IMG/VR virus record: IMGVR_UViG_3300019373_000295
Source of the DNA: an uncultured virus (IMG/VR IMGVR_UViG_3300019373_000295)
Taxonomy: Duplodnaviria > Heunggongvirae > Uroviricota > Caudoviricetes
Reading direction: 5' to 3' (one strand)
DNA: 64,000 nt
The position numbers were made by a program, and so were the translations under genes. Below the pieces are notes generated by a model, which was not told the DNA's origin, ran no database searches, and saw only the letters and a list, made by a program, of their open reading frames with translations. Positions within the stretch are counted from its first letter, which is position 1; every line of letters starts with the position of its first letter. Of the stretch, positions 1 through 64,000 are shown in pieces.

Positions 1-55
1 TTAGGAGACAAGATTATCAGGATTGTTCTGAGGAACTTTTCCGTTTGTCTGAGGG

Positions 56-133
56 CAAAGCAAAAGGCTCTGCAATTCTGCAAAGCCTCTGTGCTGCTTA
101 TTCGTCCTCGTCTGAACACTCCGACAGCCCGTG
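56..133 (-). repeat. Direct repeat copy 1: 3' end of a small gene (HGLSECSDEDE*) plus its terminator hairpin
   Basis: Closely matches 2121-2196; same 11 C-terminal residues followed by AGGCTTTGC..GCAGAGCCTTTT hairpin. Confidence 0.85.
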
Positions 134-203
134 AATAAGGTAAAAGGTGGCGAAAAATTCACGTTATCAAAATAATACTCAAAAAACATAAGAACTGCTG
201 TAC

Positions 204-1940
204 TCATCGGTACAGCAGTTCTCTTTTCATTAGGCATAAATCAAAAACATCTAATCTTTCGTCATTACACAAATCAGCAGCTCGCCATTGCGGAAGGTGC
301 GTATCGGGTACGGCAAGAAGCCATTTTTGTAATAAAACGACATCAGCTATATCAAGTATTCCATCAGCATTAACATCGCCCTTAACAAATGATGGTTTTT
401 CAAACGGATACGGAGGTTCGCCAAGTTCGGAGATTTCATCGCTTGCTGCTGATATTTCACCAACATTATCATTTTCACCTAAAGAATACTTTACACCATA
501 GAAAGGAATGCAGTAGTCATAATCAACTTCCCGATAATAAAAGCATACATCATCCCTGTATTCTGTAGGAAAATTTGGATCCCAGAGAATAATCCTACGG
601 TCATAGTTTTTACCGTCCCATTCCCAAGCACCTGATTCTATACCGCATCCTGCACAAGCGTGTCCACCATCTGCTGTTTCAAATGACAATAGAAATGGTT
701 TTCCTTTTTCTTCGGCTTGCCAGCCAAGTGAGATAATATGCTCAAAATAATCCACGTCAATGATACCCGAATGACTGTCTATGTCAAGCGATAATTTAGA
801 GAATTGAAGGAACTGATAATAATTTATAACAGACTGTACATCAGATTCGGGCGAAATATCCTTTGTTGTTGCAGCACCTTCCTGTAAATCTACTGGTGAA
901 AGTAAACCATATTTTATTAACAAGGCGGTAATCACTAAACCATGACATGATCCGTTCCATGCCTCATCAAAAGTTTGATACTTTTCTTCAATCTGCTCGG
1001 TAAGCTGTGAGCGAGCAGCGTCTGAAAGAAGATATGTATCACCGAATACATCTTTTATGTTTGCAAACTGCCATGTGTCCTCGTCGAGATCAAGTGCTCT
1101 GTTTCCAGCAGTCGGAGGGATCTCGGGTGCAGGAGAACAAGTGATATTAAGTTTCTTGGCTATGGGATTGGTGGAATAGATTATTTTCGGTTTGCAATTT
1201 ATAAATATAGGTTCTTCAATGCTTTTTACTGTATCTGGAATTGTAAGTGATTGCATTCGACTACGAAGCGTAAACGACTTTGTACCAATTCGCTTGACAC
1301 TATCAGGAATAACTACATTTATGTCATCTCCTGCATAGACTACAAGTAAACCGTTCGATAATATCAGCCAACCACCGTTTGTTTCTATAAGAGAGCGAAG
1401 GAATGGCGTTCCTGAAAATGAAGAGCTTGCTGCATAAGTTACCGAATCAGGAATGTCAACATTCTGTAGAGGTGTATTGCCGAATGCGCTCTCACCTATT
1501 TGGGTGACGGTATCAGGAATTGTAACCTTTGTGAGTCGAGAATTAAAAAAGACGGCGCTTGGTATTTCTGTAACTCCATAAGGAATATCCGCTTCTGTAA
1601 TCCACGTATTCTGAAAAGCACCATTTCCTATTGATTGGAGTCCTTCAGGAAAATTTATATCTGTCAAAGTAGATCTTGAAAATGCTGAATCACCAATCTT
1701 TGTGACAGAATCCGGAAGTGATACACGTTGAACCTTTTTATCGTAAAATGCATATTCTCCGATTGCAGTCACACCATCTGGAATCTCAACATCACTATCA
1801 GCACCATTATATCTAACAAGGACTCCGTTTTCAATGTCAAATTCGGGAGCATCAGTATCTACTGCAAAGACAAATAATGGACATACACATGAACAGAGCA
1901 TCAGCATTGTCGTAAGTAAGACTGTTAAACGTTTTTTCAT
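204..1940 (-). CDS. Secreted BspA-type leucine-rich-repeat protein with putative papain-like peptidase region and C-terminal type I dockerin
   Basis: Signal peptide; IPDSVTxIGxxAF repeats; GSCHG..GGHA..WDPN; dockerin GDVNADGILDIADVVLLQKWLL..AADLCNDERLDVFDLCLMKRELL. Confidence 0.9.
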   Translation of the reverse strand: MKKRLTVLLTTMLMLCSCVCPLFVFAVDTDAPEFDIENGVLVRYNGADSDVEIPDGVTAIGEYAFYDKKVQRVSLPDSVTKIGDSAFSRSTLTDINFPEGLQSIGNGAFQNTWITEADIPYGVTEIPSAVFFNSRLTKVTIPDTVTQIGESAFGNTPLQNVDIPDSVTYAASSSFSGTPFLRSLIETNGGWLILSNGLLVVYAGDDINVVIPDSVKRIGTKSFTLRSRMQSLTIPDTVKSIEEPIFINCKPKIIYSTNPIAKKLNITCSPAPEIPPTAGNRALDLDEDTWQFANIKDVFGDTYLLSDAARSQLTEQIEEKYQTFDEAWNGSCHGLVITALLIKYGLLSPVDLQEGAATTKDISPESDVQSVINYYQFLQFSKLSLDIDSHSGIIDVDYFEHIISLGWQAEEKGKPFLLSFETADGGHACAGCGIESGAWEWDGKNYDRRIILWDPNFPTEYRDDVCFYYREVDYDYCIPFYGVKYSLGENDNVGEISAASDEISELGEPPYPFEKPSFVKGDVNADGILDIADVVLLQKWLLAVPDTHLPQWRAADLCNDERLDVFDLCLMKRELLYR

Positions 1941-2120
1941 AATTAAACCTCCTGACTTTATGTCAAATGGGGTAACTTAAGATATGAAACGTCAGACACA
2001 TTTTTCGTCCTTAACCGCCTGACAGCGGCTTCTTTTCTTCATTATAACATTATATCTGTCGATTGTCAATTGAAGAAAGGATAATTTAACTGGTAAGGAT
2101 ATATTTTGTTCGTTTGAGAT

Positions 2121-2196
2121 CAAAGCAAAAGGCTCTGCATTTCGGCAAAGCCTTTGTTGCTTATTCGTCCTCGTCCGAACATTCTGACAGTCCATG
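2121..2196 (-). repeat. Direct repeat copy 2 (gene 3' end plus terminator)
   Basis: Matches 56-133. Confidence 0.85.
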
Positions 2197-2289
2197 TTTG
2201 AGCTGAATGTATATGCACTCTGCTCGGTCACGCTCCTCGCCCTCAGCAGTCACCATGAGGTCAAGGAAATGTGCTTTTGCCTGTTCGTA
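2161..2289 (-). pseudogene. 5'-truncated small acidic gene (YEQAKAHFLDLMVTAEGEERDRAECIYIQLKHGLSECSDEDE*), probable prophage target
   Basis: Protein-like reading frame with no proper start; in-frame stop at 2305-2307; lies just outside the recombinase terminator. Confidence 0.6.
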
Positions 2290-2343
2290 TAAGCATAAAG
2301 AAAGTCAATAGTAATCAGGACTAGTTAGTCCCAAAAACAAAAA

Positions 2344-2395
2344 ATCCCCCTCACCAGGCAAGAATTATCTCAACTTCCTACCTGATGAGGGGGAT
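2344..2395 (-). terminator. Intrinsic terminator of recombinase operon
   Basis: ATCCCCCTCA..TGAGGGGGAT stem followed by T-tract on minus strand. Confidence 0.7.
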
Positions 2396-2408
2396 CATAT
2401 TACTATAT

Positions 2409-3962
2409 TCACTTTTCCACGCTGACCGTCACACCGGACTTGAACTGAAACTCCAGATAGTCATCGTATACAGTCACTTTTTCAAGCAGCTTCTTTACGA
2501 GACTGCCGTCAAACATGCAAACCTTGCTCTTCTGCCGTTCTATAAATTTCAGCAGTTCCCGGATACGCTTCTTGTGTTCAGTTTTTGCGTTGTCGTCCAT
2601 TGCTGTCTGTGCCTGAAGTTCGCGCAGGCGCAGAATCTCCTCGGTGATGTCATCATAGTTTTCATGGCGCTCTGTTCTGTCGATCAGCTCCTGCTGCAGC
2701 TTTGCCATTTTCGCCGCCAGTGCTGCGACACTTTCCGGGTGTACCTCGTTGATCGCTGTTTCAAGGTTTTCTTTCAGCCTTGTCAGGTAATCATCGCTGT
2801 TCCCCACGATCTCATTGAGCGCATCAAGGAATGCTTCTATCAGCGTCTCCTCATTGACCGTTCTTGCATGACACTGATCCTTCTGCTTCAGTCTGGTCAG
2901 GCACCGCCACACGACTGACTTCTTGCCGCGATTATTCCAGTGGATCCTGCGATACTCCTCGCTGCATTCAGCGCAGAATACGATTTTTGAGAACGGGTGG
3001 TTTGCACTGAAATTCTTCCGTCTGCCAAAGCAGGCGTTCTGTTCACTGCGCCGTGCCATTTCCTCCTGCACCATCAGAAATATCTCTTTCGGGATAATTG
3101 CTTCATGGTCGTCCTCGACATAGTACTGCGGCTGCATACCTGTGTTCTTCACTCGCTTTTTGTTCAGGAAGTCCACTGTGCAGGTCTTTTGCAGGAGCGC
3201 ATCGCCCATATACTTCTCGTTTTCAAGTATCTTACGAATCGATGTGTCATGCCATTTTGCCTTCCCGCGGGAGGTCAGGATGCCGTCACGCTCTAAGCCC
3301 TGCGCGATCTTCTTGCAGCTTTTCCCCTCAAGGTACTCTCTGAAAATGCGTTTGACGATCTCAGCCTGTTCCTGGTTTATGATTAGGTGACCGTTCTCGT
3401 CCTTGTCGTAGCCGAGGAAATTGCGTGCGTTCACCATCACTTTCCCTTGCTGAAATCGGTAATGAATACCCATTTTTGTATTTTTACTGAGGGATTCGGA
3501 TTCTTGCTGCGCCAGTGACGCCATGATCGTCAGGAGAACTTCTCCCCTAGTATCCATCGTATTGATGGATTCTTTCTCAAAGTACACAGGGATATTCATA
3601 CCCTTCAGCATACGGATATAATTCAGGCAGTCCACGGTATTTCGGGCGAATCGGCTGATAGATTTGGTCAGGATCATGTCGATCATACCCTTTTTGCAGT
3701 CCTCGATCATCGCATTGAATTCCTCTCTGCCTTTGGTCGAGGTCGCCGAGATACCTTCATCTGCGTATACCCTGACCATTTCCCATTCGGGTTTTGAATT
3801 GATGTACTCTGTATAGTGCTGGATCTGGCTTTCATAGCTGGATGCCTGTTCTTCATTGTCCGTGCTGACACGGCAGTATGCCGCTACACGAAGCTTCTTT
3901 ATCTCCGTTTTGGAAGCATTGTTGCCCTTCTGCGGTTTTGCAGGAATTTTGATCACGTTCAT
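2409..3962 (-). CDS. Large serine recombinase
   Basis: RVAAYCRVS catalytic motif, KSISRFARN, recombinase domain, Zn-ribbon CAEC..C..C, coiled coil. Confidence 0.95.
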   Translation of the reverse strand: MNVIKIPAKPQKGNNASKTEIKKLRVAAYCRVSTDNEEQASSYESQIQHYTEYINSKPEWEMVRVYADEGISATSTKGREEFNAMIEDCKKGMIDMILTKSISRFARNTVDCLNYIRMLKGMNIPVYFEKESINTMDTRGEVLLTIMASLAQQESESLSKNTKMGIHYRFQQGKVMVNARNFLGYDKDENGHLIINQEQAEIVKRIFREYLEGKSCKKIAQGLERDGILTSRGKAKWHDTSIRKILENEKYMGDALLQKTCTVDFLNKKRVKNTGMQPQYYVEDDHEAIIPKEIFLMVQEEMARRSEQNACFGRRKNFSANHPFSKIVFCAECSEEYRRIHWNNRGKKSVVWRCLTRLKQKDQCHARTVNEETLIEAFLDALNEIVGNSDDYLTRLKENLETAINEVHPESVAALAAKMAKLQQELIDRTERHENYDDITEEILRLRELQAQTAMDDNAKTEHKKRIRELLKFIERQKSKVCMFDGSLVKKLLEKVTVYDDYLEFQFKSGVTVSVEK

Positions 3963-4351
3963 TTTATCACCCCTATCAAACTGTACACATATTCTGCCTG
4001 TGCGATTGGATCGTCATATTGCATTTCCGGTTCAGCAAGTGTAAATTCTGTATAGACGGGCGGTGTTTTCAGCCGTTTCCCGCTGCCATGCTTTTCAGCT
4101 CTGCGGATCAGTTCGGCATTTGCCTTTGTGAATGTTTGCCTGCTGACGATCGCAGGATAAAACTCGTCTCCGATATAGCAGATGTTCCGGATGATGCGCT
4201 TCACCATGCTGTGAACCATAGGCTTTCCGGCATTTTCTGCAGCCTCACGCAGGCTCATGCCGGAAATATACCCGCTAAAAATCGCTCTGATCGCACAGGC
4301 TTCGGTTTCATCAATCATTGCTTTTCCGTCAATTATTCTGTACCCGTACAT
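3959..4351 (-). CDS. Small recombinase-domain protein without catalytic domain
   Basis: MYGYRI..EA..IR.IF..Y..G.S..YPAIVS..F pattern; sits between two LSRs; start moved to ATG after GGAGG. Confidence 0.8.
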   Translation of the reverse strand: MYGYRIIDGKAMIDETEACAIRAIFSGYISGMSLREAAENAGKPMVHSMVKRIIRNICYIGDEFYPAIVSRQTFTKANAELIRRAEKHGSGKRLKTPPVYTEFTLAEPEMQYDDPIAQAEYVYSLIGVIK

Positions 4352-5883
4352 AACTCCTCCTTCAGTGTCAGTCCACATTTCAGACGAAATCCGATGCTTG
4401 TGCGGGAATAGACGATAATGCTGTCCACATATTCCGTGAAAGCTTCATCGCTGAATTCTGTCTGTGTTTCGAGTGATTCTATGAAATGCAGCAGCTTTTC
4501 CGTTTCCTTGATGCTTCCGTTCACAGCGGTCTTTTCCTGATTTTTCAGTGCAGCGCGGTATTCCTCGTTCTGCTGTTCGATCCGTCTCAGCTCCTGTGTA
4601 TACATTACGCTGTCAAGGAATCCTCCGACACGGAGTTTTCTGAGCTCCTGCTTTCTGTCCGTATTCTTCTGCAGCGCTGCCTTAATATCCATTATACTCA
4701 GGAGATGATCGTCAGCATCGGTAAGTTTCAGTGCTTCCAGATACGGAGACAGGATAAACTGATAGCCGAAGATCAGCTTGTTCAGCATGGTCACGAATGC
4801 CGCTTTGACTGCCGCATCCTTTATGAACTTCATAGAACAGGAAGCCTTATCATACAGGTGTGTCGTACAAGCCCACGCAATTCCGGTGGTCTGCGTCTGC
4901 CGCTTGAACTTACCGCCGCATTCACCGCAGATGATTTTGCCGGAAAACGGATACTTATTCTGATACTTTCCGACATCCGCTTCAATATTATGCTCTTCAG
5001 CATGCTTTTGCAGGACAAGCTGTACCTTGTCAAACATCTCTCTGCTGATGAGCGGCTCATGATGCTCCTCCGCATAGTAGCTGTCAACTTCACCGTGATT
5101 GTTGTGCCGTCGAAAGCTGCTGTCCGTATAGGTTTTCATAAACGCGGCAGCGCCGTAGTATTTTTCGTTCACAAGTATTCCTTTGATCGTTGAGCCCGAC
5201 CATTTTCCGCCCTTGCGGGTGGGAATCCTCCTGCTTTCAAGCATCTGAGCGATCTTGTATGTTCCCATTCCGTTCAGAGCCGATGAAAAGATCAGGCGGA
5301 TCACTTCAGCTTCAGTTGGTTCGATGACATAATTGCCGTTGGCATCTTTTGTATAGCCATACGGCGGATAACCGAATTTGAAGGTTCCCGCTTCGATTCT
5401 CTGCTGTATCGACCATTTCACGTTCTTGGAGATCGACTCCGATTCATTCTGCGCCATGCTGCTGAGCATTGACAGGATCAGTTCACTATCCATCGAGCCG
5501 GTGTCAATGTTTTCCTTTTCAAAGTAGATTGGGATATTGCAGGATAACAGTTCCCGCACCAGCGACAGGCAGTCAGCAGTATTACGGGAAAAACGGCTGA
5601 TCGATTTTGTCAGCACATAGTCGATGCTTCCTGTACGGCAGGCATACAGAAGTGCCTGAAGGCCGTCACGGGAATCTGCCTTTGTTCCGCTGATACCGAA
5701 ATCATAGAACACGCCTGCAAATTCCCAGTCGGAATGCCGTTTGATCCATGATTCATAATGAGTTTTCTGGGCTTCAAGACTCTCCTTCTGGTCAGTGTTC
5801 TCAGTACTGACACGGCAGTAAGCGGCCACACGCAGTTTCTTTGCGGCAACGGGTTCCTGTGCATCGATTTTTCTTATGATCAT
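4333..5883 (-). CDS. Large serine recombinase
   Basis: RVAAYCRVS, KSISRFSRN, CGECGG Zn ribbon. Confidence 0.95.
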   Translation of the reverse strand: MIIRKIDAQEPVAAKKLRVAAYCRVSTENTDQKESLEAQKTHYESWIKRHSDWEFAGVFYDFGISGTKADSRDGLQALLYACRTGSIDYVLTKSISRFSRNTADCLSLVRELLSCNIPIYFEKENIDTGSMDSELILSMLSSMAQNESESISKNVKWSIQQRIEAGTFKFGYPPYGYTKDANGNYVIEPTEAEVIRLIFSSALNGMGTYKIAQMLESRRIPTRKGGKWSGSTIKGILVNEKYYGAAAFMKTYTDSSFRRHNNHGEVDSYYAEEHHEPLISREMFDKVQLVLQKHAEEHNIEADVGKYQNKYPFSGKIICGECGGKFKRQTQTTGIAWACTTHLYDKASCSMKFIKDAAVKAAFVTMLNKLIFGYQFILSPYLEALKLTDADDHLLSIMDIKAALQKNTDRKQELRKLRVGGFLDSVMYTQELRRIEQQNEEYRAALKNQEKTAVNGSIKETEKLLHFIESLETQTEFSDEAFTEYVDSIIVYSRTSIGFRLKCGLTLKEELCTGTE

Positions 5884-5910
5884 GGCATTACCTCCTTTTG
5901 TCAGTACACT

Positions 5911-5939
5911 ATATTAACTCTGGTTTGACGATTTTTCAA
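5911..5939 (-). promoter_or_regulatory. Sigma-A-type promoter for recombinase operon
   Basis: TTGAAA-17bp-TAATAT upstream of AGGAGG RBS of 5883. Confidence 0.55.
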
Positions 5940-6105
5940 GTGTTTTCGGTAATAAGTCCGCCAACATCGGTGAGAAAGATTCGCGGTTCAGCTCCGTTAA
6001 TTTGTCACATTCGTCAGTTGTGATCATGCCGCTTTCAAACAGCGCTCTTGTGATTGTCTGCGCTCTGAAATAATTGATCTCGTCAATGATTTTCTGCTGT
6101 TCCAT
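5914..6105 (-). CDS. Small SHOCT-like protein preceding the recombinases
   Basis: 63 aa, L.ESGMIT.DE..KL motif, GGAGG RBS. Confidence 0.7.
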   Translation of the reverse strand: MEQQKIIDEINYFRAQTITRALFESGMITTDECDKLTELNRESFSPMLADLLPKTLEKSSNQS

Positions 6106-6168
6106 AGCATACCTCCGTTTCTGTTAGCATGGATATGTATAAATGTATGGCTATGTGGGCATAGCACA

Positions 6169-6197
6169 TTGACTTTTTCCGGGATGAGATGTATAAT
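6169..6197 (+). promoter_or_regulatory. Moron promoter
   Basis: TTGACT-17bp-TATAAT. Confidence 0.75.
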
Positions 6198-6311
6198 GAA
6201 AACAGACAGGGGCAATCTAATCTCCCCTACAAATCGGAATTTATTAATCTATGCATTGTAAGAAATAATCAACCGGAAGAAAAATACAATGCAGGAATTC
6301 GGAGGTTAAAA

Positions 6312-7151
6312 ATGAATTATCCTTATACAGTAGGCTTTGGCAAAGTCGATGAAGAAAATAAGCCTTATTGGAACGAAGAGGCACATGAATATCTGATCAT
6401 CACCACCGACGATGAACAGAACTGCTACAGTCAGACAATCAACGGTAAACAAACGAATTATAAAACTTCAAGAACCGTTCTCGGACACATAGACCTGACC
6501 ACGGGTGAGCAATACAGTGGAAAGGATGCTGTTTTTTGGGAAATGACTCCTGAGGAACACGATACGGAATTATACAAAAAACTGTTCAAAGGCGGTGTCG
6601 TTTATCATATCCGTGCTGCAATGCAGAAGAAAAATGTCGTTCTGTACCCGATTGAGGTCCTCGGCATTGCAGACAACGAGCCTTTTTTGGAACAGCTATA
6701 TGCTGCATATGTTGAGGAACGTGACCGTCCTGTATATCTTCAGACAAAACTGTTCGGAGACCTGCTGCTCAACAAGAGGTACAACAGTTTTGACGGGACT
6801 TTTGAATATATGGGACATAAAATTGAATTCAGCATCGACAACAGCGATGGCGCTACAAAAACTGTTTCCAAACTCGAAGCTTTTGTTCAGGATTTCAAAG
6901 CTCATGATGAGAAAATGCGCCGTTTCGCAGCAGAAAAGCTCACTTCTCTTGCAAATGAATGGGCAGATGAAGAAGGCGAAGCACACATTACCGAAGAAGA
7001 GTTTTATTCGCTATTAGTTCCGGAAGGTATAGATATGAGGAGCACCGGTCGGTATATCGTATACTATACGGACGGAGGAGCATTCGGCGGTCATTCCGTA
7101 GAAGTAAGCGGTAATTCAAAGGGACCTACTAAAGCTCAAATAACCGGCTGA
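6312..7151 (+). CDS. DUF2262-like moron protein
   Basis: C-terminal AAEKLTSLANEW..ITEEEF..YYTDGGAFGGHSVEV pattern; GGAGG RBS before ATG 6312; opposite strand to phage genes. Confidence 0.7.
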   Translation: MNYPYTVGFGKVDEENKPYWNEEAHEYLIITTDDEQNCYSQTINGKQTNYKTSRTVLGHIDLTTGEQYSGKDAVFWEMTPEEHDTELYKKLFKGGVVYHIRAAMQKKNVVLYPIEVLGIADNEPFLEQLYAAYVEERDRPVYLQTKLFGDLLLNKRYNSFDGTFEYMGHKIEFSIDNSDGATKTVSKLEAFVQDFKAHDEKMRRFAAEKLTSLANEWADEEGEAHITEEEFYSLLVPEGIDMRSTGRYIVYYTDGGAFGGHSVEVSGNSKGPTKAQITG

Positions 7152-7179
7152 CAAATTCTGAGTTGTCACAGTATGTACC

Positions 7180-7201
7180 GGGCAGAGAACTACCTCTGCC
7201 C
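7180..7201. terminator. Hairpin between convergent genes
   Basis: GGGCAGAG-aactac-CTCTGCCC. Confidence 0.6.
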
Positions 7202-7208
7202 TATTGTT

Positions 7209-8393
7209 TTACTCCTTCATAAGCGTGCCCTTGTAGGTTTCCGTGCCAATCATGATGGTAGCGGTCACGGTGGTATCGGGCTTATCGGGTGCAGGCGTTG
7301 AAGTTGGCTCTGCCTTACCCCAGCCGTTCAGCCCTTTGCTCTTGATAGTAGTCGGGAAATCCTTATAGCAGATATCCAGATCCACATTGCCGTTGATGCC
7401 GGCGACCTTGCCCTTCTCAGAATGCTGCCAGATACCGTATGTGCCACTGTAATTGGTCTGTTCGACCCAATGTGCCAACCAGATCGTGTACCAGGACTTG
7501 ATATCATCGGCTGTATGCGTGGTCAACGAAGAAGCAGAGCCGTACAGGCCAACAAAATAGCCTGCACCCTCAACCTTTTTGAGGAACGCACGCATGATCG
7601 CGGAGACCGATTCCTTGCCGAGGTCGAACTGCTTCTTTTCCTCAAGGTCGAAATAGACGGGCATCTCGAACTGCTTTCCTTTGATAACAGAAAGGAACAC
7701 ATCGGCTTCCAGTTCCGCTTCCTCCGGAGTCATGGCGTAGGAGTACCAGTATGCGCCGACCGGAATGCCAGCGGCCTTTGCACCTGAGTAGTTCTGCTCG
7801 AACTTCTCATCCTTCTGCGATGCCAGTCTGCCGTAGCCAGCTCTCAGGATGGCAAAGTCGATGCCGTCTGCTTTGACCTTACCCCAGTCGATATCGCCGT
7901 TGTGTACACTTACATCAATGCCCTTCATATCCTCACCCCCGAAATACTTGTAGAAATCATCGGTCACAGAGTTGTTGCCGTGGACTTCATCGCCGTACCA
8001 CTTCTTGCCGGAACGGACATCAACATGTGTATACTGATATGCGGCTGTGATGTTTGCGATACCTCTGAAACCGATATCCTGCGCCTTGCAGCAGACAGTT
8101 TTAGAGGAAATTGGCTGTCCGTCCTGCCCGTAGCAGCAGATGTCAGCAGCATTGCCGAGTGTATGCTGTCCGGTGCCGCTGCCCTTCACCGCCTTGTCGT
8201 GAGCGGAACATCTGAAGCCGGAAGTCACAATGATCTTAGAACAGTTGAGGGCGGCATACAGCTGTTCCAGCTTTTGCACCAGTTCATCGGACACACTGAA
8301 CTCGTGCTCTTTTCCGCACTTACAGCGGAACTCTTTTGCATTGAAATGTTGGGTGATCTGTGTAGTGTCACCATATTCATATTTTCTGATCAT
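7209..8393 (-). CDS. Endolysin: peptidase M15A domain fused to GH25 lysozyme
   Basis: EFRCKCG..SGFRC..QHTLGNAADI..HVDVR, then KGIDVS..YFDLEE..WQH..VDLD. Confidence 0.9.
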   Translation of the reverse strand: MIRKYEYGDTTQITQHFNAKEFRCKCGKEHEFSVSDELVQKLEQLYAALNCSKIIVTSGFRCSAHDKAVKGSGTGQHTLGNAADICCYGQDGQPISSKTVCCKAQDIGFRGIANITAAYQYTHVDVRSGKKWYGDEVHGNNSVTDDFYKYFGGEDMKGIDVSVHNGDIDWGKVKADGIDFAILRAGYGRLASQKDEKFEQNYSGAKAAGIPVGAYWYSYAMTPEEAELEADVFLSVIKGKQFEMPVYFDLEEKKQFDLGKESVSAIMRAFLKKVEGAGYFVGLYGSASSLTTHTADDIKSWYTIWLAHWVEQTNYSGTYGIWQHSEKGKVAGINGNVDLDICYKDFPTTIKSKGLNGWGKAEPTSTPAPDKPDTTVTATIMIGTETYKGTLMKE

Positions 8394-8431
8394 TTTCTTG
8401 TCCTTTCTGCGAATAATCGCGGTATATAGGC

Positions 8432-8460
8432 TTGACAGCAGATTATAAAAATGCTATAAT
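8432..8460 (+). promoter_or_regulatory. Perfect consensus sigma-A promoter of moron
   Basis: TTGACA-17bp-TATAAT. Confidence 0.9.
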
Positions 8461-8487
8461 GAGAAAAAACACGGAGGTGCATGAACA

Positions 8488-9039
8488 ATGCCAAGAAAAC
8501 CTGCAAACCCGAAAACCGATACTGTTAAGAAAACGACACGCAAGAGGAAAGTTGAAGATGCAGTTGTTGAGGCTGCTGTTGCAGAAACTCCTGCTGTTGC
8601 TGATGCACCGGCTGCTGAGAAGCTTGTAAAAAAGAGAGGCAGAAAGCCTGCTGCGAAAAAGACTGAGCCCGAAAAGCATGATATCGTAAAGGTTGCTACG
8701 CTTGCGCCTGGCGAACTGAAAGAGCTTATCAATGCTCCTGCACCTACAACACCGTTCCCGGCATCCGATGATCCGTCAAAGGATATTGTTCAGACTACAC
8801 GCAAGCCGAGAGTGAAAAAGACGGACAAAAAGGCAGAGCCTGTTTTTTCCACACTTGTTCAGGTCGGAGATGCAGAGTACGATATCTCGGATATTGCTGC
8901 AAAAGCATATAAGGCATACAAGTCCACGCATAAGCGTAAGGCTGTAACCGAATTCCGTGTTTATGTCAAGCCCGAAGAGGGTGTGGCATACTTCACTGTA
9001 AACGGTGAAGGTTCACCTGATTTCAAGATCAATCTTTAA
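8488..9039 (+). CDS. Lys/Ala/Pro-rich histone-like protein with DUF6465-like C-terminus (moron)
   Basis: KKRGRKPAAKK-type repeats; C-terminal VYVKPEEGVAYFTVNG; GGAGG RBS. Confidence 0.75.
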   Translation: MPRKPANPKTDTVKKTTRKRKVEDAVVEAAVAETPAVADAPAAEKLVKKRGRKPAAKKTEPEKHDIVKVATLAPGELKELINAPAPTTPFPASDDPSKDIVQTTRKPRVKKTDKKAEPVFSTLVQVGDAEYDISDIAAKAYKAYKSTHKRKAVTEFRVYVKPEEGVAYFTVNGEGSPDFKINL

Positions 9040-9058
9040 TACACCATCTCCTTTATAA

Positions 9059-9081
9059 TGCAGTCGAGTGATCGGCTGCAT
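9059..9081. terminator. Hairpin between convergent genes
   Basis: TGCAGTCGA-gtga-TCGGCTGCA. Confidence 0.55.
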
Positions 9082-9545
9082 TACTTTTTATCGCCGTCTT
9101 CCAATTCATCGATCATTTCCTGAATATCATCGTCAATGTGCTGCGCTCTCTTCTGAAGCACCTCGATAGCCTTTTTAATTGCAGGCGGATACGGGATACC
9201 CATCAAACTGGTGTTTTCAATAATAGAAAGCAGCTCATTCACACAGAAGCCGATGCAGGTCGCGTCACGGATATATGTGGTACCGATCATGATATCCATA
9301 CGGACAGCCACAACCACCATGAGCAGAATGCAGAACTTCTTTGCAAGACCGACCCAGCCCGCCTTTGAACTCAGCCTGCCGGTCTTGCTGTGCTTGCTTC
9401 TGCCCATAGATGCGGTGATCAGTCCGGTTGTGAAGTCGATTGCCATGAAAATGAGGAGTGTTGCCAATGCTGAATCCCACCCTCCTAGCAGCGCCGCAAA
9501 AAAACCGCCGATCACCCCGGCGGCTGTACAGATATTTTCTTTCAT
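9081..9545 (-). CDS. Phage holin (toxin secretion/phage lysis holin family)
   Basis: GGWD..L.IFMAIDFTTG..NELLSIIEN..MGIP.P; hydrophobic segments. Confidence 0.9.
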   Translation of the reverse strand: MKENICTAAGVIGGFFAALLGGWDSALATLLIFMAIDFTTGLITASMGRSKHSKTGRLSSKAGWVGLAKKFCILLMVVVAVRMDIMIGTTYIRDATCIGFCVNELLSIIENTSLMGIPYPPAIKKAIEVLQKRAQHIDDDIQEMIDELEDGDKK

Positions 9546-9557
9546 TCAATCATCCTT

Positions 9558-10229
9558 TCAAATTGTCACATCCACTATCTTCACAGCGCGGATCATCGGA
9601 CTGGTATTGTCGGTGACTGCTTTCCATGCAAGGTAATACTCTCCCGAAGGAATGTTACTGCACTCATGCAGTACATTGACATAGTTGCCCACAGTACCGA
9701 GCCAGCCGAACGGAACAGAAATAGCACTGTGATTCTGGATAGCCTCATAGATATACCTTGCAGTCTCAGCTGAAGAAAGTCCGGTATTATTTTTCGGAAC
9801 GAGCCACATCTCACCGATATCCGTTGCGCCCGACTTATAACTCAGCATGATCTTTCTGTTGCTGCTGATGTGAACAGGTTCAACGCACATCGTGTAAATG
9901 CTCTGTCCCCAGTTGAAGTCCGGCTGATTGTAGTAGATCGCATATTCATTTTCTTCACAGCAGAAATGCGGATAGGATTCTGTGAAGCCTGCAAGGGAGC
10001 GATAGCCGTCGTTATAGAAGGTGTACACAGATTCGCCGTAATCATGAAGTGTGTCGATGGAAGCCCTGAACAGCGTGACACCAGGCTTTGTCTGCGGGAT
10101 CTGCAGCACTTTCGGCACAAGCGTATTCAGTTTTTCTGTCTCCGAAGCCTGTACGCCCATTGTCACAAGATTTCGGGCTAAAGCATCCCTCTGCTCATCG
10201 AGAGCAGTCAGATAGTTTCCGATACTCAT
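9558..10229 (-). CDS. Tail-associated hypothetical protein
   Basis: Coupled to tail fibre gene; position before holin. Confidence 0.65.
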   Translation of the reverse strand: MSIGNYLTALDEQRDALARNLVTMGVQASETEKLNTLVPKVLQIPQTKPGVTLFRASIDTLHDYGESVYTFYNDGYRSLAGFTESYPHFCCEENEYAIYYNQPDFNWGQSIYTMCVEPVHISSNRKIMLSYKSGATDIGEMWLVPKNNTGLSSAETARYIYEAIQNHSAISVPFGWLGTVGNYVNVLHECSNIPSGEYYLAWKAVTDNTSPMIRAVKIVDVTI

Positions 10230-11584
10230 TCGCTCACCTCCACAATAGCTGCAAGTGCTGTCTCAACGCTGGAGAGGGCTTCCTCAACTGCTGAAAGGCG
10301 GGTGTAAATATCCGAGATAGAAGTCCTTGCGCCCTGCATATCATAGAGGATTTCCGTCTTGAAACGCTCGAACACGCCCTCATTGACTCCGACACGTTCA
10401 GTCAGATTCATAGCTGTTGTATACGCATCATTCCATCGTGTAACGTGGGATTCTGTGATACTGTTCAGCGTTGTGAGGTTGTGATGCCAGTGCGCCTGCC
10501 CGACTACTGTTCCGATAGAAGCAATATCATCGAGCATCTCCTGTGTAATACTGTCCAGTACCGCCTTGTTGGTGTGAGAGTGTGCCTGCGCAGAAACCTC
10601 ACTCAGTCCGGTAGACAGCCCATGCAGAGCGTCTGCTGTCTGTGCATGGAAAGCGGCTTCATCTCGCATATACTGCTCTGTGATGGTATCCAGTACATCC
10701 TTGTTGTTATGTGTGTGCGCCGCAGAGCTAATAGGAAGCAGAGCCTCACGGATATCGTGGATATCATAGTTGGTTGCATCCTCAAACTGCTGTAAGCCCT
10801 GAAGGTCAGAAAGCAGTGCATCTGTCAGGGCATTCAGCACATCGAGGTTCGCATGGCTGTGCGTACTCGGTCTGAGGTTCTCCACCGCTTCATTAAGCGT
10901 CTGAATCTCATAGGTGGTGCTGTCCTCAAACTGCTGCAAACCTGAAAGATCAGAGAGCAATTCCGGTGTGATCGCATCGAGCGTATCTTTGTTATCGTGA
11001 CTGTGTGCCTCCTCTGCAACAGGTGCGATCTCACGCTCTATAATGGTCGTGACCTCAGATGTTTTCGGGTACTCCGACATATCCGGCGTGATTCCATCCT
11101 TGCCCTTCAGACTTTCCAGCCACTCCTCCTCAGTACCGACATAGCCGTGATCCACAGCAATTTCATAGGCAGATTTGCCGTCAAGACCGTGCTCTGCATC
11201 CTCGATACGCTTCAGAAGCTGTGTATACAGATCGGGTGTCGGCGGGATCGGCGGATCATCACCCTCAAAACCGGATTCACGGATATTCAGTGTAACCGGA
11301 ACTGTTGTAGCTCTCACAGTTGTATCCGATTCCGTATCATAGCCGAACACAGCCATTTTTGCCGCACCTGCGTGAAGCTCCGCAGGCAGATACAAGGTCG
11401 TTCCCTCTGTGCCGAGAACAACGGAATACACCTCATCACACTGCGAAAACTGCACGACCTTGTGAAAATGCTTCCAGTCTCCGTCAAAATTGAATTTGAA
11501 CTGCACATACTGGATCTGGTGGTCTGCGAGAATCTCACGCTCCACGATCTCAATGCTCTGATTTTTTACGAGGAATTTCCACAT
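10226..11584 (-). CDS. Tail fibre/baseplate protein with HxHxN repeats
   Basis: GKSAYEIAV..GYVGTEEEWLESLKG motif; five AHxHxNxxxLxxIT repeats. Confidence 0.8.
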   Translation of the reverse strand: MWKFLVKNQSIEIVEREILADHQIQYVQFKFNFDGDWKHFHKVVQFSQCDEVYSVVLGTEGTTLYLPAELHAGAAKMAVFGYDTESDTTVRATTVPVTLNIRESGFEGDDPPIPPTPDLYTQLLKRIEDAEHGLDGKSAYEIAVDHGYVGTEEEWLESLKGKDGITPDMSEYPKTSEVTTIIEREIAPVAEEAHSHDNKDTLDAITPELLSDLSGLQQFEDSTTYEIQTLNEAVENLRPSTHSHANLDVLNALTDALLSDLQGLQQFEDATNYDIHDIREALLPISSAAHTHNNKDVLDTITEQYMRDEAAFHAQTADALHGLSTGLSEVSAQAHSHTNKAVLDSITQEMLDDIASIGTVVGQAHWHHNLTTLNSITESHVTRWNDAYTTAMNLTERVGVNEGVFERFKTEILYDMQGARTSISDIYTRLSAVEEALSSVETALAAIVEVSE

Positions 11585-12981
11585 TATTCTTCACCAACCT
11601 TCCACTCATGGTTCTCTTCATCCCATTCCATAAATCCGTCCAGACAATTGATTCTTGTCAGATTGGTCGGGCTGATCGAACCGCCATGTGCATCCCAGTT
11701 GCTGCGCTTTGTGACCGCTGCCCAGTCTGCCAGACTGCCTTCATAAGTGATTTCTGTAAGGTCATGACAGTAATTGAAACAATGCGATTTAATTTCCGTC
11801 ACCGTCCTTGCAAGTGTAAGATTTACAAGCCGGTTGCAGTTGACGAACATAAACTCATTGATCACAGGTGCTTCATAGCGTACTGTTGTCAGATTGGCGC
11901 AAGCCGTAAAGACACGCTCTCCGATTGTTGTTACGGTACTCGGAACTGTAACGGTTGTAAGCCTGTTACCCGCAAAGGCGCAGTAGCCGATCTCTGTCAC
12001 ACTGCTTGGAATAGTCACAGCCTTAAGTTCGTGTGTAACAGTCGGCGTTGCCGCCGGATCCTGATGCGGATAAAATGCAAAATTGCTGATTTTCGTCAGC
12101 GTTCCTGGCAGAGATACCGTTTCAAGCTCGTCGCAGTAACGGAATGCATACTCACCGATATCTGTGATACCTTCGGAAACAACCGCATTCTTGATATTCT
12201 GATTATTGAAGAACGGAGAGTCGTTTCCGGTGGGATTGAGCGGATTATCATAATCATACATGTCTCCCGTACCCTTCAGGAGCAGTTTACCATTGGAGTA
12301 CAGCACATAGTAGATATTATCGCCGCATTTTCCGGCATCGATAACATCTCCGATATCTTCAACCTCTGCGGTCAGCTCGTCCACTTTGTTGGTAAGTTCT
12401 TCGATTGTTTCATTGTTTTCCTGCACCTCTGCGATAAGCTGTGCCATCTGTGACATCAGTTCCGTGACCTTGCATTTGCCGAGGATGCACTTGCAGTATC
12501 CGCAGACATTTGCATCCTCACGGTAATCATACCAGTCACGCTCTGTAAGGTCGGTAGCACCCGGATTCAGACGAACCGCATACATGAGAAGTCTTGTTTT
12601 ATATTCATCTGTCGGCAGTGACGGCAGACTCGGATTCTCCGCAGGTGTACCGGGCGTTATCTCAAGAGATACATTTCGTACCGATTCTCCGACATCGAGC
12701 AGAATCGCAATTGCCACATAACGCGGCAGCGACTCATCCTGATACTCTGTAAGGTCAATTGTGTAGCGGGAGTCGTTAACGAAATAATGCCCGTCGATCC
12801 ACGCCTTACCAGTACCGAGAATTACTTTCAGACCACTGCTTGCCGCTGTCAGCCTGAACATCTGACCGTAGGTGTCGAGAATACCGTTGCAGATGATGCT
12901 ACTGAGATACTCTGTGAAGCTCTCAGCTGTATAGGTTCTGTCAAGACCTTTTGAATTGAAAAAGCCGCATGAAAATGCCAT
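11584..12981 (-). CDS. Tail/baseplate protein with C-terminal BspA-type leucine-rich repeats (candidate receptor-binding protein)
   Basis: Phage N-terminus SCGFFNS..DRTYTAE; coiled coil; IPSSVTEIGYCAF-type repeats. Confidence 0.85.
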   Translation of the reverse strand: MAFSCGFFNSKGLDRTYTAESFTEYLSSIICNGILDTYGQMFRLTAASSGLKVILGTGKAWIDGHYFVNDSRYTIDLTEYQDESLPRYVAIAILLDVGESVRNVSLEITPGTPAENPSLPSLPTDEYKTRLLMYAVRLNPGATDLTERDWYDYREDANVCGYCKCILGKCKVTELMSQMAQLIAEVQENNETIEELTNKVDELTAEVEDIGDVIDAGKCGDNIYYVLYSNGKLLLKGTGDMYDYDNPLNPTGNDSPFFNNQNIKNAVVSEGITDIGEYAFRYCDELETVSLPGTLTKISNFAFYPHQDPAATPTVTHELKAVTIPSSVTEIGYCAFAGNRLTTVTVPSTVTTIGERVFTACANLTTVRYEAPVINEFMFVNCNRLVNLTLARTVTEIKSHCFNYCHDLTEITYEGSLADWAAVTKRSNWDAHGGSISPTNLTRINCLDGFMEWDEENHEWKVGEE

Positions 12982-12985
12982 AATA

Positions 12986-14098
12986 TCATTCCTTTCTGAA
13001 AGTCGGTGTCAGGCTGCGCCCGTTCTGGTCAAACGCTTCTATCATACCGATAAGCTGCACTTTCGGCTGAATCATTCCGAAACGCTTATGCTCCACGGTC
13101 ACATAGTCACCGACGAAATAGTCACGGTTATACACATATTGCGTGCTGTCCGCTGCAATCTCCGACTCTGATGCAGTTTTCGGATCGACCAGCTTTTCCG
13201 AGCCTCTTGTCTTCAGCAGCTCGATATATTGCTCTTCGGGAATAGGCACTGTCTCGCCCTCGACCTGTTCCTCTTCTGAGATATCTTTGGCGTCCACATA
13301 CAACTCATAACGGTCAAGGTATGTGGGCTCATCAGAAACACAATATGTGGTATGTTTTCGCTCCGAACCCTCACCGTGACCGTAGATGTAGGCGAAATTG
13401 CGTGTGATTGCAGTATCCGAAGCGTATGAGAATGACAATAGATTGCTGTAGGCGTCGGAGAAAATGATATGTGGATTGTCATCTTGCATCAGACTACGGT
13501 CAGTTCCCTCCGAGAGGTCAAGCACCATTTTGTATGTCTCATCAACGTCCTTTACAAGACGGATATTCGCTGTGCCGCCGATTTTCTCGCAGATGGTGTA
13601 TACCCATTCCATGAGATTTTCATAGGATACCTGCAACGTCGTTGTCTGCTCCCAACAGCTACCGGAAACTGAGCCGAGTGATAAGCCGGGAATGCGACGG
13701 TTATCCTGCTGTATCGCATTCAGCACCACAGCATTCCGGACAATATCTGAATACTCCGTATCTGCTGTAATAGAGAGTGTCGGATTGATGATTCGGCGCT
13801 CCAGCAGGCACATGAGGAAGCGCCCTCGCACTGTCAGGTAGTCGCCGTTTTCAGCATCAGTATCGATCTGCACCGACTCAATAATGCCGAAATGCTGACT
13901 GTCATCATCTCTGCCCACGATGCGTCCGGTCTGAAAAATAGAGATATTCTCGGGATTGGCTGCGATATACACCTCAAAGCTGCCGCACTGATAATACTCA
14001 ATATCCCACAGGAGCGAGGAAAAGCTGTCACACACCGCTTCGAGGGTGATCGTCAGGCTGTCTGCCTCAGCGTCCATTCTGTACACTTCGATTTGCAT
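12986..14098 (-). CDS. Siphovirus Gp37-like tail/hub protein
   Basis: SLLW..EYYQCGSFE..RYELYVDAKD..DYFVGDYVTV; follows Dit. Confidence 0.8.
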   Translation of the reverse strand: MQIEVYRMDAEADSLTITLEAVCDSFSSLLWDIEYYQCGSFEVYIAANPENISIFQTGRIVGRDDDSQHFGIIESVQIDTDAENGDYLTVRGRFLMCLLERRIINPTLSITADTEYSDIVRNAVVLNAIQQDNRRIPGLSLGSVSGSCWEQTTTLQVSYENLMEWVYTICEKIGGTANIRLVKDVDETYKMVLDLSEGTDRSLMQDDNPHIIFSDAYSNLLSFSYASDTAITRNFAYIYGHGEGSERKHTTYCVSDEPTYLDRYELYVDAKDISEEEQVEGETVPIPEEQYIELLKTRGSEKLVDPKTASESEIAADSTQYVYNRDYFVGDYVTVEHKRFGMIQPKVQLIGMIEAFDQNGRSLTPTFRKE

Positions 14099-14101
14099 AT
14101 A

Positions 14102-14959
14102 TCACACCCCCAGATAAGCGTTTGTGTGGACGATGGTCACTTTCAGATTTTGCAGACCTGTTCCACGCAGATAGAAGCGGTTTTTGCCCTCACGCAGCGT
14201 CAGCCAGGTTGAGCCTGACACAAGCCGGTTGATGATGTTTGTTTTCACACCGCCACGATCAAGCGTGACCGTCTTATGACCCGTCTTTGTCGTCACAGTA
14301 ATGATGTCGCCTGCGAGAATATCTCCTGTGATCTGCAAATATTCATCGGTATCCGCATTGTACAGCGTGGGAGAACGGACATCGGCGAGTGCTTCAATCT
14401 GCAAGGTAAAGCCGATCTCGTCACCATCATTGATGATCTCCATGATGTTCTGTGTGTTGAATTTACCCAGCACAAACGGCTCTGGGTTGCTCTCGGTCGG
14501 GAACGGGAACGTGAAAGCGCCCGTGATCTGCGAATAGTACGCCATGACGGATTCCGTAGAATACCAGTAGATATCCGGACAGAGAATTGAGATCTGACCC
14601 GTGACAAGCTGCTCGAAGTTACTGACCTCGCAAGTCTCCACATAGCCCTCGGTGAAAACATCTATGCCTGCGGTGCGGTAATATACTTTCACATATCTGC
14701 TTGGCTTCACCACCTTGTAAAGCTGGTGACGTCGGGCTTCCACCCCAACACCTCGCATCTCAAAGTGAATGACCACATTACGTTTTTCGATAAAGGCGTT
14801 GTTCAGGTAGCTGCCGTCCATGCCTGCGTAGGAGGAGGTGCTGATCGTGCCAGGCGGAGGAGAAAGCCCCTCGATCTTTGAGGTCATATACTGGTTTGCG
14901 GTCGTTGTCATGTCGAGCTGATCTCCGGCTGTATTTTCTAAGATAAGGCTGAAAAACAT
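14102..14959 (-). CDS. Distal tail protein (Dit)
   Basis: Follows tape measure; ISILCPDIYW, W.TL.EGKN motifs. Confidence 0.85.
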   Translation of the reverse strand: MFFSLILENTAGDQLDMTTTANQYMTSKIEGLSPPPGTISTSSYAGMDGSYLNNAFIEKRNVVIHFEMRGVGVEARRHQLYKVVKPSRYVKVYYRTAGIDVFTEGYVETCEVSNFEQLVTGQISILCPDIYWYSTESVMAYYSQITGAFTFPFPTESNPEPFVLGKFNTQNIMEIINDGDEIGFTLQIEALADVRSPTLYNADTDEYLQITGDILAGDIITVTTKTGHKTVTLDRGGVKTNIINRLVSGSTWLTLREGKNRFYLRGTGLQNLKVTIVHTNAYLGV

Positions 14960-14971
14960 TATATCACCGCC

Positions 14972-15000
14972 TTTACTTTTCTTTGTAATTGATGTATAAT
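14972..15000 (+). promoter_or_regulatory. Moron promoter
   Basis: TTTACT-17bp-TATAAT. Confidence 0.55.
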
Positions 15001-15039
15001 AGGAATATGTAACAAGTACAATAGAGATGGTGGTTAAAT

Positions 15040-15621
15040 ATGAAAGTAAATCTCAAAAGAGCAGCTATTTCCGGTATTATTGGAGAAATTGCATATTTCA
15101 TATCAATGATGTTGTTTCTGATCACGCATACCAATTTTGCATTGACACTATGGGAATCCATGACAGTGATTGGTGCTATCGTTATGTTGATTGCTTTCTT
15201 GGTGATTGCTGACGAATTCAAAATCAAACCGCTTCTCCGCAGATTAATGACTATTTCTTTGTCAGGAACAGTATTTCTTACATCTGTTGCACATTTTACA
15301 AGCATTGGTGTTATCAGAAAACTTGAATCACAAGGAACTACTGTCCCTGATTATTTCAAAATAGGAGCTTTTCCGAGTATAGAAATGACGATAGATTATG
15401 TTGCATGGGGCTTTTTTATGGGGGCAGCTTTCATCACACTATTTCTTGGAATTAAAGACAAAGCAATAAGAATCTTCTCCGTCACTTGTGGTATCCTATG
15501 CTTGTGTGGATTTATCGGAAGTTTCTTCTCCGATTCTCTTTGGTATATTGCACCGCTGGGATACGGAATTGGTTTTTTGATTATGTGCATTTTCATTCTG
15601 AAAAGAAAAGAAGCAAAATAA
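15040..15621 (+). CDS. AT-rich multi-pass membrane protein (moron)
   Basis: About six hydrophobic helices, opposite strand, own promoter. Confidence 0.75.
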   Translation: MKVNLKRAAISGIIGEIAYFISMMLFLITHTNFALTLWESMTVIGAIVMLIAFLVIADEFKIKPLLRRLMTISLSGTVFLTSVAHFTSIGVIRKLESQGTTVPDYFKIGAFPSIEMTIDYVAWGFFMGAAFITLFLGIKDKAIRIFSVTCGILCLCGFIGSFFSDSLWYIAPLGYGIGFLIMCIFILKRKEAK

Positions 15622-15659
15622 TCATAGTAAGTACGAGGGGCAGGCAAAAGCCCACCCCG

Positions 15660-18600
15660 TCACACATTCAGCGCATTGCGCGTCATACGATAAATCTCCA
15701 GCCGTGACAGCGATTTCGGACTATTATTGGTCTGATTCACTGTGCGGCTGTTGTCGTTATTGTAGTTGTTGACCACAGTCGTGCCGCCTGCACCTACCAT
15801 CGCACCGGTCACACCGGACATATCCACATTGAAATCGGAATTCATCGCAATGGTCATGGCATCCGCAACACCGGAAATCGCCTTCTCGACATACTTTTTG
15901 CTCTTGTTGATACCGTCAGCCAGTCCCTTCATGAAGTCAGGCATCCAGCTTTCAAATTCTGTCAGAGGCCCCTTGTCAGGCACCGAGAAGTGCAGATAAT
16001 CACTGATTGCTCGTGCCACGTCAGCAACCGTATTGATGAGATTGCCGAGCATATAGTTCAGACCGTTGATAAGGTTCTGCATGAGGTCGCGTCCCCACGA
16101 CCATGAACTGTTGACCTTGTCCATGACCGCATCATAGACAGCCCTCATTGCATTGTTGACTGCATCACGCACACCGCCGAGCCTTTCACCGATGCCGTTC
16201 CGGATATTATCCCAGATAGACAGCACAGCGTCCTTTACCTGATTCATCGGATTCCGCACAATGTCGGGCATCGCATTCCAGACAGACTGCACCACGGCTT
16301 TTATACCGTTCAGAGCAGTATTTACTACATCTTTCGCAGCATTCCACGTTGTCGAGATCACATTTTTGATGTCAAGCTGTCCGGTATTGATGAGCGTTTT
16401 CATTGCTGTCCAGACCGCAGTCACAATCTTTTTGATCCCGTTCAGTGCTGCCTCGATAACAGATGCAGCCGCTTTCCATGTCGTTGCAATGACTTTTTTG
16501 ATGTTGTCAAGCGCAGTAGTGACCACAGATACAACAGCTTTCCAGCCGGAAGTGATGCCGTTTTTGATCTGTGACATGGTCGCATCAATTGCCGTATTCG
16601 CATTCGCCCAGACGGTTTTGACAGTATCAAAGACCTGTTCCATGAAGCCCTGCACCGCTGTGACAACATTGGACAGAGCATTTTTGATAACAGTGCTGAT
16701 CGTTTCCGCAAGATTGCCTGCAAAGCCGTTGACCGCATCCCCGACAACACCTGCGTTCTGATTGATACCGTCGGCAAGTCCCTGCATGAAGTCAGGCATC
16801 CAGCTCTCAAAATCAGCTAACGGTCCCTCATCCGGCACGGAGAAGTGCAGGAAAGATTTGATCTTGTTTGCTACACCCTTTACTGCATCCGCTACCTTGC
16901 CGATACAGTTTTTGATACCGCTGACAATGTTGTTGATGATATCTGCGCCCCACTGGAATGCCTGAGAGCCGAGGTTTTTGATAAAATTCACCGCAGCGTT
17001 GAAGCCGTTGACGATAGTGTCTTTAATTGCTGTTATCTTTTCGGTGACCGCTGATTTCACACTGTTCCAGATATTGGAGACAGTGTTTTTTATTGCGTTC
17101 ATGACAGTGCTGACTGTATTTTTGATGCCGTTCCAGATGTTGGATATCGTAGTGGAGATTGCATTAAGCACGGATGATATGAATCCGCTGATCGCATTCC
17201 ACACCGCAGATACGACTGCATGAATCGCATTCAGCGTATTGGTGATGTGATTCTTAATGCTCTCCCAGATAGAAGAGATCACCGACCAGATGGTGTTCAG
17301 AATACCAGAGATGAAGCCGGAGATCGCATTCCATACGGTTGAGATCACATTGGAAATGGTATCCATTACCGTGCTGACAGTGGTAGAGATCGCGTTCCAG
17401 ATCGTCTCAAAAAATGTCTTGATACCCTCAAGAACGATAGTTACGACCGCCTTAATGGTCTCCCATGTGGTGGTGATCTTTTCGTGGATCCAGTCCATAA
17501 CACGAGAAATAATCACATGGATCGCTTCAAAAATCGTCTCAAACAGATACCTGAAAGCATCTAGCAGCGGAGAGATAAAGTCATAGATGGTCTGCCATAC
17601 AGTTGTGATAACCGACCAGATCGCATTCAGCACCGTGCTGATAGCAGTATGAATCGCATTCCAGACAACAGTAATAACCGTCTTAATCAGGTTGATTTTC
17701 TCAGCAACACTGTTGTAAATAGATGTCCATATGCCGACAAAGAAGTTCTTGATACCCGTCCAGATCGTAGTGAAGAAGTTTTTGATACCGTTCAGAATAC
17801 CGGTAATAAAGCTTTTGATGCCGTTCCAGATATTGACAAAAAAGTTCTTGATGCTCGTCCAGACGCCTACCCAGAAGTCTTTTACTTCACCAAGATCTGT
17901 ACCGAAAATACCGCAGATCATATTCAGCGCATTTTTCAGCGTATCCTTGATGAAATTCCATACAGCAGAAAAGATACCCTTGATTCCGTCCCACACTCTG
18001 TTCCAATCGCCGGTAAAGATACCGACGAAAATATCCAGAACACTCAGGATAATGTCTGTCACAGCCTTGAAGATATTTGCAATCTGCTGAAACTGCCCCT
18101 CAAAGACCGGTTTCAGGAATTTGCAGAGCCCGTCCCATACAGCCTTGATGACCTCGGTGATATTTTTGAAGTCGAAGCCCAACGCATTGATTCGGTCAAC
18201 GATGCCCTGACAGAAGCCGGAAAAGATGCTCTTGATCTGCTCCCAGATCGCAGTGATCTTATTTCGGAAGTCCTCATTCGTGCGCCACAAATGCACAAAA
18301 GCCGCTACCAAAGCGGCAATGACCGCAATGACAGCGACTACGGGTGCGGATATACCGCCAATGGCTGCGCCGAAGGATGAAAAGGCGGCTTTTGCGCCTG
18401 CGATCATGGAAGGCAGGTTCGCTACAAGCTGCATCAGCTTGCCGATACCGACCATTGTTTTGCCGATAACAAGAAGCAGCGGTCCCAGTGCCGCCGCCAC
18501 AAGTTCAATTTTCACGATAGTCTCCTTCGTTGCCGGAGACATTGCATTAAATTTATCAATTAGAGCCTGAATCTTGCTGACAATAGACCTGATCGCAGGC

Positions 18601-20537
18601 ATCAGGATCTCACCGAAGCTGATTGCAAGCTCCTGCAACTGTGATTTCAGAATCGTGATCTGACCTGCGAGGTTGTCCTGCATAGTGTCTGCCATGCCCT
18701 TTGCAGAGCCTTCACAGCCGTAAATAGCAGTAGAGAGCTTGTTGTAGTCCTCCTCGCTGGCATTGATGATCGCAAGCATACCCGCCATATTCTGTTTACC
18801 GAAGATAGCGGCTGCCGCCTGCATCTGCTCTGCCTGTGCAAGACCCTCTGTAGTCGTAGACAGTTCCGCAACGATATCATCGAAATCACGTGCGTTGCCC
18901 TCTGCATCTGTCAGTTCTACATTGACCTTGCCCATTTTCTCACGGAGTATACCCATGATATCTCCGAGCGACCGCATATTGCCGTCTGCGTCGGTCATGA
19001 GTGTATTTGCCCCGGCGATCTCCTTTGAGACGCCTTCCTGTTCTTTGGCAAGTGCCTCCTGCGCACGGGCAAGTTTCAGCTGTGCTTTTTCGTAGTTGTT
19101 GCTTGCGATTTGAGCCTGTGAGCTGCCTTCGCCGTACTTGCTGATCGCATCGTTCAGTTTTACCTGTGCATTATCAAGTGAGATCGTCGCATCCTCAACA
19201 GCGTGCTCTGCCTTCTCGACCTTCTCAAAGTCGATTTTCTGAATTGTTTCAGTGCTGATAAAACCGAGCTGCTGCATAGCGGCAGCCTGCTGTTTTGTCG
19301 GCTTTGTGAGGTTTACAAGAGCGTTTTTCAGACTGTTACCAGCCTGAGAACCTTTGATACCTGAATTAGCCATAAGGCCGAGTGCGATAGACAGGTCTTC
19401 CGCAGACGCTCCCATAGAACCGGCGATCGGCGCAACATACTTGAAGGATTCGCCCATGAGAGACACATTGGTATTGGCGTTGGAAGATGCTGCTGCAAGG
19501 ATATCTGCGAAATGTGCAGAATCATCCGCGCTCATACCGAGCGCCGTCAGAGCGTCTGTGACAATATCCGATGTTGTAGCGAGGTCTTCACCGGAAGCTG
19601 CAGCGAGGTTCATAATACCCTCGACACCGTTCAGCATATCCTCGGTTTTCCAGCCTGCCATAGCCATGTAGTTCATAGCGTCGGCGGCTTCCGATGCGGA
19701 GAATTTTGTCTGAGAACCCATCTCACGGGCTTTTGCACGCAGCGCCTCTAAGTCCTCACCGGTAGCACCGGATACAGCAGAGACTTTGCTCATAGATGCA
19801 TCAAAATCCGCTGTCGTTTTGACCGCAGCAGTACTGAGTCCAAGGATCGGCACAGTTACATATTTTGTCAGATTTGTGCCGACTGTAGCGATTTTGTCGC
19901 CGACCTTTTCGATAGATGCTCCCGCTTCACCGATCTTTACAAGTGCTGTCTGAGAATTTGCGGCTTCCTGCTGCAGGTTTTGCAGTTCCTGTTCCGTATC
20001 GACAATTTCACGCTGAAGGGCGTCGTACTGCTCCGGGGGGATCGGATGACCGAATTCATCTGACACATCCTTTGCCTGCTGTTTCAAGCCGTTCAGTTCG
20101 TCGGTGGTCTGTTTGATCTCATTTTGCAGGGCATCGTACTTCTCCTGCGAGATCTCACCTTTGGAAAGCTGTTCATCGGCGATCTTGCTCTGCTCTTTCA
20201 ATTCCTTGAGTTTTGTTTCAGTCTCACCGATTTTCTGCTTGATAGGGTCATACTTTGCTTTCCACGCATCGTAATTGTCTTTGGTTTTGGCGGCCTGTTC
20301 GCTGGCTTTTTTCAGCGTTTCGAGTTTATCACTGGTCGATGATACGGCATCGGCAAGCAATCGCTGTTTCTGCGACAACAGTTCCGTATTGGTCGGGTCG
20401 AGCTTCAGCAGCTTTTCCACATCCTTGAGCTGTGTCTGCGTGTTTTTGATATTCTTATTGACACCTTCAAGGGCTTTGCTGAGTTTCGTGGTATCGCCGC
20501 CGATCTCAACGGTAATACCCTTGATTCTGTTTGCCAT
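15660..20537 (-). CDS. Tail tape measure protein (TP901 family)
   Basis: MANRIKGITVEIGGDTT start; TP901 core; Trp-periodic repeats; duplicated LHFSVPDxGPL..FESWMPDFM motif. Confidence 0.95.
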   Translation of the reverse strand: MANRIKGITVEIGGDTTKLSKALEGVNKNIKNTQTQLKDVEKLLKLDPTNTELLSQKQRLLADAVSSTSDKLETLKKASEQAAKTKDNYDAWKAKYDPIKQKIGETETKLKELKEQSKIADEQLSKGEISQEKYDALQNEIKQTTDELNGLKQQAKDVSDEFGHPIPPEQYDALQREIVDTEQELQNLQQEAANSQTALVKIGEAGASIEKVGDKIATVGTNLTKYVTVPILGLSTAAVKTTADFDASMSKVSAVSGATGEDLEALRAKAREMGSQTKFSASEAADAMNYMAMAGWKTEDMLNGVEGIMNLAAASGEDLATTSDIVTDALTALGMSADDSAHFADILAAASSNANTNVSLMGESFKYVAPIAGSMGASAEDLSIALGLMANSGIKGSQAGNSLKNALVNLTKPTKQQAAAMQQLGFISTETIQKIDFEKVEKAEHAVEDATISLDNAQVKLNDAISKYGEGSSQAQIASNNYEKAQLKLARAQEALAKEQEGVSKEIAGANTLMTDADGNMRSLGDIMGILREKMGKVNVELTDAEGNARDFDDIVAELSTTTEGLAQAEQMQAAAAIFGKQNMAGMLAIINASEEDYNKLSTAIYGCEGSAKGMADTMQDNLAGQITILKSQLQELAISFGEILMPAIRSIVSKIQALIDKFNAMSPATKETIVKIELVAAALGPLLLVIGKTMVGIGKLMQLVANLPSMIAGAKAAFSSFGAAIGGISAPVVAVIAVIAALVAAFVHLWRTNEDFRNKITAIWEQIKSIFSGFCQGIVDRINALGFDFKNITEVIKAVWDGLCKFLKPVFEGQFQQIANIFKAVTDIILSVLDIFVGIFTGDWNRVWDGIKGIFSAVWNFIKDTLKNALNMICGIFGTDLGEVKDFWVGVWTSIKNFFVNIWNGIKSFITGILNGIKNFFTTIWTGIKNFFVGIWTSIYNSVAEKINLIKTVITVVWNAIHTAISTVLNAIWSVITTVWQTIYDFISPLLDAFRYLFETIFEAIHVIISRVMDWIHEKITTTWETIKAVVTIVLEGIKTFFETIWNAISTTVSTVMDTISNVISTVWNAISGFISGILNTIWSVISSIWESIKNHITNTLNAIHAVVSAVWNAISGFISSVLNAISTTISNIWNGIKNTVSTVMNAIKNTVSNIWNSVKSAVTEKITAIKDTIVNGFNAAVNFIKNLGSQAFQWGADIINNIVSGIKNCIGKVADAVKGVANKIKSFLHFSVPDEGPLADFESWMPDFMQGLADGINQNAGVVGDAVNGFAGNLAETISTVIKNALSNVVTAVQGFMEQVFDTVKTVWANANTAIDATMSQIKNGITSGWKAVVSVVTTALDNIKKVIATTWKAAASVIEAALNGIKKIVTAVWTAMKTLINTGQLDIKNVISTTWNAAKDVVNTALNGIKAVVQSVWNAMPDIVRNPMNQVKDAVLSIWDNIRNGIGERLGGVRDAVNNAMRAVYDAVMDKVNSSWSWGRDLMQNLINGLNYMLGNLINTVADVARAISDYLHFSVPDKGPLTEFESWMPDFMKGLADGINKSKKYVEKAISGVADAMTIAMNSDFNVDMSGVTGAMVGAGGTTVVNNYNNDNSRTVNQTNNSPKSLSRLEIYRMTRNALNV

Positions 20538-20579
20538 GCGGATCACCTGCCTTCCTTACAAAAAAATCTGAAAAATAGG

Positions 20580-20608
20580 TTGAATTTATCCTAAAAGTGT
20601 GGTATACT
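20580..20608 (+). promoter_or_regulatory. phd-doc promoter
   Basis: TTGAAT-17bp-TATACT with extended -10 TG. Confidence 0.7.
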
Positions 20609-20627
20609 ATAAGTGGGAGGTGTTAGC

Positions 20628-20870
20628 ATGAAAATTGATACCAACACTATTGTTTCGATGACCGAAGCTAACCAGAATTTTTCCAAGGTTGCAAGACTGG
20701 TAGATCAGTTCGGCTCCGCTGTTATCCTGAAAAATAACACTCCTCGCTATCTTGTGGTGGAGTTTCAGGAAGCTGATGCACTGCAGGATGCAGACAGCGA
20801 TGAGGTCGCAGAGATCTCCAAGAGACTGCTTGCAAGAAATGCCGCTATCTATGAGGAACTCGCCAAATGA
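20628..20870 (+). CDS. phd: Phd/YefM antitoxin
   Basis: VSMTEANQNFSKVARLVD..VILKNN.PRY; overlaps doc by ATGA. Confidence 0.9.
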   Translation: MKIDTNTIVSMTEANQNFSKVARLVDQFGSAVILKNNTPRYLVVEFQEADALQDADSDEVAEISKRLLARNAAIYEELAK

Positions 20871-21244
20871 AACGACTAACGAAAGAACAGATCATGATGC
20901 TCCACAGAGCATTAATAGCCGAATCAGGCGGCTCTGTGGAGATTCGTGATGAAGGGCTGCTTGATTCAGCTATAAATGCTCCGTTTCAGACATTCGGCGG
21001 TGACGAGTTATATCCGTCTCTTCTTGAAAAAGCATCCCGCCTTGGATTCGGGCTTATAAAAAATCATCCTTTTGTAGACGGTAATAAAAGAATTGGTACA
21101 CACGCTATGCTTGTCTTTCTTGCAGTCAATCATATTGAACTGCAATATGAGGACTTAGAACTTATCCATCTTATACTCGGCATTGCTGCGGGTGAATTTG
21201 ACGAGGCATATTTATTAGCGTGGTTACAGCAGCATATAGACTAA
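20867..21244 (+). CDS. doc: Doc (death-on-curing, Fic family) toxin
   Basis: HPFVDGNKR motif. Confidence 0.92.
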   Translation: MKRLTKEQIMMLHRALIAESGGSVEIRDEGLLDSAINAPFQTFGGDELYPSLLEKASRLGFGLIKNHPFVDGNKRIGTHAMLVFLAVNHIELQYEDLELIHLILGIAAGEFDEAYLLAWLQQHID

Positions 21245-21918
21245 AAGCATTTGCCTGAGAGAGACTTCAATGTCTCTTTCAGGCTTTTGTGTTTCAGCTT
21301 CCTCGGCTCAAATCCTATGGCATCGTAAAAGATGTGCATGATAAAACCCGCACCGAAAATAGACAGCAGTGTTCCGATACCGACAGAGCCGCCAAGCATC
21401 CAACCGATCAGTGTAACTACCGACCACAGCAGTACCCCGATCATGCCGATGGGTATTTTCGGCAGCTTTTTGCCCATAACAATCATCAGACCGTCCTTCG
21501 GACCGCTGCCGAGTTCCGCCGACATATACACATAGATGCCGAGATCAATAATCAGAAAGCCGATTAACAGCAGAACGATTCCGAGCAGCGTACTATGGTT
21601 TTCGGGATACGGGGAAATGTCGATGAACAACTGCGTGAGTCGTCCGGTAATCAGTGCATCGAGAATCGTTGCAAAACCAATGCGTTCCTGGAACAGAAGC
21701 TGTATCAGAATTGCCGCGACAGATACCAGCACCATAGTGCTGCCGTAGTTCAGCGGTGTATACTGTGATATTCCCATGCAGAAGCAGTCCCACGGTGCCA
21801 GCCCTATATTCGCTGCAATGGTCAGATACACGCCGAAAGAGTATATAAGCAGTCCACAAAGAGTCTGTAATATGCTCCGCAATACACGGATACGGGTATC
21901 AGAAGGAGTCGAAGTCAT
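21241..21918 (-). CDS. YczE/YitT-like membrane protein
   Basis: ANIGLAPWD, LGSGPKDGLM, GGSVGIGT motifs; start uncertain. Confidence 0.75.
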   Translation of the reverse strand: MTSTPSDTRIRVLRSILQTLCGLLIYSFGVYLTIAANIGLAPWDCFCMGISQYTPLNYGSTMVLVSVAAILIQLLFQERIGFATILDALITGRLTQLFIDISPYPENHSTLLGIVLLLIGFLIIDLGIYVYMSAELGSGPKDGLMIVMGKKLPKIPIGMIGVLLWSVVTLIGWMLGGSVGIGTLLSIFGAGFIMHIFYDAIGFEPRKLKHKSLKETLKSLSGKCF

Positions 21919-22093
21919 CCTGCGTTGCCTTGTATTCATATGAAATATCATCATTATCCTTTTCAATGAACATTTCGTTGACCATTCCGATGGTGAGCAG
22001 ATCAAGGTCAGATAAACTCAGCCCGATCTGCACACATCGGAGAAGGAACAACGGCGTTGTCATCTCGCGGTCAACTGGGCGAGATTTTTTTTT
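21899..22093 (-). CDS. Tail assembly chaperone C-terminal (gpT-like) segment, expressed by -1 frameshift
   Basis: Open -1 frame KSRPVDREMTTPLFLLRCVQIGL..ATQDDFDSF* after an A9 run. Confidence 0.75.
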   Translation of the reverse strand, partial: KKKSRPVDREMTTPLFLLRCVQIGLSLSDLDLLTIGMVNEMFIEKDNDDISYEYKATQDDFDSF

Positions 22094-22440
22094 GACTCCG
22101 CCTGCGTCTCAAGATTCACGCCCCAGAGTTCAAAAAGCTGCGGCAGCACTTCGTAGATGGAGAAGGTATTGAACTGTTCGAGCCACTCGTCGGGGCTGTC
22201 CGGCACATTTTCCGGATCGGCGTGCTTGGCCATTGTCCATGCGATATTCTCGAAAACCTCAAGGCTCTCGATACCGAGACCGGAATTCTCCTCATCGCTC
22301 TCGTCAACAGAATCCTTCAGCGCAGAGAAATCCTTGAAGATGTCCTTGCGGAACTTTGCACGGTAAAGGCGAGGCAGTGTTGCGCTCGCCTTGAAAGGAA
22401 CCTCGATACCGTCAACAGTAATGATTTTTTTGATAGCCAT
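22060..22440 (-). CDS. Tail assembly chaperone (gpG-like)
   Basis: Between major tail and tape measure genes; ends AESKKNLAQLTAR over slippery site. Confidence 0.85.
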   Translation of the reverse strand: MAIKKIITVDGIEVPFKASATLPRLYRAKFRKDIFKDFSALKDSVDESDEENSGLGIESLEVFENIAWTMAKHADPENVPDSPDEWLEQFNTFSIYEVLPQLFELWGVNLETQAESKKNLAQLTAR

Positions 22441-22457
22441 ATTCGTTCTCCTCCGAA

Positions 22458-23114
22458 TCAGTCAGTAGTGGTTGCTGCGGTTGTGCTGCCGCCCTTGGTG
22501 CTGCTTGTCGAACGTGTACCGGTGCTGTTGTTGGTGGTTGCTGCAATCGGGATATAGACGGCGTTGTACCAGTTGTTGTAGGTGGTCTCATCTGTGCTTT
22601 CACAGGTCTTGGACTTTACCAGACCGGAAGGCAGCGCAGAAGCCTTCAGCGACAGTGTCTCTGTCTTGACCTCCTTGCTCTCCTCAGTGGTCTGACCCTC
22701 AGTTGCAGGACGGGATGCAGAGCAGCAGTACAGCACATGACGGATGTGATTCTTATCTCCGTCAAACTCGAACAAAAGCGCGAACTGCGATGTTTCGGCA
22801 TCGTTGCGTTCCACAAGGACACCCTTGCTGTCGAGCTGTTCACCGAGGATATCGGTTGCGAAATCGGTGGTGATGAGAGCAATTTCGAGGTCACCCTCAT
22901 AGCCTGCGTTGTTGTTGATAACGTAGTAAACGGTGTTATCGGCGTAGAAGTTGTCGTTCTCGCCGTTTGCGTCAATGCTCAGCGAAACAGCACCGGGCAG
23001 ACGCACAGGCGTTGCAAATGTCGGAACACCGTCATCACTCCATGCTGTGATCTTTGCCCAGTGAACCTTGTTCAGACCGAACTTGACCTTGTTTTTCTTC
23101 AGAGCCATATTCAT
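22458..23114 (-). CDS. Major tail protein (phi13 family)
   Basis: NKVKFGL..FYADN..FALLFEFDGD..RHVLY motifs. Confidence 0.9.
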   Translation of the reverse strand: MNMALKKNKVKFGLNKVHWAKITAWSDDGVPTFATPVRLPGAVSLSIDANGENDNFYADNTVYYVINNNAGYEGDLEIALITTDFATDILGEQLDSKGVLVERNDAETSQFALLFEFDGDKNHIRHVLYCCSASRPATEGQTTEESKEVKTETLSLKASALPSGLVKSKTCESTDETTYNNWYNAVYIPIAATTNNSTGTRSTSSTKGGSTTAATTTD

Positions 23115-23428
23115 ACCTCCAATGTGTACAGGACCTCATAGAGCCGTTCGCTCTCGATCCATGTTTCGGATTTTGTATAATAAATGTTGTGCTGATGCAG
23201 CACTTCCTCCACACGCTCCTCCGCATCCGGGGATTTTTCATCGGTGTACAGTTCAATATGCAGCCGCTTGAAGCTGACATACATCAGGTTATCCGCACCG
23301 AATGTATTTTCACCGGGAGACAGAAACAGCGTGAACGGAGGATCCGGGCTTTCACCCTCTGCGAAGTGATGATACGCAAAGGGCAGCCCGATCTCCTGCA
23401 TCATCTCGGATATTTCCTCGTAGGTCAC
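23111..23428 (-). CDS. Tail terminator/completion protein
   Basis: Position; LPFAYHHF..IELYTD..LYEVLY. Confidence 0.75.
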   Translation of the reverse strand: MTYEEISEMMQEIGLPFAYHHFAEGESPDPPFTLFLSPGENTFGADNLMYVSFKRLHIELYTDEKSPDAEERVEEVLHQHNIYYTKSETWIESERLYEVLYTLEV

Positions 23429-23793
23429 GATAACTCCTTTTTAATGAGCGTTTCGAGCATATCCGCACCGTTTGCCTCAGCAGGTGCAATATGCGGGATA
23501 GCCGCCACACGTCCGCCGCCGCGCTTTGCATGACCGTGTTCGAGCAGATGTGCAATCTGATAGCGGTCTTTGCTGTGGACGGTCATTTCCAGTGTGTGGC
23601 TGTTTTCCTTGGTTTTCTTAGCTGTCCAGCTTCGCTTGTAGCGGCCTGACTTCACAGGAGCGTTTGCAGAGATCTCATTTTTGACGGCGGTCGCTGTCTT
23701 TCTTACAGCTTTTTTCATAGCGGCATCTGCAAGATCAGCATATTCCTCCAGTCCCTCCATGATCGCCGAAGCCATATCGTCAATAGATGTCAT
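23425..23793 (-). CDS. HK97 gp10-family protein
   Basis: APVKSG.Y..SW..AHLLEHGH..PHIAPA. Confidence 0.88.
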   Translation of the reverse strand: MTSIDDMASAIMEGLEEYADLADAAMKKAVRKTATAVKNEISANAPVKSGRYKRSWTAKKTKENSHTLEMTVHSKDRYQIAHLLEHGHAKRGGGRVAAIPHIAPAEANGADMLETLIKKELS

Positions 23794-24145
23794 CCTTTGA
23801 TCCCGCCCTTCGTGATTCGCAGATCAGCTTCATATAGTCCTGCGATGTGTAATTAGGAACAATGCCCTTGATATCGTAGTCGATGCCATCGAACCGGATT
23901 CTATACACAGTAGAGCCCATTTTCTTTGTCTGCGGCGTCTGCCGGATTGTTACCTCGATACGTTGTATCTCTCTGGTGACTCCGGTGTTTGTCTCCTCAG
24001 ATGCAGAGCCTTGTGTATTGCCGACCGTCACAGAAGCCCAGAGGGAGAACGCCTCCTCCCACTGAGCCTTGTGATTTCCGATCGCATCTTTTTTGACATG
24101 ATTTTCAAGGACGGCGATCCGCTGATTCAGTTTCCCGATCTCCAT
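23780..24145 (-). CDS. Head closure / head-tail adaptor
   Basis: IGKLNQRI..YRIRFDG..YDIKGI. Confidence 0.85.
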   Translation of the reverse strand: MEIGKLNQRIAVLENHVKKDAIGNHKAQWEEAFSLWASVTVGNTQGSASEETNTGVTREIQRIEVTIRQTPQTKKMGSTVYRIRFDGIDYDIKGIVPNYTSQDYMKLICESRRAGSKDDIY

Positions 24146-24423
24146 TAGACCACGCCCTCTCTTTGTGCGAATAACAACGCCCTGAGTGTCAGCGTCAGCG
24201 CATGATAATCAGCAGTATTGCGGTTTTCATAGAGGTAAGAAACAGTATACAGCATAGCCTGCCGGGAGGTTTCCTCATTTTCCGCGAGTTGCTTTTCATT
24301 CATTCTGCCAACATCCATCACGAGCCGCTGCGCCGTATCGATCAGAGTGAGGATGAGCTTGTCATCCTCACAGTGGTCAACACGGAGGTAGTTTTTTGTT
24401 TCAGGCAGTGAGATCAGATTCAC
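24145..24423 (-). CDS. Head-tail connector (gp6-like)
   Basis: LPETKNYLRVD..DD.LI..LYENR. Confidence 0.88.
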   Translation of the reverse strand: MNLISLPETKNYLRVDHCEDDKLILTLIDTAQRLVMDVGRMNEKQLAENEETSRQAMLYTVSYLYENRNTADYHALTLTLRALLFAQREGVV

Positions 24424-24443
24424 TTATCTGCCCTCCGTTCTTA

Positions 24444-25694
24444 TCAGCCGTTGCCGCCGGTATTACCGCCAGTAGTGCCGCCGGTCGCTGCCTTGGTACC
24501 TGCCATCTTGAGAACCTTAACGGACTCAGGAAGGATGAGACGACCGTCCACACGCTGTGTGGTAAGGAAGCCGACCTGATCGGTGCGGGCATACAGCTCG
24601 TTCAGACGGCGGAAGGTGCGGTTCTGACGGTCAGCCACCCAGTAGTTCTTCATATCACCAAAGAGGAGAACACGCTCGCCCTTTGCGATACCCGGCATGA
24701 AGGAAGAGGTGCGGATTGGTCTGCCGAGCAGTGTATCCGGCTTTGCGATGTCGAGTGACGGCTTCCAGAGGTAGTTGTCGTTCTTGTCCTTGAGCTTCAT
24801 GAGCTGAAGGAGGATAGTCTCGTTGCAGACGAACTGTGCGTTTCTGCGGTAGGGAGACTTCAGGCTGTAGTAGAGATCAAAGATCTCATCGAAGGTGATC
24901 GCAGTCTGGGATGCCGCAGTAACACCAAGCTCTGCACCGCCGGTCTCATCGAGAATACCGAGAGGCTTTTTGTCGCCGTCACCGGTGAAGAAGGCACGCT
25001 CCTCGGCATTGCCCATTGCAACACCAAAACGAGCAGCGATATACGATGCGAGGTCAAAAGCGGAATCGTGCAGAAGCTCGTTGCTGATCTTGATCATCGT
25101 GCCGAGCTTGTATGCGGAGAGAGTGGTCTGACCGAATCTGGTGTCAGTCTCCGGGATCTCCTCACCCTCATCGATCCACTGCGCCTCCATTGTATCGTTC
25201 GCAATAGGGATCTTGCGGGTGCCGGAATTGGTCTTGATGACCGTTGCCATCTGGCGGAAGATGTTGTTCTCCTCAAGTGCCTGAATCAGTCTGCGCTCGA
25301 ATTCGTCAGGCACAGTGTAGCCGCCCTCGGTGTCCTCACCGACAGAGAGCGCGTTGCGGACTGCAAGCTGATCGCCCTTGTTGCGGATCATATCCCAGAA
25401 GGCGGACTTGTACTCGTCGGTTACGGTCGGGTTGGTGGGCGGTGTATTCTTTGTGCCGGGAGCATTGGTGACGGGCTTGCTGGTCGGCGCGGAAAGCGCC
25501 GCATCGAGGGCTGCCTGCTGCTCGAGACGCTCGATTTCTGCGCCGAGAGCCTGCACCTCACCGGCCATTTTGTTGTACTGCTCCACTGCGGAAGCCTCCA
25601 CGAGACCGTTCTCACCACGGTGCTTTTCGAGGAAGTTCTTTGTCTGCTCCCACAGGGTATTACGCTTACTGCGAAGTTCCATGATCTTGCTCAT
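24444..25694 (-). CDS. Major capsid protein (HK97 fold)
   Basis: GGYTVPDEF..ISNELLHDS..LLGRPI..RVDG. Confidence 0.95.
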   Translation of the reverse strand: MSKIMELRSKRNTLWEQTKNFLEKHRGENGLVEASAVEQYNKMAGEVQALGAEIERLEQQAALDAALSAPTSKPVTNAPGTKNTPPTNPTVTDEYKSAFWDMIRNKGDQLAVRNALSVGEDTEGGYTVPDEFERRLIQALEENNIFRQMATVIKTNSGTRKIPIANDTMEAQWIDEGEEIPETDTRFGQTTLSAYKLGTMIKISNELLHDSAFDLASYIAARFGVAMGNAEERAFFTGDGDKKPLGILDETGGAELGVTAASQTAITFDEIFDLYYSLKSPYRRNAQFVCNETILLQLMKLKDKNDNYLWKPSLDIAKPDTLLGRPIRTSSFMPGIAKGERVLLFGDMKNYWVADRQNRTFRRLNELYARTDQVGFLTTQRVDGRLILPESVKVLKMAGTKAATGGTTGGNTGGNG

Positions 25695-25749
25695 ATCTTT
25701 TCTCCATTTCTCCGGATAAAATCCGGTGTAGCATAAAAATACAGCCTGC

Positions 25750-26679
25750 TTATCTCAGAAAAGCAAGCTGCTGTTTCAGAATTTCATACGGCATAGAGCC
25801 GTCTGTGGTTTTACCGTCCATACCAATCACAGGCATATCCGGCACTGTAACTGTCGGTGCGGTCAGCCCTTCCTCGGAAGGTTTCTGTGCATCATCTGCC
25901 TTGCCGTCATCGGGCGGCTCTGTGCCTTCGGGTGCTGCGGAAGCGGTGATCTTTCCCAGAATGGTCTGCCCCATGACACGGGTACTGTACTCCCAAAGGG
26001 CATCGCCGGTGTCCAGCTTGAACGGCTTCTTTTCGGTCTCTTTCTTTTCATCGCCCTCATCGTCACCGCCTTCCTGATCGGGCTTATCAGGCTCGTCCGG
26101 ATCGTCAGGCTCATCATCCTTCTTGTCCGGCTCGGGCTTTTCATCGAACAGAATCTCATCTGCAAAGCCCAGCTCGACCGCCTTTTTCGCATTGATCCAT
26201 GTCTCATCGGACATGAGCTTGCTGATGCGGTTTCTGCTGAGTCCGGTTTTTGCCGCATATGCGTTGATGATGCTCTCCTTGACCTCGTTCAGCGTAGCAA
26301 TGGCTTTTTCCATGTCCTTGGCATTGCCGAAAGCAATGGTAGATGGGTCATGGATCATGAGAAGAGCGGTGGGAGACATCTGGACAGTATTGCCCGCCAT
26401 TGCGATCACAGATGCCGCCGATGCAGCGATGCTTGCGATGCGCACAGTGACATTGTGCGGATAGTCACGGATCATTGTGTAGATCTCTGCAGCGGCGAAG
26501 ACGTTGCCGCCCGGCGAATTGATCCAGAGCGTGAGGTCGCCGTCTTCGGCATACAGCTCATCTCTGAAATCCTGCGGTGTGATCTCGTCACCCCAGAAGG
26601 AATCCGAGTCGATTGGTCCCTCCAGGCGGAGCACTCTGCCGCCGCTGTCATCGTGAATATAGTCCCAGAATTTCGGCAT
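25750..26679 (-). CDS. ClpP-like head maturation protease
   Basis: INSPGG, AASAAS, MIHDP, ETW..A.KAVELGFAD. Confidence 0.93.
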   Translation of the reverse strand: MPKFWDYIHDDSGGRVLRLEGPIDSDSFWGDEITPQDFRDELYAEDGDLTLWINSPGGNVFAAAEIYTMIRDYPHNVTVRIASIAASAASVIAMAGNTVQMSPTALLMIHDPSTIAFGNAKDMEKAIATLNEVKESIINAYAAKTGLSRNRISKLMSDETWINAKKAVELGFADEILFDEKPEPDKKDDEPDDPDEPDKPDQEGGDDEGDEKKETEKKPFKLDTGDALWEYSTRVMGQTILGKITASAAPEGTEPPDDGKADDAQKPSEEGLTAPTVTVPDMPVIGMDGKTTDGSMPYEILKQQLAFLR

Positions 26680-28050
26680 TTACATCCCTCCGTTTCGTAC
26701 TTTCTTCCTGCGCCTTTTTCGCAGGAATCTGTCATCGGTCGATTCTTCATCCGTTTCGTCCTGTTCCTCTGTATCTGTCTGCTCCGGCTCGTCCAAGTCG
26801 TATGCGGCACCTGCATCCTGCAGCTTGTTATAACTGCCGTTGAGGTAATAATCATCACCGCCGAGATCGTGCGGAATAAGATCCATGTTTTCAAGCCTGC
26901 GCACATCATTCGGGCTCATAAAGCCGTTGCCGACACCGATCGCATAAGCGTTCATTCTGCTCTGATAGTCGCCGCGCATCAGGCCGTCCACATTGAATTT
27001 CGGAAAATATACATCCTGTTCCTCCTCCAGCAGAAGGTCTTTGATGATGCCTTTTTCAATGCGGATGATCCAAGGCATAAGCGAATATTGCACGAATGCG
27101 ATACCCTGATGCTCGATGTTATTGAAGGTGCTGCGTTTCAGATCCTGTACCAGATGGGGCGGAACCTGAAACATTCGGCATATTTCCTCCACATCGAATT
27201 CACGGGTGGATAGGAACTGTGAATCCTCCGGCGGCAGCGAGATCGGCTTATACTGCATACCTTCTTCGAGAACGGCGATACGGTGCGCATTGCGGGAACC
27301 GCCGTACACTCTCGTCCAGTTTTCACGGATCTTTTCGGGATTTTTCAGCACACCGGGGTGCTCCAGAACACCGGCAGGCTGCGCTCCGTTTTTGAAGAAG
27401 GCACTGCCGTAACGCTCCACCGCCATTGCTGCGCCCAGCGCATTTTTCATCATCGCAATGGGTGAAAATCCCACAAGACCGTTGAAACCCAGACCGGGAA
27501 TGTGCAGTATCTCATCTCGCTGAAAGATGATATCCTTGTCATGCTCACCGGGCTTTTCATCGGTGTATGCGTGGTAGGTGTAGATCAGGTCACCGCTTTT
27601 CGGGTCACGGTCGATCTCCACGTTCTCGGGGAGAAGCGGATACAGACCGACGATACCGTTCTTGCCGTCACGGACGATCTGTGCATAGGCGTTGCCCCAG
27701 AGCAGCAGATGACACATCAGCGCTTCCCAGAATGAGAATGAACTCATTTCGGGATTTGGCTGCCGATACAAGATTTTATACAGCGGATGATCGGTAGCGC
27801 GTTCCTTATCCTCACCGGCACCTGTATATCTGTACAGATGCAGCGGAAGCCCTGCGATGGTATTTGACAATAGTCTCACGCAGGCGTATACGGTAACGAT
27901 CTGCATTGCCGTTCGTTCGTCAACACGCTCTCCGCTGTGCGTCATGCCGAATACAAACAGATTACCGGAATCACGGACATTGTCACGGATATCCGGCAAT
28001 GACGGTGCGTCTCTCGGCTTGCTGATGCCAAGCCAGCTTAGTAAGCCCAT
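26680..28050 (-). CDS. Portal protein (HK97 family)
   Basis: VYACVRLLS, PNPEMS, GNAY, G.SPI motifs. Confidence 0.95.
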   Translation of the reverse strand: MGLLSWLGISKPRDAPSLPDIRDNVRDSGNLFVFGMTHSGERVDERTAMQIVTVYACVRLLSNTIAGLPLHLYRYTGAGEDKERATDHPLYKILYRQPNPEMSSFSFWEALMCHLLLWGNAYAQIVRDGKNGIVGLYPLLPENVEIDRDPKSGDLIYTYHAYTDEKPGEHDKDIIFQRDEILHIPGLGFNGLVGFSPIAMMKNALGAAMAVERYGSAFFKNGAQPAGVLEHPGVLKNPEKIRENWTRVYGGSRNAHRIAVLEEGMQYKPISLPPEDSQFLSTREFDVEEICRMFQVPPHLVQDLKRSTFNNIEHQGIAFVQYSLMPWIIRIEKGIIKDLLLEEEQDVYFPKFNVDGLMRGDYQSRMNAYAIGVGNGFMSPNDVRRLENMDLIPHDLGGDDYYLNGSYNKLQDAGAAYDLDEPEQTDTEEQDETDEESTDDRFLRKRRRKKVRNGGM

Positions 28051-28062
28051 ATATATTACCTC

Positions 28063-29703
28063 CTACAGAACAATCAGGTCATGATCGGGTTCGTCATAGA
28101 CACTGCCCTGCATTTCATGGCGGATCACTCTGTCTAGTGCCATGATCCATGCGACAATGCCGTCGATTTTTTCAGTACTTTTCTTTTTGCTCGGTTTGAT
28201 ATTCTCCGCCGCATCAATTTCGGCAACCACATTTCCTGCCATCCATCTGAGAACGGGATTGCCGCCGTGAACGAACATACCTTCGAGTATGAGCTTGTAC
28301 AGCTCCTTCATCGGCGGTGACATATCCTTGAAGCCCATGCCCATCGGCACAACGGTAAATCCGTCGCCCTCAAGGTCTGTGATCAGCTGTGTAGCATTCC
28401 AGCGGTCGGCTGCGATCTCCTTGATGTTATACATGGTGTGCAGCTCATTGATCGTTTTCCGCACAAAGTTATAGTCCACCACATTGCCCTCGGTGATATG
28501 AAAAAGCCCCATGTGCTCCCAGACATCGTAGGGAACATGGTCTCGCCGGACACGCAGGTCGAGTGTTTCTCTCGGCAGCCAGAAATGCGGGACAACGATG
28601 TATTTACCGCCCTCTGTCAGCGGAGGGAACACCAGAACAAAAGCGGTGATATCCGATGTGCTGGAAAGGTCCAGTCCCGCATAGCACTCCCGTCCTCGTA
28701 GCTTTTCAAGGTCAATCGGTAGATTGCCCCTGTCGTAGATATGCTCCGGGATCCATGCGACCGCACTGCCGACCCACTGGTCGAGTCTAAGCTGACGGAA
28801 TACATTTTCTTCAGCAGGATTTGTCAGCGCCTCACGGTGCGCATCCCGGACGCGGTCAATGGTGATCGTATGCCCGAGAGACGGATTTGCCTTGTACCAT
28901 GATTCCTCGGCGTTCCAGTCATCGTCATCATTCAGTCCGTAGATCACGGGATAGAAGGAAGGATCGATGCGACGTCCATCGAGGATATCTTTTGCTTTCG
29001 TGTGATATTCGTAGCAGATGCTGTTGCGGTCGGTGCCGGCGGTTGTAATAAGGAAGTACAGCGGCTGCGTTCTCGCATCACCCGAGCCCTTTGTGAGAAC
29101 ATCCACAAGACTTCGGTTCGGCTGCGCGTGCAGCTCGTCAAGCACCAGACCGGATACATTCAGACCGTGCTTTGTGCCGACTTCCGCCGAAAGAACCTGA
29201 TAGAACCCCACATTGCTATAGTTCACCAGACGTTTTGTCGCCGCCATGATCTTGGAGCGTTTCAGGAGCGCCGGTGTCATTTCCACCATACGCTTTGCAA
29301 CGTCAAAAACGATAGAAGCCTGCTGTCGGTCAGCCGCTGCGCCGTAGACTTCGGCGGACGGCTCGTTATCGGCGTAAAGCAGATACAGTGCAATTGCCGC
29401 CGCAAGCTCCGATTTTCCGTTTTTCTTCGGAATCTCAACATAGGCTGTACGGAACTGCCGGGTGTCGTCTTCTTTTACAACACCGAAAATATCTCGGATG
29501 ATCTGCTCCTGCCACGGCAGCAGCCAGAACGGTTTGCCTGCCCATCGGCCTTTGGTGTGGCAGAGGTTTTCGATAAAACGAACAGCCCTGTCCGCTTTTG
29601 CCTCATCATAATGGGAATCCGGCAGCATGAAGCGTGTGGGCTGATAGTCGGTGAGTTTCGGATAGTTCGCAGGTCTTTCTCTTGCTTTTGCTGTTCTTGC
29701 CAT
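28063..29703 (-). CDS. terL: Terminase large subunit
   Basis: IPKKNGKSEL Walker A, LDELH Walker B, GLDLS, KIDG. Confidence 0.96.
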   Translation of the reverse strand: MARTAKARERPANYPKLTDYQPTRFMLPDSHYDEAKADRAVRFIENLCHTKGRWAGKPFWLLPWQEQIIRDIFGVVKEDDTRQFRTAYVEIPKKNGKSELAAAIALYLLYADNEPSAEVYGAAADRQQASIVFDVAKRMVEMTPALLKRSKIMAATKRLVNYSNVGFYQVLSAEVGTKHGLNVSGLVLDELHAQPNRSLVDVLTKGSGDARTQPLYFLITTAGTDRNSICYEYHTKAKDILDGRRIDPSFYPVIYGLNDDDDWNAEESWYKANPSLGHTITIDRVRDAHREALTNPAEENVFRQLRLDQWVGSAVAWIPEHIYDRGNLPIDLEKLRGRECYAGLDLSSTSDITAFVLVFPPLTEGGKYIVVPHFWLPRETLDLRVRRDHVPYDVWEHMGLFHITEGNVVDYNFVRKTINELHTMYNIKEIAADRWNATQLITDLEGDGFTVVPMGMGFKDMSPPMKELYKLILEGMFVHGGNPVLRWMAGNVVAEIDAAENIKPSKKKSTEKIDGIVAWIMALDRVIRHEMQGSVYDEPDHDLIVL

Positions 29704-30176
29704 CAGCCACCTCCGAGAAGTTCATCCATATCGTCAACAGCGGCGTTTTTCATATCCGCACCTGCCGTGATTCTGCTTCTTGCCGCCGGAGTCAGACCGA
29801 ACTGCTCTGCGATCTTATTCATAATTTTCAGATAAGTCTGTGCAATGGATACTTGGGGAACTTGCTGCCAGTAGCCGGACTTCGTTTTCACGATAGTGCC
29901 GTGCTGTGTCATAAATTCCTCGGCTTCTTTCCAACGGGCGTATGCCTGACAGTACGATGCGAATGCCGCCTGATCGACCTCGGTCAGCACGCCGATCTGT
30001 TCCAGTTGTTTCGATAGCCTGCGCCATTCCTTTTTCGCTTCGGGCTCCAGCCACTTCGGACAAGGCGGCGCTTTGCGTTCCGGCTTCGGCTCTGCATCAT
30101 TCAGCGGACGCTTGCCCGGATTGCCTTCCAGTTCCTTGATCGCTGTCGGTGTCGGTTTTCTGCCTCTCTGAGCCAT
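29703..30176 (-). CDS. terS: Terminase small subunit (P27 family)
   Basis: GRKPTPT..LEGNPGKRPL..FGLTPAAR. Confidence 0.93.
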   Translation of the reverse strand: MAQRGRKPTPTAIKELEGNPGKRPLNDAEPKPERKAPPCPKWLEPEAKKEWRRLSKQLEQIGVLTEVDQAAFASYCQAYARWKEAEEFMTQHGTIVKTKSGYWQQVPQVSIAQTYLKIMNKIAEQFGLTPAARSRITAGADMKNAAVDDMDELLGGG

Positions 30177-30213
30177 CCGCATCACTCCTTCCTCAAAAAA
30201 TCTGCATAAAGAA

Positions 30214-30236
30214 AAGGCCTGCAAAACTGCAAGCCT
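30214..30236 (-). terminator. Terminator closing the small-gene array before terS
   Basis: AGGCTTGCAG-tttt-GCAGGCCT then TTTCTTT on minus strand. Confidence 0.6.
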
Positions 30237-30260
30237 CTCCTATGTATGAAACCACCATGT

Positions 30261-30524
30261 TTACTTGTTCAACGCATCAAGCATGATCGCCGCACCGTTC
30301 CGAAATCCTTTTGTGTAGCTGTCCTCGGAAGAAATTGCTTCCATCTGGTGGTGAATATCCACCAGTTCCTCCAGGTCTTTCGCCGCATCTTCGGACAACT
30401 GCTTTTTCAACGACTCGAAAAGCTGCTCGGCATGCTTACTCAATGCATCGAACTCAGCGGCATTGACCGTGATTTCGGTCGGTGCGCTGATTTTTCCACG
30501 ATAAATATCGCTGATTGCTCCCAT
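30261..30524 (-). CDS. Hypothetical protein (DUF6809-like)
   Basis: ISDIYRG.I..Y.KGFR.GA.IM; GGAGGTG RBS. Confidence 0.7.
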   Translation of the reverse strand: MGAISDIYRGKISAPTEITVNAAEFDALSKHAEQLFESLKKQLSEDAAKDLEELVDIHHQMEAISSEDSYTKGFRNGAAIMLDALNK

Positions 30525-30594
30525 GTTTTCACCTCCCTTCGCAGCGGAGGAAAGAGCAGAGGGCAGCCCTTTGGCTGCCGTGCCCGTATGCTGC

Positions 30595-30819
30595 TCAGTT
30601 GAACTTTTTCAGGAGCATCTCAAGTACTGCCTTGGTGTCTCTATCTGCCGCCTTGATGTCCATCCCACGGTCGTAGTTGAAAACTGTTCTGCCGCCCCGC
30701 TCGATCCAAATCTTTGAGGCTCTGCCCTCGTTGTATCCGAATTCGCTGGGTTCCTCAAAATGCTTGACTGCGTATCTGTACGCCTTTCCGTTGTAGGTGA
30801 TGGTATCCTGAGTCCACAT
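30595..30819 (-). CDS. Small phage protein
   Basis: KHFEEPSEFG..EGR.SK..NYDRG.D; GGAGG RBS. Confidence 0.75.
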   Translation of the reverse strand: MWTQDTITYNGKAYRYAVKHFEEPSEFGYNEGRASKIWIERGGRTVFNYDRGMDIKAADRDTKAVLEMLLKKFN

Positions 30820-30874
30820 AGTGTTTTCCTCCGCTTTTCTTGTTTTCGGCTCGGTTTCCCTTGCCTTTGTACAC

Positions 30875-30903
30875 ATATTACCATAGATTCCTAGATATAT
30901 CAA
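30875..30903 (-). promoter_or_regulatory. Array promoter P1
   Basis: TTGATA-17bp-TAATAT, extended TG. Confidence 0.8.
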
Positions 30904-30953
30904 GCGGCTATACCAACATAATGTGTGGGGCAATTTTTTTCGATTATTGTACA

Positions 30954-31334
30954 TTACCACCATTCAAAATATACAATTTCATCGGTTTGAAAATCGGTCT
31001 CGATGAGTATCTCTTCGAGCTGTTCAATCGCTTTTTTTAGGGTATCAAAGTAAATATCATTGTACTCAACAGCACCGAAAAAATATCCGCCTCCGGTCGG
31101 CAGTAGCCTATGAGCAAGCATATTGTCTTCCTGCACCGCTCTGCAGTCGGCAAGAAGTTCTTCAAGCTGATCCTTTGTCAATTTGTAGACTGAACAGTTG
31201 GAATCTGCATCGTACCCCGTGTGATCTACAATCCACTTGCGCACTTGATTTGCCTTGCGGAGATATAGTACCTCTGTGTCAGGCAGTTCAGTCTCACCTT
31301 GCAGTCTGCGATACATGTACATATCCAATCCCAT
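30954..31334 (-). CDS. Phage hypothetical protein (MGLDMY family), AT-rich
   Basis: MGLDMY..YLRKANQ..FFG..Y; RBS GGAAGGA. Confidence 0.75.
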   Translation of the reverse strand: MGLDMYMYRRLQGETELPDTEVLYLRKANQVRKWIVDHTGYDADSNCSVYKLTKDQLEELLADCRAVQEDNMLAHRLLPTGGGYFFGAVEYNDIYFDTLKKAIEQLEEILIETDFQTDEIVYFEWW

Positions 31335-31400
31335 TTTTGTTTCTTCCTTCCATAAGCTTTTTCTTAAACGTGATAAATTACGATTTAAAAATGAGTCAGA

Positions 31401-31481
31401 ACGCGCCGTGTGGGCGGTTTTCTGCGTGGGGCAAGTTATCCGCAGAAAAGCCGTTAGCCCCCACACGAGCGAATGTGGTGC
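31401..31481. repeat. Palindromic intergenic element, copy a (outer arm truncated)
   Basis: GTGTGGGC..GCAAGTTATCCGC..CCCCACAC..GCGAATGTGG. Confidence 0.75.
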
Positions 31482-31484
31482 AAA

Positions 31485-31694
31485 TCAGGGCTTGCTGTTC
31501 CTGCCCAGTTCGTATGCACGCTCCAGCATCCGGCTGACCTCCCGCAGGCTGATACCGGGGAAATTATGCTCAGCGTTGGTATCATCGTAGGGATCATCCT
31601 TTTCACCGTAGGGTGTCAGACCACCGGCAAATCGGATGCCGTAGGATTCCTCTATTGCAATCTGCTCCAGAGCTTTTCTCGTTTCGTTATCCAT
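31485..31694 (-). CDS. Small hypothetical protein resembling the C-terminus of 33762-34127
   Basis: AGGAG RBS; MLERAYELGR vs ALKDAYEAGR. Confidence 0.65.
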   Translation of the reverse strand: MDNETRKALEQIAIEESYGIRFAGGLTPYGEKDDPYDDTNAEHNFPGISLREVSRMLERAYELGRNSKP

Positions 31695-31745
31695 GTATGC
31701 GCTCCTTTCGGGATGCCGCCCCTCCGAAGAAGGGCGGCTCTTTTT

Positions 31746-32108
31746 TCAGTCGGCGAAGTTCTCAAGGTAGTCGGTGATCGCTTTTGCAATCTTGTTGTAG
31801 TCCGCTGCTGTGGGGTTGTAATTGTACCATTCGCTCTCCCCGCGGTAAGTCCATGCGTGAATCGTGTCTTTGCCTGCCCAGTGGTCGCTGAAGCGGATGA
31901 CGATCTCGTCGATCTTGCCCTCGTTGCGGTTCAGGATCGTGATTCGAATCGCAGGGTAGTTTTCTGCAACCCCAAGTGTTGTGAAGGCTGCCTTCACCGT
32001 CGTGGTTTCCGTCAGGCGGGCAATGCAGGCTCTGCCGACCAACTTGGGGTTCTTCAGCAGGCTGACCTTTGCGGTCATTTTCTTCAGTTCGGTTTCAAAA
32101 AAGTTCAT
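31746..32108 (-). CDS. Hypothetical protein
   Basis: 120 aa ORF, GGAGG RBS, own promoter and downstream hairpin 31715-31738. Confidence 0.75.
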   Translation of the reverse strand: MNFFETELKKMTAKVSLLKNPKLVGRACIARLTETTTVKAAFTTLGVAENYPAIRITILNRNEGKIDEIVIRFSDHWAGKDTIHAWTYRGESEWYNYNPTAADYNKIAKAITDYLENFAD

Positions 32109-32161
32109 GGTGTTTTCCTCCGTTTTGTGTATTCGGTGCGGTTTCCCGTTCCGTTGTACAC

Positions 32162-32190
32162 ATAGTAACTCTTTTCGCTCGATATATCAA
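32162..32190 (-). promoter_or_regulatory. Array promoter P2
   Basis: TTGATA-17bp-TACTAT. Confidence 0.8.
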
Positions 32191-32258
32191 GATGGTAAAA
32201 CAACAGATCAGAAAAGGCGTATTTTCACAGGAATTGTACATATTATGCCTTGCTCACA

Positions 32259-32352
32259 AACGCGCACAGTTGCGCCGTGTGGGGCTTGCAGCGCCGGGGC
32301 ATCCGTATACGTTTCTCCCTGCATCCCCGCCACAGGGCGGCGCTGTGCCGCC
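32259..32352. repeat. Palindromic intergenic element, copy b
   Basis: ACGCGCACA..GCGCCGTGTGGGGC..CCGCCACAG..CGCTGTGC. Confidence 0.65.
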
Positions 32353-32369
32353 CCGGTGGGGCGACCGGC

Positions 32370-32714
32370 TCATCTGCCGGTCATCCATTCCCATTCGCTT
32401 TCGCAGGCGTCTGCGTACTCTGCCTCGAAAAGGGCGTCGTCATCGATCCATTCGGTTTCGTAGTCGATTTCCTCGATGCCCTCGAAGGTCGTGCCGTTTG
32501 CAGCGGCGTCTTCCTGTGCAAGGCTGTCGGCGTTCTCCTCGACCCATGCTCTGAAGTCCTCTGCGTTAAGGTCGTCTTCGTTCTCGACCTCCAGTTCGTA
32601 GCCTTCCTCCTCGGTGTCGTACCAAAGGATCGTGGCGCTTCTGATTGCCTCGCGTGCGTTCCAGTCATCTCTTCCTGCCATTGCTCTTGCCTTTGCCAAT
32701 CCGTAGCTGATCAT
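32370..32714 (-). CDS. Extremely acidic 114-aa protein
   Basis: About 35 D/E against about 7 K/R by hand count; GGAGG RBS. Confidence 0.8.
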   Translation of the reverse strand: MISYGLAKARAMAGRDDWNAREAIRSATILWYDTEEEGYELEVENEDDLNAEDFRAWVEENADSLAQEDAAANGTTFEGIEEIDYETEWIDDDALFEAEYADACESEWEWMTGR

Positions 32715-32769
32715 TGTTTTTTCCTCCGCTTTTCGTTGTTTCGGTGGGCTTTGCCCTTCCGTTGTGTAC

Positions 32770-32798
32770 ATAGTAACTCTTTTAGCAAAATTTATCAA
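32770..32798 (-). promoter_or_regulatory. Array promoter P3
   Basis: TTGATA-17bp-TACTAT. Confidence 0.8.
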
Positions 32799-32922
32799 GC
32801 GGCTAAATGTACAGAAGAAAAACGGCGAATTTCCGCAGGAATTGTACATATTATGACGGGCAAAAAATGCACCGGAAACTGATACGGAGATGGGGCAGAA
32901 CCGCAGCTCTGCCCCTGTTGCT

Positions 32923-33276
32923 TTACTCTACGATGTGGAGTACCACCATGCCGTTGGGTGTCGGGATGAAGATCTCAGGCTCCCAGAAAAGTGCCTTGTA
33001 CTTTTCAGCCTGTTCATCGGTCAGCCCGGTAAAATCCTCGACCCCGAGTCCGCAGACGAAGAAGGTGCCTTTGATCGGACCGTATTTTTCGACTGTCCTG
33101 TTCCATTGCAGTCCCTCAATGAAAAGGCCCTCCTCGTTGCACACTACTGCGACCTCCTCCTCGAAGGGGTACAGCGCCTGAATGTATCCGCCGACCTCTT
33201 TCTGCAGGTTCTCCAGCGTGTGTTCGATCTCCTTGACGTAGGGGTGCTTGCCGGGTTCGCATACCAGAATTTTCAT
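32923..33276 (-). CDS. DUF3846-like protein
   Basis: EPGK.P...EI..TLENLQKEVGGYIQ..VCNEEG..NR..I.GTFFVCG. Confidence 0.82.
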   Translation of the reverse strand: MKILVCEPGKHPYVKEIEHTLENLQKEVGGYIQALYPFEEEVAVVCNEEGLFIEGLQWNRTVEKYGPIKGTFFVCGLGVEDFTGLTDEQAEKYKALFWEPEIFIPTPNGMVVLHIVE

Positions 33277-33323
33277 GTAGATTCGCTCCTTTGTTTTGAT
33301 TCCGCTTCGCTTGCGGTATGCAC

Positions 33324-33352
33324 ATATTACCGCCTTTTCGAGGAAAAGTCCA
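33324..33352 (-). promoter_or_regulatory. Array promoter P4
   Basis: TGGACT-17bp-TAATAT. Confidence 0.7.
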
Positions 33353-33420
33353 CGCCTTTCCGCAAAATAAATGTGACAAACATGAGCCGATTATTCAGGC
33401 GGAATTGTACATCGCACAGA

Positions 33421-33520
33421 ACGCGCACAAACGCGCTGTGTGGGGCGGTTTTCCGCAGGGGCAAGTTATCCGCTGCCGCCATGAAAAGCCCCACACAAGC
33501 GAACGTGGCTCAGGTGTGCG
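33421..33520. repeat. Palindromic intergenic element, copy c
   Basis: ACGCGCACAAACGCGCTGTGTGGGGC..GCCCCACACA..GAACGTGG..GTGTGCG. Confidence 0.8.
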
Positions 33521-33523
33521 TGA

Positions 33524-33700
33524 TCAGCCGTATTCTTTCAGGTAAGAATTCACCCGGTCGCCGTATCCCATCTCGGTAAGCTCCTGCGGTTCAAAAACCT
33601 CCAGAAGCGTTTCCATCACGTCACGCTCCGTCCATGCTCCGCTCTCGGGCAGATTGGCGATGACTGCCGTCAGCATTTCAAGCTGTGTGTATGTATCCAT
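33524..33700 (-). CDS. Small acidic hypothetical protein
   Basis: 58 aa, GGAGG RBS. Confidence 0.65.
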   Translation of the reverse strand: MDTYTQLEMLTAVIANLPESGAWTERDVMETLLEVFEPQELTEMGYGDRVNSYLKEYG

Positions 33701-33761
33701 GTTTTTCCTCCTGTTCGGCATGCGCCCTTCCGTATTTCAGGAAGGGCAGCGCCGGTTTTTT

Positions 33762-34127
33762 TTACTTGCTCTTGCGTCCTGCCTCGTAGGCGTCCTTGAG
33801 GGCGGCTTCCAGTCCCCAGACCGGAATCTCGATGAAGTCCTCGCTGTCGCAGTGGCGGGCTTCAAGGTCTCCGCGCTCCTGCACTGTGACCATGTGCTTG
33901 GCTGCGATTTCAAAGAGCTTCTTGTCAATGCCCGTCAGCGGATGCTCGGCTCTGAAGATCTCCTGCTCGGTCTTGGCGAGGGCTGCGTTGGTGTTCGCAA
34001 GTGCCTGCGCCCGGCTGATTCCGAAAAGCTCAAGGCAGTCTGCTTCGGTCATTCCCTCAAGGGCTGCCTTGCCGTTCTGCAGCATCTTCAGCTTGTCAAC
34101 TGCGGCTTTCATTTCCTTCTTTGTCAT
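33762..34127 (-). CDS. Hypothetical protein with DUF6900-like C-terminus
   Basis: GDLEARHCDSEDFIEIPVWGLEAALKDAYEAG. Confidence 0.75.
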   Translation of the reverse strand: MTKKEMKAAVDKLKMLQNGKAALEGMTEADCLELFGISRAQALANTNAALAKTEQEIFRAEHPLTGIDKKLFEIAAKHMVTVQERGDLEARHCDSEDFIEIPVWGLEAALKDAYEAGRKSK

Positions 34128-34184
34128 GGTGGTGTACCTCCGTTTTTTGTTTTCGGCGGGCTGTCTGCCCTTCCGTTGTGTCAC

Positions 34185-34213
34185 ATATTACCATGATCTC
34201 TCCCGGAATGCAA
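34185..34213 (-). promoter_or_regulatory. Array promoter P5
   Basis: TTGCAT-17bp-TAATAT, extended TG. Confidence 0.8.
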
Positions 34214-34303
34214 GCGGCTAAATGTACAGAACAAAATCGGCGTATTTTCGCAGGAATTGTTCACATGACACTATGTACGGGAACAGCCCCGAAGGGCTGA
34301 AGA

Positions 34304-34687
34304 TCAGCCCTCGGTCGGCGGGATCCATGCCCCCTTTTTCTCATCGAAAAGGTAGTAGTAAGGGATGCCCCAGTAATCGCTCATCAGGGAAACAATGCTC
34401 TTGTGGGTGACTGCCGGGCTCATCGGCTCTTTGCGGTCTCGGTGGTAGGCTACCGTCACGCCCTCGGCAGGTTTCTCAAAGCTGTGCGGCTCATCGGCAT
34501 CTGGTGCGATGCGTTCGCCGAGGCTGCTGATGTCTCCGAGCGCAAGCAGCGCCCGTACCTTTTCGGCGGTGTCGTAGTGCCCGGTGAGGATCGGCATCTG
34601 ATGCTCGGGGTAGCCGTCCCAGTGGCAGTAGATCGTTTCCGTTGTCTCGTCCTCGTGCAGGATCCCGATTCTTGAATTCGTGCTCAT
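34304..34687 (-). CDS. Phage hypothetical protein (YCHWDGYP family)
   Basis: MSTNSRIG..IYCHWDGYP..AYHRDR.E. Confidence 0.8.
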   Translation of the reverse strand: MSTNSRIGILHEDETTETIYCHWDGYPEHQMPILTGHYDTAEKVRALLALGDISSLGERIAPDADEPHSFEKPAEGVTVAYHRDRKEPMSPAVTHKSIVSLMSDYWGIPYYYLFDEKKGAWIPPTEG

Positions 34688-34742
34688 GTATTTTTCCTCC
34701 GTTTTCGTTATTCGGTCGGCTCTCTGCCTTCCGTTGTGTCAC

Positions 34743-34771
34743 ATATTACCGTCTTATGCAAAATAAATCAA
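34743..34771 (-). promoter_or_regulatory. Array promoter P6
   Basis: TTGATT-17bp-TAATAT. Confidence 0.8.
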
Positions 34772-34871
34772 GCGGCTGAATGTACAGATCATTTCGGGCG
34801 TATCTGCGCGGTTTCTTGTACATAATGCTTCACAGGGAACAGCCCCCGAAGGGGCTGTATCCGATCGCGGT

Positions 34872-35306
34872 TTATCCGAAAAGGTCTGCGCCGAACATCT
34901 CTGCGTTCATTCTGCGCTGTGCCATCAGGAAAGCACCGCCGTAGCTCTTGCAGTGCTTTTCGTAGCCGTCCGCATCCATTTCCCTGAGAAGGTCATCCGG
35001 AAATTCATAAAGCGGGTAGCGGCAGAATCCGCTGTATCCGTAGACCGGCTCTCCGAAGCGTTCGTACTGCTTTGCGCCGATGCTCTGCAGGAATTCCTCC
35101 GCGGTCGGATTGTTGTTGGTGTCGATGAAGGCGCAGTTGCGCGGGATCAGCGTACCGTTCCCGATGCTGCTGCCGATGTTGACCGAAAGCACCACATCGA
35201 ACTCGTCAGCCTCTGCGGTCGCGGTGATCGCCATGACCATCGGGTCGGAAGCGTAATCTGCGATGCGGAAGCGCACCCTGAATCCGTTCATGTTGTAGTC
35301 TGCCAT
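34872..35306 (-). CDS. DUF4313-like protein
   Basis: LSVNI..AFIDTNNNP.AEEFL..SGFCRYPLYEF. Confidence 0.75.
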   Translation of the reverse strand: MADYNMNGFRVRFRIADYASDPMVMAITATAEADEFDVVLSVNIGSSIGNGTLIPRNCAFIDTNNNPTAEEFLQSIGAKQYERFGEPVYGYSGFCRYPLYEFPDDLLREMDADGYEKHCKSYGGAFLMAQRRMNAEMFGADLFG

Positions 35307-35358
35307 TTTCGTATCCTCCAAAAGAATGTAATTCCGAGGTTTTCCCTTCGGTAGCGAC

Positions 35359-35387
35359 ATTATAACTCTGTTTCCGCATAATAGCAA
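35359..35387 (-). promoter_or_regulatory. Array promoter P7
   Basis: TTGCTA-17bp-TATAAT. Confidence 0.8.
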
Positions 35388-35485
35388 CCCGATAAATGTA
35401 CAGATCATATCGGGCTTATCTTCGCGGTTTATTGTACACATAATCATTTCGGAAGGCAGCCCCCGGAGGGGCTGCGCCGGTTCCG

Positions 35486-35980
35486 TCAGACCTTCAGTTC
35501 AGCTTCGGTCATCAGCCTGAAGTTTTTGTCCTGCCAGAAGGAAATGTAAACATCGTAGCGTACATCCCATTCGCTTTCGTAGTATTCGTCTGCTTCCTCA
35601 TCGTATTCCTCACTGGTCTCGGTCTCCGTGTAGCTGTAAACTTCTCTCTGTTCAAAGCCCTCGCCCCAGCCGTCGCTGTACTGTCCGCTGAGGTATTCCT
35701 TCAGCTGTGCGGTGTCTTCGTCTGTCCAGTCATCGTCCACCTCGCAGGTTGCCAGTCCGTAAAGCCGTTTGCCGTACCACTCGGCGCTCATCGTGACCTT
35801 GTGCAGTTTCTTGTAGTAGGTTGCACCGTGGTAGTCGTCGGCGTAATCGGCAAGGTCGGTATCGTCGTTCTCGAGCGCCTCGAACAGCTCTGCGGCGTAC
35901 TCCTCGGCGGGTGCGGTGAAGCAGTTGCTCTCGCTTGCGATCTGGGCGATTAGCGGATTGTAGATCTTCAGGGTTTTCAT
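35486..35980 (-). CDS. Highly acidic Tyr-rich 164-aa protein
   Basis: About 41 D/E by hand count; LKEYLSGQYSDGWGEGFEQ motif. Confidence 0.8.
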   Translation of the reverse strand: MKTLKIYNPLIAQIASESNCFTAPAEEYAAELFEALENDDTDLADYADDYHGATYYKKLHKVTMSAEWYGKRLYGLATCEVDDDWTDEDTAQLKEYLSGQYSDGWGEGFEQREVYSYTETETSEEYDEEADEYYESEWDVRYDVYISFWQDKNFRLMTEAELKV

Positions 35981-36037
35981 GGTGGTTTCCTCCGTGTTCT
36001 GTATTTCGGCGGGCTTTCCGCCCTTCCGTTGTGTCAC

Positions 36038-36066
36038 ATATTACCGCCTTTTGCCTGAAAAGTCCA
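36038..36066 (-). promoter_or_regulatory. Array promoter P8
   Basis: TGGACT-17bp-TAATAT; near-identical to P4. Confidence 0.7.
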
Positions 36067-36144
36067 CGCCTATGTGCAAAATAAAACGTAGAAGAATCGC
36101 CGTTATCAGCGGTATGAACAGGTACATATACACAAGCCGCCGGA

Positions 36145-36233
36145 ACGCGCACAAACGCGCCGTGTCGCGACCGGAATCCGCCCAACAAACAAGCGGCGCA
36201 GAGCCGTAAAGCCCCACACCGCCCGCTGTGCGC
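36145..36233. repeat. Palindromic intergenic element, copy d
   Basis: ACGCGCACAAACGCGCCGTGT..GCCCCACAC..CTGTGCGC. Confidence 0.75.
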
Positions 36234-36236
36234 CCC

Positions 36237-36440
36237 TTATTCGGGAATGTACTTGTCGTGGATGATTCCGAGGATCTTGTCCTGCTCCTCGATGCTGATG
36301 CCCATCGTTTCGAGGGCTTCCCGTGTTCCGCAGTCGGGGCAGATGAGCGTGTTGTTGTCGCTGCGGGAAAGGGCCGGGCGCTCGGTGTAGGTGCGTCCGC
36401 ATTTCGGACATGTGCGTGCTTCGGTTACTCGTTCTTTCAT
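36237..36440 (-). CDS. Small zinc-finger protein
   Basis: CPKCG..PALSR.DN...ICPDCG.REAL. Confidence 0.8.
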   Translation of the reverse strand: MKERVTEARTCPKCGRTYTERPALSRSDNNTLICPDCGTREALETMGISIEEQDKILGIIHDKYIPE

Positions 36441-36490
36441 TTGGATTCCTCCTATGTAGTTGTGGTGTGCCGCCCGAAGGCGGCGGTTGG

Positions 36491-36754
36491 TCATTCATCG
36501 ATTCGCTCTGTGTGGCTGAGGATCTCTTCGGCGCTGCCGGATTCTGCGTATCCGCAGTCCCAGATCGCGAGGAGCATCTCCTCTTCGGTTTCGGGAACCT
36601 TGATGCTGTAGGTAATCTTCCTTGCTCCGATGTCGTTCAGCATCTTGGTGGTGGTTTCGAGGAAGTCGGCGGGGATTTCTCTGGTCGTGCCGTCCTTTGC
36701 AATCAGGCGTACTCCGTGGCGGCGCAGGCTTTCAATATGTTCTTTGCTTGTCAT
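36491..36754 (-). CDS. Hypothetical protein
   Basis: 87 aa, AGGAG RBS, own promoter. Confidence 0.65.
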   Translation of the reverse strand: MTSKEHIESLRRHGVRLIAKDGTTREIPADFLETTTKMLNDIGARKITYSIKVPETEEEMLLAIWDCGYAESGSAEEILSHTERIDE

Positions 36755-36794
36755 GTTCAGGACTCCTTTGCGATGTTTTCCTTTCGGTAGTGAC

Positions 36795-36823
36795 ATATTA
36801 ACTCTTTACTCGAAAAATAGCAA
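36795..36823 (-). promoter_or_regulatory. Array promoter P9
   Basis: TTGCTA-17bp-TAATAT. Confidence 0.8.
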
Positions 36824-36884
36824 CCCGGTAAATGTACAGATCATTCAGGGCGATTCTGCACGGTTTGTTGTTCATTTTATGCTT

Positions 36885-36998
36885 TGCACACGTTTGCGCC
36901 GTGTCGCGTTGTGTGGCGCGGTTGACTGAGGTGGGATACCGAATCGGAGGATACCCCTTCCGCCCCACACGGGGCAACGTGGGCGCTGTGTGTGCGCC
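36885..36998. repeat. Palindromic intergenic element, copy e
   Basis: GCACAC..TGTGTGGCGCGG..CCGCCCCACACG..CAACGTGG..GTGTGC. Confidence 0.7.
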
Positions 36999-37038
36999 CG
37001 TGCCGTTCCGCTTGTTCCTGCGCCCCGAAGGGCAGGCC

Positions 37039-37983
37039 TTAAGGTCTGCCGAATCGGAAGGCTGCGTTGCCCGTCAGGTTTTCGGTAAGGGTCTCTCTGG
37101 CTGTTGCGAACTCGTCGCCAATGAAGCCCATTCTCATCAGCCAGGTTCTCATTGCGAAAACCTTGTTTTCTTTCTGCTGTTCCTTGGGGCTTGCACTTCT
37201 GAGGTCCTTTGCCATCTGGCTCATTGCGAGGCAAAGCTGAATGTAGCTCTTGAGCTTGCCTGCGTGGAGGCCGTTCTGCTTGCCGTTCGCGGGCGGTGCA
37301 AATTGGAAAAGTCTGAACTCGACCGTGCCCTTTGTAAAGGTGGCGTGCAGGTTGAGCATGTGGTAGCGGCTGTCGTTGTAGTGGTGGGTTCTGCCGTAGG
37401 TGCATCCCTGTGCGCCGTACCAGATGTCTGCAAGCTGTGCCATCGTGCGGGGCTTTTTGCGGTTGAGCTGGTCGAGGAATCTCGGGTCGACCGTTCTGCA
37501 GTAGCGGTTCATTCTGCTGTGGTCTACCTTGATTGCTTCGGCAATCAGGGTTTCGTGGCTCGCCATGATGTTTGCGAGGTTTCTGAGGCTTTGCGGTGTG
37601 TGCCCCTGCGCTCCGATGTGAATGTGAACTCCGCATCCTCTTGTGTAGTCGCTCTTTGCGCCTGCCTTGCGAAGGCGTCTGATCAGCTCCTGCAGGGTTT
37701 CGATGTCTGCGTAGTGCAGGATCGGTGTGACCAGTTCGCACTTTTCGCTGTCCGGACCGCTGATGCTGCAGTCGCGCTGGAACTTCCACTCTCTGCCCTG
37801 TGCGTCCCAGGCGCTGTAGGTTTCGTAGCCGTTGCGGCTGCCTGTGTACTCGCTGCGGTTTGTGCCGAAGAACTCGGCGGCAAGCTTTGCGGCAGCCTTG
37901 CGGGTGATGTTGTTCATCTCAACCTCGACCCCAATGGTCTGCTCCTTCATTCTGTTGATCTGCTGTGCGGTTTTCTCAGTCAT
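37039..37983 (-). CDS. Amidoligase family protein (COOH-NH2 ligase, glutamine-synthetase-like fold)
   Basis: IGVEVEM, D.SI, CELVTP, CGVHIHIG, RY..LN, TVEFR motifs. Confidence 0.9.
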   Translation of the reverse strand: MTEKTAQQINRMKEQTIGVEVEMNNITRKAAAKLAAEFFGTNRSEYTGSRNGYETYSAWDAQGREWKFQRDCSISGPDSEKCELVTPILHYADIETLQELIRRLRKAGAKSDYTRGCGVHIHIGAQGHTPQSLRNLANIMASHETLIAEAIKVDHSRMNRYCRTVDPRFLDQLNRKKPRTMAQLADIWYGAQGCTYGRTHHYNDSRYHMLNLHATFTKGTVEFRLFQFAPPANGKQNGLHAGKLKSYIQLCLAMSQMAKDLRSASPKEQQKENKVFAMRTWLMRMGFIGDEFATARETLTENLTGNAAFRFGRP

Positions 37984-38037
37984 TTTTGTATCCTCCGTTT
38001 CGGTTTTCGGAAGGCTGTGTGCCTTTCGTTGTGTCAC

Positions 38038-38066
38038 ATATTACCGTCTTTGGGAGGAAATAGCAA
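38038..38066 (-). promoter_or_regulatory. Array promoter P10
   Basis: TTGCTA-17bp-TAATAT. Confidence 0.8.
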
Positions 38067-38258
38067 GCCGCTAAATGTACAGATCATTCGAGTGTATTTT
38101 TCCCGAATCTCTGGTGATTTTACATACTTAAAAGACTTGCATTTTTATGGTATACTTGGGTACGATGGAATAGGATCTCTCATTTTCGGGACCCCCGAGG
38201 TGGTATATAATCAGCGGTCGGAAGGCAGGGACACAGCCCTGCCAATCAGCCGCTTTTC

Positions 38259-38729
38259 TTATCGGTACAGATGCCTTGTGCTTCGCTCGTAGGCTTCGTA
38301 GAGAAATTCGGGATCGAAGCCGAATGAACGGTAGCCGAGCACGCAAGTCCAGAAATATCTTGGTGTCGGTTCGCCGAGTCTGCGTTTCTCCTGCATGATG
38401 TACACAAAGCTGTTCGTCTGCACCGTTCTTCCGCTTTTTGTTCTGCGCACCGGGAGGCTGATCTCTTTCTTATAGTAGCAAACCGGGCAGCCCTCGTAGC
38501 GGTCGAGCATTCGCTCGTGCTCCGCAGTGACCTCCCAGACTGCGACCGGAACAACACCGTCTGCCTTCGGCTCGATGGTCAGGTAAAATCCGGTCTTGCT
38601 GCCTTTGAACAGCAGCTCGTAGCCTTCCAGCAGTGCAGTCCCGACCACTTTTGCGCCTGGGCATCGCATCTGCATCTGCTTGCGGTTCAGATTGCTTCCG
38701 TATGCGAGGTAGTATCTCTTTTTGCTCAT
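38259..38729 (-). CDS. Gamma-glutamylcyclotransferase family protein
   Basis: YLAYGSNL..RCP..LDRYEG. Confidence 0.9.
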   Translation of the reverse strand: MSKKRYYLAYGSNLNRKQMQMRCPGAKVVGTALLEGYELLFKGSKTGFYLTIEPKADGVVPVAVWEVTAEHERMLDRYEGCPVCYYKKEISLPVRRTKSGRTVQTNSFVYIMQEKRRLGEPTPRYFWTCVLGYRSFGFDPEFLYEAYERSTRHLYR

Positions 38730-38780
38730 GTTATCGTCCTCCGTTCGGGTATTTGGCGGCATCCGCCTCCGTTGTGTCAC

Positions 38781-38809
38781 ATATTACCATACCCTTCGGA
38801 GCTTATCAA
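38781..38809 (-). promoter_or_regulatory. Array promoter P11
   Basis: TTGATA-17bp-TAATAT, extended TG. Confidence 0.8.
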
Positions 38810-38879
38810 GCGGGTGAATGTACAGATCATAATGCCTGTTTTTCGCTGATTGTTGTACAAATTATGCCTTGCCGTAAAT

Positions 38880-38980
38880 CGCGCAAAAACGCGCCGTGTG
38901 GGGCAGAAACCGAAACGGAGTAACTGTCGGAGGAAACCCTGCAAAGCCCCACACGGACGAACTTGGGCGGTCTGTGCGCG
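38880..38980. repeat. Palindromic intergenic element, copy f
   Basis: CGCGCA..ACGCGCCGTGTGGGGC..GCCCCACACGG..GAACTTGG..TGTGCGCG. Confidence 0.8.
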
Positions 38981-38981
38981 T

Positions 38982-39398
38982 TCAGCGGACCGTCAGGGAT
39001 TCCTTCCGTGCCTGTTCCAGAACTGCGGTGTCCAGCCCGTTCATTTCGTAGCCCTTGCGGATCACATCGTAATAAAAGGGGCTGGGCGGTGCGATGCCTT
39101 TGCTGTTCATGATGTAGACCATCGCATCGACTGTCTTGCCGTTCAGCTCGACCTGCACGGTCTCTCTGCGGTACAGCTGCGGGTAGCCTTCGTATCGGTC
39201 AAGCGGGATCTCATCGGCGGGCTTAATATCCCAGAGCAGAACGGGAACGCTGCTATCGGGATCGGGCTCAATGGTCGCCACGCCGTTGAACACCAGACGG
39301 TAGCCGTGAAGCGTACTCGTTCCGAGTACTTCCGCTGTGCGGCAGCGGAACTGCATCTGCCCGATATGAAGATTCGAGCCGTATGCTAAGTAGATCAT
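38982..39398 (-). CDS. Gamma-glutamylcyclotransferase family protein
   Basis: YLAYGSNL..LDRYEGYP..MVYIM. Confidence 0.9.
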   Translation of the reverse strand: MIYLAYGSNLHIGQMQFRCRTAEVLGTSTLHGYRLVFNGVATIEPDPDSSVPVLLWDIKPADEIPLDRYEGYPQLYRRETVQVELNGKTVDAMVYIMNSKGIAPPSPFYYDVIRKGYEMNGLDTAVLEQARKESLTVR

Positions 39399-39634
39399 GT
39401 TTTTTCTGCCTCCTTTATAATGGTGAAACTGTCTGCGCCTTCGATCAGTGAAAGCGTCCTGCCATTCTCCCAGACCATGTGGATGTTGCCGGCATCATCA
39501 ACGTGCTGAACCTCGCCGACTGTTCCGTCCGGAATCGGTGCATACGGGTCATCCATATGATTCAGGCGGATCTTTGTGCCTGCCGGGTAACGCTCACGCA
39601 GCGCCTGAAGCTGTCTTTCATTCGGAAACTTCAT
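39395..39634 (-). CDS. DUF4314-like protein
   Basis: LRERYPAGT.I.L..MDDP..GTVG.V..VDDAG.IH..W.NG..L.L. Confidence 0.85.
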   Translation of the reverse strand: MKFPNERQLQALRERYPAGTKIRLNHMDDPYAPIPDGTVGEVQHVDDAGNIHMVWENGRTLSLIEGADSFTIIKEAEKT

Positions 39635-40523
39635 CGTTTTCTTCCTCCTCGTTATTCTGAGCATCACGCTTTGCCTTCTGCTTTGCTTCCCAGCGCTCAC
39701 GCTCCGCATCGTTGCGGAATGCAGTATGGCCGGAAAGGTTCTCCAGCAGGCGCTTGCGGTCTGCCTTGCAGTCCTTTCCGTTCAGCCCGAGGCGGATCAG
39801 CCAGACGCGGAGTGAGTATTTCTCGTTGCTGTCATCGACATCCTTTGCCTGCACACGCTGCTGCGTCAGTGCCATATTGTTCATTGCTCCGGCAAGCTTC
39901 ATGAAGGTCTGCACATGGTCAGCATCTGCCGCCTGACCGAATCCGTCAAAGGTGAGTTTGTCGCTGTCAAAGGAGATGCCGGTCAGCGGCGGATTCGTTT
40001 CATCCCACTCTCTGATAAAGGCGATCAGTTCGTGGGCGCTGCGGAATTCGTGCTTGCCGATCTCATCAGCAAGGCTCTTGTCTGCGGAGAAGTTTCCGCC
40101 GGTTGCCTTGCTGATCAGCGGACCGCGGGAATGAATCATGCAGATGAGGTTTGTAAGGCTCTGCACCGTGTGGTCGGAAAGCGGAAAGCTGATGCTTGCA
40201 TCCAGCGGAAATCCGCTATTCGGTTCCGGCTCTGCATTGGTTTCCTCCGGCTCATCTGCTTCTGCTGCATCCGTTCCATCCGGCGGTGTGACTGTTTCGC
40301 TGGTGTAGCCCGCTTCTGCAAGTCCGTCCAGCACCTTCTCCACGATCTCGGTGTCGCTGCGGTCGCTGAAGCTGAGAACTGCATCCTTGCTCAGTGTGAA
40401 GATGTCAATCTCGTAAGCGCAGCTCGGAACGCCGAGGTATACTGCCTCTGCTCCGGTCAGCTCTGCGATTTTCTGTGCCAGTGCCTTACGCTGGCTCTTT
40501 TCGATATTGTACTTGATTTCCAT
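39618..40523 (-). CDS. Degenerate amidoligase paralogue (often called virulence-related protein)
   Basis: C-terminus NEKYSLRVWLIRLGL.G..RKRLLENLSGHTAFR matches amidoligase C-terminus; catalytic motifs absent. Confidence 0.75.
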   Translation of the reverse strand: MEIKYNIEKSQRKALAQKIAELTGAEAVYLGVPSCAYEIDIFTLSKDAVLSFSDRSDTEIVEKVLDGLAEAGYTSETVTPPDGTDAAEADEPEETNAEPEPNSGFPLDASISFPLSDHTVQSLTNLICMIHSRGPLISKATGGNFSADKSLADEIGKHEFRSAHELIAFIREWDETNPPLTGISFDSDKLTFDGFGQAADADHVQTFMKLAGAMNNMALTQQRVQAKDVDDSNEKYSLRVWLIRLGLNGKDCKADRKRLLENLSGHTAFRNDAERERWEAKQKAKRDAQNNEEEENDEVSE

Positions 40524-40593
40524 ATTAAAACCTCCGTTTTCATCACCGCCCCTTGCGCCCTGTGCGCTTGTGCTGCGGCGTTTTCGTAGTCAC

Positions 40594-40622
40594 ATATTAC
40601 CGTCTTTTTCCCCGGAATGCAA
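40594..40622 (-). promoter_or_regulatory. Array promoter P12
   Basis: TTGCAT-17bp-TAATAT. Confidence 0.8.
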
Positions 40623-40699
40623 GACTGTAAAACGGAGAATGTACAGGGAAGATATCCGCTTGTATTTGTGCATATCACGGATACCTTCCGAAGAACTGC

Positions 40700-42883
40700 T
40701 TACTTAGTATCAGTCTGTTCACAATTTGCTGCATGGGGCTTAGAATTCTGCGCCGCCCATGCGATGCCGGAAAGCACGAAATAAGTGCAAGGCAGAGCCA
40801 CGCCGTTGCCCCACAGCTTGTACTCTGCGGAATCGGTGTACGGGTCAGCCAGCCATTTTCGGATCTGCTTTTCCGTTTTCGGTTTTCCCTTGGGATTGGT
40901 GACCTGCCGCCATGTTTCCCAGACCTCAGACCAGAATGCAATATCCGCATCGGTCGGTTCGAGAATCGCAAGGTCGGCGCACCACCAGTCCGGGAATCCC
41001 TGCAAGCGGGCGCACTCCACCGGAGTCAGGCGGCGGACGATATACACCGGCTCGTCATTCGGAAGGTCGTTCACAAGCGGAGGATCCTTCCAGTCGGATG
41101 CGACCAGCGTATTAGCCTGTTCATGCGCCGCAACCGTATGGTGTGAATTCTTGCTTGTGCAATAATGGTCTGCCGGTGCTGCAACCGTTGCAGGTCCTCT
41201 CGCAACTGCCGTGACGGATACATCTTCCGAAACGGCGAAATGATTGTCGCGGGATATTGTGAAGGACGGTTCCGGCGCAGCGACTGCGTGTCGGTCTGTC
41301 GTATTCAGCGTAAAACACACATCCTCGTTGATGCCGTCACCCTGCGGACCGTTTTCATCAGCGCGTCCGATCATCGAGCCTTGCAGCGAATATGTCTCCG
41401 GAGCCACAACGGCAATGCCACCGTGATTGCTGTCCGGGTTTGCCTCGCTTGTATCAAGGCATCGGGAGATCTCCGTCGTATAACAATGCCCACGAGCATT
41501 TTTCGTGCCGTCCGATGTAAAACGCACATCAAAAGTCTCCGGCGCAGGTGCTACCACGCAGATGCCGCCCTGATTGGATGTCACAGAATTGCCGCCGCTC
41601 TGATCGAGCGTCCTGCTTGTGGTCGCTTCATAGAATCCGCTGTGCGGATTATCCGACATCATCGCATTGGAATGCTTGCTGCATACACCGAAAGCTTTGA
41701 CTTCCGGCTGAAAAAGCGTCTGATCGTTGTGTGTTCCGAGTGTCGCGGACATATCCCTCTGCCAGAGTGCGCCCTTTCCGCCCCCCTCGCAGCCTGACCT
41801 GATTTTCAGCGTAACGGGTTCTGCCACAAGCGGTACATTGTTGCCGCCCGTGCCGGCTCTGCTGCAAAGCGTCTGACAGGTGTCATCTTCACGGATCTTC
41901 ACCCGACCGTCTGTCGGATGATTCTCCACGGAGAGTGCTGCCGGAACGACACCGGCTCTCAGTGTGGGAGATACCTCTTCCTCATAGCCGATGCTCCTGG
42001 CTTTTGCACTGTGTTCCGTGGAAAAGCCTGCTGCAAGAACGGCGGGATGATTGCCGTGATCCTGTGCGACCAGTGCGAGCGCCTTGTCCTCTGTGATACC
42101 GACACCGGAAGTACCCTGACAGTTTACGCAGAGGGTTCCACCTCCAGTGTCAGACCGCCCGCCTGTCTCTCCAGCGCCTTCTTCAGCACCTCCGGCAGCT
42201 CCTTGCCACGCACGGAAGCCCTGCGGAGTATACCCAGACACGCCTTCGGACTTAAATAATACTTCTCCGGCACTTCCGCCAGCAAGATCTGCGACAAGGT
42301 AGATTCTTGCCCTTCGCTGGGGCACACCCCAGTATTGAGCGTCGAAAACTCGGTAAGCCACGCTCCATCCGTCTCCCAGATATACGTCTGATTTTGGCCA
42401 TCGGTGATTTTCAGGCGAAGGCACCTCGATCCCTTCTTCTTTAATTCCGATAACTGCTTCGAGGACAGCTTTGAAATCGTCTCCTCCGTGGGAGGAGAAG
42501 GCGCCGGGAACATTCTCCCAGACGCAGTATCGCGGATATCGTCCATTTGTTGCATCCCTCATTTCTTTGATGATACGGATCGCCTGAAAGAACAGGTTTG
42601 ACCGGTCACCGTCATGGATTCCGGCACGTTTGCCGGCGATCGACAGATCCTGACACGGACTGCCGAAGGTAATGATATCCACCGGCGGCAGCTCTGCGCC
42701 GCTGAGTCTGGATACATCACCGTAATGCTTCACGCCCGGAAGCCGCTTGTGGGTAACAAGCACCGGGAACGGTTCAATTTCACTGCTCCACTTCGGCTCG
42801 ATCCCTGCGAGGATGCCGCCAAGCGGAAAGCCCCCGGAGCCGTCAAACAGACTGCCGAGGGTCATTTTTGTATTATCCATCAT
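40700..42883 (-). CDS. DNA (cytosine-5) methyltransferase with very long variable region
   Basis: SLFDGSGG, GSPCQDLS, ENVPG, PQRRARIY, RRLTPVECARLQGFPD, YKLWGNGV. Confidence 0.93.
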   Translation of the reverse strand: MMDNTKMTLGSLFDGSGGFPLGGILAGIEPKWSSEIEPFPVLVTHKRLPGVKHYGDVSRLSGAELPPVDIITFGSPCQDLSIAGKRAGIHDGDRSNLFFQAIRIIKEMRDATNGRYPRYCVWENVPGAFSSHGGDDFKAVLEAVIGIKEEGIEVPSPENHRWPKSDVYLGDGWSVAYRVFDAQYWGVPQRRARIYLVADLAGGSAGEVLFKSEGVSGYTPQGFRAWQGAAGGAEEGAGETGGRSDTGGGTLCVNCQGTSGVGITEDKALALVAQDHGNHPAVLAAGFSTEHSAKARSIGYEEEVSPTLRAGVVPAALSVENHPTDGRVKIREDDTCQTLCSRAGTGGNNVPLVAEPVTLKIRSGCEGGGKGALWQRDMSATLGTHNDQTLFQPEVKAFGVCSKHSNAMMSDNPHSGFYEATTSRTLDQSGGNSVTSNQGGICVVAPAPETFDVRFTSDGTKNARGHCYTTEISRCLDTSEANPDSNHGGIAVVAPETYSLQGSMIGRADENGPQGDGINEDVCFTLNTTDRHAVAAPEPSFTISRDNHFAVSEDVSVTAVARGPATVAAPADHYCTSKNSHHTVAAHEQANTLVASDWKDPPLVNDLPNDEPVYIVRRLTPVECARLQGFPDWWCADLAILEPTDADIAFWSEVWETWRQVTNPKGKPKTEKQIRKWLADPYTDSAEYKLWGNGVALPCTYFVLSGIAWAAQNSKPHAANCEQTDTK
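42124..42555 (-). CDS. Out-of-frame ORF nested in the C5 methyltransferase (candidate beta-type subunit)
   Basis: 143 codons open in a second frame; protein-like TLSQILL.EVPEKYYLSPKACLGILRRA..RGKELPEVL. Confidence 0.6.
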   Translation of the reverse strand: MQQMDDIRDTASGRMFPAPSPPTEETISKLSSKQLSELKKKGSRCLRLKITDGQNQTYIWETDGAWLTEFSTLNTGVCPSEGQESTLSQILLAEVPEKYYLSPKACLGILRRASVRGKELPEVLKKALERQAGGLTLEVEPSA

Positions 42884-43088
42884 CCGCCTCCTTTGCGTTC
42901 CTGCACAGGGCAAGAAAATCTTCTCGTATTTGTTCCTTGTAGGCTTCAGCAACCGCAGGGATCTCGTGTGAATACACCGGTCTGCCGATGAAACCGGAGA
43001 GATAATTGTACAGATATTTCAAGTCGCTGCCCTTCAGCATTGCGAACCCTGTGTATGCTGTCACGATGGCGCATTCATGTTTTGTCAT
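42873..43088 (-). CDS. Small phage protein
   Basis: Overlaps neighbouring genes; ECAIVTAYTG..GRPVYSHE. Confidence 0.75.
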   Translation of the reverse strand: MTKHECAIVTAYTGFAMLKGSDLKYLYNYLSGFIGRPVYSHEIPAVAEAYKEQIREDFLALCRNAKEADDG

Positions 43089-43858
43089 CCCGCACCTCCG
43101 AGCATATGCTCACAGGCTTTGGCATAGAAATCCCTGCTGACCTCAAAGCCGTAGCTGTGTCTGCCAAGCTCCCGTGCCGCACGCAGTGTTGAGCCGGAAC
43201 CGGCGCAAGGGTCGATGACCACATCGCCCTCATCTGTAAATATCCCGATCAGGCGTTTCAGCAGATTCACCGGCTTCTGGCTCGGATGTATCTTCGGGAT
43301 ATCCTTGCCGTCACGAACCCAGTCAAAATGGTCAAAGATCATGTGCCGCTTGCCGTCTGCATCGATGTTGCGGAACTTCGGCAGCTTGCCGCGATACAGC
43401 ACCAGTGCGTATTCCGTTGCCCCCACGATCCTCATGTTTGCCTTCAGCACCTGCGGACTGTAATTCTTCATAAAGCACAAAAACTGGTAGTGCTTGAAGC
43501 CGTATTTCTCCGCCTGCCGGATGACCTCGGGTATCTGCTGAAAGGCACAGAACACGATCATGCAGGGAGCGTCCTTTTCACCTTTGGACGGCTCCTTTTT
43601 GAGCAGTCGGTTGCAGAATGCGAAATACTCAGCGATGTTGAACGAGTAGTCGGTGTGGAATGCCGCCTTGTGCGCTTTGCTGCTTTCGCCGTTCTGATTG
43701 TCACCGTCCACATACCAGTCGGGGCGGCTGGCGTAAAAGTCGCCGCCAATGTTATACGGAATATCTGCAATGACCAACTGCGCCCTCGGAATGCTGTAGC
43801 CCTTGTAATTCTGAAAGTTATCGTGTATGAGAACGCATTTTACATCACTCAACAGCAT
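43085..43858 (-). CDS. DNA adenine/N4-cytosine methyltransferase (beta class)
   Basis: DIPY, HPSQKP, VIDPCAGSGSTL. Confidence 0.9.
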   Translation of the reverse strand: MLLSDVKCVLIHDNFQNYKGYSIPRAQLVIADIPYNIGGDFYASRPDWYVDGDNQNGESSKAHKAAFHTDYSFNIAEYFAFCNRLLKKEPSKGEKDAPCMIVFCAFQQIPEVIRQAEKYGFKHYQFLCFMKNYSPQVLKANMRIVGATEYALVLYRGKLPKFRNIDADGKRHMIFDHFDWVRDGKDIPKIHPSQKPVNLLKRLIGIFTDEGDVVIDPCAGSGSTLRAARELGRHSYGFEVSRDFYAKACEHMLGGAG

Positions 43859-45116
43859 CACCGTCCTGCGGCATTGCTGCGACCGCTTCCTCGTATGACA
43901 GCTTCTGTCCGTCACGGAGAACATAGGCGACCTCGGCGGTCTGCTTCTCCCGGCACCATGCGAGGTACCGTTTCACGATGACATCCACGAACTTCGGGTC
44001 AAGTTCGATGCCGCGGCAGACACGATCCGTCTCACAGCAAGCGATCAGCGTGGAGCCGGAGCCGAGGAACGGATCGAGGACGATGCCGTTTGTCATGGTG
44101 CTGTTCTTGATCGGGTACGCCATCAGCGGGATGGGCTTAGTGGTCGGATGGTCGGGGCTGCTTTTCGGCTTGTCATATTCCCAGACAGTCGTCTGCTTGC
44201 GGTCTGCATACCACTGGTGCTTGCCCTTCTGCTTCCAGCCGAACAGGCACGGCTCATGGATCCACTGATAGGGACTTCTGCCGAGGACGAGAGAATTCTT
44301 CTTCCAGATACAGCAGCCCGAAAGCTGGAATCCTGCATCTTTGAATGCCTTGCGGAAATTGAGCCCCTCGGTGTCGGCGTGCCATACATAGATGCTGCCG
44401 TCATCGGCAAGACTGTCATACATACACTTATAGGCAGAGAGCAGAAAGTTATAAAAATCGCTGTCGCTCATGTTGTCGTTCATGATCTTGCCTGCGGTCT
44501 CCTCAACGTCCACATTGTAAGGGGGATCCGTCAGGACGAGGTTTGCTTTCTGTCCGTCCATCAGCTTTGTGTATGTCTCCGTAACTGTGCTGTCACCGCA
44601 GATCACACGATGCCTGCCGAGAATCCAGATATCTCCTGATTTGGAGAAGGTCGGTTTCTGAAGCTCCTCCTCCACATCGAAGCTGTCCTCTTTGACCTGC
44701 TTATCGTGTACCTGATTGAAAAGCTGCTCGATCTCCGGCGGATCAAAGCCGGTCTTGCCAAGGTCGAAATCGCTGCTCTGAATATCCTCCAGAAGTTCAG
44801 CGAGAAGGTTCTCGTCCCATGCGCCCGTGATCTTGTTGAGCGCAATGTTCAGCGCCTTCTCACGGACCTTGTCGATGTCCACCACAGCGCACGGCACTTC
44901 CGTGTATCCGAGCGACATCGCCACGGTCAGTCGCTGATGTCCGCCGATGATCGTCATGTCGGCGTTGACAACAAGCGGGTCGGCAAAGCCGAATTCCTCG
45001 ATGCTGTTTTTGATCTTCTCGTATTCCTTATCGCCGGGCTTCAGCTTTTTTCGCGGATTATATTCCGCAGGCTTCAGCTCCGAGACAGGGATCATGCGAA
45101 GTTCTGCTGTTTTCAT
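43845..45116 (-). CDS. ParB-like N-terminal domain fused to N6/N4 DNA methyltransferase
   Basis: YNPRK..IIGGHQR; DPPY; HPTTKP; LDPFLGSGST. Confidence 0.93.
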   Translation of the reverse strand: MKTAELRMIPVSELKPAEYNPRKKLKPGDKEYEKIKNSIEEFGFADPLVVNADMTIIGGHQRLTVAMSLGYTEVPCAVVDIDKVREKALNIALNKITGAWDENLLAELLEDIQSSDFDLGKTGFDPPEIEQLFNQVHDKQVKEDSFDVEEELQKPTFSKSGDIWILGRHRVICGDSTVTETYTKLMDGQKANLVLTDPPYNVDVEETAGKIMNDNMSDSDFYNFLLSAYKCMYDSLADDGSIYVWHADTEGLNFRKAFKDAGFQLSGCCIWKKNSLVLGRSPYQWIHEPCLFGWKQKGKHQWYADRKQTTVWEYDKPKSSPDHPTTKPIPLMAYPIKNSTMTNGIVLDPFLGSGSTLIACCETDRVCRGIELDPKFVDVIVKRYLAWCREKQTAEVAYVLRDGQKLSYEEAVAAMPQDGDAVE

Positions 45117-45117
45117 C

Positions 45118-45417
45118 TCATTCCTCCCGTATATACATCTGCCGCAGCTCTGCGGCTCTTTTTGCGTTCGCATCCTTCAGTACCGTGACCTCACGGAGCG
45201 TTTCTTCACTCAGCAGCTTGCCCTTCAGCTTTTCGGCAAGCGTGCGGTATTTGCGGATACTCCGGCGGAGAGCGGCATCGGTCACAGACACGATATACGC
45301 CTTGCCGCAGTAGTCGCAGTTGAAGAAGCTGTATTCGATCTCGCCCTCACGCTGCGTTTTCGGCTCCGGCACAAAGGCACAGCCGCAGGCATCGCAGCGG
45401 ACATTCTGTTTTGTCAT
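45118..45417 (-). CDS. Small zinc-ribbon protein
   Basis: CDAC..CDYC. Confidence 0.7.
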   Translation of the reverse strand: MTKQNVRCDACGCAFVPEPKTQREGEIEYSFFNCDYCGKAYIVSVTDAALRRSIRKYRTLAEKLKGKLLSEETLREVTVLKDANAKRAAELRQMYIREE

Positions 45418-45881
45418 ATCGGTCTGCCTCCTTTGAGTCTGAGTATCCGCTGATTGCGGCTGCCGCGGAACTGAAGCGAGATATCCTTCTCCTCAAGCAG
45501 GAACGGCCCGTCCACCAGAACATCCACATACTGCAGGATCTCAGAGCCCTGCATCATCTCGTAAGTGTATCCGGAGAACAGCCAGGTGTCCGAATTCGGA
45601 CACTCCATCTTTACCCGTTTCAGAAACGGTATCAGCACACGCTCGTTTTCTTCCTCGCATGGTTCACCGCCGAGAACAGAAAGCCCCTGTATCCAAGAAG
45701 GACGCAGGGCTTCGATGATCTCATCTTCTGTTTCTTTCGTGAAGGGCTTCCCATAACTGAAATCCCATGCTTCCGGGTTGTGGCAGCCTTTGCAGTGATT
45801 CCGGCATCCGGATACAAACAGCGACACACGGACACCGTCACCGTTTGCGATATCGTTTTTATTCAGACCGCAGTAATTCAC
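45414..45881 (-). CDS. nrdG: Anaerobic ribonucleotide reductase activase (radical SAM)
   Basis: NGDGVRVSLFVSGCRNHCKGCHN; FRGSRNQR; GTG start overlapping nrdD stop. Confidence 0.93.
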   Translation of the reverse strand: MNYCGLNKNDIANGDGVRVSLFVSGCRNHCKGCHNPEAWDFSYGKPFTKETEDEIIEALRPSWIQGLSVLGGEPCEEENERVLIPFLKRVKMECPNSDTWLFSGYTYEMMQGSEILQYVDVLVDGPFLLEEKDISLQFRGSRNQRILRLKGGRPI

Positions 45882-48019
45882 AGGTGCATCACCCTGTCCT
45901 TTATTTCGGCAGTTCGCCCCTGATTCCAGAACTGCGTTCCAAGGTAACCGCAGGTGCGGCGGCATACATTCAGTGTCCGCTGATCGCAGTTGCCGCAGTT
46001 CGGGCATTCCCAGATCAGCTTGCCGTCCTCCTCGGTGATCTGTATCTCACCGTCATAGCCGCAGGCCTGACAGTAATCGGATTTCGTGTTCAGCTCGGCA
46101 TACAGGATCGTTTCATAGATATGCCGCATCAGCGCCAGCACCGCAGGGATGTTGTTCTGCAGATTCGGTACTTCCACATAGGAGATCGCTCCACCCGGAG
46201 AAAGCGCCTGGAATTCAGCCTCAAAGGTCAGCTTTGAAAACGCATCGATCGGCTCGGTGACATGAACATGATAGCTATTGGTGATATAGCTCTTGTCCGT
46301 CACATGAGGAATGATGCCGTGCCTGCGCTGGAGGCACTGAGCGAATTTATAGGTGACGCTCTCCATCGGCGTTCCGTACAATGAGAAGCTGATGTTTGTC
46401 TCGGTTCTCCATTTGCTGCATTTGTCGTTCAGGAATCGCATGACCTTCAGTGCAAATATTTTTCCGTCCGGCTCTGTATGCGAACAGCCTGTCATCCGGT
46501 AGGTCATTTCCGCAATGCCAGCATAGCCGAGGGAGATGGTGCTGTAATTGTTATACAGCAGGTTGTCAATGACCTCGCCATCCTTCAGCCTTGCCAGTGC
46601 GCCGTTCTGCCAGAGGATCGGTGCAACATCGGACGGCGTTCCTTTCAGGCGGTCGTGCCTGCACATGAGAGCCTTACGGCACAGTTCGCAGCGTTCATTC
46701 AGAAGCTGCCAGAACTTATTCTTGTCACCGCCTGCGCTGCAAGCGACATCCACAAGGTTGATGGTTACAACACCCTGATTGAAACGCCCGTAATACTTGT
46801 GACCGTCCGAAGGCGTGAGAAAACTTCGACAGCCCATGCAGGCATACACATCGCCCTTCAGCTGTTTCATCACCTTGGCGGAGATATAGTCGGGAACAAT
46901 GCGCTTTGCCGTACACTTGGCGGCAAGCTCAGTCAGGTAGTAATATTTTGTTCCGAGTTGGATATTGTCTTCATCGAGAACATAGATCAGTTTCGGGAAT
47001 GCCGGTGTGATCCAGACACCCTTTTCGTTTTTCACACCTTCGATACGCTGAAGCAGCGTTTCTTCGATGATGAGCGCTAGGTCATCTCTGGTCTGTCCTT
47101 CCGGCACTTCGTCCAGATACATGAACACCGTTACGAACGGTGTCTGCCCGTTGGTGGTGAGCAGTGTATTGATCTGGTACTGAATGGTCTGCACGCCGCG
47201 TTTGACTTCCCGGCGTACTCGCTTCTCAACGATGTGGCTGATCTCATCTTCAGACAATTTGCAGCCGCAGTCGCAGTTCACATCCTCAAATACTTCAGCT
47301 CGTATCTTCTGCCTGCTGACATCCACGAAAGGCGCAAGGTGTGCAAGACTGATCGTCTGACCGCCGTACTGATTCGATGCGACCTGTGCAATGATCTGTG
47401 TTGCGATATTGCAGGCGGTCGAAAAGCTGTGCGGCTTTTCGATCATTGTACCGGAAACCACCGTACCGTTCTGCAGCATATCCGCCAGATTCACCAGACA
47501 GCAGTTGTGCATCGGCTCTGCGATATAGTCGAGATCGTGAACATGGATGATACCCTCATCATGCGCGGCGATCACATCTGCCGGGAACAAGAAGCGCCGA
47601 CAGATGTCTCTGCTGACTTCGCCTGCCATATAGTCCCGGAGCGTGCTGTTGATGATCGGGTTCTTGTTGGCGTTCTCCTGTTTTGCCTCCTCATTGTTGC
47701 GTTCGAGCAGGCTCAGGATCTTGCCGTCTGTGGTGTTCATTCTGCGCTGATGTTCATGCAGGAGACGATACTCGCTGTAATGCCGTGCAAGTTTGTACGC
47801 TTCGGCCTTGTCCAGTTCATCGAGAACCATGTCCTGGACTTCTTCGACATGGACAGGTCTTGCAAGGGTGCTGCAGCGTTTTTCTACATTACCGACAATG
47901 AATCCGATCACGGTATCGCTGATCTTGTCATCGACCTCTGCGTTTGCAGCTGTGATCGCTGCTTTTATCTTTTCGCAGTCGTAGGGAACCTCACACCCGT
48001 TTCGTTTGATGATCTTCAT
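45878..48019 (-). CDS. nrdD: Anaerobic (class III) ribonucleoside-triphosphate reductase
   Basis: ATP cone, HNCCL, MGCRS, CxxC pairs, RRTCGYLG glycyl-radical loop. Confidence 0.96.
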   Translation of the reverse strand: MKIIKRNGCEVPYDCEKIKAAITAANAEVDDKISDTVIGFIVGNVEKRCSTLARPVHVEEVQDMVLDELDKAEAYKLARHYSEYRLLHEHQRRMNTTDGKILSLLERNNEEAKQENANKNPIINSTLRDYMAGEVSRDICRRFLFPADVIAAHDEGIIHVHDLDYIAEPMHNCCLVNLADMLQNGTVVSGTMIEKPHSFSTACNIATQIIAQVASNQYGGQTISLAHLAPFVDVSRQKIRAEVFEDVNCDCGCKLSEDEISHIVEKRVRREVKRGVQTIQYQINTLLTTNGQTPFVTVFMYLDEVPEGQTRDDLALIIEETLLQRIEGVKNEKGVWITPAFPKLIYVLDEDNIQLGTKYYYLTELAAKCTAKRIVPDYISAKVMKQLKGDVYACMGCRSFLTPSDGHKYYGRFNQGVVTINLVDVACSAGGDKNKFWQLLNERCELCRKALMCRHDRLKGTPSDVAPILWQNGALARLKDGEVIDNLLYNNYSTISLGYAGIAEMTYRMTGCSHTEPDGKIFALKVMRFLNDKCSKWRTETNISFSLYGTPMESVTYKFAQCLQRRHGIIPHVTDKSYITNSYHVHVTEPIDAFSKLTFEAEFQALSPGGAISYVEVPNLQNNIPAVLALMRHIYETILYAELNTKSDYCQACGYDGEIQITEEDGKLIWECPNCGNCDQRTLNVCRRTCGYLGTQFWNQGRTAEIKDRVMHL

Positions 48020-48200
48020 GTCCCGTCACCCTCGCTCTCTTTTCCTTGTCCTCCTGCATCGGACAGCCGCCGTCATACGGACAGCGTTTGCAGTTGTGGT
48101 AGTGGCACTTGCCGTCATGCTTTATGATCGAACTGATCCATATTGCGTGGATCAAGATAATGATCATCATGTAGGTAAGGCTCAGAATCGCTATCAGCAT
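47991..48200 (-). CDS. Small membrane-anchored Cys-rich protein
   Basis: N-terminal TM helix, C..C..CP....C; GGAGG RBS. Confidence 0.55.
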   Translation of the reverse strand: MLIAILSLTYMMIIILIHAIWISSIIKHDGKCHYHNCKRCPYDGGCPMQEDKEKRARVTGHEDHQTKRV

Positions 48201-48204
48201 AATA

Positions 48205-48504
48205 TTAATCCTCCATTTCTTTTTTCATAAGGCAATATCGTGTACGGCATCGTCCGGAGCAGAAGCGTTTCCGCCTGCCTGTTTTCGGCTGTATAAGTTT
48301 TGCACCGCATATAGGACAGCGTCCGTTCTGCTCACACCAGATCGGATAGTTCAGCCGCGTCAGTTCGCCGGGACCGGCAAGACCGTGCGCTTTACAAAAA
48401 AGCTGGACTTGATTGATCTTCAAGCCCAGCTCCTTCGCGATCAGCCTGTAACCGATGCCATGCATCCGCATTGCCCTGATCTGTTCTTTCTGCGTTTCCG
48501 TCAT
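48205..48504 (-). CDS. HTH plus zinc-finger protein
   Basis: GIGYRLIAKELGL; CPICG..FCSGRC. Confidence 0.8.
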   Translation of the reverse strand: MTETQKEQIRAMRMHGIGYRLIAKELGLKINQVQLFCKAHGLAGPGELTRLNYPIWCEQNGRCPICGAKLIQPKTGRRKRFCSGRCRTRYCLMKKEMED

Positions 48505-48789
48505 ATGTTATCACCTCGGAATCGCCGTCGTTTCGCAGTTTACGATATCCACACGGGCTCCGCCAAGACCGCATGATCAAAATGCGGTTTGGTGATAAAA
48601 ACGTGCTGTTTTCACCTTGTTTTGCGTGAAAAACCGCCGTTTTCCTATCCGCTTTTTAACGAAACACCGTATGTATACCGCTGCCGCAGTTTGATACGGC
48701 AAAAATCAGGGAAGCACGGAATTACAAGATTTCCGCAGCGTTTCCCGTGACTTATTGTCGTTTGTAATCTGGCACTATCTGGGTCCCAA

Positions 48790-48930
48790 TAGACCGGGGG
48801 CCCTGCAATTTCGCGTTTTTTCACACGAGAGGGGCCGACGGTCTTCTGTTCGGTATCCCGCAGAGATTCCGACCCGCCCCCCGGGGCAGCCCCCAGTCCC
48901 CGGCCCCGCCCCGTAGATTCCCCCCTGAGT
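48790..48930. other. Probable cos (packaging/cleavage) region
   Basis: G-tract followed by GGGTCGGAATCTCT..GACCG..CCCCTCTCGTGTGAAAAAACGCGAAATT directly after the HNH gene, the usual arrangement in HK97-like cos phages. Confidence 0.6.
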
Positions 48931-48935
48931 CGCAG

Positions 48936-49295
48936 TCAATACTTGTACTCAGGGGTGTGATCCTCATTCCGTGTCTTGATACTGTGGTGTCGGTGACAGA
49001 GGCTCTGCCAGTTGCTCTGATCCCAGAAGAGAACGCTGTCTCCTCGGTGCGGTTTGATGTGATCCACATCGGTCGCCTTGACGTAGCGGCCTTGCTTCAT
49101 GCACTCCACACACAGCGGATGTGTCTCAAGGTAACGCTTGCGGGCTCTGTTCCATGCCGTTCCATAGCCTCGGCTGCCTGCGGAGCGTGTTTCCTCCGGG
49201 TGGAGGGCTCGGTGCTTGTCACAGTACTTCGTACCGTAGAGAACGAGCGCTGCACAGCCGGGATGCCGGCACGGTGTGTTCGGTCTGCTTGGCAT
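48936..49295 (-). CDS. Terminase-associated HNH endonuclease
   Basis: CRHPGC..HPLCVEC..VDHIKPH..NWQSLC..HH..KT. Confidence 0.92.
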   Translation of the reverse strand: MPSRPNTPCRHPGCAALVLYGTKYCDKHRALHPEETRSAGSRGYGTAWNRARKRYLETHPLCVECMKQGRYVKATDVDHIKPHRGDSVLFWDQSNWQSLCHRHHSIKTRNEDHTPEYKY

Positions 49296-49396
49296 GATCT
49301 CTGCCTCCCTTCTCCGGAGCAGTTATTTTCATTGTGATAGGGGCGGTCAGTCCCGCTTGGTTGATCGTAGGTTTGTGACCGGTCTGAACAACGCCC

Positions 49397-49434
49397 CTCA
49401 TATACTGTCGTGGGAGAGGCGATTTGTAAGGGGT
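49397..49434 (-). promoter_or_regulatory. 38-bp element (copy 1), candidate phage-sigma promoter of late operon
   Basis: 37/38 identical to 61942-61979. Confidence 0.7.
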
Positions 49435-49459
49435 GCAATAAAAATATTTTTGAGTTTTT

Positions 49460-50554
49460 TTATTTCTCCCACGGAAGCCCCTGCTTTCCGAAGTGCCCGT
49501 AGGCAGAAACCTTGTTGTAATCCACATCCAACAGACCGAGAGTTTCGATGATGCCTCTCGGTGTGAGGTCGTAGTTCTCACGGACGTACTGGTTGATAAA
49601 CTCCGCATCCTGATGCTCTGTTCCGAAGGTCTCCACATACACGGACACAGGCTCGGCCACACCGATGGCATATGCGATCTGCACCTCTGCTTTATCCGCA
49701 TATCCGGCGCTGACGATATCCCGTGCAATTTTTCTCGCTGCATACGCACCGCTGCGGTCAACCTTGGACGGATCCTTGCCGGACATCGCACCGCCGCCGA
49801 TGTGTCCGATGCCGCCGTAGGTATCGCAGGCGAGTTTGCGTCCGGTCACACCGCAGTCTGCAAAAGAGCTGCCGAGAACGAATCTGCCGGTCGGATTGAT
49901 CAGTTTCTCAAAGTCAGTATTCAGTCCGTACTCTGTCGCTGTTCTCACCATTAGCTTTTCAATGATCGGTCTGAAATCCTCAACATCCACATCGCGGATA
50001 TGCTGTACCGAACAGAGGAAGGTCGTGATCCTTCCGCTGTCGTAGTCGAAGCTGACCTGCGCCTTGGCATCGGCTTTCAGCATACGGCAGGGGTACGCTT
50101 TCAGCAATACCAGAAATCTGGTTGCGATCACATACGGGATCGGGAGCAGTTCCGGCGTTTCATTGGTCGCATAGCCGTACATCATACCCTGATCGCCTGC
50201 GCCGCCGATATTCACACCGAGGGCAATGTCACTGCTCTGGTGATCGACCAGAATCGCAATGTCCAGTTCATCGGCGGAGAAGTCCAGCTTGTAGTCCAGT
50301 CCGGCATCGCTGTTCTCCGCGCCACCGTTGTTGATGCGGTCGAACACATCCTGCACGAGCTTTTCGTAATCCGGCTCGTGAGTGCTTGTCAGCTCACCGG
50401 CGATGACAAGACAGCGGTTCTTGAAAAGACACTCAATCGCAACACGGCTGCTGCGGTCATGCTGCAAGCAGTCAGTCACGATGGCATCTGAGATCTGGTC
50501 ACAGATCTTGTCGGGGTGTCCTGCGGATACCTGTTCTGAAGTAATAATTCTCAT
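49460..50554 (-). CDS. metK: S-adenosylmethionine synthetase
   Basis: GHPDKICDQISD, GAGDQG, GGGAMSGKDPSKVDRS. Confidence 0.95.
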   Translation of the reverse strand: MRIITSEQVSAGHPDKICDQISDAIVTDCLQHDRSSRVAIECLFKNRCLVIAGELTSTHEPDYEKLVQDVFDRINNGGAENSDAGLDYKLDFSADELDIAILVDHQSSDIALGVNIGGAGDQGMMYGYATNETPELLPIPYVIATRFLVLLKAYPCRMLKADAKAQVSFDYDSGRITTFLCSVQHIRDVDVEDFRPIIEKLMVRTATEYGLNTDFEKLINPTGRFVLGSSFADCGVTGRKLACDTYGGIGHIGGGAMSGKDPSKVDRSGAYAARKIARDIVSAGYADKAEVQIAYAIGVAEPVSVYVETFGTEHQDAEFINQYVRENYDLTPRGIIETLGLLDVDYNKVSAYGHFGKQGLPWEK

Positions 50555-50555
50555 T

Positions 50556-50747
50556 TTATTTTTCCTCCTGATCATTTTTCTCAAATACGCACAAGAGCGT
50601 ACAAAAATCGCCGGATACATCAAGCACGGTTGTTTGTGTCAGTCTCATACCGGGCATTTCGGCAAGTGCATCGTTGATCATCATATCGATGGTTCTGCCA
50701 CATTCCTTGTTTTCCATAGCTCCCAGAAATACTCGTGATGTTTGCAT
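50556..50747 (-). CDS. Small hypothetical protein
   Basis: 63 aa, AGGAGG RBS, abuts metK. Confidence 0.6.
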   Translation of the reverse strand: MQTSRVFLGAMENKECGRTIDMMINDALAEMPGMRLTQTTVLDVSGDFCTLLCVFEKNDQEEK

Positions 50748-50849
50748 AGTCTTTTCCTCCTGAATTCTATTTTTGGGTCTGTCTCTCACGGATCTGTACC
50801 CCGTGCTTTGCAATACACAAAAGCTGTCAACGGCCGTTTTCGCAAAGAT

Positions 50850-50980
50850 CTTATTCTCTTAAAGTCTTAAAGTGTAATATATATGTTGCTAATGTTGCAG
50901 TAGTTTTCTATTATAATAATAAATACACAATAAACATATATAGAGTAACCGATTCTATCTGCAACACCAGCAACACGAAT
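50850..50980. other. Candidate phage replication origin
   Basis: AT-rich core flanked by 17-bp inverted repeat (15/17) just downstream of primase-helicase. Confidence 0.5.
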
Positions 50981-51037
50981 AGGCGTAAGCAACGTAAATG
51001 CGGACAAAACGCATATATTTACAGCACATCACACCTT

Positions 51038-53509
51038 TTACTCTGTTTCACTGATGGGTACGAAGTCATCTTCCGGTTCTTCGCCGACAACCCATATGAT
51101 ATCATTGACCATAGTGGTAGTGCAGGCACCTTCTTCATCTCTGGGTCTCCTGCGCTGATACACAAAGCCGGCCTGTTCCATCTTTTTGCGGAAATTGGCA
51201 GCGTTTTCGTACTTGAAGCCGTTTTCGGCGCACCAGTCCTTGTAACGGCTATAAACTGCCTGCGCTCTCAGTTCCTGCCCGATTTCCTTCTTCACACATT
51301 GAGAAGTGAACATCATAATACGATCAGACTGCTGACGATATTCCTTTGTTGCATTCTCAACAGAGTCAGGCATATCCAGACCTTCTGTCATATACAGACG
51401 AAAGCCCTCAAGACACCAGTTCAGTATACCGGATAAATTTTCGCTTCTGGCAAAGAACGACTTTAGGTCGATGTCACGTTCTTCAGCGGTGAAGTGGCGG
51501 TTGAACGGGATTATCTTGATACGGTCAGATTCAAACAGCGTCATATCCGAGATCTGCGGCAGATGGTTGGTATCAATAAACAGCTTGAACTGCGGTTTGA
51601 ACTCGAAGGAATTCTCACGCAGGAAACGGGCGGTCAGGATATTGTTACCGGTCATCTGCTTGGTAAGGGATGCATCGATCTGCATGGACTTTTCCGGCTC
51701 AGAGACATTGACCATTCTTGCGCCGTTCAGACGCGCCACATCCTCGGACGGCCCGGAGGAATCCGCAAAGCCTTTCTTACTGAGCATATCCGGCTTTGCC
51801 GTTCTGCCGTACTCACCGAGAATGCGGAGAATGGTTTCCATTGTGGTACCCTTGCCGTTACGGGAAGTAGCACCGTAGAGAATGAACATACATTCAAGTC
51901 TTGTGTCACCCGACATTGCATAGCCGATTGCTTTCTGAAGATACCTGATTCTTCCCTTGTCGCCCTCCATGACCTCGTCCATAAAAGACAGCCATCGGTC
52001 ACAGACGGCATCCGGCACATAGTCAACTTCGGTCATCTTTGTGAGCATATCTGCCGGATCATGTGCTTTGAACTCGCCGGTGAGAAGATTGATCGTTCCG
52101 TTGTGGCAGTTAAAGAGAAATTTGTCACGATCAAAGGCAGACATATCAACTGTGACTGCCGGATCGGAAGCGGCGTCCTTTACCATGAGGTCACGGTATT
52201 TACGCTGATCCAGTTTCTGCACACGTTCAAGGAATCGTTTTCTGGTATCCTCCGATATAATTCTTGGAACGAAAGCAAGCAGCGTATCACGGAAGTCTTT
52301 TGCCATTTCAGCAATCTTGATGTCATGCTGATCGGGACGCCAGACACGGCCGTCATAAATATACCAACGGCCTCTTGTATCGTTCATCAGGATAATGCTG
52401 CGGAAGAAATCCACAAACATTCTGCCATTGCCGATCTGGAAGGATTCATAGCGGGGATTGGTATGCGGTGAAAGCTCATCGACCGTTGTAGAGAGAAAAC
52501 GGTAATCAGGTGTAAAGGTGTATCCCTCTCGCTCCCTGCGATCACGCTCTTCCTGAATCGTGCTTGCATCGAGATCTGTAAAGTCGAGAAGAACATCGTC
52601 CTCATCAGGCAAGCCGCTAACAGGACGATAGATCTCAGAGCATGAGGATACAGCGTTCCGGATCGTGATCTCGCCATAGGTTGCATCGCCGGTTCGTCTG
52701 TCCCATTTGTCACGCATCAAGCCGCTGCTGCGGAAGATACGGTCGATTTGTTCTTCTACGCAGCCGCACCAAAAGCAGAGCATAGACACAAACGCCATGT
52801 CTGCATCTGACTGAGAGTCGTATCCTTCCTCCCATCTGCCGTCATAGAGAGCCTTGAACTTATCACCGGATTTGGATTCCGATGCGTGTTTAATGACCTG
52901 TTCATCCGTGAAATATGACACAGGATTGCCTTTGAAAGCGGATGCGGCGCGGGTGCTGCGCTTCATGAACGTATCAAGAGCCGTTTTGAGCGCATCATCG
53001 TCACGTTCTACAGTTCCTTCCCGGAACATATCTCCGGTCACAGTGACAAAGCGGTTAGTCGTTCCCGGCAGATAGACCTCCAGACCGTGCTTGCGGTTGT
53101 TGATGTAGTACACGGTCTTGTCATAAGCAAAGTCAGGAGAGAGCTTGAAAAAGCCGCGCAGTCCCGTGCCGGAGGGAGAACGTTCAAAATAAGCAGTTGA
53201 GAAGATACCGAGAATGGAAGCCGCCACATCGTTCAGGCTTCCGTCCTCACGGATACAGTGGTCAATATCAATGGCACCGATGCCCTCGCTGACACGATAA
53301 CCGATGCCGTCCCAGCCACCGATCGCATATGCCTTCATAGCGGTCTTGAAGTCGGCGAAGGTGGACGGATCGTTGGTCTTTGCCATTGCTCCGGTCTTCG
53401 GGTTGTACGGCACCTTAGTCGGTCTGCCACTGCGCTTCTCAAGCTTCCATACGCAGAAGGATGCATTGTGTTTCAGTGCATCCGGGATATTTACAAAATT
53501 TACAGGCAT
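51038..53509 (-). CDS. Primase-polymerase / SF3 (D5/P4-type) helicase
   Basis: IDIDHC, SPSGTG, SGLMRDKW; RNGKGT Walker A; KLFIDTNHLP. Confidence 0.92.
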   Translation of the reverse strand: MPVNFVNIPDALKHNASFCVWKLEKRSGRPTKVPYNPKTGAMAKTNDPSTFADFKTAMKAYAIGGWDGIGYRVSEGIGAIDIDHCIREDGSLNDVAASILGIFSTAYFERSPSGTGLRGFFKLSPDFAYDKTVYYINNRKHGLEVYLPGTTNRFVTVTGDMFREGTVERDDDALKTALDTFMKRSTRAASAFKGNPVSYFTDEQVIKHASESKSGDKFKALYDGRWEEGYDSQSDADMAFVSMLCFWCGCVEEQIDRIFRSSGLMRDKWDRRTGDATYGEITIRNAVSSCSEIYRPVSGLPDEDDVLLDFTDLDASTIQEERDRREREGYTFTPDYRFLSTTVDELSPHTNPRYESFQIGNGRMFVDFFRSIILMNDTRGRWYIYDGRVWRPDQHDIKIAEMAKDFRDTLLAFVPRIISEDTRKRFLERVQKLDQRKYRDLMVKDAASDPAVTVDMSAFDRDKFLFNCHNGTINLLTGEFKAHDPADMLTKMTEVDYVPDAVCDRWLSFMDEVMEGDKGRIRYLQKAIGYAMSGDTRLECMFILYGATSRNGKGTTMETILRILGEYGRTAKPDMLSKKGFADSSGPSEDVARLNGARMVNVSEPEKSMQIDASLTKQMTGNNILTARFLRENSFEFKPQFKLFIDTNHLPQISDMTLFESDRIKIIPFNRHFTAEERDIDLKSFFARSENLSGILNWCLEGFRLYMTEGLDMPDSVENATKEYRQQSDRIMMFTSQCVKKEIGQELRAQAVYSRYKDWCAENGFKYENAANFRKKMEQAGFVYQRRRPRDEEGACTTTMVNDIIWVVGEEPEDDFVPISETE

Positions 53510-53985
53510 TCGGGATGTCTCCTTTCAAGGAAAAGCTGTGCAATGACAGCGGTTTCAATACGGTTCATCGCATCGGCATCCGAGATATGCCCTGCATAGC
53601 TGCGGAGCGCATGCTTGCTGACAGTCGTAAGCTGCTCCGCAAGGATCATGGACGGATCCAGATGCTGATGAATATCGGAAATACTGTCGGGGAACAGATG
53701 CGTATGGCACGGCAGCTCCGGCTTTTTCAAGTGCCGCGTCATGGGAATGATATTGACCGTGTCGGCGTGCGCATTGCCCATATCATTCGAGAGAATGATC
53801 ACAGGACGAATGCCGCCCTGCACGCTGGAATCCGGATGACTGCCGAGATCCGCAAACCAGATGTCGCCGCGCTGCGGTTTGTGTTCAGCTGTGTGATGCT
53901 GCACCGGCGCAGTGATATATTTTCTCGGATCGAAACCGAGCCCTCTGTGGTATTCTGTTTTCAGGCGTTTGTTCTTACGCGCCAT
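53500..53985 (-). CDS. PemK/MazF-family endoribonuclease, no adjacent antitoxin
   Basis: RGDIWFADLG..QGGIRPVIILSND.GN..ILAEQLTTVSK. Confidence 0.88.
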   Translation of the reverse strand: MARKNKRLKTEYHRGLGFDPRKYITAPVQHHTAEHKPQRGDIWFADLGSHPDSSVQGGIRPVIILSNDMGNAHADTVNIIPMTRHLKKPELPCHTHLFPDSISDIHQHLDPSMILAEQLTTVSKHALRSYAGHISDADAMNRIETAVIAQLFLERRHPECL

Positions 53986-54081
53986 AGTTTTCACCTCCGT
54001 GGTCTGCGGCGTAACCGAATTGTCGCCGCTTTGCCGTCCTTCTGTCGTCAAATGACAGAAGATCATACAGTCTGTATATTG

Positions 54082-55452
54082 TTACAATCTTGCCTTGACT
54101 GCGGCGATCAGTTTCTCCTGTGTTACATCCTTATTGGCGAGAGCAGCAAGCACATCTTCATCGACAGTGTCTTTTGTTACGATATGATGGATCGTGACAG
54201 TGTGCTGCTGTCCTTGTCTCCAAAGGCGGGCATTTGTTTGCTGATACAGTTCCAGACTCCATGTCAGCCCGAACCATATCATAATGTGACCGCCGGACTG
54301 AATATTCAGTCCGTGTCCTGCCGAAGCCGGATGTATGAGAGCAACAGCAATCTTTCCGGCGTTCCAGTCAGTGATGTCAGATGAATCCTTGATATCCCTC
54401 GGAGCATAGCCACAAGCGGTCAGATGCTCCATGATACGGGTGCGGTCATGCTTGAACCAGTATCCGATCAGCACAGGCTGTCCGTTTGCCGCTTCGATCA
54501 GGTCTTCCAGCATCTCCAGCTTTCGGCTGTGAATGGTACGCACTTCCTTGTTTTCGTCATAGACAGCACCGTTCGCCATCTGAAGCAGCTTATTACTAAG
54601 GCTCGCAGCATTGGCGGCATCAATATCTCCGTCTTCAAGCGGAATGATAAGGTCGTGTTTCAACTGATCATAAAGCTTTCGCTCCACCGCATTCATCTCG
54701 ACCTCATGGTTGACATACACGCACTCCGGCATATCCAAGTAGTCAAGGGCTTTCATGGAAATTGTAATATCCGAGATTTTCTGATATATCTGCTCTTCTG
54801 CACCGGGACGGGGTGTATATGAGAATACCACACCCGTACTCGGATTCATGCTGCCGGGCTTGAAGTAGCTTTCACGGAATCTGCCGATAAACCGCCCGAG
54901 CCGTTCGCCACCGTCAAGGATGCCGATCTCCGCCCATAAGTCCATGAGACCGTTTGAAGTCGGCGTTCCTGTCAGGCCGACCCAGCGTTTCACGAAAGGG
55001 CGCACCTTCCGCAGCCATTTGAAACGCTGTGACTGATAGTTCTTGAAGGAACTCAGCTCGTCAATGACGATCATGTCAAAATCCCAGCGCAGGCCGTTTT
55101 TCTCGTAATACTCCACGAGCCATTTCACATTCTCACGATTCACGATGTAAATAAAAGCATTATGATTGACTGCTGCGGTACGCTCCTTGACGCTGCCGAC
55201 AATGACAGATATTTCAAGATTCTGCAAATGATCCCACTTTTTCACTTCGGCAGGCCATGTGTCACGGGCTACTCTAAGGGGTGCGATCACAAGCACTTTG
55301 TTCACTTTTAGCTCGTCAAACATCAGGGCGTTGAGGGCTGTCAGCGTGATGATCGTCTTGCCGAGTCCCATGTCCAGGAATAATGCCGAAACAGGATGCT
55401 CCCGGATATATTCGATGCAGTATTTCTGGTAATCGTGCGGTGTATATTTCAT
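54082..55452 (-). CDS. SNF2-family helicase
   Basis: DMGLGKT, IDELS, GLTGTP, GHGLNIQ, QQTNARLWRQGQ. Confidence 0.93.
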   Translation of the reverse strand: MKYTPHDYQKYCIEYIREHPVSALFLDMGLGKTIITLTALNALMFDELKVNKVLVIAPLRVARDTWPAEVKKWDHLQNLEISVIVGSVKERTAAVNHNAFIYIVNRENVKWLVEYYEKNGLRWDFDMIVIDELSSFKNYQSQRFKWLRKVRPFVKRWVGLTGTPTSNGLMDLWAEIGILDGGERLGRFIGRFRESYFKPGSMNPSTGVVFSYTPRPGAEEQIYQKISDITISMKALDYLDMPECVYVNHEVEMNAVERKLYDQLKHDLIIPLEDGDIDAANAASLSNKLLQMANGAVYDENKEVRTIHSRKLEMLEDLIEAANGQPVLIGYWFKHDRTRIMEHLTACGYAPRDIKDSSDITDWNAGKIAVALIHPASAGHGLNIQSGGHIMIWFGLTWSLELYQQTNARLWRQGQQHTVTIHHIVTKDTVDEDVLAALANKDVTQEKLIAAVKARL

Positions 55453-55889
55453 CCGGTATCATCCTCCTCCAATTCATAGAATCCTGCCAGCTCATCGGGA
55501 TTGATCGGTTCAAGCGTTTCACCGAAATCATCCATTTCAGACGGAAGCATTGTGACTTCCAGATCAGGTATCTTTGCTCCAATACCCTCCGGAAACGGTT
55601 CACCGGGCTTCCATGCCAATATTGCATCAATGCACGGTTTGATCTGATGTAGCTTGTCAATGCAGAGAACCGGAAAGCCCAGTTTCATCAGCTGATACCG
55701 TCTTTTTCTCTGCAGTGGGCGCATCATCTTGCCCGGAGCTTTCAGCTCGACAAACACTGTCTTTGCAGGAAAGAACAGAACGAGTCTGTCCGGCAGCCCG
55801 TTCGCTGTCTGCGATGTCAGCTTATATGCCACACCGCCGGCTGCCTTGACTGCCTTGACAAACTCGTTCTCAACAACATATTCTCTCAA
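55449..55889 (-). CDS. VRR-NUC domain nuclease
   Basis: GLPDRLV..FVELKAPG..LQ; probable TTG start. Confidence 0.88.
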   Translation of the reverse strand: MREYVVENEFVKAVKAAGGVAYKLTSQTANGLPDRLVLFFPAKTVFVELKAPGKMMRPLQRKRRYQLMKLGFPVLCIDKLHQIKPCIDAILAWKPGEPFPEGIGAKIPDLEVTMLPSEMDDFGETLEPINPDELAGFYELEEDDTG

Positions 55890-56119
55890 TATCTGCCGTC
55901 CTTCCAGTATTCGCACCAACCGGACGGGAACGGCGTATGACAGCAGTTTCCATAGAAGCGGCAGTTCTCACAGCACTGGTCGTCTACATACAGTTCCTCG
56001 TCACTGTGGTCGTAATCGTCATAGCCGCCGCGGGTGTAATTACAGATCTCCGGCACAGGATATCCGCGGCGTTTTCTGCGTGTTTTATATCCTTTTCTGT
56101 CTTTCCATGTTCTGCTCAT
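55886..56119 (-). CDS. Small Cys-rich hypothetical protein
   Basis: Coupled to neighbours; CENCRFY..C..WCEYW. Confidence 0.65.
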   Translation of the reverse strand: MSRTWKDRKGYKTRRKRRGYPVPEICNYTRGGYDDYDHSDEELYVDDQCCENCRFYGNCCHTPFPSGWCEYWKDGRY

Positions 56120-57165
56120 GCGTTGATCTCCTTCCACTGTGTTTTCGGCATGGTTGCCACTTGCCAGCCGATGCCTTCCAGCGCAGTGGCTCTGTCGTAG
56201 GACTCTACATCCTGCGAAGCCCGCGTGATGGCATTGCTCAGACCATAGAGGGAGAGATCGCCGCCCTTGATGAGATAGTTCAGAATGCTGTCCTGTTCCG
56301 GCTGATTGAGGTCATATGCCTTGCCGGTCAGCTCGATGACATCCTGAACTCTGCCGGTGATCTTTGCACCGTGACTCTGCTCCAATACACCGACGATCTG
56401 AGAAAACCTTGCTTCTTCGATTGCAGCAAGCGTTGTGTCACGGAGCTTCAGCATAAAGGCATGATCTTCTGCTTCGAGCGTTTCATCTGTATAGATATTG
56501 AAGCTGTCTTCCAGCGCCTTCGCAGCTCTGCCCACATGGGTACGGCGTTCGCCCATACTGTTGACCACCATGCCGTTGGTGCAGGCAAGCGTATAGACAA
56601 GGGGCTGCACGGAAACAGCGCCGAGCCCGACCTCGGAATTGGAAATGATAACACCTGCCTGAACTCTGTCTCCGACACAAGCCATTTCAAGGCGATGATT
56701 GACGATCTTCAGATACAGCTTGTTCTCGGTAACCTCGCAGCTCATGACCTCCATGCCGTCCCACCCTGCAAACAGTGGCAGCACCGCCGATGCGATCTCC
56801 AAGTTATCGATACGGCGATAGCGGTCAGATAATAAAGCTCTTGCGACCTGTCCGCTACCATAGTCAAGCGTTCTGACCATGTAGCTGTTGTCCTTGTCGG
56901 AGAACCATGCGTTCACGTTATCTGCCAGAAGCTCCGGCTTCTGTTTCTGCATCATATCATAATATCTCGCGGGGATACCGAGTGCCGATGCCACCTGACG
57001 ATGGAAAAGCTGTGTTGTGCCGAAGCTGTGATCATCCCCGATGCGGAATGTGCTGCCGTCCTCGTCCAGACGGAATGCCTCCGCCGCACCGATATAGTCC
57101 TGCTTTGCCGCATTCTGACGCTGAAGCTCTGTCAGCACCTCCGGTAATGCTCGTCCCTGTTTCAT
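56116..57165 (-). CDS. DUF932-like protein
   Basis: RALLSDRYRRIDN..NSEVG.G..L.CTNGM. Confidence 0.8.
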   Translation of the reverse strand: MKQGRALPEVLTELQRQNAAKQDYIGAAEAFRLDEDGSTFRIGDDHSFGTTQLFHRQVASALGIPARYYDMMQKQKPELLADNVNAWFSDKDNSYMVRTLDYGSGQVARALLSDRYRRIDNLEIASAVLPLFAGWDGMEVMSCEVTENKLYLKIVNHRLEMACVGDRVQAGVIISNSEVGLGAVSVQPLVYTLACTNGMVVNSMGERRTHVGRAAKALEDSFNIYTDETLEAEDHAFMLKLRDTTLAAIEEARFSQIVGVLEQSHGAKITGRVQDVIELTGKAYDLNQPEQDSILNYLIKGGDLSLYGLSNAITRASQDVESYDRATALEGIGWQVATMPKTQWKEINA

Positions 57166-57177
57166 AGAAAAATCCTC

Positions 57178-59133
57178 CTAGTCTTTGAAATAATAATTGC
57201 CTGTATATCCGGCAGAGGACAGCGGAAGGCCGTCCGCCCATGCAGGATTTCGGTTCATGATATTGCACACATCATCGACAGTGTATTGTCCTTTCGGCAC
57301 TTCGAGAATGACTTCATCGTGTACATGGCCGACAATGCCGAGCCCTGTAAGCTCCATGCGCCGCATTGCCTCGGCAAGCAGGTCACGGGCGGTCGCCTGT
57401 GTGATGTTCTCTGTCAGCTTCCCGCTGTAGGTCTCGCCGCGTGTCCATTTGTTGTTTGCGCCGAGCCCTTCAAAGGTCAGTGCCATGCGCCCGAAGCGGT
57501 TCGGCTGCAGCTTTGGTTTGATGTAGGCAAGCCTGCGACCTGACGGCAGCACGATCCACAGTGTATTTGCAGAGAACTGAAAACCGATCCTGCCAACTGT
57601 TCTGTCCGTATGGTCCTTTACTGTTTCGATTGCCGCTTTTTCCACGGCATACCAGAACTTTACGATCTCCGGATTTGCATCGCGCCAGCTTGAAATGATG
57701 TCGGGCAGTTCATCCTCTTTCAGTCCCATATCCAGTGCGCCCATAGAGATCAGCGCACCGGCACCGCCACCGTAACCGCAGGCCAGTTCTGCGACCTTGC
57801 CTTTCTGCCGCAGTTCACCGTTGATACCGTGCTTCACGACCGGAACGCCGAACATCTGCGAAGCGGAAGCACAGTAGATATCTTCACCGCGCTGAAATGC
57901 ATCCAACCGCCATTGCTCTCCGGCAAGCCATGCCAGCACACGAGCCTCGATAGCTGAGAAGTCTGCAACGATAAACTCACAGCCTTCTTTCGGGATCAGC
58001 ATCGTGCGGATAAGCTGTGACAGGATATCCGGCGTATTGCCGTACAATGCTTCGATCATATCAAAACAACCCATTTTGACCAGTTCTCTTGCCTCATCAA
58101 GCGTAGAGATGTGGTTCTGCGGAAGATTCTGCAATTGGATCCCGCGTCCTGCCCAGCGCTGTGTACGGTTCGCACCGGAGAACTGAAACAGTCCGTGCGC
58201 TCTGCCGTCCTGACAGATGTATCTCTCTGCCGCCTGATACTTTTTCACAGAGGACTTTGCCATCTGCAAACGCAGCTTCATCATATCCAGAGCCTCGCCG
58301 TCAGCACTATGTTTGTCAAGGTCTGTGATAAGAGAAGCGACATTCTTTTTACCGAGGGAATCGACCTCAATGCCGCGCTCCTCCAGCCAGCCCTTCAGCT
58401 GAGATACAGAATTCGGATTTTCAAGTCCTGTGAGAGCATAGGCACGTTTGGTCATTTCTTCGGACATCGCCATATTGCAGATGATCGCCTGCTGTACCAG
58501 TTCCTTGTCGATCAGGATACCGCGGTCATTGATCCGCTGATCCATGTGGTAGTAGTCCCATTCCTGCGGGAGCAGGGGGAACTTTTCAAGCCTGCGGCGG
58601 ATATCCCGCTCGGTCTCCACGTCCTGTATGCAGTAGCTTTTGAACAGCTTCCAGTCCTCTGGGGCGTGCTCAGGCAGATTCCTTGTTCTGCCGCCGTTTG
58701 CTTTGGTGGGCTTACAGGGCAGAGAGAAATAACGAATAAGTCGCTCACCGACGGCGTCCTTCTGCTGTGCAGTTTTCAGTGCCTGTGCAGCCGTTGCCAG
58801 CTTCAGCGGCAGGGACAGCGATGCCGCCCAGACCATCGTGCATTGCCACGCATCCGTGGAAAGCCTAATGCCGAGATATTTTGACAGGCAGGTGCGCTCA
58901 AACTGTGCGTTCCATGCCGATTTGATAATACTGTCATCCTGCAGCGCATCCATAATCTCTGCCGGAAGCTGCTCCCCGCAGGCCATATCCACGCATTTTG
59001 TCTCTTCGTCGTCAAAGGCGTATGCGAACAGTAGGATATGGAAATCTCCCTCGACATAGCGGTACACACCGCAGTTCGGGAGGTCAACATCCGAATAGGT
59101 TTCAAGGTCGATGGAAAGTACACGTCTGCTCAA
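57178..59133 (-). CDS. Phage family A DNA polymerase
   Basis: IDLETYS exonuclease; DFSAIEARV, RQKGKVAELACGYG, HVHDE. Confidence 0.95.
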   Translation of the reverse strand: MSRRVLSIDLETYSDVDLPNCGVYRYVEGDFHILLFAYAFDDEETKCVDMACGEQLPAEIMDALQDDSIIKSAWNAQFERTCLSKYLGIRLSTDAWQCTMVWAASLSLPLKLATAAQALKTAQQKDAVGERLIRYFSLPCKPTKANGGRTRNLPEHAPEDWKLFKSYCIQDVETERDIRRRLEKFPLLPQEWDYYHMDQRINDRGILIDKELVQQAIICNMAMSEEMTKRAYALTGLENPNSVSQLKGWLEERGIEVDSLGKKNVASLITDLDKHSADGEALDMMKLRLQMAKSSVKKYQAAERYICQDGRAHGLFQFSGANRTQRWAGRGIQLQNLPQNHISTLDEARELVKMGCFDMIEALYGNTPDILSQLIRTMLIPKEGCEFIVADFSAIEARVLAWLAGEQWRLDAFQRGEDIYCASASQMFGVPVVKHGINGELRQKGKVAELACGYGGGAGALISMGALDMGLKEDELPDIISSWRDANPEIVKFWYAVEKAAIETVKDHTDRTVGRIGFQFSANTLWIVLPSGRRLAYIKPKLQPNRFGRMALTFEGLGANNKWTRGETYSGKLTENITQATARDLLAEAMRRMELTGLGIVGHVHDEVILEVPKGQYTVDDVCNIMNRNPAWADGLPLSSAGYTGNYYFKD

Positions 59134-59162
59134 TAATGATCACCACCTTTGTGTATGTAAAA

Positions 59163-59180
59163 GGGAGGACGCGCCTCCCT
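59163..59180 (-). terminator. Hairpin after SSB gene
   Basis: GGGAGG-cgcgt-CCTCCC-TTTT. Confidence 0.6.
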
Positions 59181-59184
59181 TATC

Positions 59185-59766
59185 TTAGTTCAGAAAATCC
59201 ATATCGTCATCGTCAAGCTCATCGGCATCGTCGCCCTCGACCTCCACAAAGTCGGATGCCGCCGTCGGTCTGCCGGCAAGACGTTCACCGTGACGGACAA
59301 GCTGAATGTTCTGGAGTCCTGCCGCAATACCCTTGTTGCCGGAAGCAGCAAAGCCGTAGAAGTTGACAGACACATTGCAGTAGTCGCCGCTGCCGCATTC
59401 CATCGGGTCGAGGATGGGCTGCACATGGCGGTCGACGATCTGCGGCGCGTCCTTGCTGGTCGCATTGAAGAAGAAATGACCTGCATAGTTCTCATCGTCG
59501 GGACGGTCGATATCGCCGTCGTGCATGGGCAGCTTAAGGTTTGCGGGGATCTTTCCGCTCCACTTCTTCTCCTTGGCAGCTTCCTTCGCTGCTTCGATCG
59601 CCTTCTTGATCTTAGCAAGGGTCGCCTTGTCATCCTTCGGAATGAGCAGGGAGACGGAATACTTCTCATCGCTGCCGTTGATGCTCTTGGGCTCCCAGAT
59701 GTTTGCAAAAGAGATGCGGCAGGGCACGATGACCTTCGTTGCGGGTGCTGTATTGTTTTTAGCCAT
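59185..59766 (-). CDS. DUF2815 / T7 gp2.5-like ssDNA-binding protein
   Basis: KYSVSLLIPK.D..GNKGIAAGL.NIQ..GE.L; acidic tail. Confidence 0.88.
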   Translation of the reverse strand: MAKNNTAPATKVIVPCRISFANIWEPKSINGSDEKYSVSLLIPKDDKATLAKIKKAIEAAKEAAKEKKWSGKIPANLKLPMHDGDIDRPDDENYAGHFFFNATSKDAPQIVDRHVQPILDPMECGSGDYCNVSVNFYGFAASGNKGIAAGLQNIQLVRHGERLAGRPTAASDFVEVEGDDADELDDDDMDFLN

Positions 59767-59792
59767 TATTTTATCCTCCTGAAAATGTAGTT

Positions 59793-61043
59793 TTATTTCT
59801 CGTCAGGCAGTACTGAAAACTCCTGATCCGGAGTGGATGTGAGATCGACCGGCTCTCTTGGGTCACTTTCCGGTACGAGAGCCGGTTTTCCGGGCGGCTT
59901 GGCGACATATTCACCGAGCAGCTCATTGAACTTTTTCTTGCCCATCATCTTTTCAAATTCCGTCAGCGTGATGAGCGTCTGCTTGTAAAGGTCGGTGTAG
60001 CCGTTCTGCACAGCAGTATCGACCACCGCCTTGGTGTCCGTGAAAACACGTTTACTTCTGCCTTCGACCACCTTATAGCCGGGAATGGGTACGCCGTGAT
60101 TGATCGCCTCGGAGGAGACGAATGCAAATACCGCCTCTATCCACGAGGATATCCTGTTCAGCGTCGGCAGTATCTCCGCCAGTTCTGCTATAGGGATCAG
60201 GCCCGGCTGCTTGAATACGGCTGTATTTGTATCCGCTTCATAGGGCGCGGTCATATCAGATTCCTCTGCGGTATCATCAAAAGCCCCAGCATCAAGGTCG
60301 AGGAAATCCTCCCGGCAGAGCGCCAGTGCTTCATCGGCACAGGCTTTGCATACCGGCTTTGCACGGCAGAAGCGGCACCAGTCACCCGGGTGCTGTTCGC
60401 CCTTTCCCTCGAAAGCAAGCAGAGCGGTCGGTTTGATGCTCTCGCCCCAGTCCTCAAGTTCCTGCCTGCTGCATTCAAATGTGCTGATATTATCAAGACG
60501 GGGCTGGATGATGCTCATACGAACGATTTCGATATCATACAAAAAGCCGTAAGCGGCTAAAGCCCCAATCGCGTACAGCATCATCTGGCTGTTGTGGCCT
60601 GCGTCCACGAACACGCCCTTGCCCGTCTTGAAATCACATACATGAAGCAGACCTCTGCCATCAGCATCCTTGCCGATGATAAGCATATCCGCGGTGCCGA
60701 AGCCGGAGGGTGCGATATGACTGTAATCGACACGCTCTTCTACAAAAGCAAGAGGTTCACAGTCATTTTCCCGCATCTGCTCAATGATGGAAATGACGAA
60801 TTCGGCATACACGTCGGTAATCTGCTCAATTTCCTCAGTGTCGAACTCCTCGGACTGCGGGCGTTTCACGCGCTCATGCAGATACTTTCGAACCTTGTAC
60901 TCACAGATCTCATGGGCGAATGTACCTTCTTCGGCATAGACAGAGCTTTCATTCGGAAAGCTCTCCTGCAGGCGAACGGAAGGCGGACAGTGCAGCCACT
61001 GCTTGGAACTGGATGCGCTCAGAAGCGCGTGTACATCCGGCAT
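59793..61043 (-). CDS. DUF2800 PD-(D/E)XK (Cas4-like) exonuclease
   Basis: HALLSASS..W..CP, GFGTAD..DFKTG, Q..LYA, WCRFC..C. Confidence 0.88.
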   Translation of the reverse strand: MPDVHALLSASSSKQWLHCPPSVRLQESFPNESSVYAEEGTFAHEICEYKVRKYLHERVKRPQSEEFDTEEIEQITDVYAEFVISIIEQMRENDCEPLAFVEERVDYSHIAPSGFGTADMLIIGKDADGRGLLHVCDFKTGKGVFVDAGHNSQMMLYAIGALAAYGFLYDIEIVRMSIIQPRLDNISTFECSRQELEDWGESIKPTALLAFEGKGEQHPGDWCRFCRAKPVCKACADEALALCREDFLDLDAGAFDDTAEESDMTAPYEADTNTAVFKQPGLIPIAELAEILPTLNRISSWIEAVFAFVSSEAINHGVPIPGYKVVEGRSKRVFTDTKAVVDTAVQNGYTDLYKQTLITLTEFEKMMGKKKFNELLGEYVAKPPGKPALVPESDPREPVDLTSTPDQEFSVLPDEK

Positions 61044-61057
61044 CCGATCACCTCCGG

Positions 61058-61537
61058 TCAGAGCTGGGACACATCGGTGAGAAATGCCTCGTACTTGTCC
61101 TGCGGAATATCGCTGACCTTCGCTGCACCATACGATTTCAGCAGGGCGAGAACCTTGTCCTTGTTGGCTCTGTTCTGCTTGATCTTGCCGGTCACAACCT
61201 TAATAAGGTCATCGGCGGTCAGCTCCGATGCAGGCTCCTGTTTCTTTGCAGGGGCTTTCTTTTTCGGCTGCTCTTTCGGCTTTTCCTCCGGCTCGGTGTC
61301 CCACGGCAGATCATCAGCGGAAAGGATCTCTTCAAATTCATCCGGGTTGATAGTCTCCGGAGCTGTCTCCTTCGGCACACCGTTGATGGCCATATCTGCA
61401 AGCTGCTGTGCCATGCCCGGCTCCATTGAATTCAGAAGCTGGATAACACCGCCGAAGATCGTGCCGAGCCCGTCGATCAGCTTCTTTGCGTCTACCGGGA
61501 TAGGCTCCGGCAGCTTGTTCTTTTTAGTCTCCGTCAT
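61058..61537 (-). CDS. Phage replication-module hypothetical protein
   Basis: C-terminal LLKSYGAAKVSDIP..KY; usual partner upstream of DUF2800. Confidence 0.75.
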   Translation of the reverse strand: MTETKKNKLPEPIPVDAKKLIDGLGTIFGGVIQLLNSMEPGMAQQLADMAINGVPKETAPETINPDEFEEILSADDLPWDTEPEEKPKEQPKKKAPAKKQEPASELTADDLIKVVTGKIKQNRANKDKVLALLKSYGAAKVSDIPQDKYEAFLTDVSQL

Positions 61538-61880
61538 AGATCAGTCCCTCCTCGTCATCATCATTTTCAGGCATCTTCGCGATGACACCGCTGTCCCTGC
61601 GGAGCTTCTTCCTAAAATCGTCCGGGTAGCGGATCTCGAAGAAGACGCCCTCGTCATCAATTTTCAGGCGGAACACACCGACATCCAGTTCCATATTCGG
61701 GAGCATAGCCGATGCCATCGACATGAAGCGGAACATATCTGTTGCGGTCTGTGCGATGTCTCCGGCACGCTTGTCCATTGCCGTTTCAAGCAGCTTCAGG
61801 GCATCCGGTTTACCTGCGGACTTGCCGGGATCGGGTGCGGCACCGCCGTTGTAGCGGTTCTTCGGGGTTTTGTTTTCCAT
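61524..61880 (-). CDS. Hypothetical protein
   Basis: 118 aa, AAGGA RBS, first gene after 38-bp element. Confidence 0.6.
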   Translation of the reverse strand: MENKTPKNRYNGGAAPDPGKSAGKPDALKLLETAMDKRAGDIAQTATDMFRFMSMASAMLPNMELDVGVFRLKIDDEGVFFEIRYPDDFRKKLRRDSGVIAKMPENDDDEEGLIYDGD

Positions 61881-61941
61881 ATACTTTTCCTTTCTGTGCG
61901 GCCTTGCGGCCAATGTATTATCGTGAGGAGCATCATGGCCT

Positions 61942-61979
61942 CTCATATACTGTCGTGGGAGAAGCGATTTGTAAGGGGT
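61942..61979 (-). promoter_or_regulatory. 38-bp element (copy 2), candidate phage-sigma promoter of replication operon
   Basis: Immediately after sigma stop codon; 37/38 identical to 49397-49434. Confidence 0.7.
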
Positions 61980-61980
61980 C

Positions 61981-62685
61981 TCAGAAAAATTTTTTTGCCT
62001 TTGCCAGTGCATAACGCAGTCTCTCGTTGACCGACATCTTTGCGATGCCCAGCATTTCGGCGATCTCATCCTGTGTCATGCAGTCACGGTAGTACAGGAT
62101 AAACACCTCGCGCTGCTTCTCTGTCATATCCGCAAGCATCTCTTCTCTGGTCTCACGGCGCTCCACAGCATCCTGCGGATTCTCGCCAATGCGTCCGTCG
62201 TACCAGTTGAAGGCTCTACGGAAAGGGTCTGCCACTGCCAGTTCCATATCGCCGTCCTTATCCCCGTTGTCGGCGCTGTCATAATCTGTAGTATCCTTGC
62301 GGCTGCCGGTGCGGTTCATGCTGTTTGCCTCAATGCGGTGGTCGCCAATCAACGTCACTGCAAGGATCCACGGCTGTGTGGCGAGAAAGCCGTCCGGCAG
62401 TTCGTAGGACTCTCTGAAGCTTTCCTTTTCTGAATCCCTCAGCTTATTAAAATAGAAAGTGAAGTTTTTGCAGTACGGCAGCCACACAACGGTGCGTCCG
62501 GTGATATTCTGGTAGATTGCAAAGCCGTTGCTGAACAGTGTGCAGTCGTTTGTTTCTGCAATCGGTTCACCGGCGGTCTCAAACAGCTCTTTCGGGGTAG
62601 GTGTCTTGCCGGACTTTTCAGCAAGATTGAGAATGGTGAGCAGTTCTCCGAGGGTAGTTCTATCTGTTACAGTGATCGTATTCAT
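61981..62685 (-). CDS. Sigma-70 region-4 (ECF-like) phage sigma factor/activator
   Basis: MTEKQREVFILYY..MTQDEIAEMLGI..SV.ERL..A. Confidence 0.85.
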   Translation of the reverse strand: MNTITVTDRTTLGELLTILNLAEKSGKTPTPKELFETAGEPIAETNDCTLFSNGFAIYQNITGRTVVWLPYCKNFTFYFNKLRDSEKESFRESYELPDGFLATQPWILAVTLIGDHRIEANSMNRTGSRKDTTDYDSADNGDKDGDMELAVADPFRRAFNWYDGRIGENPQDAVERRETREEMLADMTEKQREVFILYYRDCMTQDEIAEMLGIAKMSVNERLRYALAKAKKFF

Positions 62686-63290
62686 AGTCGTTCCTTTCTG
62701 CAAGGAACGCACTCGCGGCAAATGCTCCTACTGCGTAAAAGGCACGCAGGCAGACGATGTCCACACGGAAATTCTTTCATGATACCTGTTTCGGTCAATA
62801 CTGACCGCAGGCATGATTTTCCGTTATGAGCATCTGTCCGCCAATGCGCGCCTTGACTAACAAATGTGATTTTTCTATGCTTCGGCATAAAAATAGCCGG
62901 ATGCATACAGAGGGAGAACATACAGCTTGATCTGCCGTCCACAGGGTATAGCTATGGCCTAGAGACTTTTGCTGTATGAACGCCCGCCTACCGTATGCAT
63001 CCGGCAGCGAGGTGTTCAGCAAGGTATTCATTCGGCAACCTCCGAAAAAGTTGCACAAATCCGCTTTCCGGAACTTGACATAGCGGTAACCATTGTGGAT
63101 CCGCTTTCAAGCCGGTTCCCGGAAATCATCGAATCTATGACGTTTCCGATGAACGCCCTGCTCTATTGTGTTCGGGAGTTTGTCCCCCCTACAATTATAG
63201 TTTAACATATATTTTCCGGCCTGTAAGCCAATCAACGGGGTTGCCGAATAAAACGGCGATTCTGCGTGCTTTTTTGAAAATCATCGAAAA

Positions 63291-63311
63291 GTGTCCATGT
63301 CAGGTGGACAC
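63291..63311. promoter_or_regulatory. Palindromic candidate repressor operator
   Basis: GTGTCCA-N7-TGGACAC. Confidence 0.45.
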
Positions 63312-63470
63312 ATTCATTGCGAAAATGCCGATTTTACGTCAGTGATATTTCTGTTGTATTTTTATTCTGACAACCAAACAGGTTGCAGAATCGTGCAATA
63401 AAATTTTCAAATCGTCATTTTGCACAATGGAAACGATCCGTTTTTCCGCATCTCAACCGCAGAAGGGCAT

Positions 63471-63502
63471 AAAAAAGACCAGCGGTCATATAACCGCCGG
63501 TC
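63471..63502 (-). terminator. Intrinsic terminator
   Basis: GACCGGCGGT-tatatg-ACCGCTGGTC-TTTTTT. Confidence 0.7.
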
Positions 63503-63512
63503 ATCATTATTA

Positions 63513-64000
63513 TCATTCTTCCTCTATTCCGTACCTTCTTCTTAGCTGGCTCTGTGTCTGTGAATCGAAGTCGAGCATATCCAGTTCAAACTGTCTGCCG
63601 TCATTCAGTTTTTTGAAGCCCTGCTCCGTAAGGATATCGTTGCCGCGCTCGATCGTCATATTTCTGTCGCTCAGCAGATGCAGATAGATCGGGTCTGCAC
63701 CGTAATAGCTGAGATGCAGTCCTGCCAGCTCGATCAGGCGAAGGCTGACGCCGATATCCAGTTTCAGGCTGATACAGATACCGACAACATGACGCTTCAG
63801 CATGATCTCCCTTTTCAGCCATTTCTGAAACGCCTGCCGCGATACGCCCATGTGGGATGCCAGTGTTGTCTGAGAAACACCCAGTTCATCGAGCACCATC
63901 TGAAGTGCGTCATGGAACGTGCCGTGAAGTGCGCCTGCCAGTGCGCCCCAACGTGCCGCACTTTCAGAAAATGCGTTGTTTTCAGCCTGATAGCCTTCCT
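63513..64000 (-). CDS. C-terminal part of an XRE-type HTH regulator (probable repressor), 5' end outside window
   Basis: SQTTLASHMGVSRQAFQKW; frame open to the window edge. Confidence 0.7.
   Translation of the reverse strand, partial: EGYQAENNAFSESAARWGALAGALHGTFHDALQMVLDELGVSQTTLASHMGVSRQAFQKWLKREIMLKRHVVGICISLKLDIGVSLRLIELAGLHLSYYGADPIYLHLLSDRNMTIERGNDILTEQGFKKLNDGRQFELDMLDFDSQTQSQLRRRYGIEEE

Follow-up and report, generated by a model that had tools for sequence, protein, structure and literature searches.

The region between the C5 DNA methyltransferase gene (42883-40700) and terS (30182-29703) is an array of 12 accessory-gene units, and the same promoter-leader module, in paralogous copies, stands at the head of each. 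The array spans positions 30240-40690 of the window, the whole 64-kb stretch of DNA analyzed from a 95.7-kb provirus record, and every gene of the region is encoded on the minus strand. Its carrier is a temperate, siphovirus-like prophage, and the host belongs to the rumen Ruminococcus/Oscillospiraceae (Clostridia). We consider it likely that this region is a hyperplastic accessory-gene locus split into 12 autonomous expression units, forming a PeSL-like, moron-like cassette system of temperate Clostridia phages. Host RNA polymerase would start transcription at every module, and hairpins would damp read-through, so that every cassette would bring its own expression signals wherever it is inserted. 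The modules are approximately 67% identical, with fully matching blocks of 18-25 nt surrounding -10/+1; they would thereby provide portable homology, through which general recombination, whether it pairs two phages or two modules, may delete, add, replace, and occasionally reorder cassettes.

The analogy to PeSLs, as defined in PMC2839356, holds in that a composite of stem-loop, promoter, and SD punctuates the array. PeSLs of T4-type phages resemble the array both in this stem-loop and promoter punctuation and in the gain, loss, and swapping of cassettes, and morons resemble it in the promoter/terminator pairs that surround their genes, as the modules and hairpins do here.

Architecture of the array and its cargo

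The sequence-only reading had placed approximately 18 small genes in promoter-led units between the methyltransferase and terS; the division into units was borne out, with all genes on the minus strand, but the cargo comprises 19 small genes with a ribosome-binding site, one to three per unit. Each unit consists of an upstream stem-loop element (a GC hairpin or a palindrome of ~95 nt), a module of ~190 nt, and its genes. The module runs from one or two TGTACA-type boxes through T[TG]GNNN, a 17-bp spacer, TANNAT, a start block, and a leader hairpin to GGAGG. The 12 promoter positions listed in the initial reading are real and correspond to the low-coordinate ends of the minus-strand -10 hexamers, which are given below for each module; all features described are on the minus strand.

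On the methyltransferase side, module 1 (40524..40676; TTGCAT-17-TAATAT, -10 at 40594) precedes the gene for an amidoligase-like protein of 301 aa (39618..40523; phrog_2443, no Pfam match), and genes for a 79-aa DUF4314 protein (39395..39634) and a 138-aa GGACT/AIG2-like gamma-glutamyl cyclotransferase, GGACT-a (38982..39398), come next. Module 2 (38730..38863; TTGATA-17-TAATAT, -10 at 38781) lies before a second such cyclotransferase, GGACT-b (156 aa, 38259..38729), which weakly matches human GGCT (E 2e-4), and module 3 (37984..38115; TTGCTA-17-TAATAT, -10 at 38038) before an Amidoligase_2 protein (PF12224, 314 aa, 37039..37983). The cargo unit 36237..36754, behind module 4 (36755..36878; TTGCTA-17-TAATAT, -10 at 36795), encodes an 87-aa protein without assignment (36754-36491) and a 67-aa zinc-ribbon protein (36440-36237; phrog_2945). 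Module 5 (35981..36114; TGGACT-17-TAATAT, -10 at 36038) precedes a 164-aa protein without assignment (35486..35980), module 6 (35307..35441; TTGCTA-17-TATAAT, -10 at 35359) a DUF4313 protein (144 aa, 34872..35306), and module 7 (34688..34824; TTGATT-17-TAATAT, -10 at 34743) a phrog_1987 protein (127 aa, 34304..34687) that occurs in 18 of 22 arrays. Behind module 8 (34128..34267; TTGCAT-17-TAATAT, -10 at 34185), the cargo unit 33524..34127 encodes a DUF6900 protein (34127-33762) and a 58-aa protein without assignment (33700-33524). Single genes follow module 9 (33277..33413; TGGACT-17-TAATAT, -10 at 33324) and module 10 (32715..32852; TTGATA-17-TACTAT, -10 at 32770), encoding a 117-aa DUF3846 protein (32923..33276) and a 114-aa protein without assignment (32370..32714), respectively. 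Module 11 (32109..32244; TTGATA-17-TACTAT, -10 at 32162) heads the cargo unit 30954..32108, with a 120-aa protein without assignment (32108-31746), a 69-aa protein (31694-31485), and a phrog_7971 protein (31334-30954). Module 12 (30820..30954; TTGATA-17-TAATAT, -10 at 30875), the closest to terS, precedes the cargo unit 30261..30819, in which DUF7678 (30819-30595) and DUF6809 (30524-30261) form a conserved terS-proximal pair.

The cargo proved mostly unrelated, as had been claimed, with the exception of the amidoligase and GGACT paralogue pairs and a weak DUF6900 pair. The proposed anti-defense role found little backing, as none of the 19 cargo proteins matched in PADLOC; the sole hint is that the DUF3846 domain can be found in fusion with the antirestriction protein ArdA, as well as with YodL, LPD18, and DUF4316, in longer proteins. 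The predicted peptide-modification pair of amidoligase and GGACT, together with domains known from polyvalent/ArdA proteins, suggests that host or competitor factors are the probable targets of the cargo.

Promoter core and control of initiation

A spacer of exactly 17 bp was confirmed in 12/12 modules, all of which also carry G at -14. The -35 hexamers are TTGATA (four modules), TTGCTA (three), TTGCAT and TGGACT (two each), and TTGATT (one), and the -10 hexamers are TAATAT (nine), TACTAT (two), and TATAAT (one). The strict pattern T[TG]GNNN-N15-G-N-TANNAT has 17 matches when the two strands of the window are combined: the 12 array promoters and five other sites. The homology of the regulatory parts was corroborated by a single nhmmer profile of the module core, which recovered all 12 modules from the window at E values of 1e-16 to 1e-25, each on the gene strand; across the 95.7-kb record nhmmer revealed no copy outside the array, the sole extra match having an E value of 0.3.

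When the array and its relatives were taken together, the exact T[TG]GNNN-17-TANNAT arrangement was present in 176 of 196 modules. When 171 distinct modules from 22 related arrays were aligned to a profile, conservation was highest at the sigma-70 contacts, namely T and G in the -35 TTG (1.00), G-14 (0.96), T-12 (0.99), A-11 (1.00), and T-7 (0.99), and the 17-bp spacer is low in information and varies freely. The module core is thereby predicted to act as a near-consensus promoter of the housekeeping sigma (sigma-70/sigma-A type). RNA-labelled runs, available as assembled contigs, extend over both the array and the structural genes. Columns outside the contacts are also highly conserved, including A at about -41 (0.97) and the initial-transcribed block ACACAAC (0.94-0.98), suggesting that a plain promoter is an insufficient explanation.

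These near-invariant columns are consistent with a possible, though doubtful, alternative in which the modules form a factor-dependent regulon and a phage or host DNA-binding protein switches all 12 units together, by repressing them in the lysogen, by activating them once the prophage is induced, or through methylation-sensitive control involving the three methyltransferases next to the array. One candidate switch is a protein that recognizes TGTACA. This box is enriched: the window contains 34, where 9.3 would be expected, and 20 of the 34 fall within 30240-40690. It also occupies set positions in the 176 distinct modules (-50 in 69, -86 in 42, and about -5 in 19); however, 44 of the 176 lack an exact TGTACA. 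The other candidate is a conserved 246-aa protein (62721-61981, minus strand), whose C-terminus matches the sigma-70 region-4 HTH and which is present in 4/4 complete array-bearing IMG/VR records. Against this candidate, region 2 is not recognizable in it, its N-terminal ~150 aa are without a family match, no copy was found in the module-bearing phage PV036433.1, and TGTACA is absent from the gap 62722-63512 beside the HTH and region-4 genes. Twelve strong unrepressed promoters would presumably be costly for a prophage, which favors a switch, yet the core fits the housekeeping consensus just as do the canonical promoters elsewhere in the window at +8432 and -2069. The regulon reading overlaps the cassette reading, from which it differs solely in the control of initiation.

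Leaders, unit ends, and the terS terminator

The start region described as conserved was recovered in part: the block TAATATGTGACACAACGG occurs, at up to one mismatch, in five modules (0.02 occurrences expected), and the other seven carry variants. The GGAGG-type ribosome-binding site was confirmed as GGAGG in 10/12 modules and AGGAG in 2/12, and the distance from the -10 element to ATG is 41-71 nt. The leaders (122 distinct sequences) have a mean MFE of -9.15 kcal/mol and a mean z of -2.2, and their hairpins consist of short GC stems with purine-rich loops. Pairing of the leader stem is kept in 556/809 cells, which reflects conservation rather than covariation; RNAalifold yielded no consensus structure for the leader, and Rfam gave no match even at E 1.

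In agreement with the earlier description of unit ends, a GC-rich hairpin or long palindrome precedes 11/12 modules. The ~95-nt palindrome family has six copies in the 95.7-kb record, every one inside the array. The first (38878..38973, minus strand), composed of GTGTGGGGC...GCCCCACAC and a GCGCG hairpin, ends just upstream of module 2; further copies lie upstream of modules 4 (36895..36988), 5 (36144..36238), 9 (33420..33515), and 11 (32259..32349), and the sixth (31395..31485), between the 69-aa and phrog_7971 genes, has no module after it. Each of 21 relatives has one to eight copies, most of which end 7-50 nt upstream of a module. A short GC hairpin follows DUF3846 (32892..32915), and similar hairpins without a T-tract follow GGACT-b (~38224-38243), the 164-aa gene (~35456-35475), DUF4313 (~34840-34857), and the phrog_1987 gene (~34284-34299). 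Since these unit-end hairpins lack T-tracts, termination there is uncertain.

A canonical intrinsic terminator is predicted at 30206..30241 (minus strand; a 14-bp GC stem and TTTTCTTTAT), approximately 25 nt ahead of the ribosome-binding site of terS. Of 19 arrays examined, 18 have it, and its stem carries compensatory changes. The array lies upstream of the late operon, with this terminator between it and terS, and does not interrupt that operon as had been supposed. The short distance leaves no room for a promoter between terminator and terS, and this speaks for an alternative that we consider unlikely, in which the start block and leader hairpin form a nut/qut/put-like antitermination signal. 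A phage factor would then let polymerase pass the cassette hairpins and the terS terminator, and late transcription would also be driven by the array promoters, or at least by the last of them. The conserved ACACAAC block, the form of the leader hairpins, and the DUF7678 module, which retains its own upstream half whatever the preceding gene, as expected of a conserved late-control unit, are consistent with such a signal. However, hairpin covariation is weak, the Rfam search was negative, and a scan of 24 upstream ORFs revealed no antiterminator of the N, Q, or any other family; the late promoter may instead be of an unrecognized type or lie farther upstream.

Variation among related arrays and recombination

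Related arrays contain 4-14 modules and always lie between a DNA methyltransferase and terS; their cargo pool comprises 34 multi-member clusters and 18 singletons. Gene content varies among them, and breakpoints fall within the repeats or next to them; a fixed content and order was not observed. The suggested shuffling stands as gain, loss, replacement, and a few transpositions, but not as free permutation, the order being largely colinear. Gene adjacency was kept in 394 of 1157 comparisons that span a module junction (0.34) versus 664 of 1266 that span a module-less junction (0.52). The array contains 251 blastn HSP ends. Module and leader sequence (17.7% of bases) accounts for 98 of them, an approximately 2.2-fold enrichment that is partly expected because all modules resemble one another; another 97 lie in the remaining intergenic DNA (14.8%), and 56 are inside CDSs (67.5%).

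Some modules are chimeric, changing from one subtype to another at a point that lies between the -35 element and the leader. Module 5 joins an upstream half of the TGGACT subtype to a downstream half of the GTGACACAACGG subtype. Across the arrays, the 164-aa gene retains its own leader and its upstream module half varies with the neighbor: the TGGACT-type half occurs after the zinc-ribbon gene in four arrays (plus one in which the upstream ORF is an unclustered singleton) and the TGTACA/TTGCTA-type half after DUF4313 in two (plus one with an unclustered upstream ORF). The phrog_1987 gene shows the same half-module swapping. In addition, a contig from a public run fuses 34726 to 36022 through 25 shared core-block letters, with the loss of two cassettes.

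These chimeras, the deletion joint, the rarer adjacency across module junctions, and the excess of HSP ends argue against an improbable view in which one promoter-gene unit was serially duplicated in tandem, its cargo was then replaced, and the repeats are passive remnants of this process; the promoters would have no special role in recombination, and mosaic boundaries would simply be intergenic, as in most phages. That view gains from the HSP ends in other intergenic DNA and from breaks at the module-less junctions between the 87-aa and zinc-ribbon genes, DUF6900 and the 58-aa gene, and DUF7678 and DUF6809, which make modules preferred rather than exclusive exchange points. It also gains from the absence of within-genome homogenization: identity was 0.676 among modules of the same genome (847 pairs) and 0.674 among non-orthologous modules of different genomes (15707 pairs), so recombination between paralogous modules must be rare. 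A dedicated integron-like or MITE-like site-specific system using the palindromes or modules as recombination sites is highly improbable. In its favor, imperfect ~95-nt palindromes lie at the 3' ends of six units and superficially resemble attC. Against it, all units are equipped with a promoter, which integron cassettes are not, joints fall in stretches of plain identity at varying positions rather than at a single fixed nucleotide, modules and palindromes are limited to one locus and one orientation, and no recombinase gene lies inside the array.

The cassette reading extends to other phages. The exact core 18-mer was found in 98 stretches in IMG/VR, in 11 stretches in rumen Ruminococcus/Oscillospiraceae/Clostridia MAGs, and in three assigned elsewhere. 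Three clear modules are present in the published Ruminococcus phage PV036433.1, and arrays also occur in published "Ca. Heliusvirales" genomes.

Genomic setting of the cassette array

The window covers positions 1–63797 of the 95.7-kb IMG/VR provirus record, and its genes lie on the minus strand. In transcription order they begin with an HTH gene and the gene for a 246-aa protein with a C-terminal sigma-70 region-4 HTH, continue with a replication block (PD-(D/E)XK, SSB, PolA, SNF2, a PemK/MazF-like ORF, and primase) and then with MetK, HNH, and NrdD/NrdG, and reach the array behind three DNA methyltransferases, the last of which is a 727-aa C5 enzyme (42883–40700, minus). The array (30240–40690) is followed on its 3′ side by terS (30182–29703, minus) and then by terL, portal, and structural genes. 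The nearest terL proteins, at 74% identity, come from human-gut "Ca. Heliusvirales" phages, and exact copies of the core of the array's repeated promoter–leader module were found in rumen Ruminococcus, Oscillospiraceae, and Clostridia genome bins (MAGs).

At 45414–48019 the prophage encodes an anaerobic ribonucleotide reductase (NrdD) with its activase (NrdG), as expected for a strict-anaerobe host. The PemK/MazF-like toxin-domain ORF (188 aa; 53500–54066, minus) lies within the replication module and overlaps the end of the primase gene; a 'MazF-like growth inhibitor' is annotated at the matching place in an Evtepia phage relative. Just upstream of the array, the C5 methyltransferase is preceded by a ParB-fused N6/N4 methyltransferase and a second N6/N4 enzyme (43085–45173), and a phage SAM synthetase (MetK; 49460–50623) is also encoded on that side. 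The 246-aa region-4 protein (61981–62721, minus) has a cysteine-containing N-terminal part of ~150 aa that could be assigned to no family. It is kept in all four complete array-bearing IMG/VR records (L111–L115) at 48–86% identity, one record carrying a second, 30% copy, and was not found in the Ruminococcus phage PV036433.1.

A conserved promoter–leader module in the array

The sequence-only reading had proposed 12 promoters of uniform architecture in the array, and this description holds. The 12 positions (30875, 32162, 32770, 33324, 34185, 34743, 35359, 36038, 36795, 38038, 38781, and 40594) each mark the end of a -10 hexamer on the minus strand. The -35 boxes are TTGATA (four modules), TTGCTA (three), TTGCAT (two), TGGACT (two), and TTGATT (one), the -10 boxes are TAATAT (nine), TACTAT (two), and TATAAT (one), and the spacer is 17 bp in 12 of 12 modules, all of which also have G at -14. 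Counting both strands, the 64-kb window has 17 matches to the strict promoter pattern, of which 12 are the array sites. A profile of the aligned core recovered 12 copies in the whole record, all of them in the array and on the gene strand, the next match having an E-value of 0.3. The enrichment of TGTACA boxes was likewise borne out, with 34 occurrences in the window vs 9.3 expected and 20 of the 34 within the array region. As a palindrome, TGTACA could be a methylation target. The ribosome-binding site is GGAGG in 10 modules and AGGAG in two, and the distance from the -10 box to the ATG is 41–71 nt in every module.

To assess conservation, we collected 196 modules from 22 non-redundant arrays (the window and 21 related loci), after dropping six loci whose cassette maps duplicated another array (L016, L034, L075, L015, L025, and L048). 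The pattern T[TG]GNNN-17-TANNAT occurs in 176 of the 196 modules, 170 of which also carry G at -14. In a profile alignment of 171 distinct module sequences, which was not anchored on the motif, conservation reached 1.00 for the T and G of the -35 TTG, 0.96 for G-14, 0.99 for T-12, 1.00 for A-11, and 0.99 for T-7; the spacer was nearly free, and whole modules were ~67% alike. Conservation of the sigma contacts together with a free spacer is the footprint of a housekeeping-sigma promoter and gives indirect evidence for the predicted promoters. Elsewhere in the window, TTGACA-17-TATAAT occurs at +8432 and -2069, which suggests that the host uses the usual consensus. The sequence was also found in 16 RNA-labelled public runs; the four examined hold assembled contigs that span terL/portal and the methyltransferases as well. 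The modules amount to ~170 natural variants of one predicted promoter–leader–RBS part for genetically intractable anaerobes.

Part of the module conservation exceeds that of a plain promoter. In the 171-module alignment, an A at about -41 is conserved at 0.97 and the initially transcribed start block ACACAAC at 0.94–0.98. The leader hairpin has a mean MFE of -9.15 kcal/mol and a mean z of -2.2 over 122 distinct leaders, and in a hand-drawn stem 556 of 809 cells were paired vs 212–302 when the 3′ partner was slid. Conservation, not covariation, marks this stem: compensatory changes are almost absent, and RNAalifold returned no consensus structure for the 122 leaders. Among 176 distinct modules, TGTACA occupies fixed sites at -50 (69 modules), -86 (42), and -5 (19), and 44 modules lack it. 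Searched at the gathering score, the whole window gave no Rfam match, nor did 29500–41000 at E 1.

Unit boundaries and a family of long palindromes

The array of small genes was confirmed, with 19 genes preceded by a ribosome-binding site in place of the roughly 18 first counted. The proposal that each unit ends in a hairpin or large palindrome applies to 11 of the 12 modules, which are preceded by such a GC-rich structure; the remaining module has none, and the hairpins lack a T-tract. At six places the structure is an imperfect palindrome of ~95 nt, GTGTGGGGC ... GCCCCACAC, with a small GCGCG hairpin after it. These copies lie at 38878–38973, 36895–36988, 36144–36238, 33420–33515, 32259–32349, and 31395–31485, and a palindrome profile found the same number, six, in the record, all within the array. 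The 21 related arrays contain one to eight copies each, and the GC-rich palindromes are array-confined in this record and in the relatives, always in a single orientation. The family has no Rfam match; it could act in transcript termination, in 3′-end stability, or as a protein-binding site. Since the palindrome copies in relatives mostly end 7–50 nt before a module, the punctuation mark between units is a composite of stem-loop, promoter, leader, and SD.

Alone among the array genes, phrog_7971 (30954–31400) is set apart by its own intergenic gap, which is ~150 nt long, lies behind a palindrome, and contains neither a module nor a module-type GGAGG.

Variation among related arrays

An exact 18-mer of the module core occurs in 98 stretches of IMG/VR. 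The related arrays contain 4–14 modules each and always lie between a large methyltransferase and terS. Their shared order runs from amidoligase-like + GGACT (gamma-glutamyl cyclotransferase-like), GGACT, Amidoligase_2, 87-aa + Zn-ribbon, and 164-aa or the alternative labelled c9, through DUF4313, phrog_1987, DUF6900 + 58-aa, DUF3846, and 114-aa, to 120-aa + 69-aa, DUF7678 + DUF6809, and terS. The array had been put forward as a candidate shuffleable system. Presence and absence, replacement, and a few moves were indeed seen among relatives, while the order is broadly colinear. The moves concern the 114-aa gene, which adjoins terS in loci L011 and L023 and is fourth in L080, and the 164-aa gene, which follows DUF4313 in L011 and L040. 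Across arrays, the cargo falls into 34 multi-member clusters and 18 singletons, by rough ORF calls.

Alignment of the relatives from the methyltransferase to terS, which the sequence-only reading had put forward as a check, revealed variable gene content with breakpoints within the repeats and next to them, as judged from the ends of high-scoring segment pairs (HSPs) and from chimeric modules. The blastn comparison of the window with 21 relatives gave 251 HSP ends in the array. Module and leader, at 17.7% of bases, contain 98 of them, the remaining intergenic DNA, at 14.8%, contains 97, and the interior of coding sequence, at 67.5%, contains 56. Across module junctions, neighbouring genes stayed adjacent in 394 of 1157 comparisons, vs 664 of 1266 across module-less junctions; these counts exclude paralogue-merged clusters and singletons, and the comparisons in them are not independent.

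The chimeric modules place individual breakpoints more closely. The 164-aa gene keeps its own leader across arrays, and the upstream half of its module differs by left neighbour. Behind the Zn-ribbon gene this half is of the TGGACT subtype (window, L059, L022, and L081), and behind DUF4313 it is of the TGTACA/TTGCTA subtype (L011 and L040) and is the orthologue of the half found after DUF4313 in the window. The two subtypes also occur before the 164-aa gene where the left neighbour is an unclustered ORF, the former in L058 and the latter in L023. The upstream module half of phrog_1987 switches in the same manner. In contrast, the upstream half of the DUF7678 module is retained in full in most of the 17 arrays, whichever of nine left neighbours precedes it, and the breaks there lie at the distal module edge. 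On the all-pairs average, the upstream part of the module goes slightly more closely with the upstream neighbour, and its core and leader go with the gene downstream.

Contigs from other public runs contain further joints, located at these same sites. One (34726>36022) passes through 25 shared core letters with loss of the 164-aa and DUF4313 cassettes; in another (30875>31400), the phrog_7971 segment is swapped for 106 other letters, the ends being the -10 box of module 12 and a palindrome edge. A third joint, 36101>34769, goes back along the array and gives the cassette order of L011 and L040, which explains it, and its interpretation as an excised circle was rejected. The contig joints represent natural variation among relatives and do not prove that excision is under way. 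Concerted evolution of the modules within a genome was rejected as well, their likeness being 0.676 within a genome vs 0.674 for non-orthologous modules of different genomes. As modules of one genome are no more alike than that, exchange between paralogous modules is rare and the module family is old.

Cargo of the cassettes

The first three cassettes encode two amidoligase paralogues, two GGACT/AIG2-like cyclotransferases, and DUF4314, and the other cargo includes DUF4313, DUF6900, DUF3846, DUF7678, DUF6809, a zinc ribbon, and unknowns. An Amidoligase_2 and AIG2/GGACT neighbourhood was reportedly noted in Firmicutes phages by Iyer et al. in 2009, with a function that was predicted only. Its gene set (two amidoligase paralogues and GGACT) recurs in the first three cassettes; genes were described there, not a promoter-module array. 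Among the matches listed (12 of 29), the amidoligase/GGACT set shows 68–73% nucleotide identity in gut-Clostridia phage records, and a passage of one report places two amidoligases and a cyclotransferase in Clostridium clostridioforme prophages (PMC11318856).

The cargo had been proposed to serve anti-defence or host takeover. None of the 19 cargo proteins matched in PADLOC, a library of defence models rather than anti-defence models. In 117 longer relatives, DUF3846 is fused to ArdA (antirestriction), YodL, LPD18, and DUF4316, and guilt by association places at least the DUF3846 cassette among the putative 'polyvalent protein' domains of invading DNA. The matches of phrog_1987 and the 164-aa protein in the ESM Atlas were unnamed viral clusters only, a PDB sequence search with Amidoligase_2 gave no match, and NCBIfam gave none for eight of the nine cargo proteins tried, the zinc-ribbon protein having four weak matches, all under curated cut-offs. 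A literature search on the cargo DUF names found nothing relevant. The array is the place where these phages store and exchange accessory genes, possibly counter-defence genes.

A terminator before terS and late transcription

A canonical intrinsic terminator, a 14-bp GC stem followed by TTTTCTTTAT, lies at 30241–30206 (minus), ~25 nt ahead of the ribosome-binding site of terS. It was seen in 18 of the 19 arrays examined (L037, L011, and L035, among others), with compensatory stem changes; for the exception, L059, the 140 nt inspected did not extend to terS. There is no room for a promoter between terminator and terS, so late transcription must pass the terminator or start from a promoter of an unrecognised type, and late-gene control in this lineage becomes a testable question.

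Because the terminator precedes terS with no promoter between them, we considered antitermination, the terminator being placed between the predicted array promoters and the late operon as in a lambda-type unit. The module would then be more than a promoter, with ACACAAC and the leader hairpin acting as a cis signal for terminator-resistant RNA polymerase together with a phage factor. In the lysogen, the 12 cassette promoters would run autonomously and insulated; induction would turn them into multiple entry points, with transcripts reading through the hairpins and the terS terminator into the late operon. No Pfam family of N/Q antiterminators was present among 24 upstream ORFs, and no put-like RNA was matched in Rfam. 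We consider this multi-entry antitermination into the late operon improbable. If true, it would be a system whose loading sites double as homology for cassette exchange.

Relation to known systems

The promoter/stem-loop (PeSL) cassettes of T4-type phages had been named as the closest analogy, which is sound for architecture and mode of evolution and fails for lineage and homology. PeSLs are repeated composites of a stem-loop, a strong sigma-70-like promoter, an SD, and a start codon (Arbiol et al., 2010, PMC2839356; Comeau et al., 2014, PMC4122927). The array resembles them in this composite (here with a predicted promoter), in its concentration in a hyperplastic region whose genes are small, mostly unknown, and dispensable, and in indels and replacements between relatives that end in the repeats. 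Unlike PeSLs, which occupy many hyperplastic regions, the array is a single locus. Its module is far longer (~190 nt) and conserved beyond the hexamers (boxes, start block, and leader hairpin), and its terminator-like hairpin is separate, upstream of the promoter rather than overlapping it, and in six cases is the ~95-nt palindrome. The two share no sequence homology. The genome is a provirus with terS, terL, and portal of the Clostridia/Streptococcus siphovirus type. It belongs to a temperate, siphovirus-like phage whose hosts are Gram-positive anaerobes, not to a T4-type lytic myovirus. PeSLs are further characterised by demonstrated promoter and terminator activity and by mini-circles formed by recombination of neighbouring elements (PMC2839356, PMC4122927); promoter and terminator activity of the array is predicted. 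By these features the array appears to work like a PeSL system, without being a member.

Morons, reportedly defined by Juhala and Hendrix in 2000, are genes that have a promoter and terminator of their own on either side and are expressed while the prophage is repressed. Each unit here is similarly a promoter–gene(s)–hairpin insert of predicted activity between prophage core modules, upstream of the packaging genes; in contrast, there are twelve units in tandem with one homologous promoter–leader module. In architecture, the array is thus also a tandem series of putative morons. The host-takeover module of the Bacillus phage SPO1 is said (Stewart et al. in 1998) to comprise ~24 small genes in ~12 operons, driven from strong early sigma-A promoters and translated from strong RBSs. 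The array shares with it the dense predicted housekeeping-type promoters, strong RBSs, and many small genes in ~10 kb, but SPO1 is a lytic myovirus whose module sits in the terminal redundancy, its promoters do not form part of extended homologous modules, and to our knowledge no cassette exchange has been reported for it. An integron cassette array, in which promoterless cassettes are expressed from a common Pc, each end in attC, and are moved by IntI, was rejected, as every unit here has its own promoter and only six units end in a palindrome; no recombinase gene lies inside the array.

A literature search on repeated promoters, morons, and shuffling gave only the PeSL papers as relevant among the matches listed and, like the other searches, no description of this array, and the main "Ca. 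Heliusvirales" paper makes no mention of promoter, intergenic, accessory, or amidoligase. We concluded that the array is real, ordinary in principle, and undescribed until now. PeSL-type 'mobile regulatory cassette' evolution, the province of lytic T4-type myoviruses in Gram-negatives, is broadened by it to temperate rumen and gut Clostridia phages, among them the widespread "Ca. Heliusvirales" lineage.

Modules are also present in published genomes, with three clear ones in the Ruminococcus phage PV036433.1 and weaker ones in the Evtepia phage PV036427.1. Several small 'hypothetical' CDSs annotated in these NatCom phage genomes overlie modules (9081–9182, 10168–10302, and 12181–12780 in PV036433.1; 12127–12225 in PV036427.1) and are probably not genes. 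The CDS at 12181–12780 of PV036433.1 contains a module, and its true start is likely the ATG behind GGAGG near 12375.
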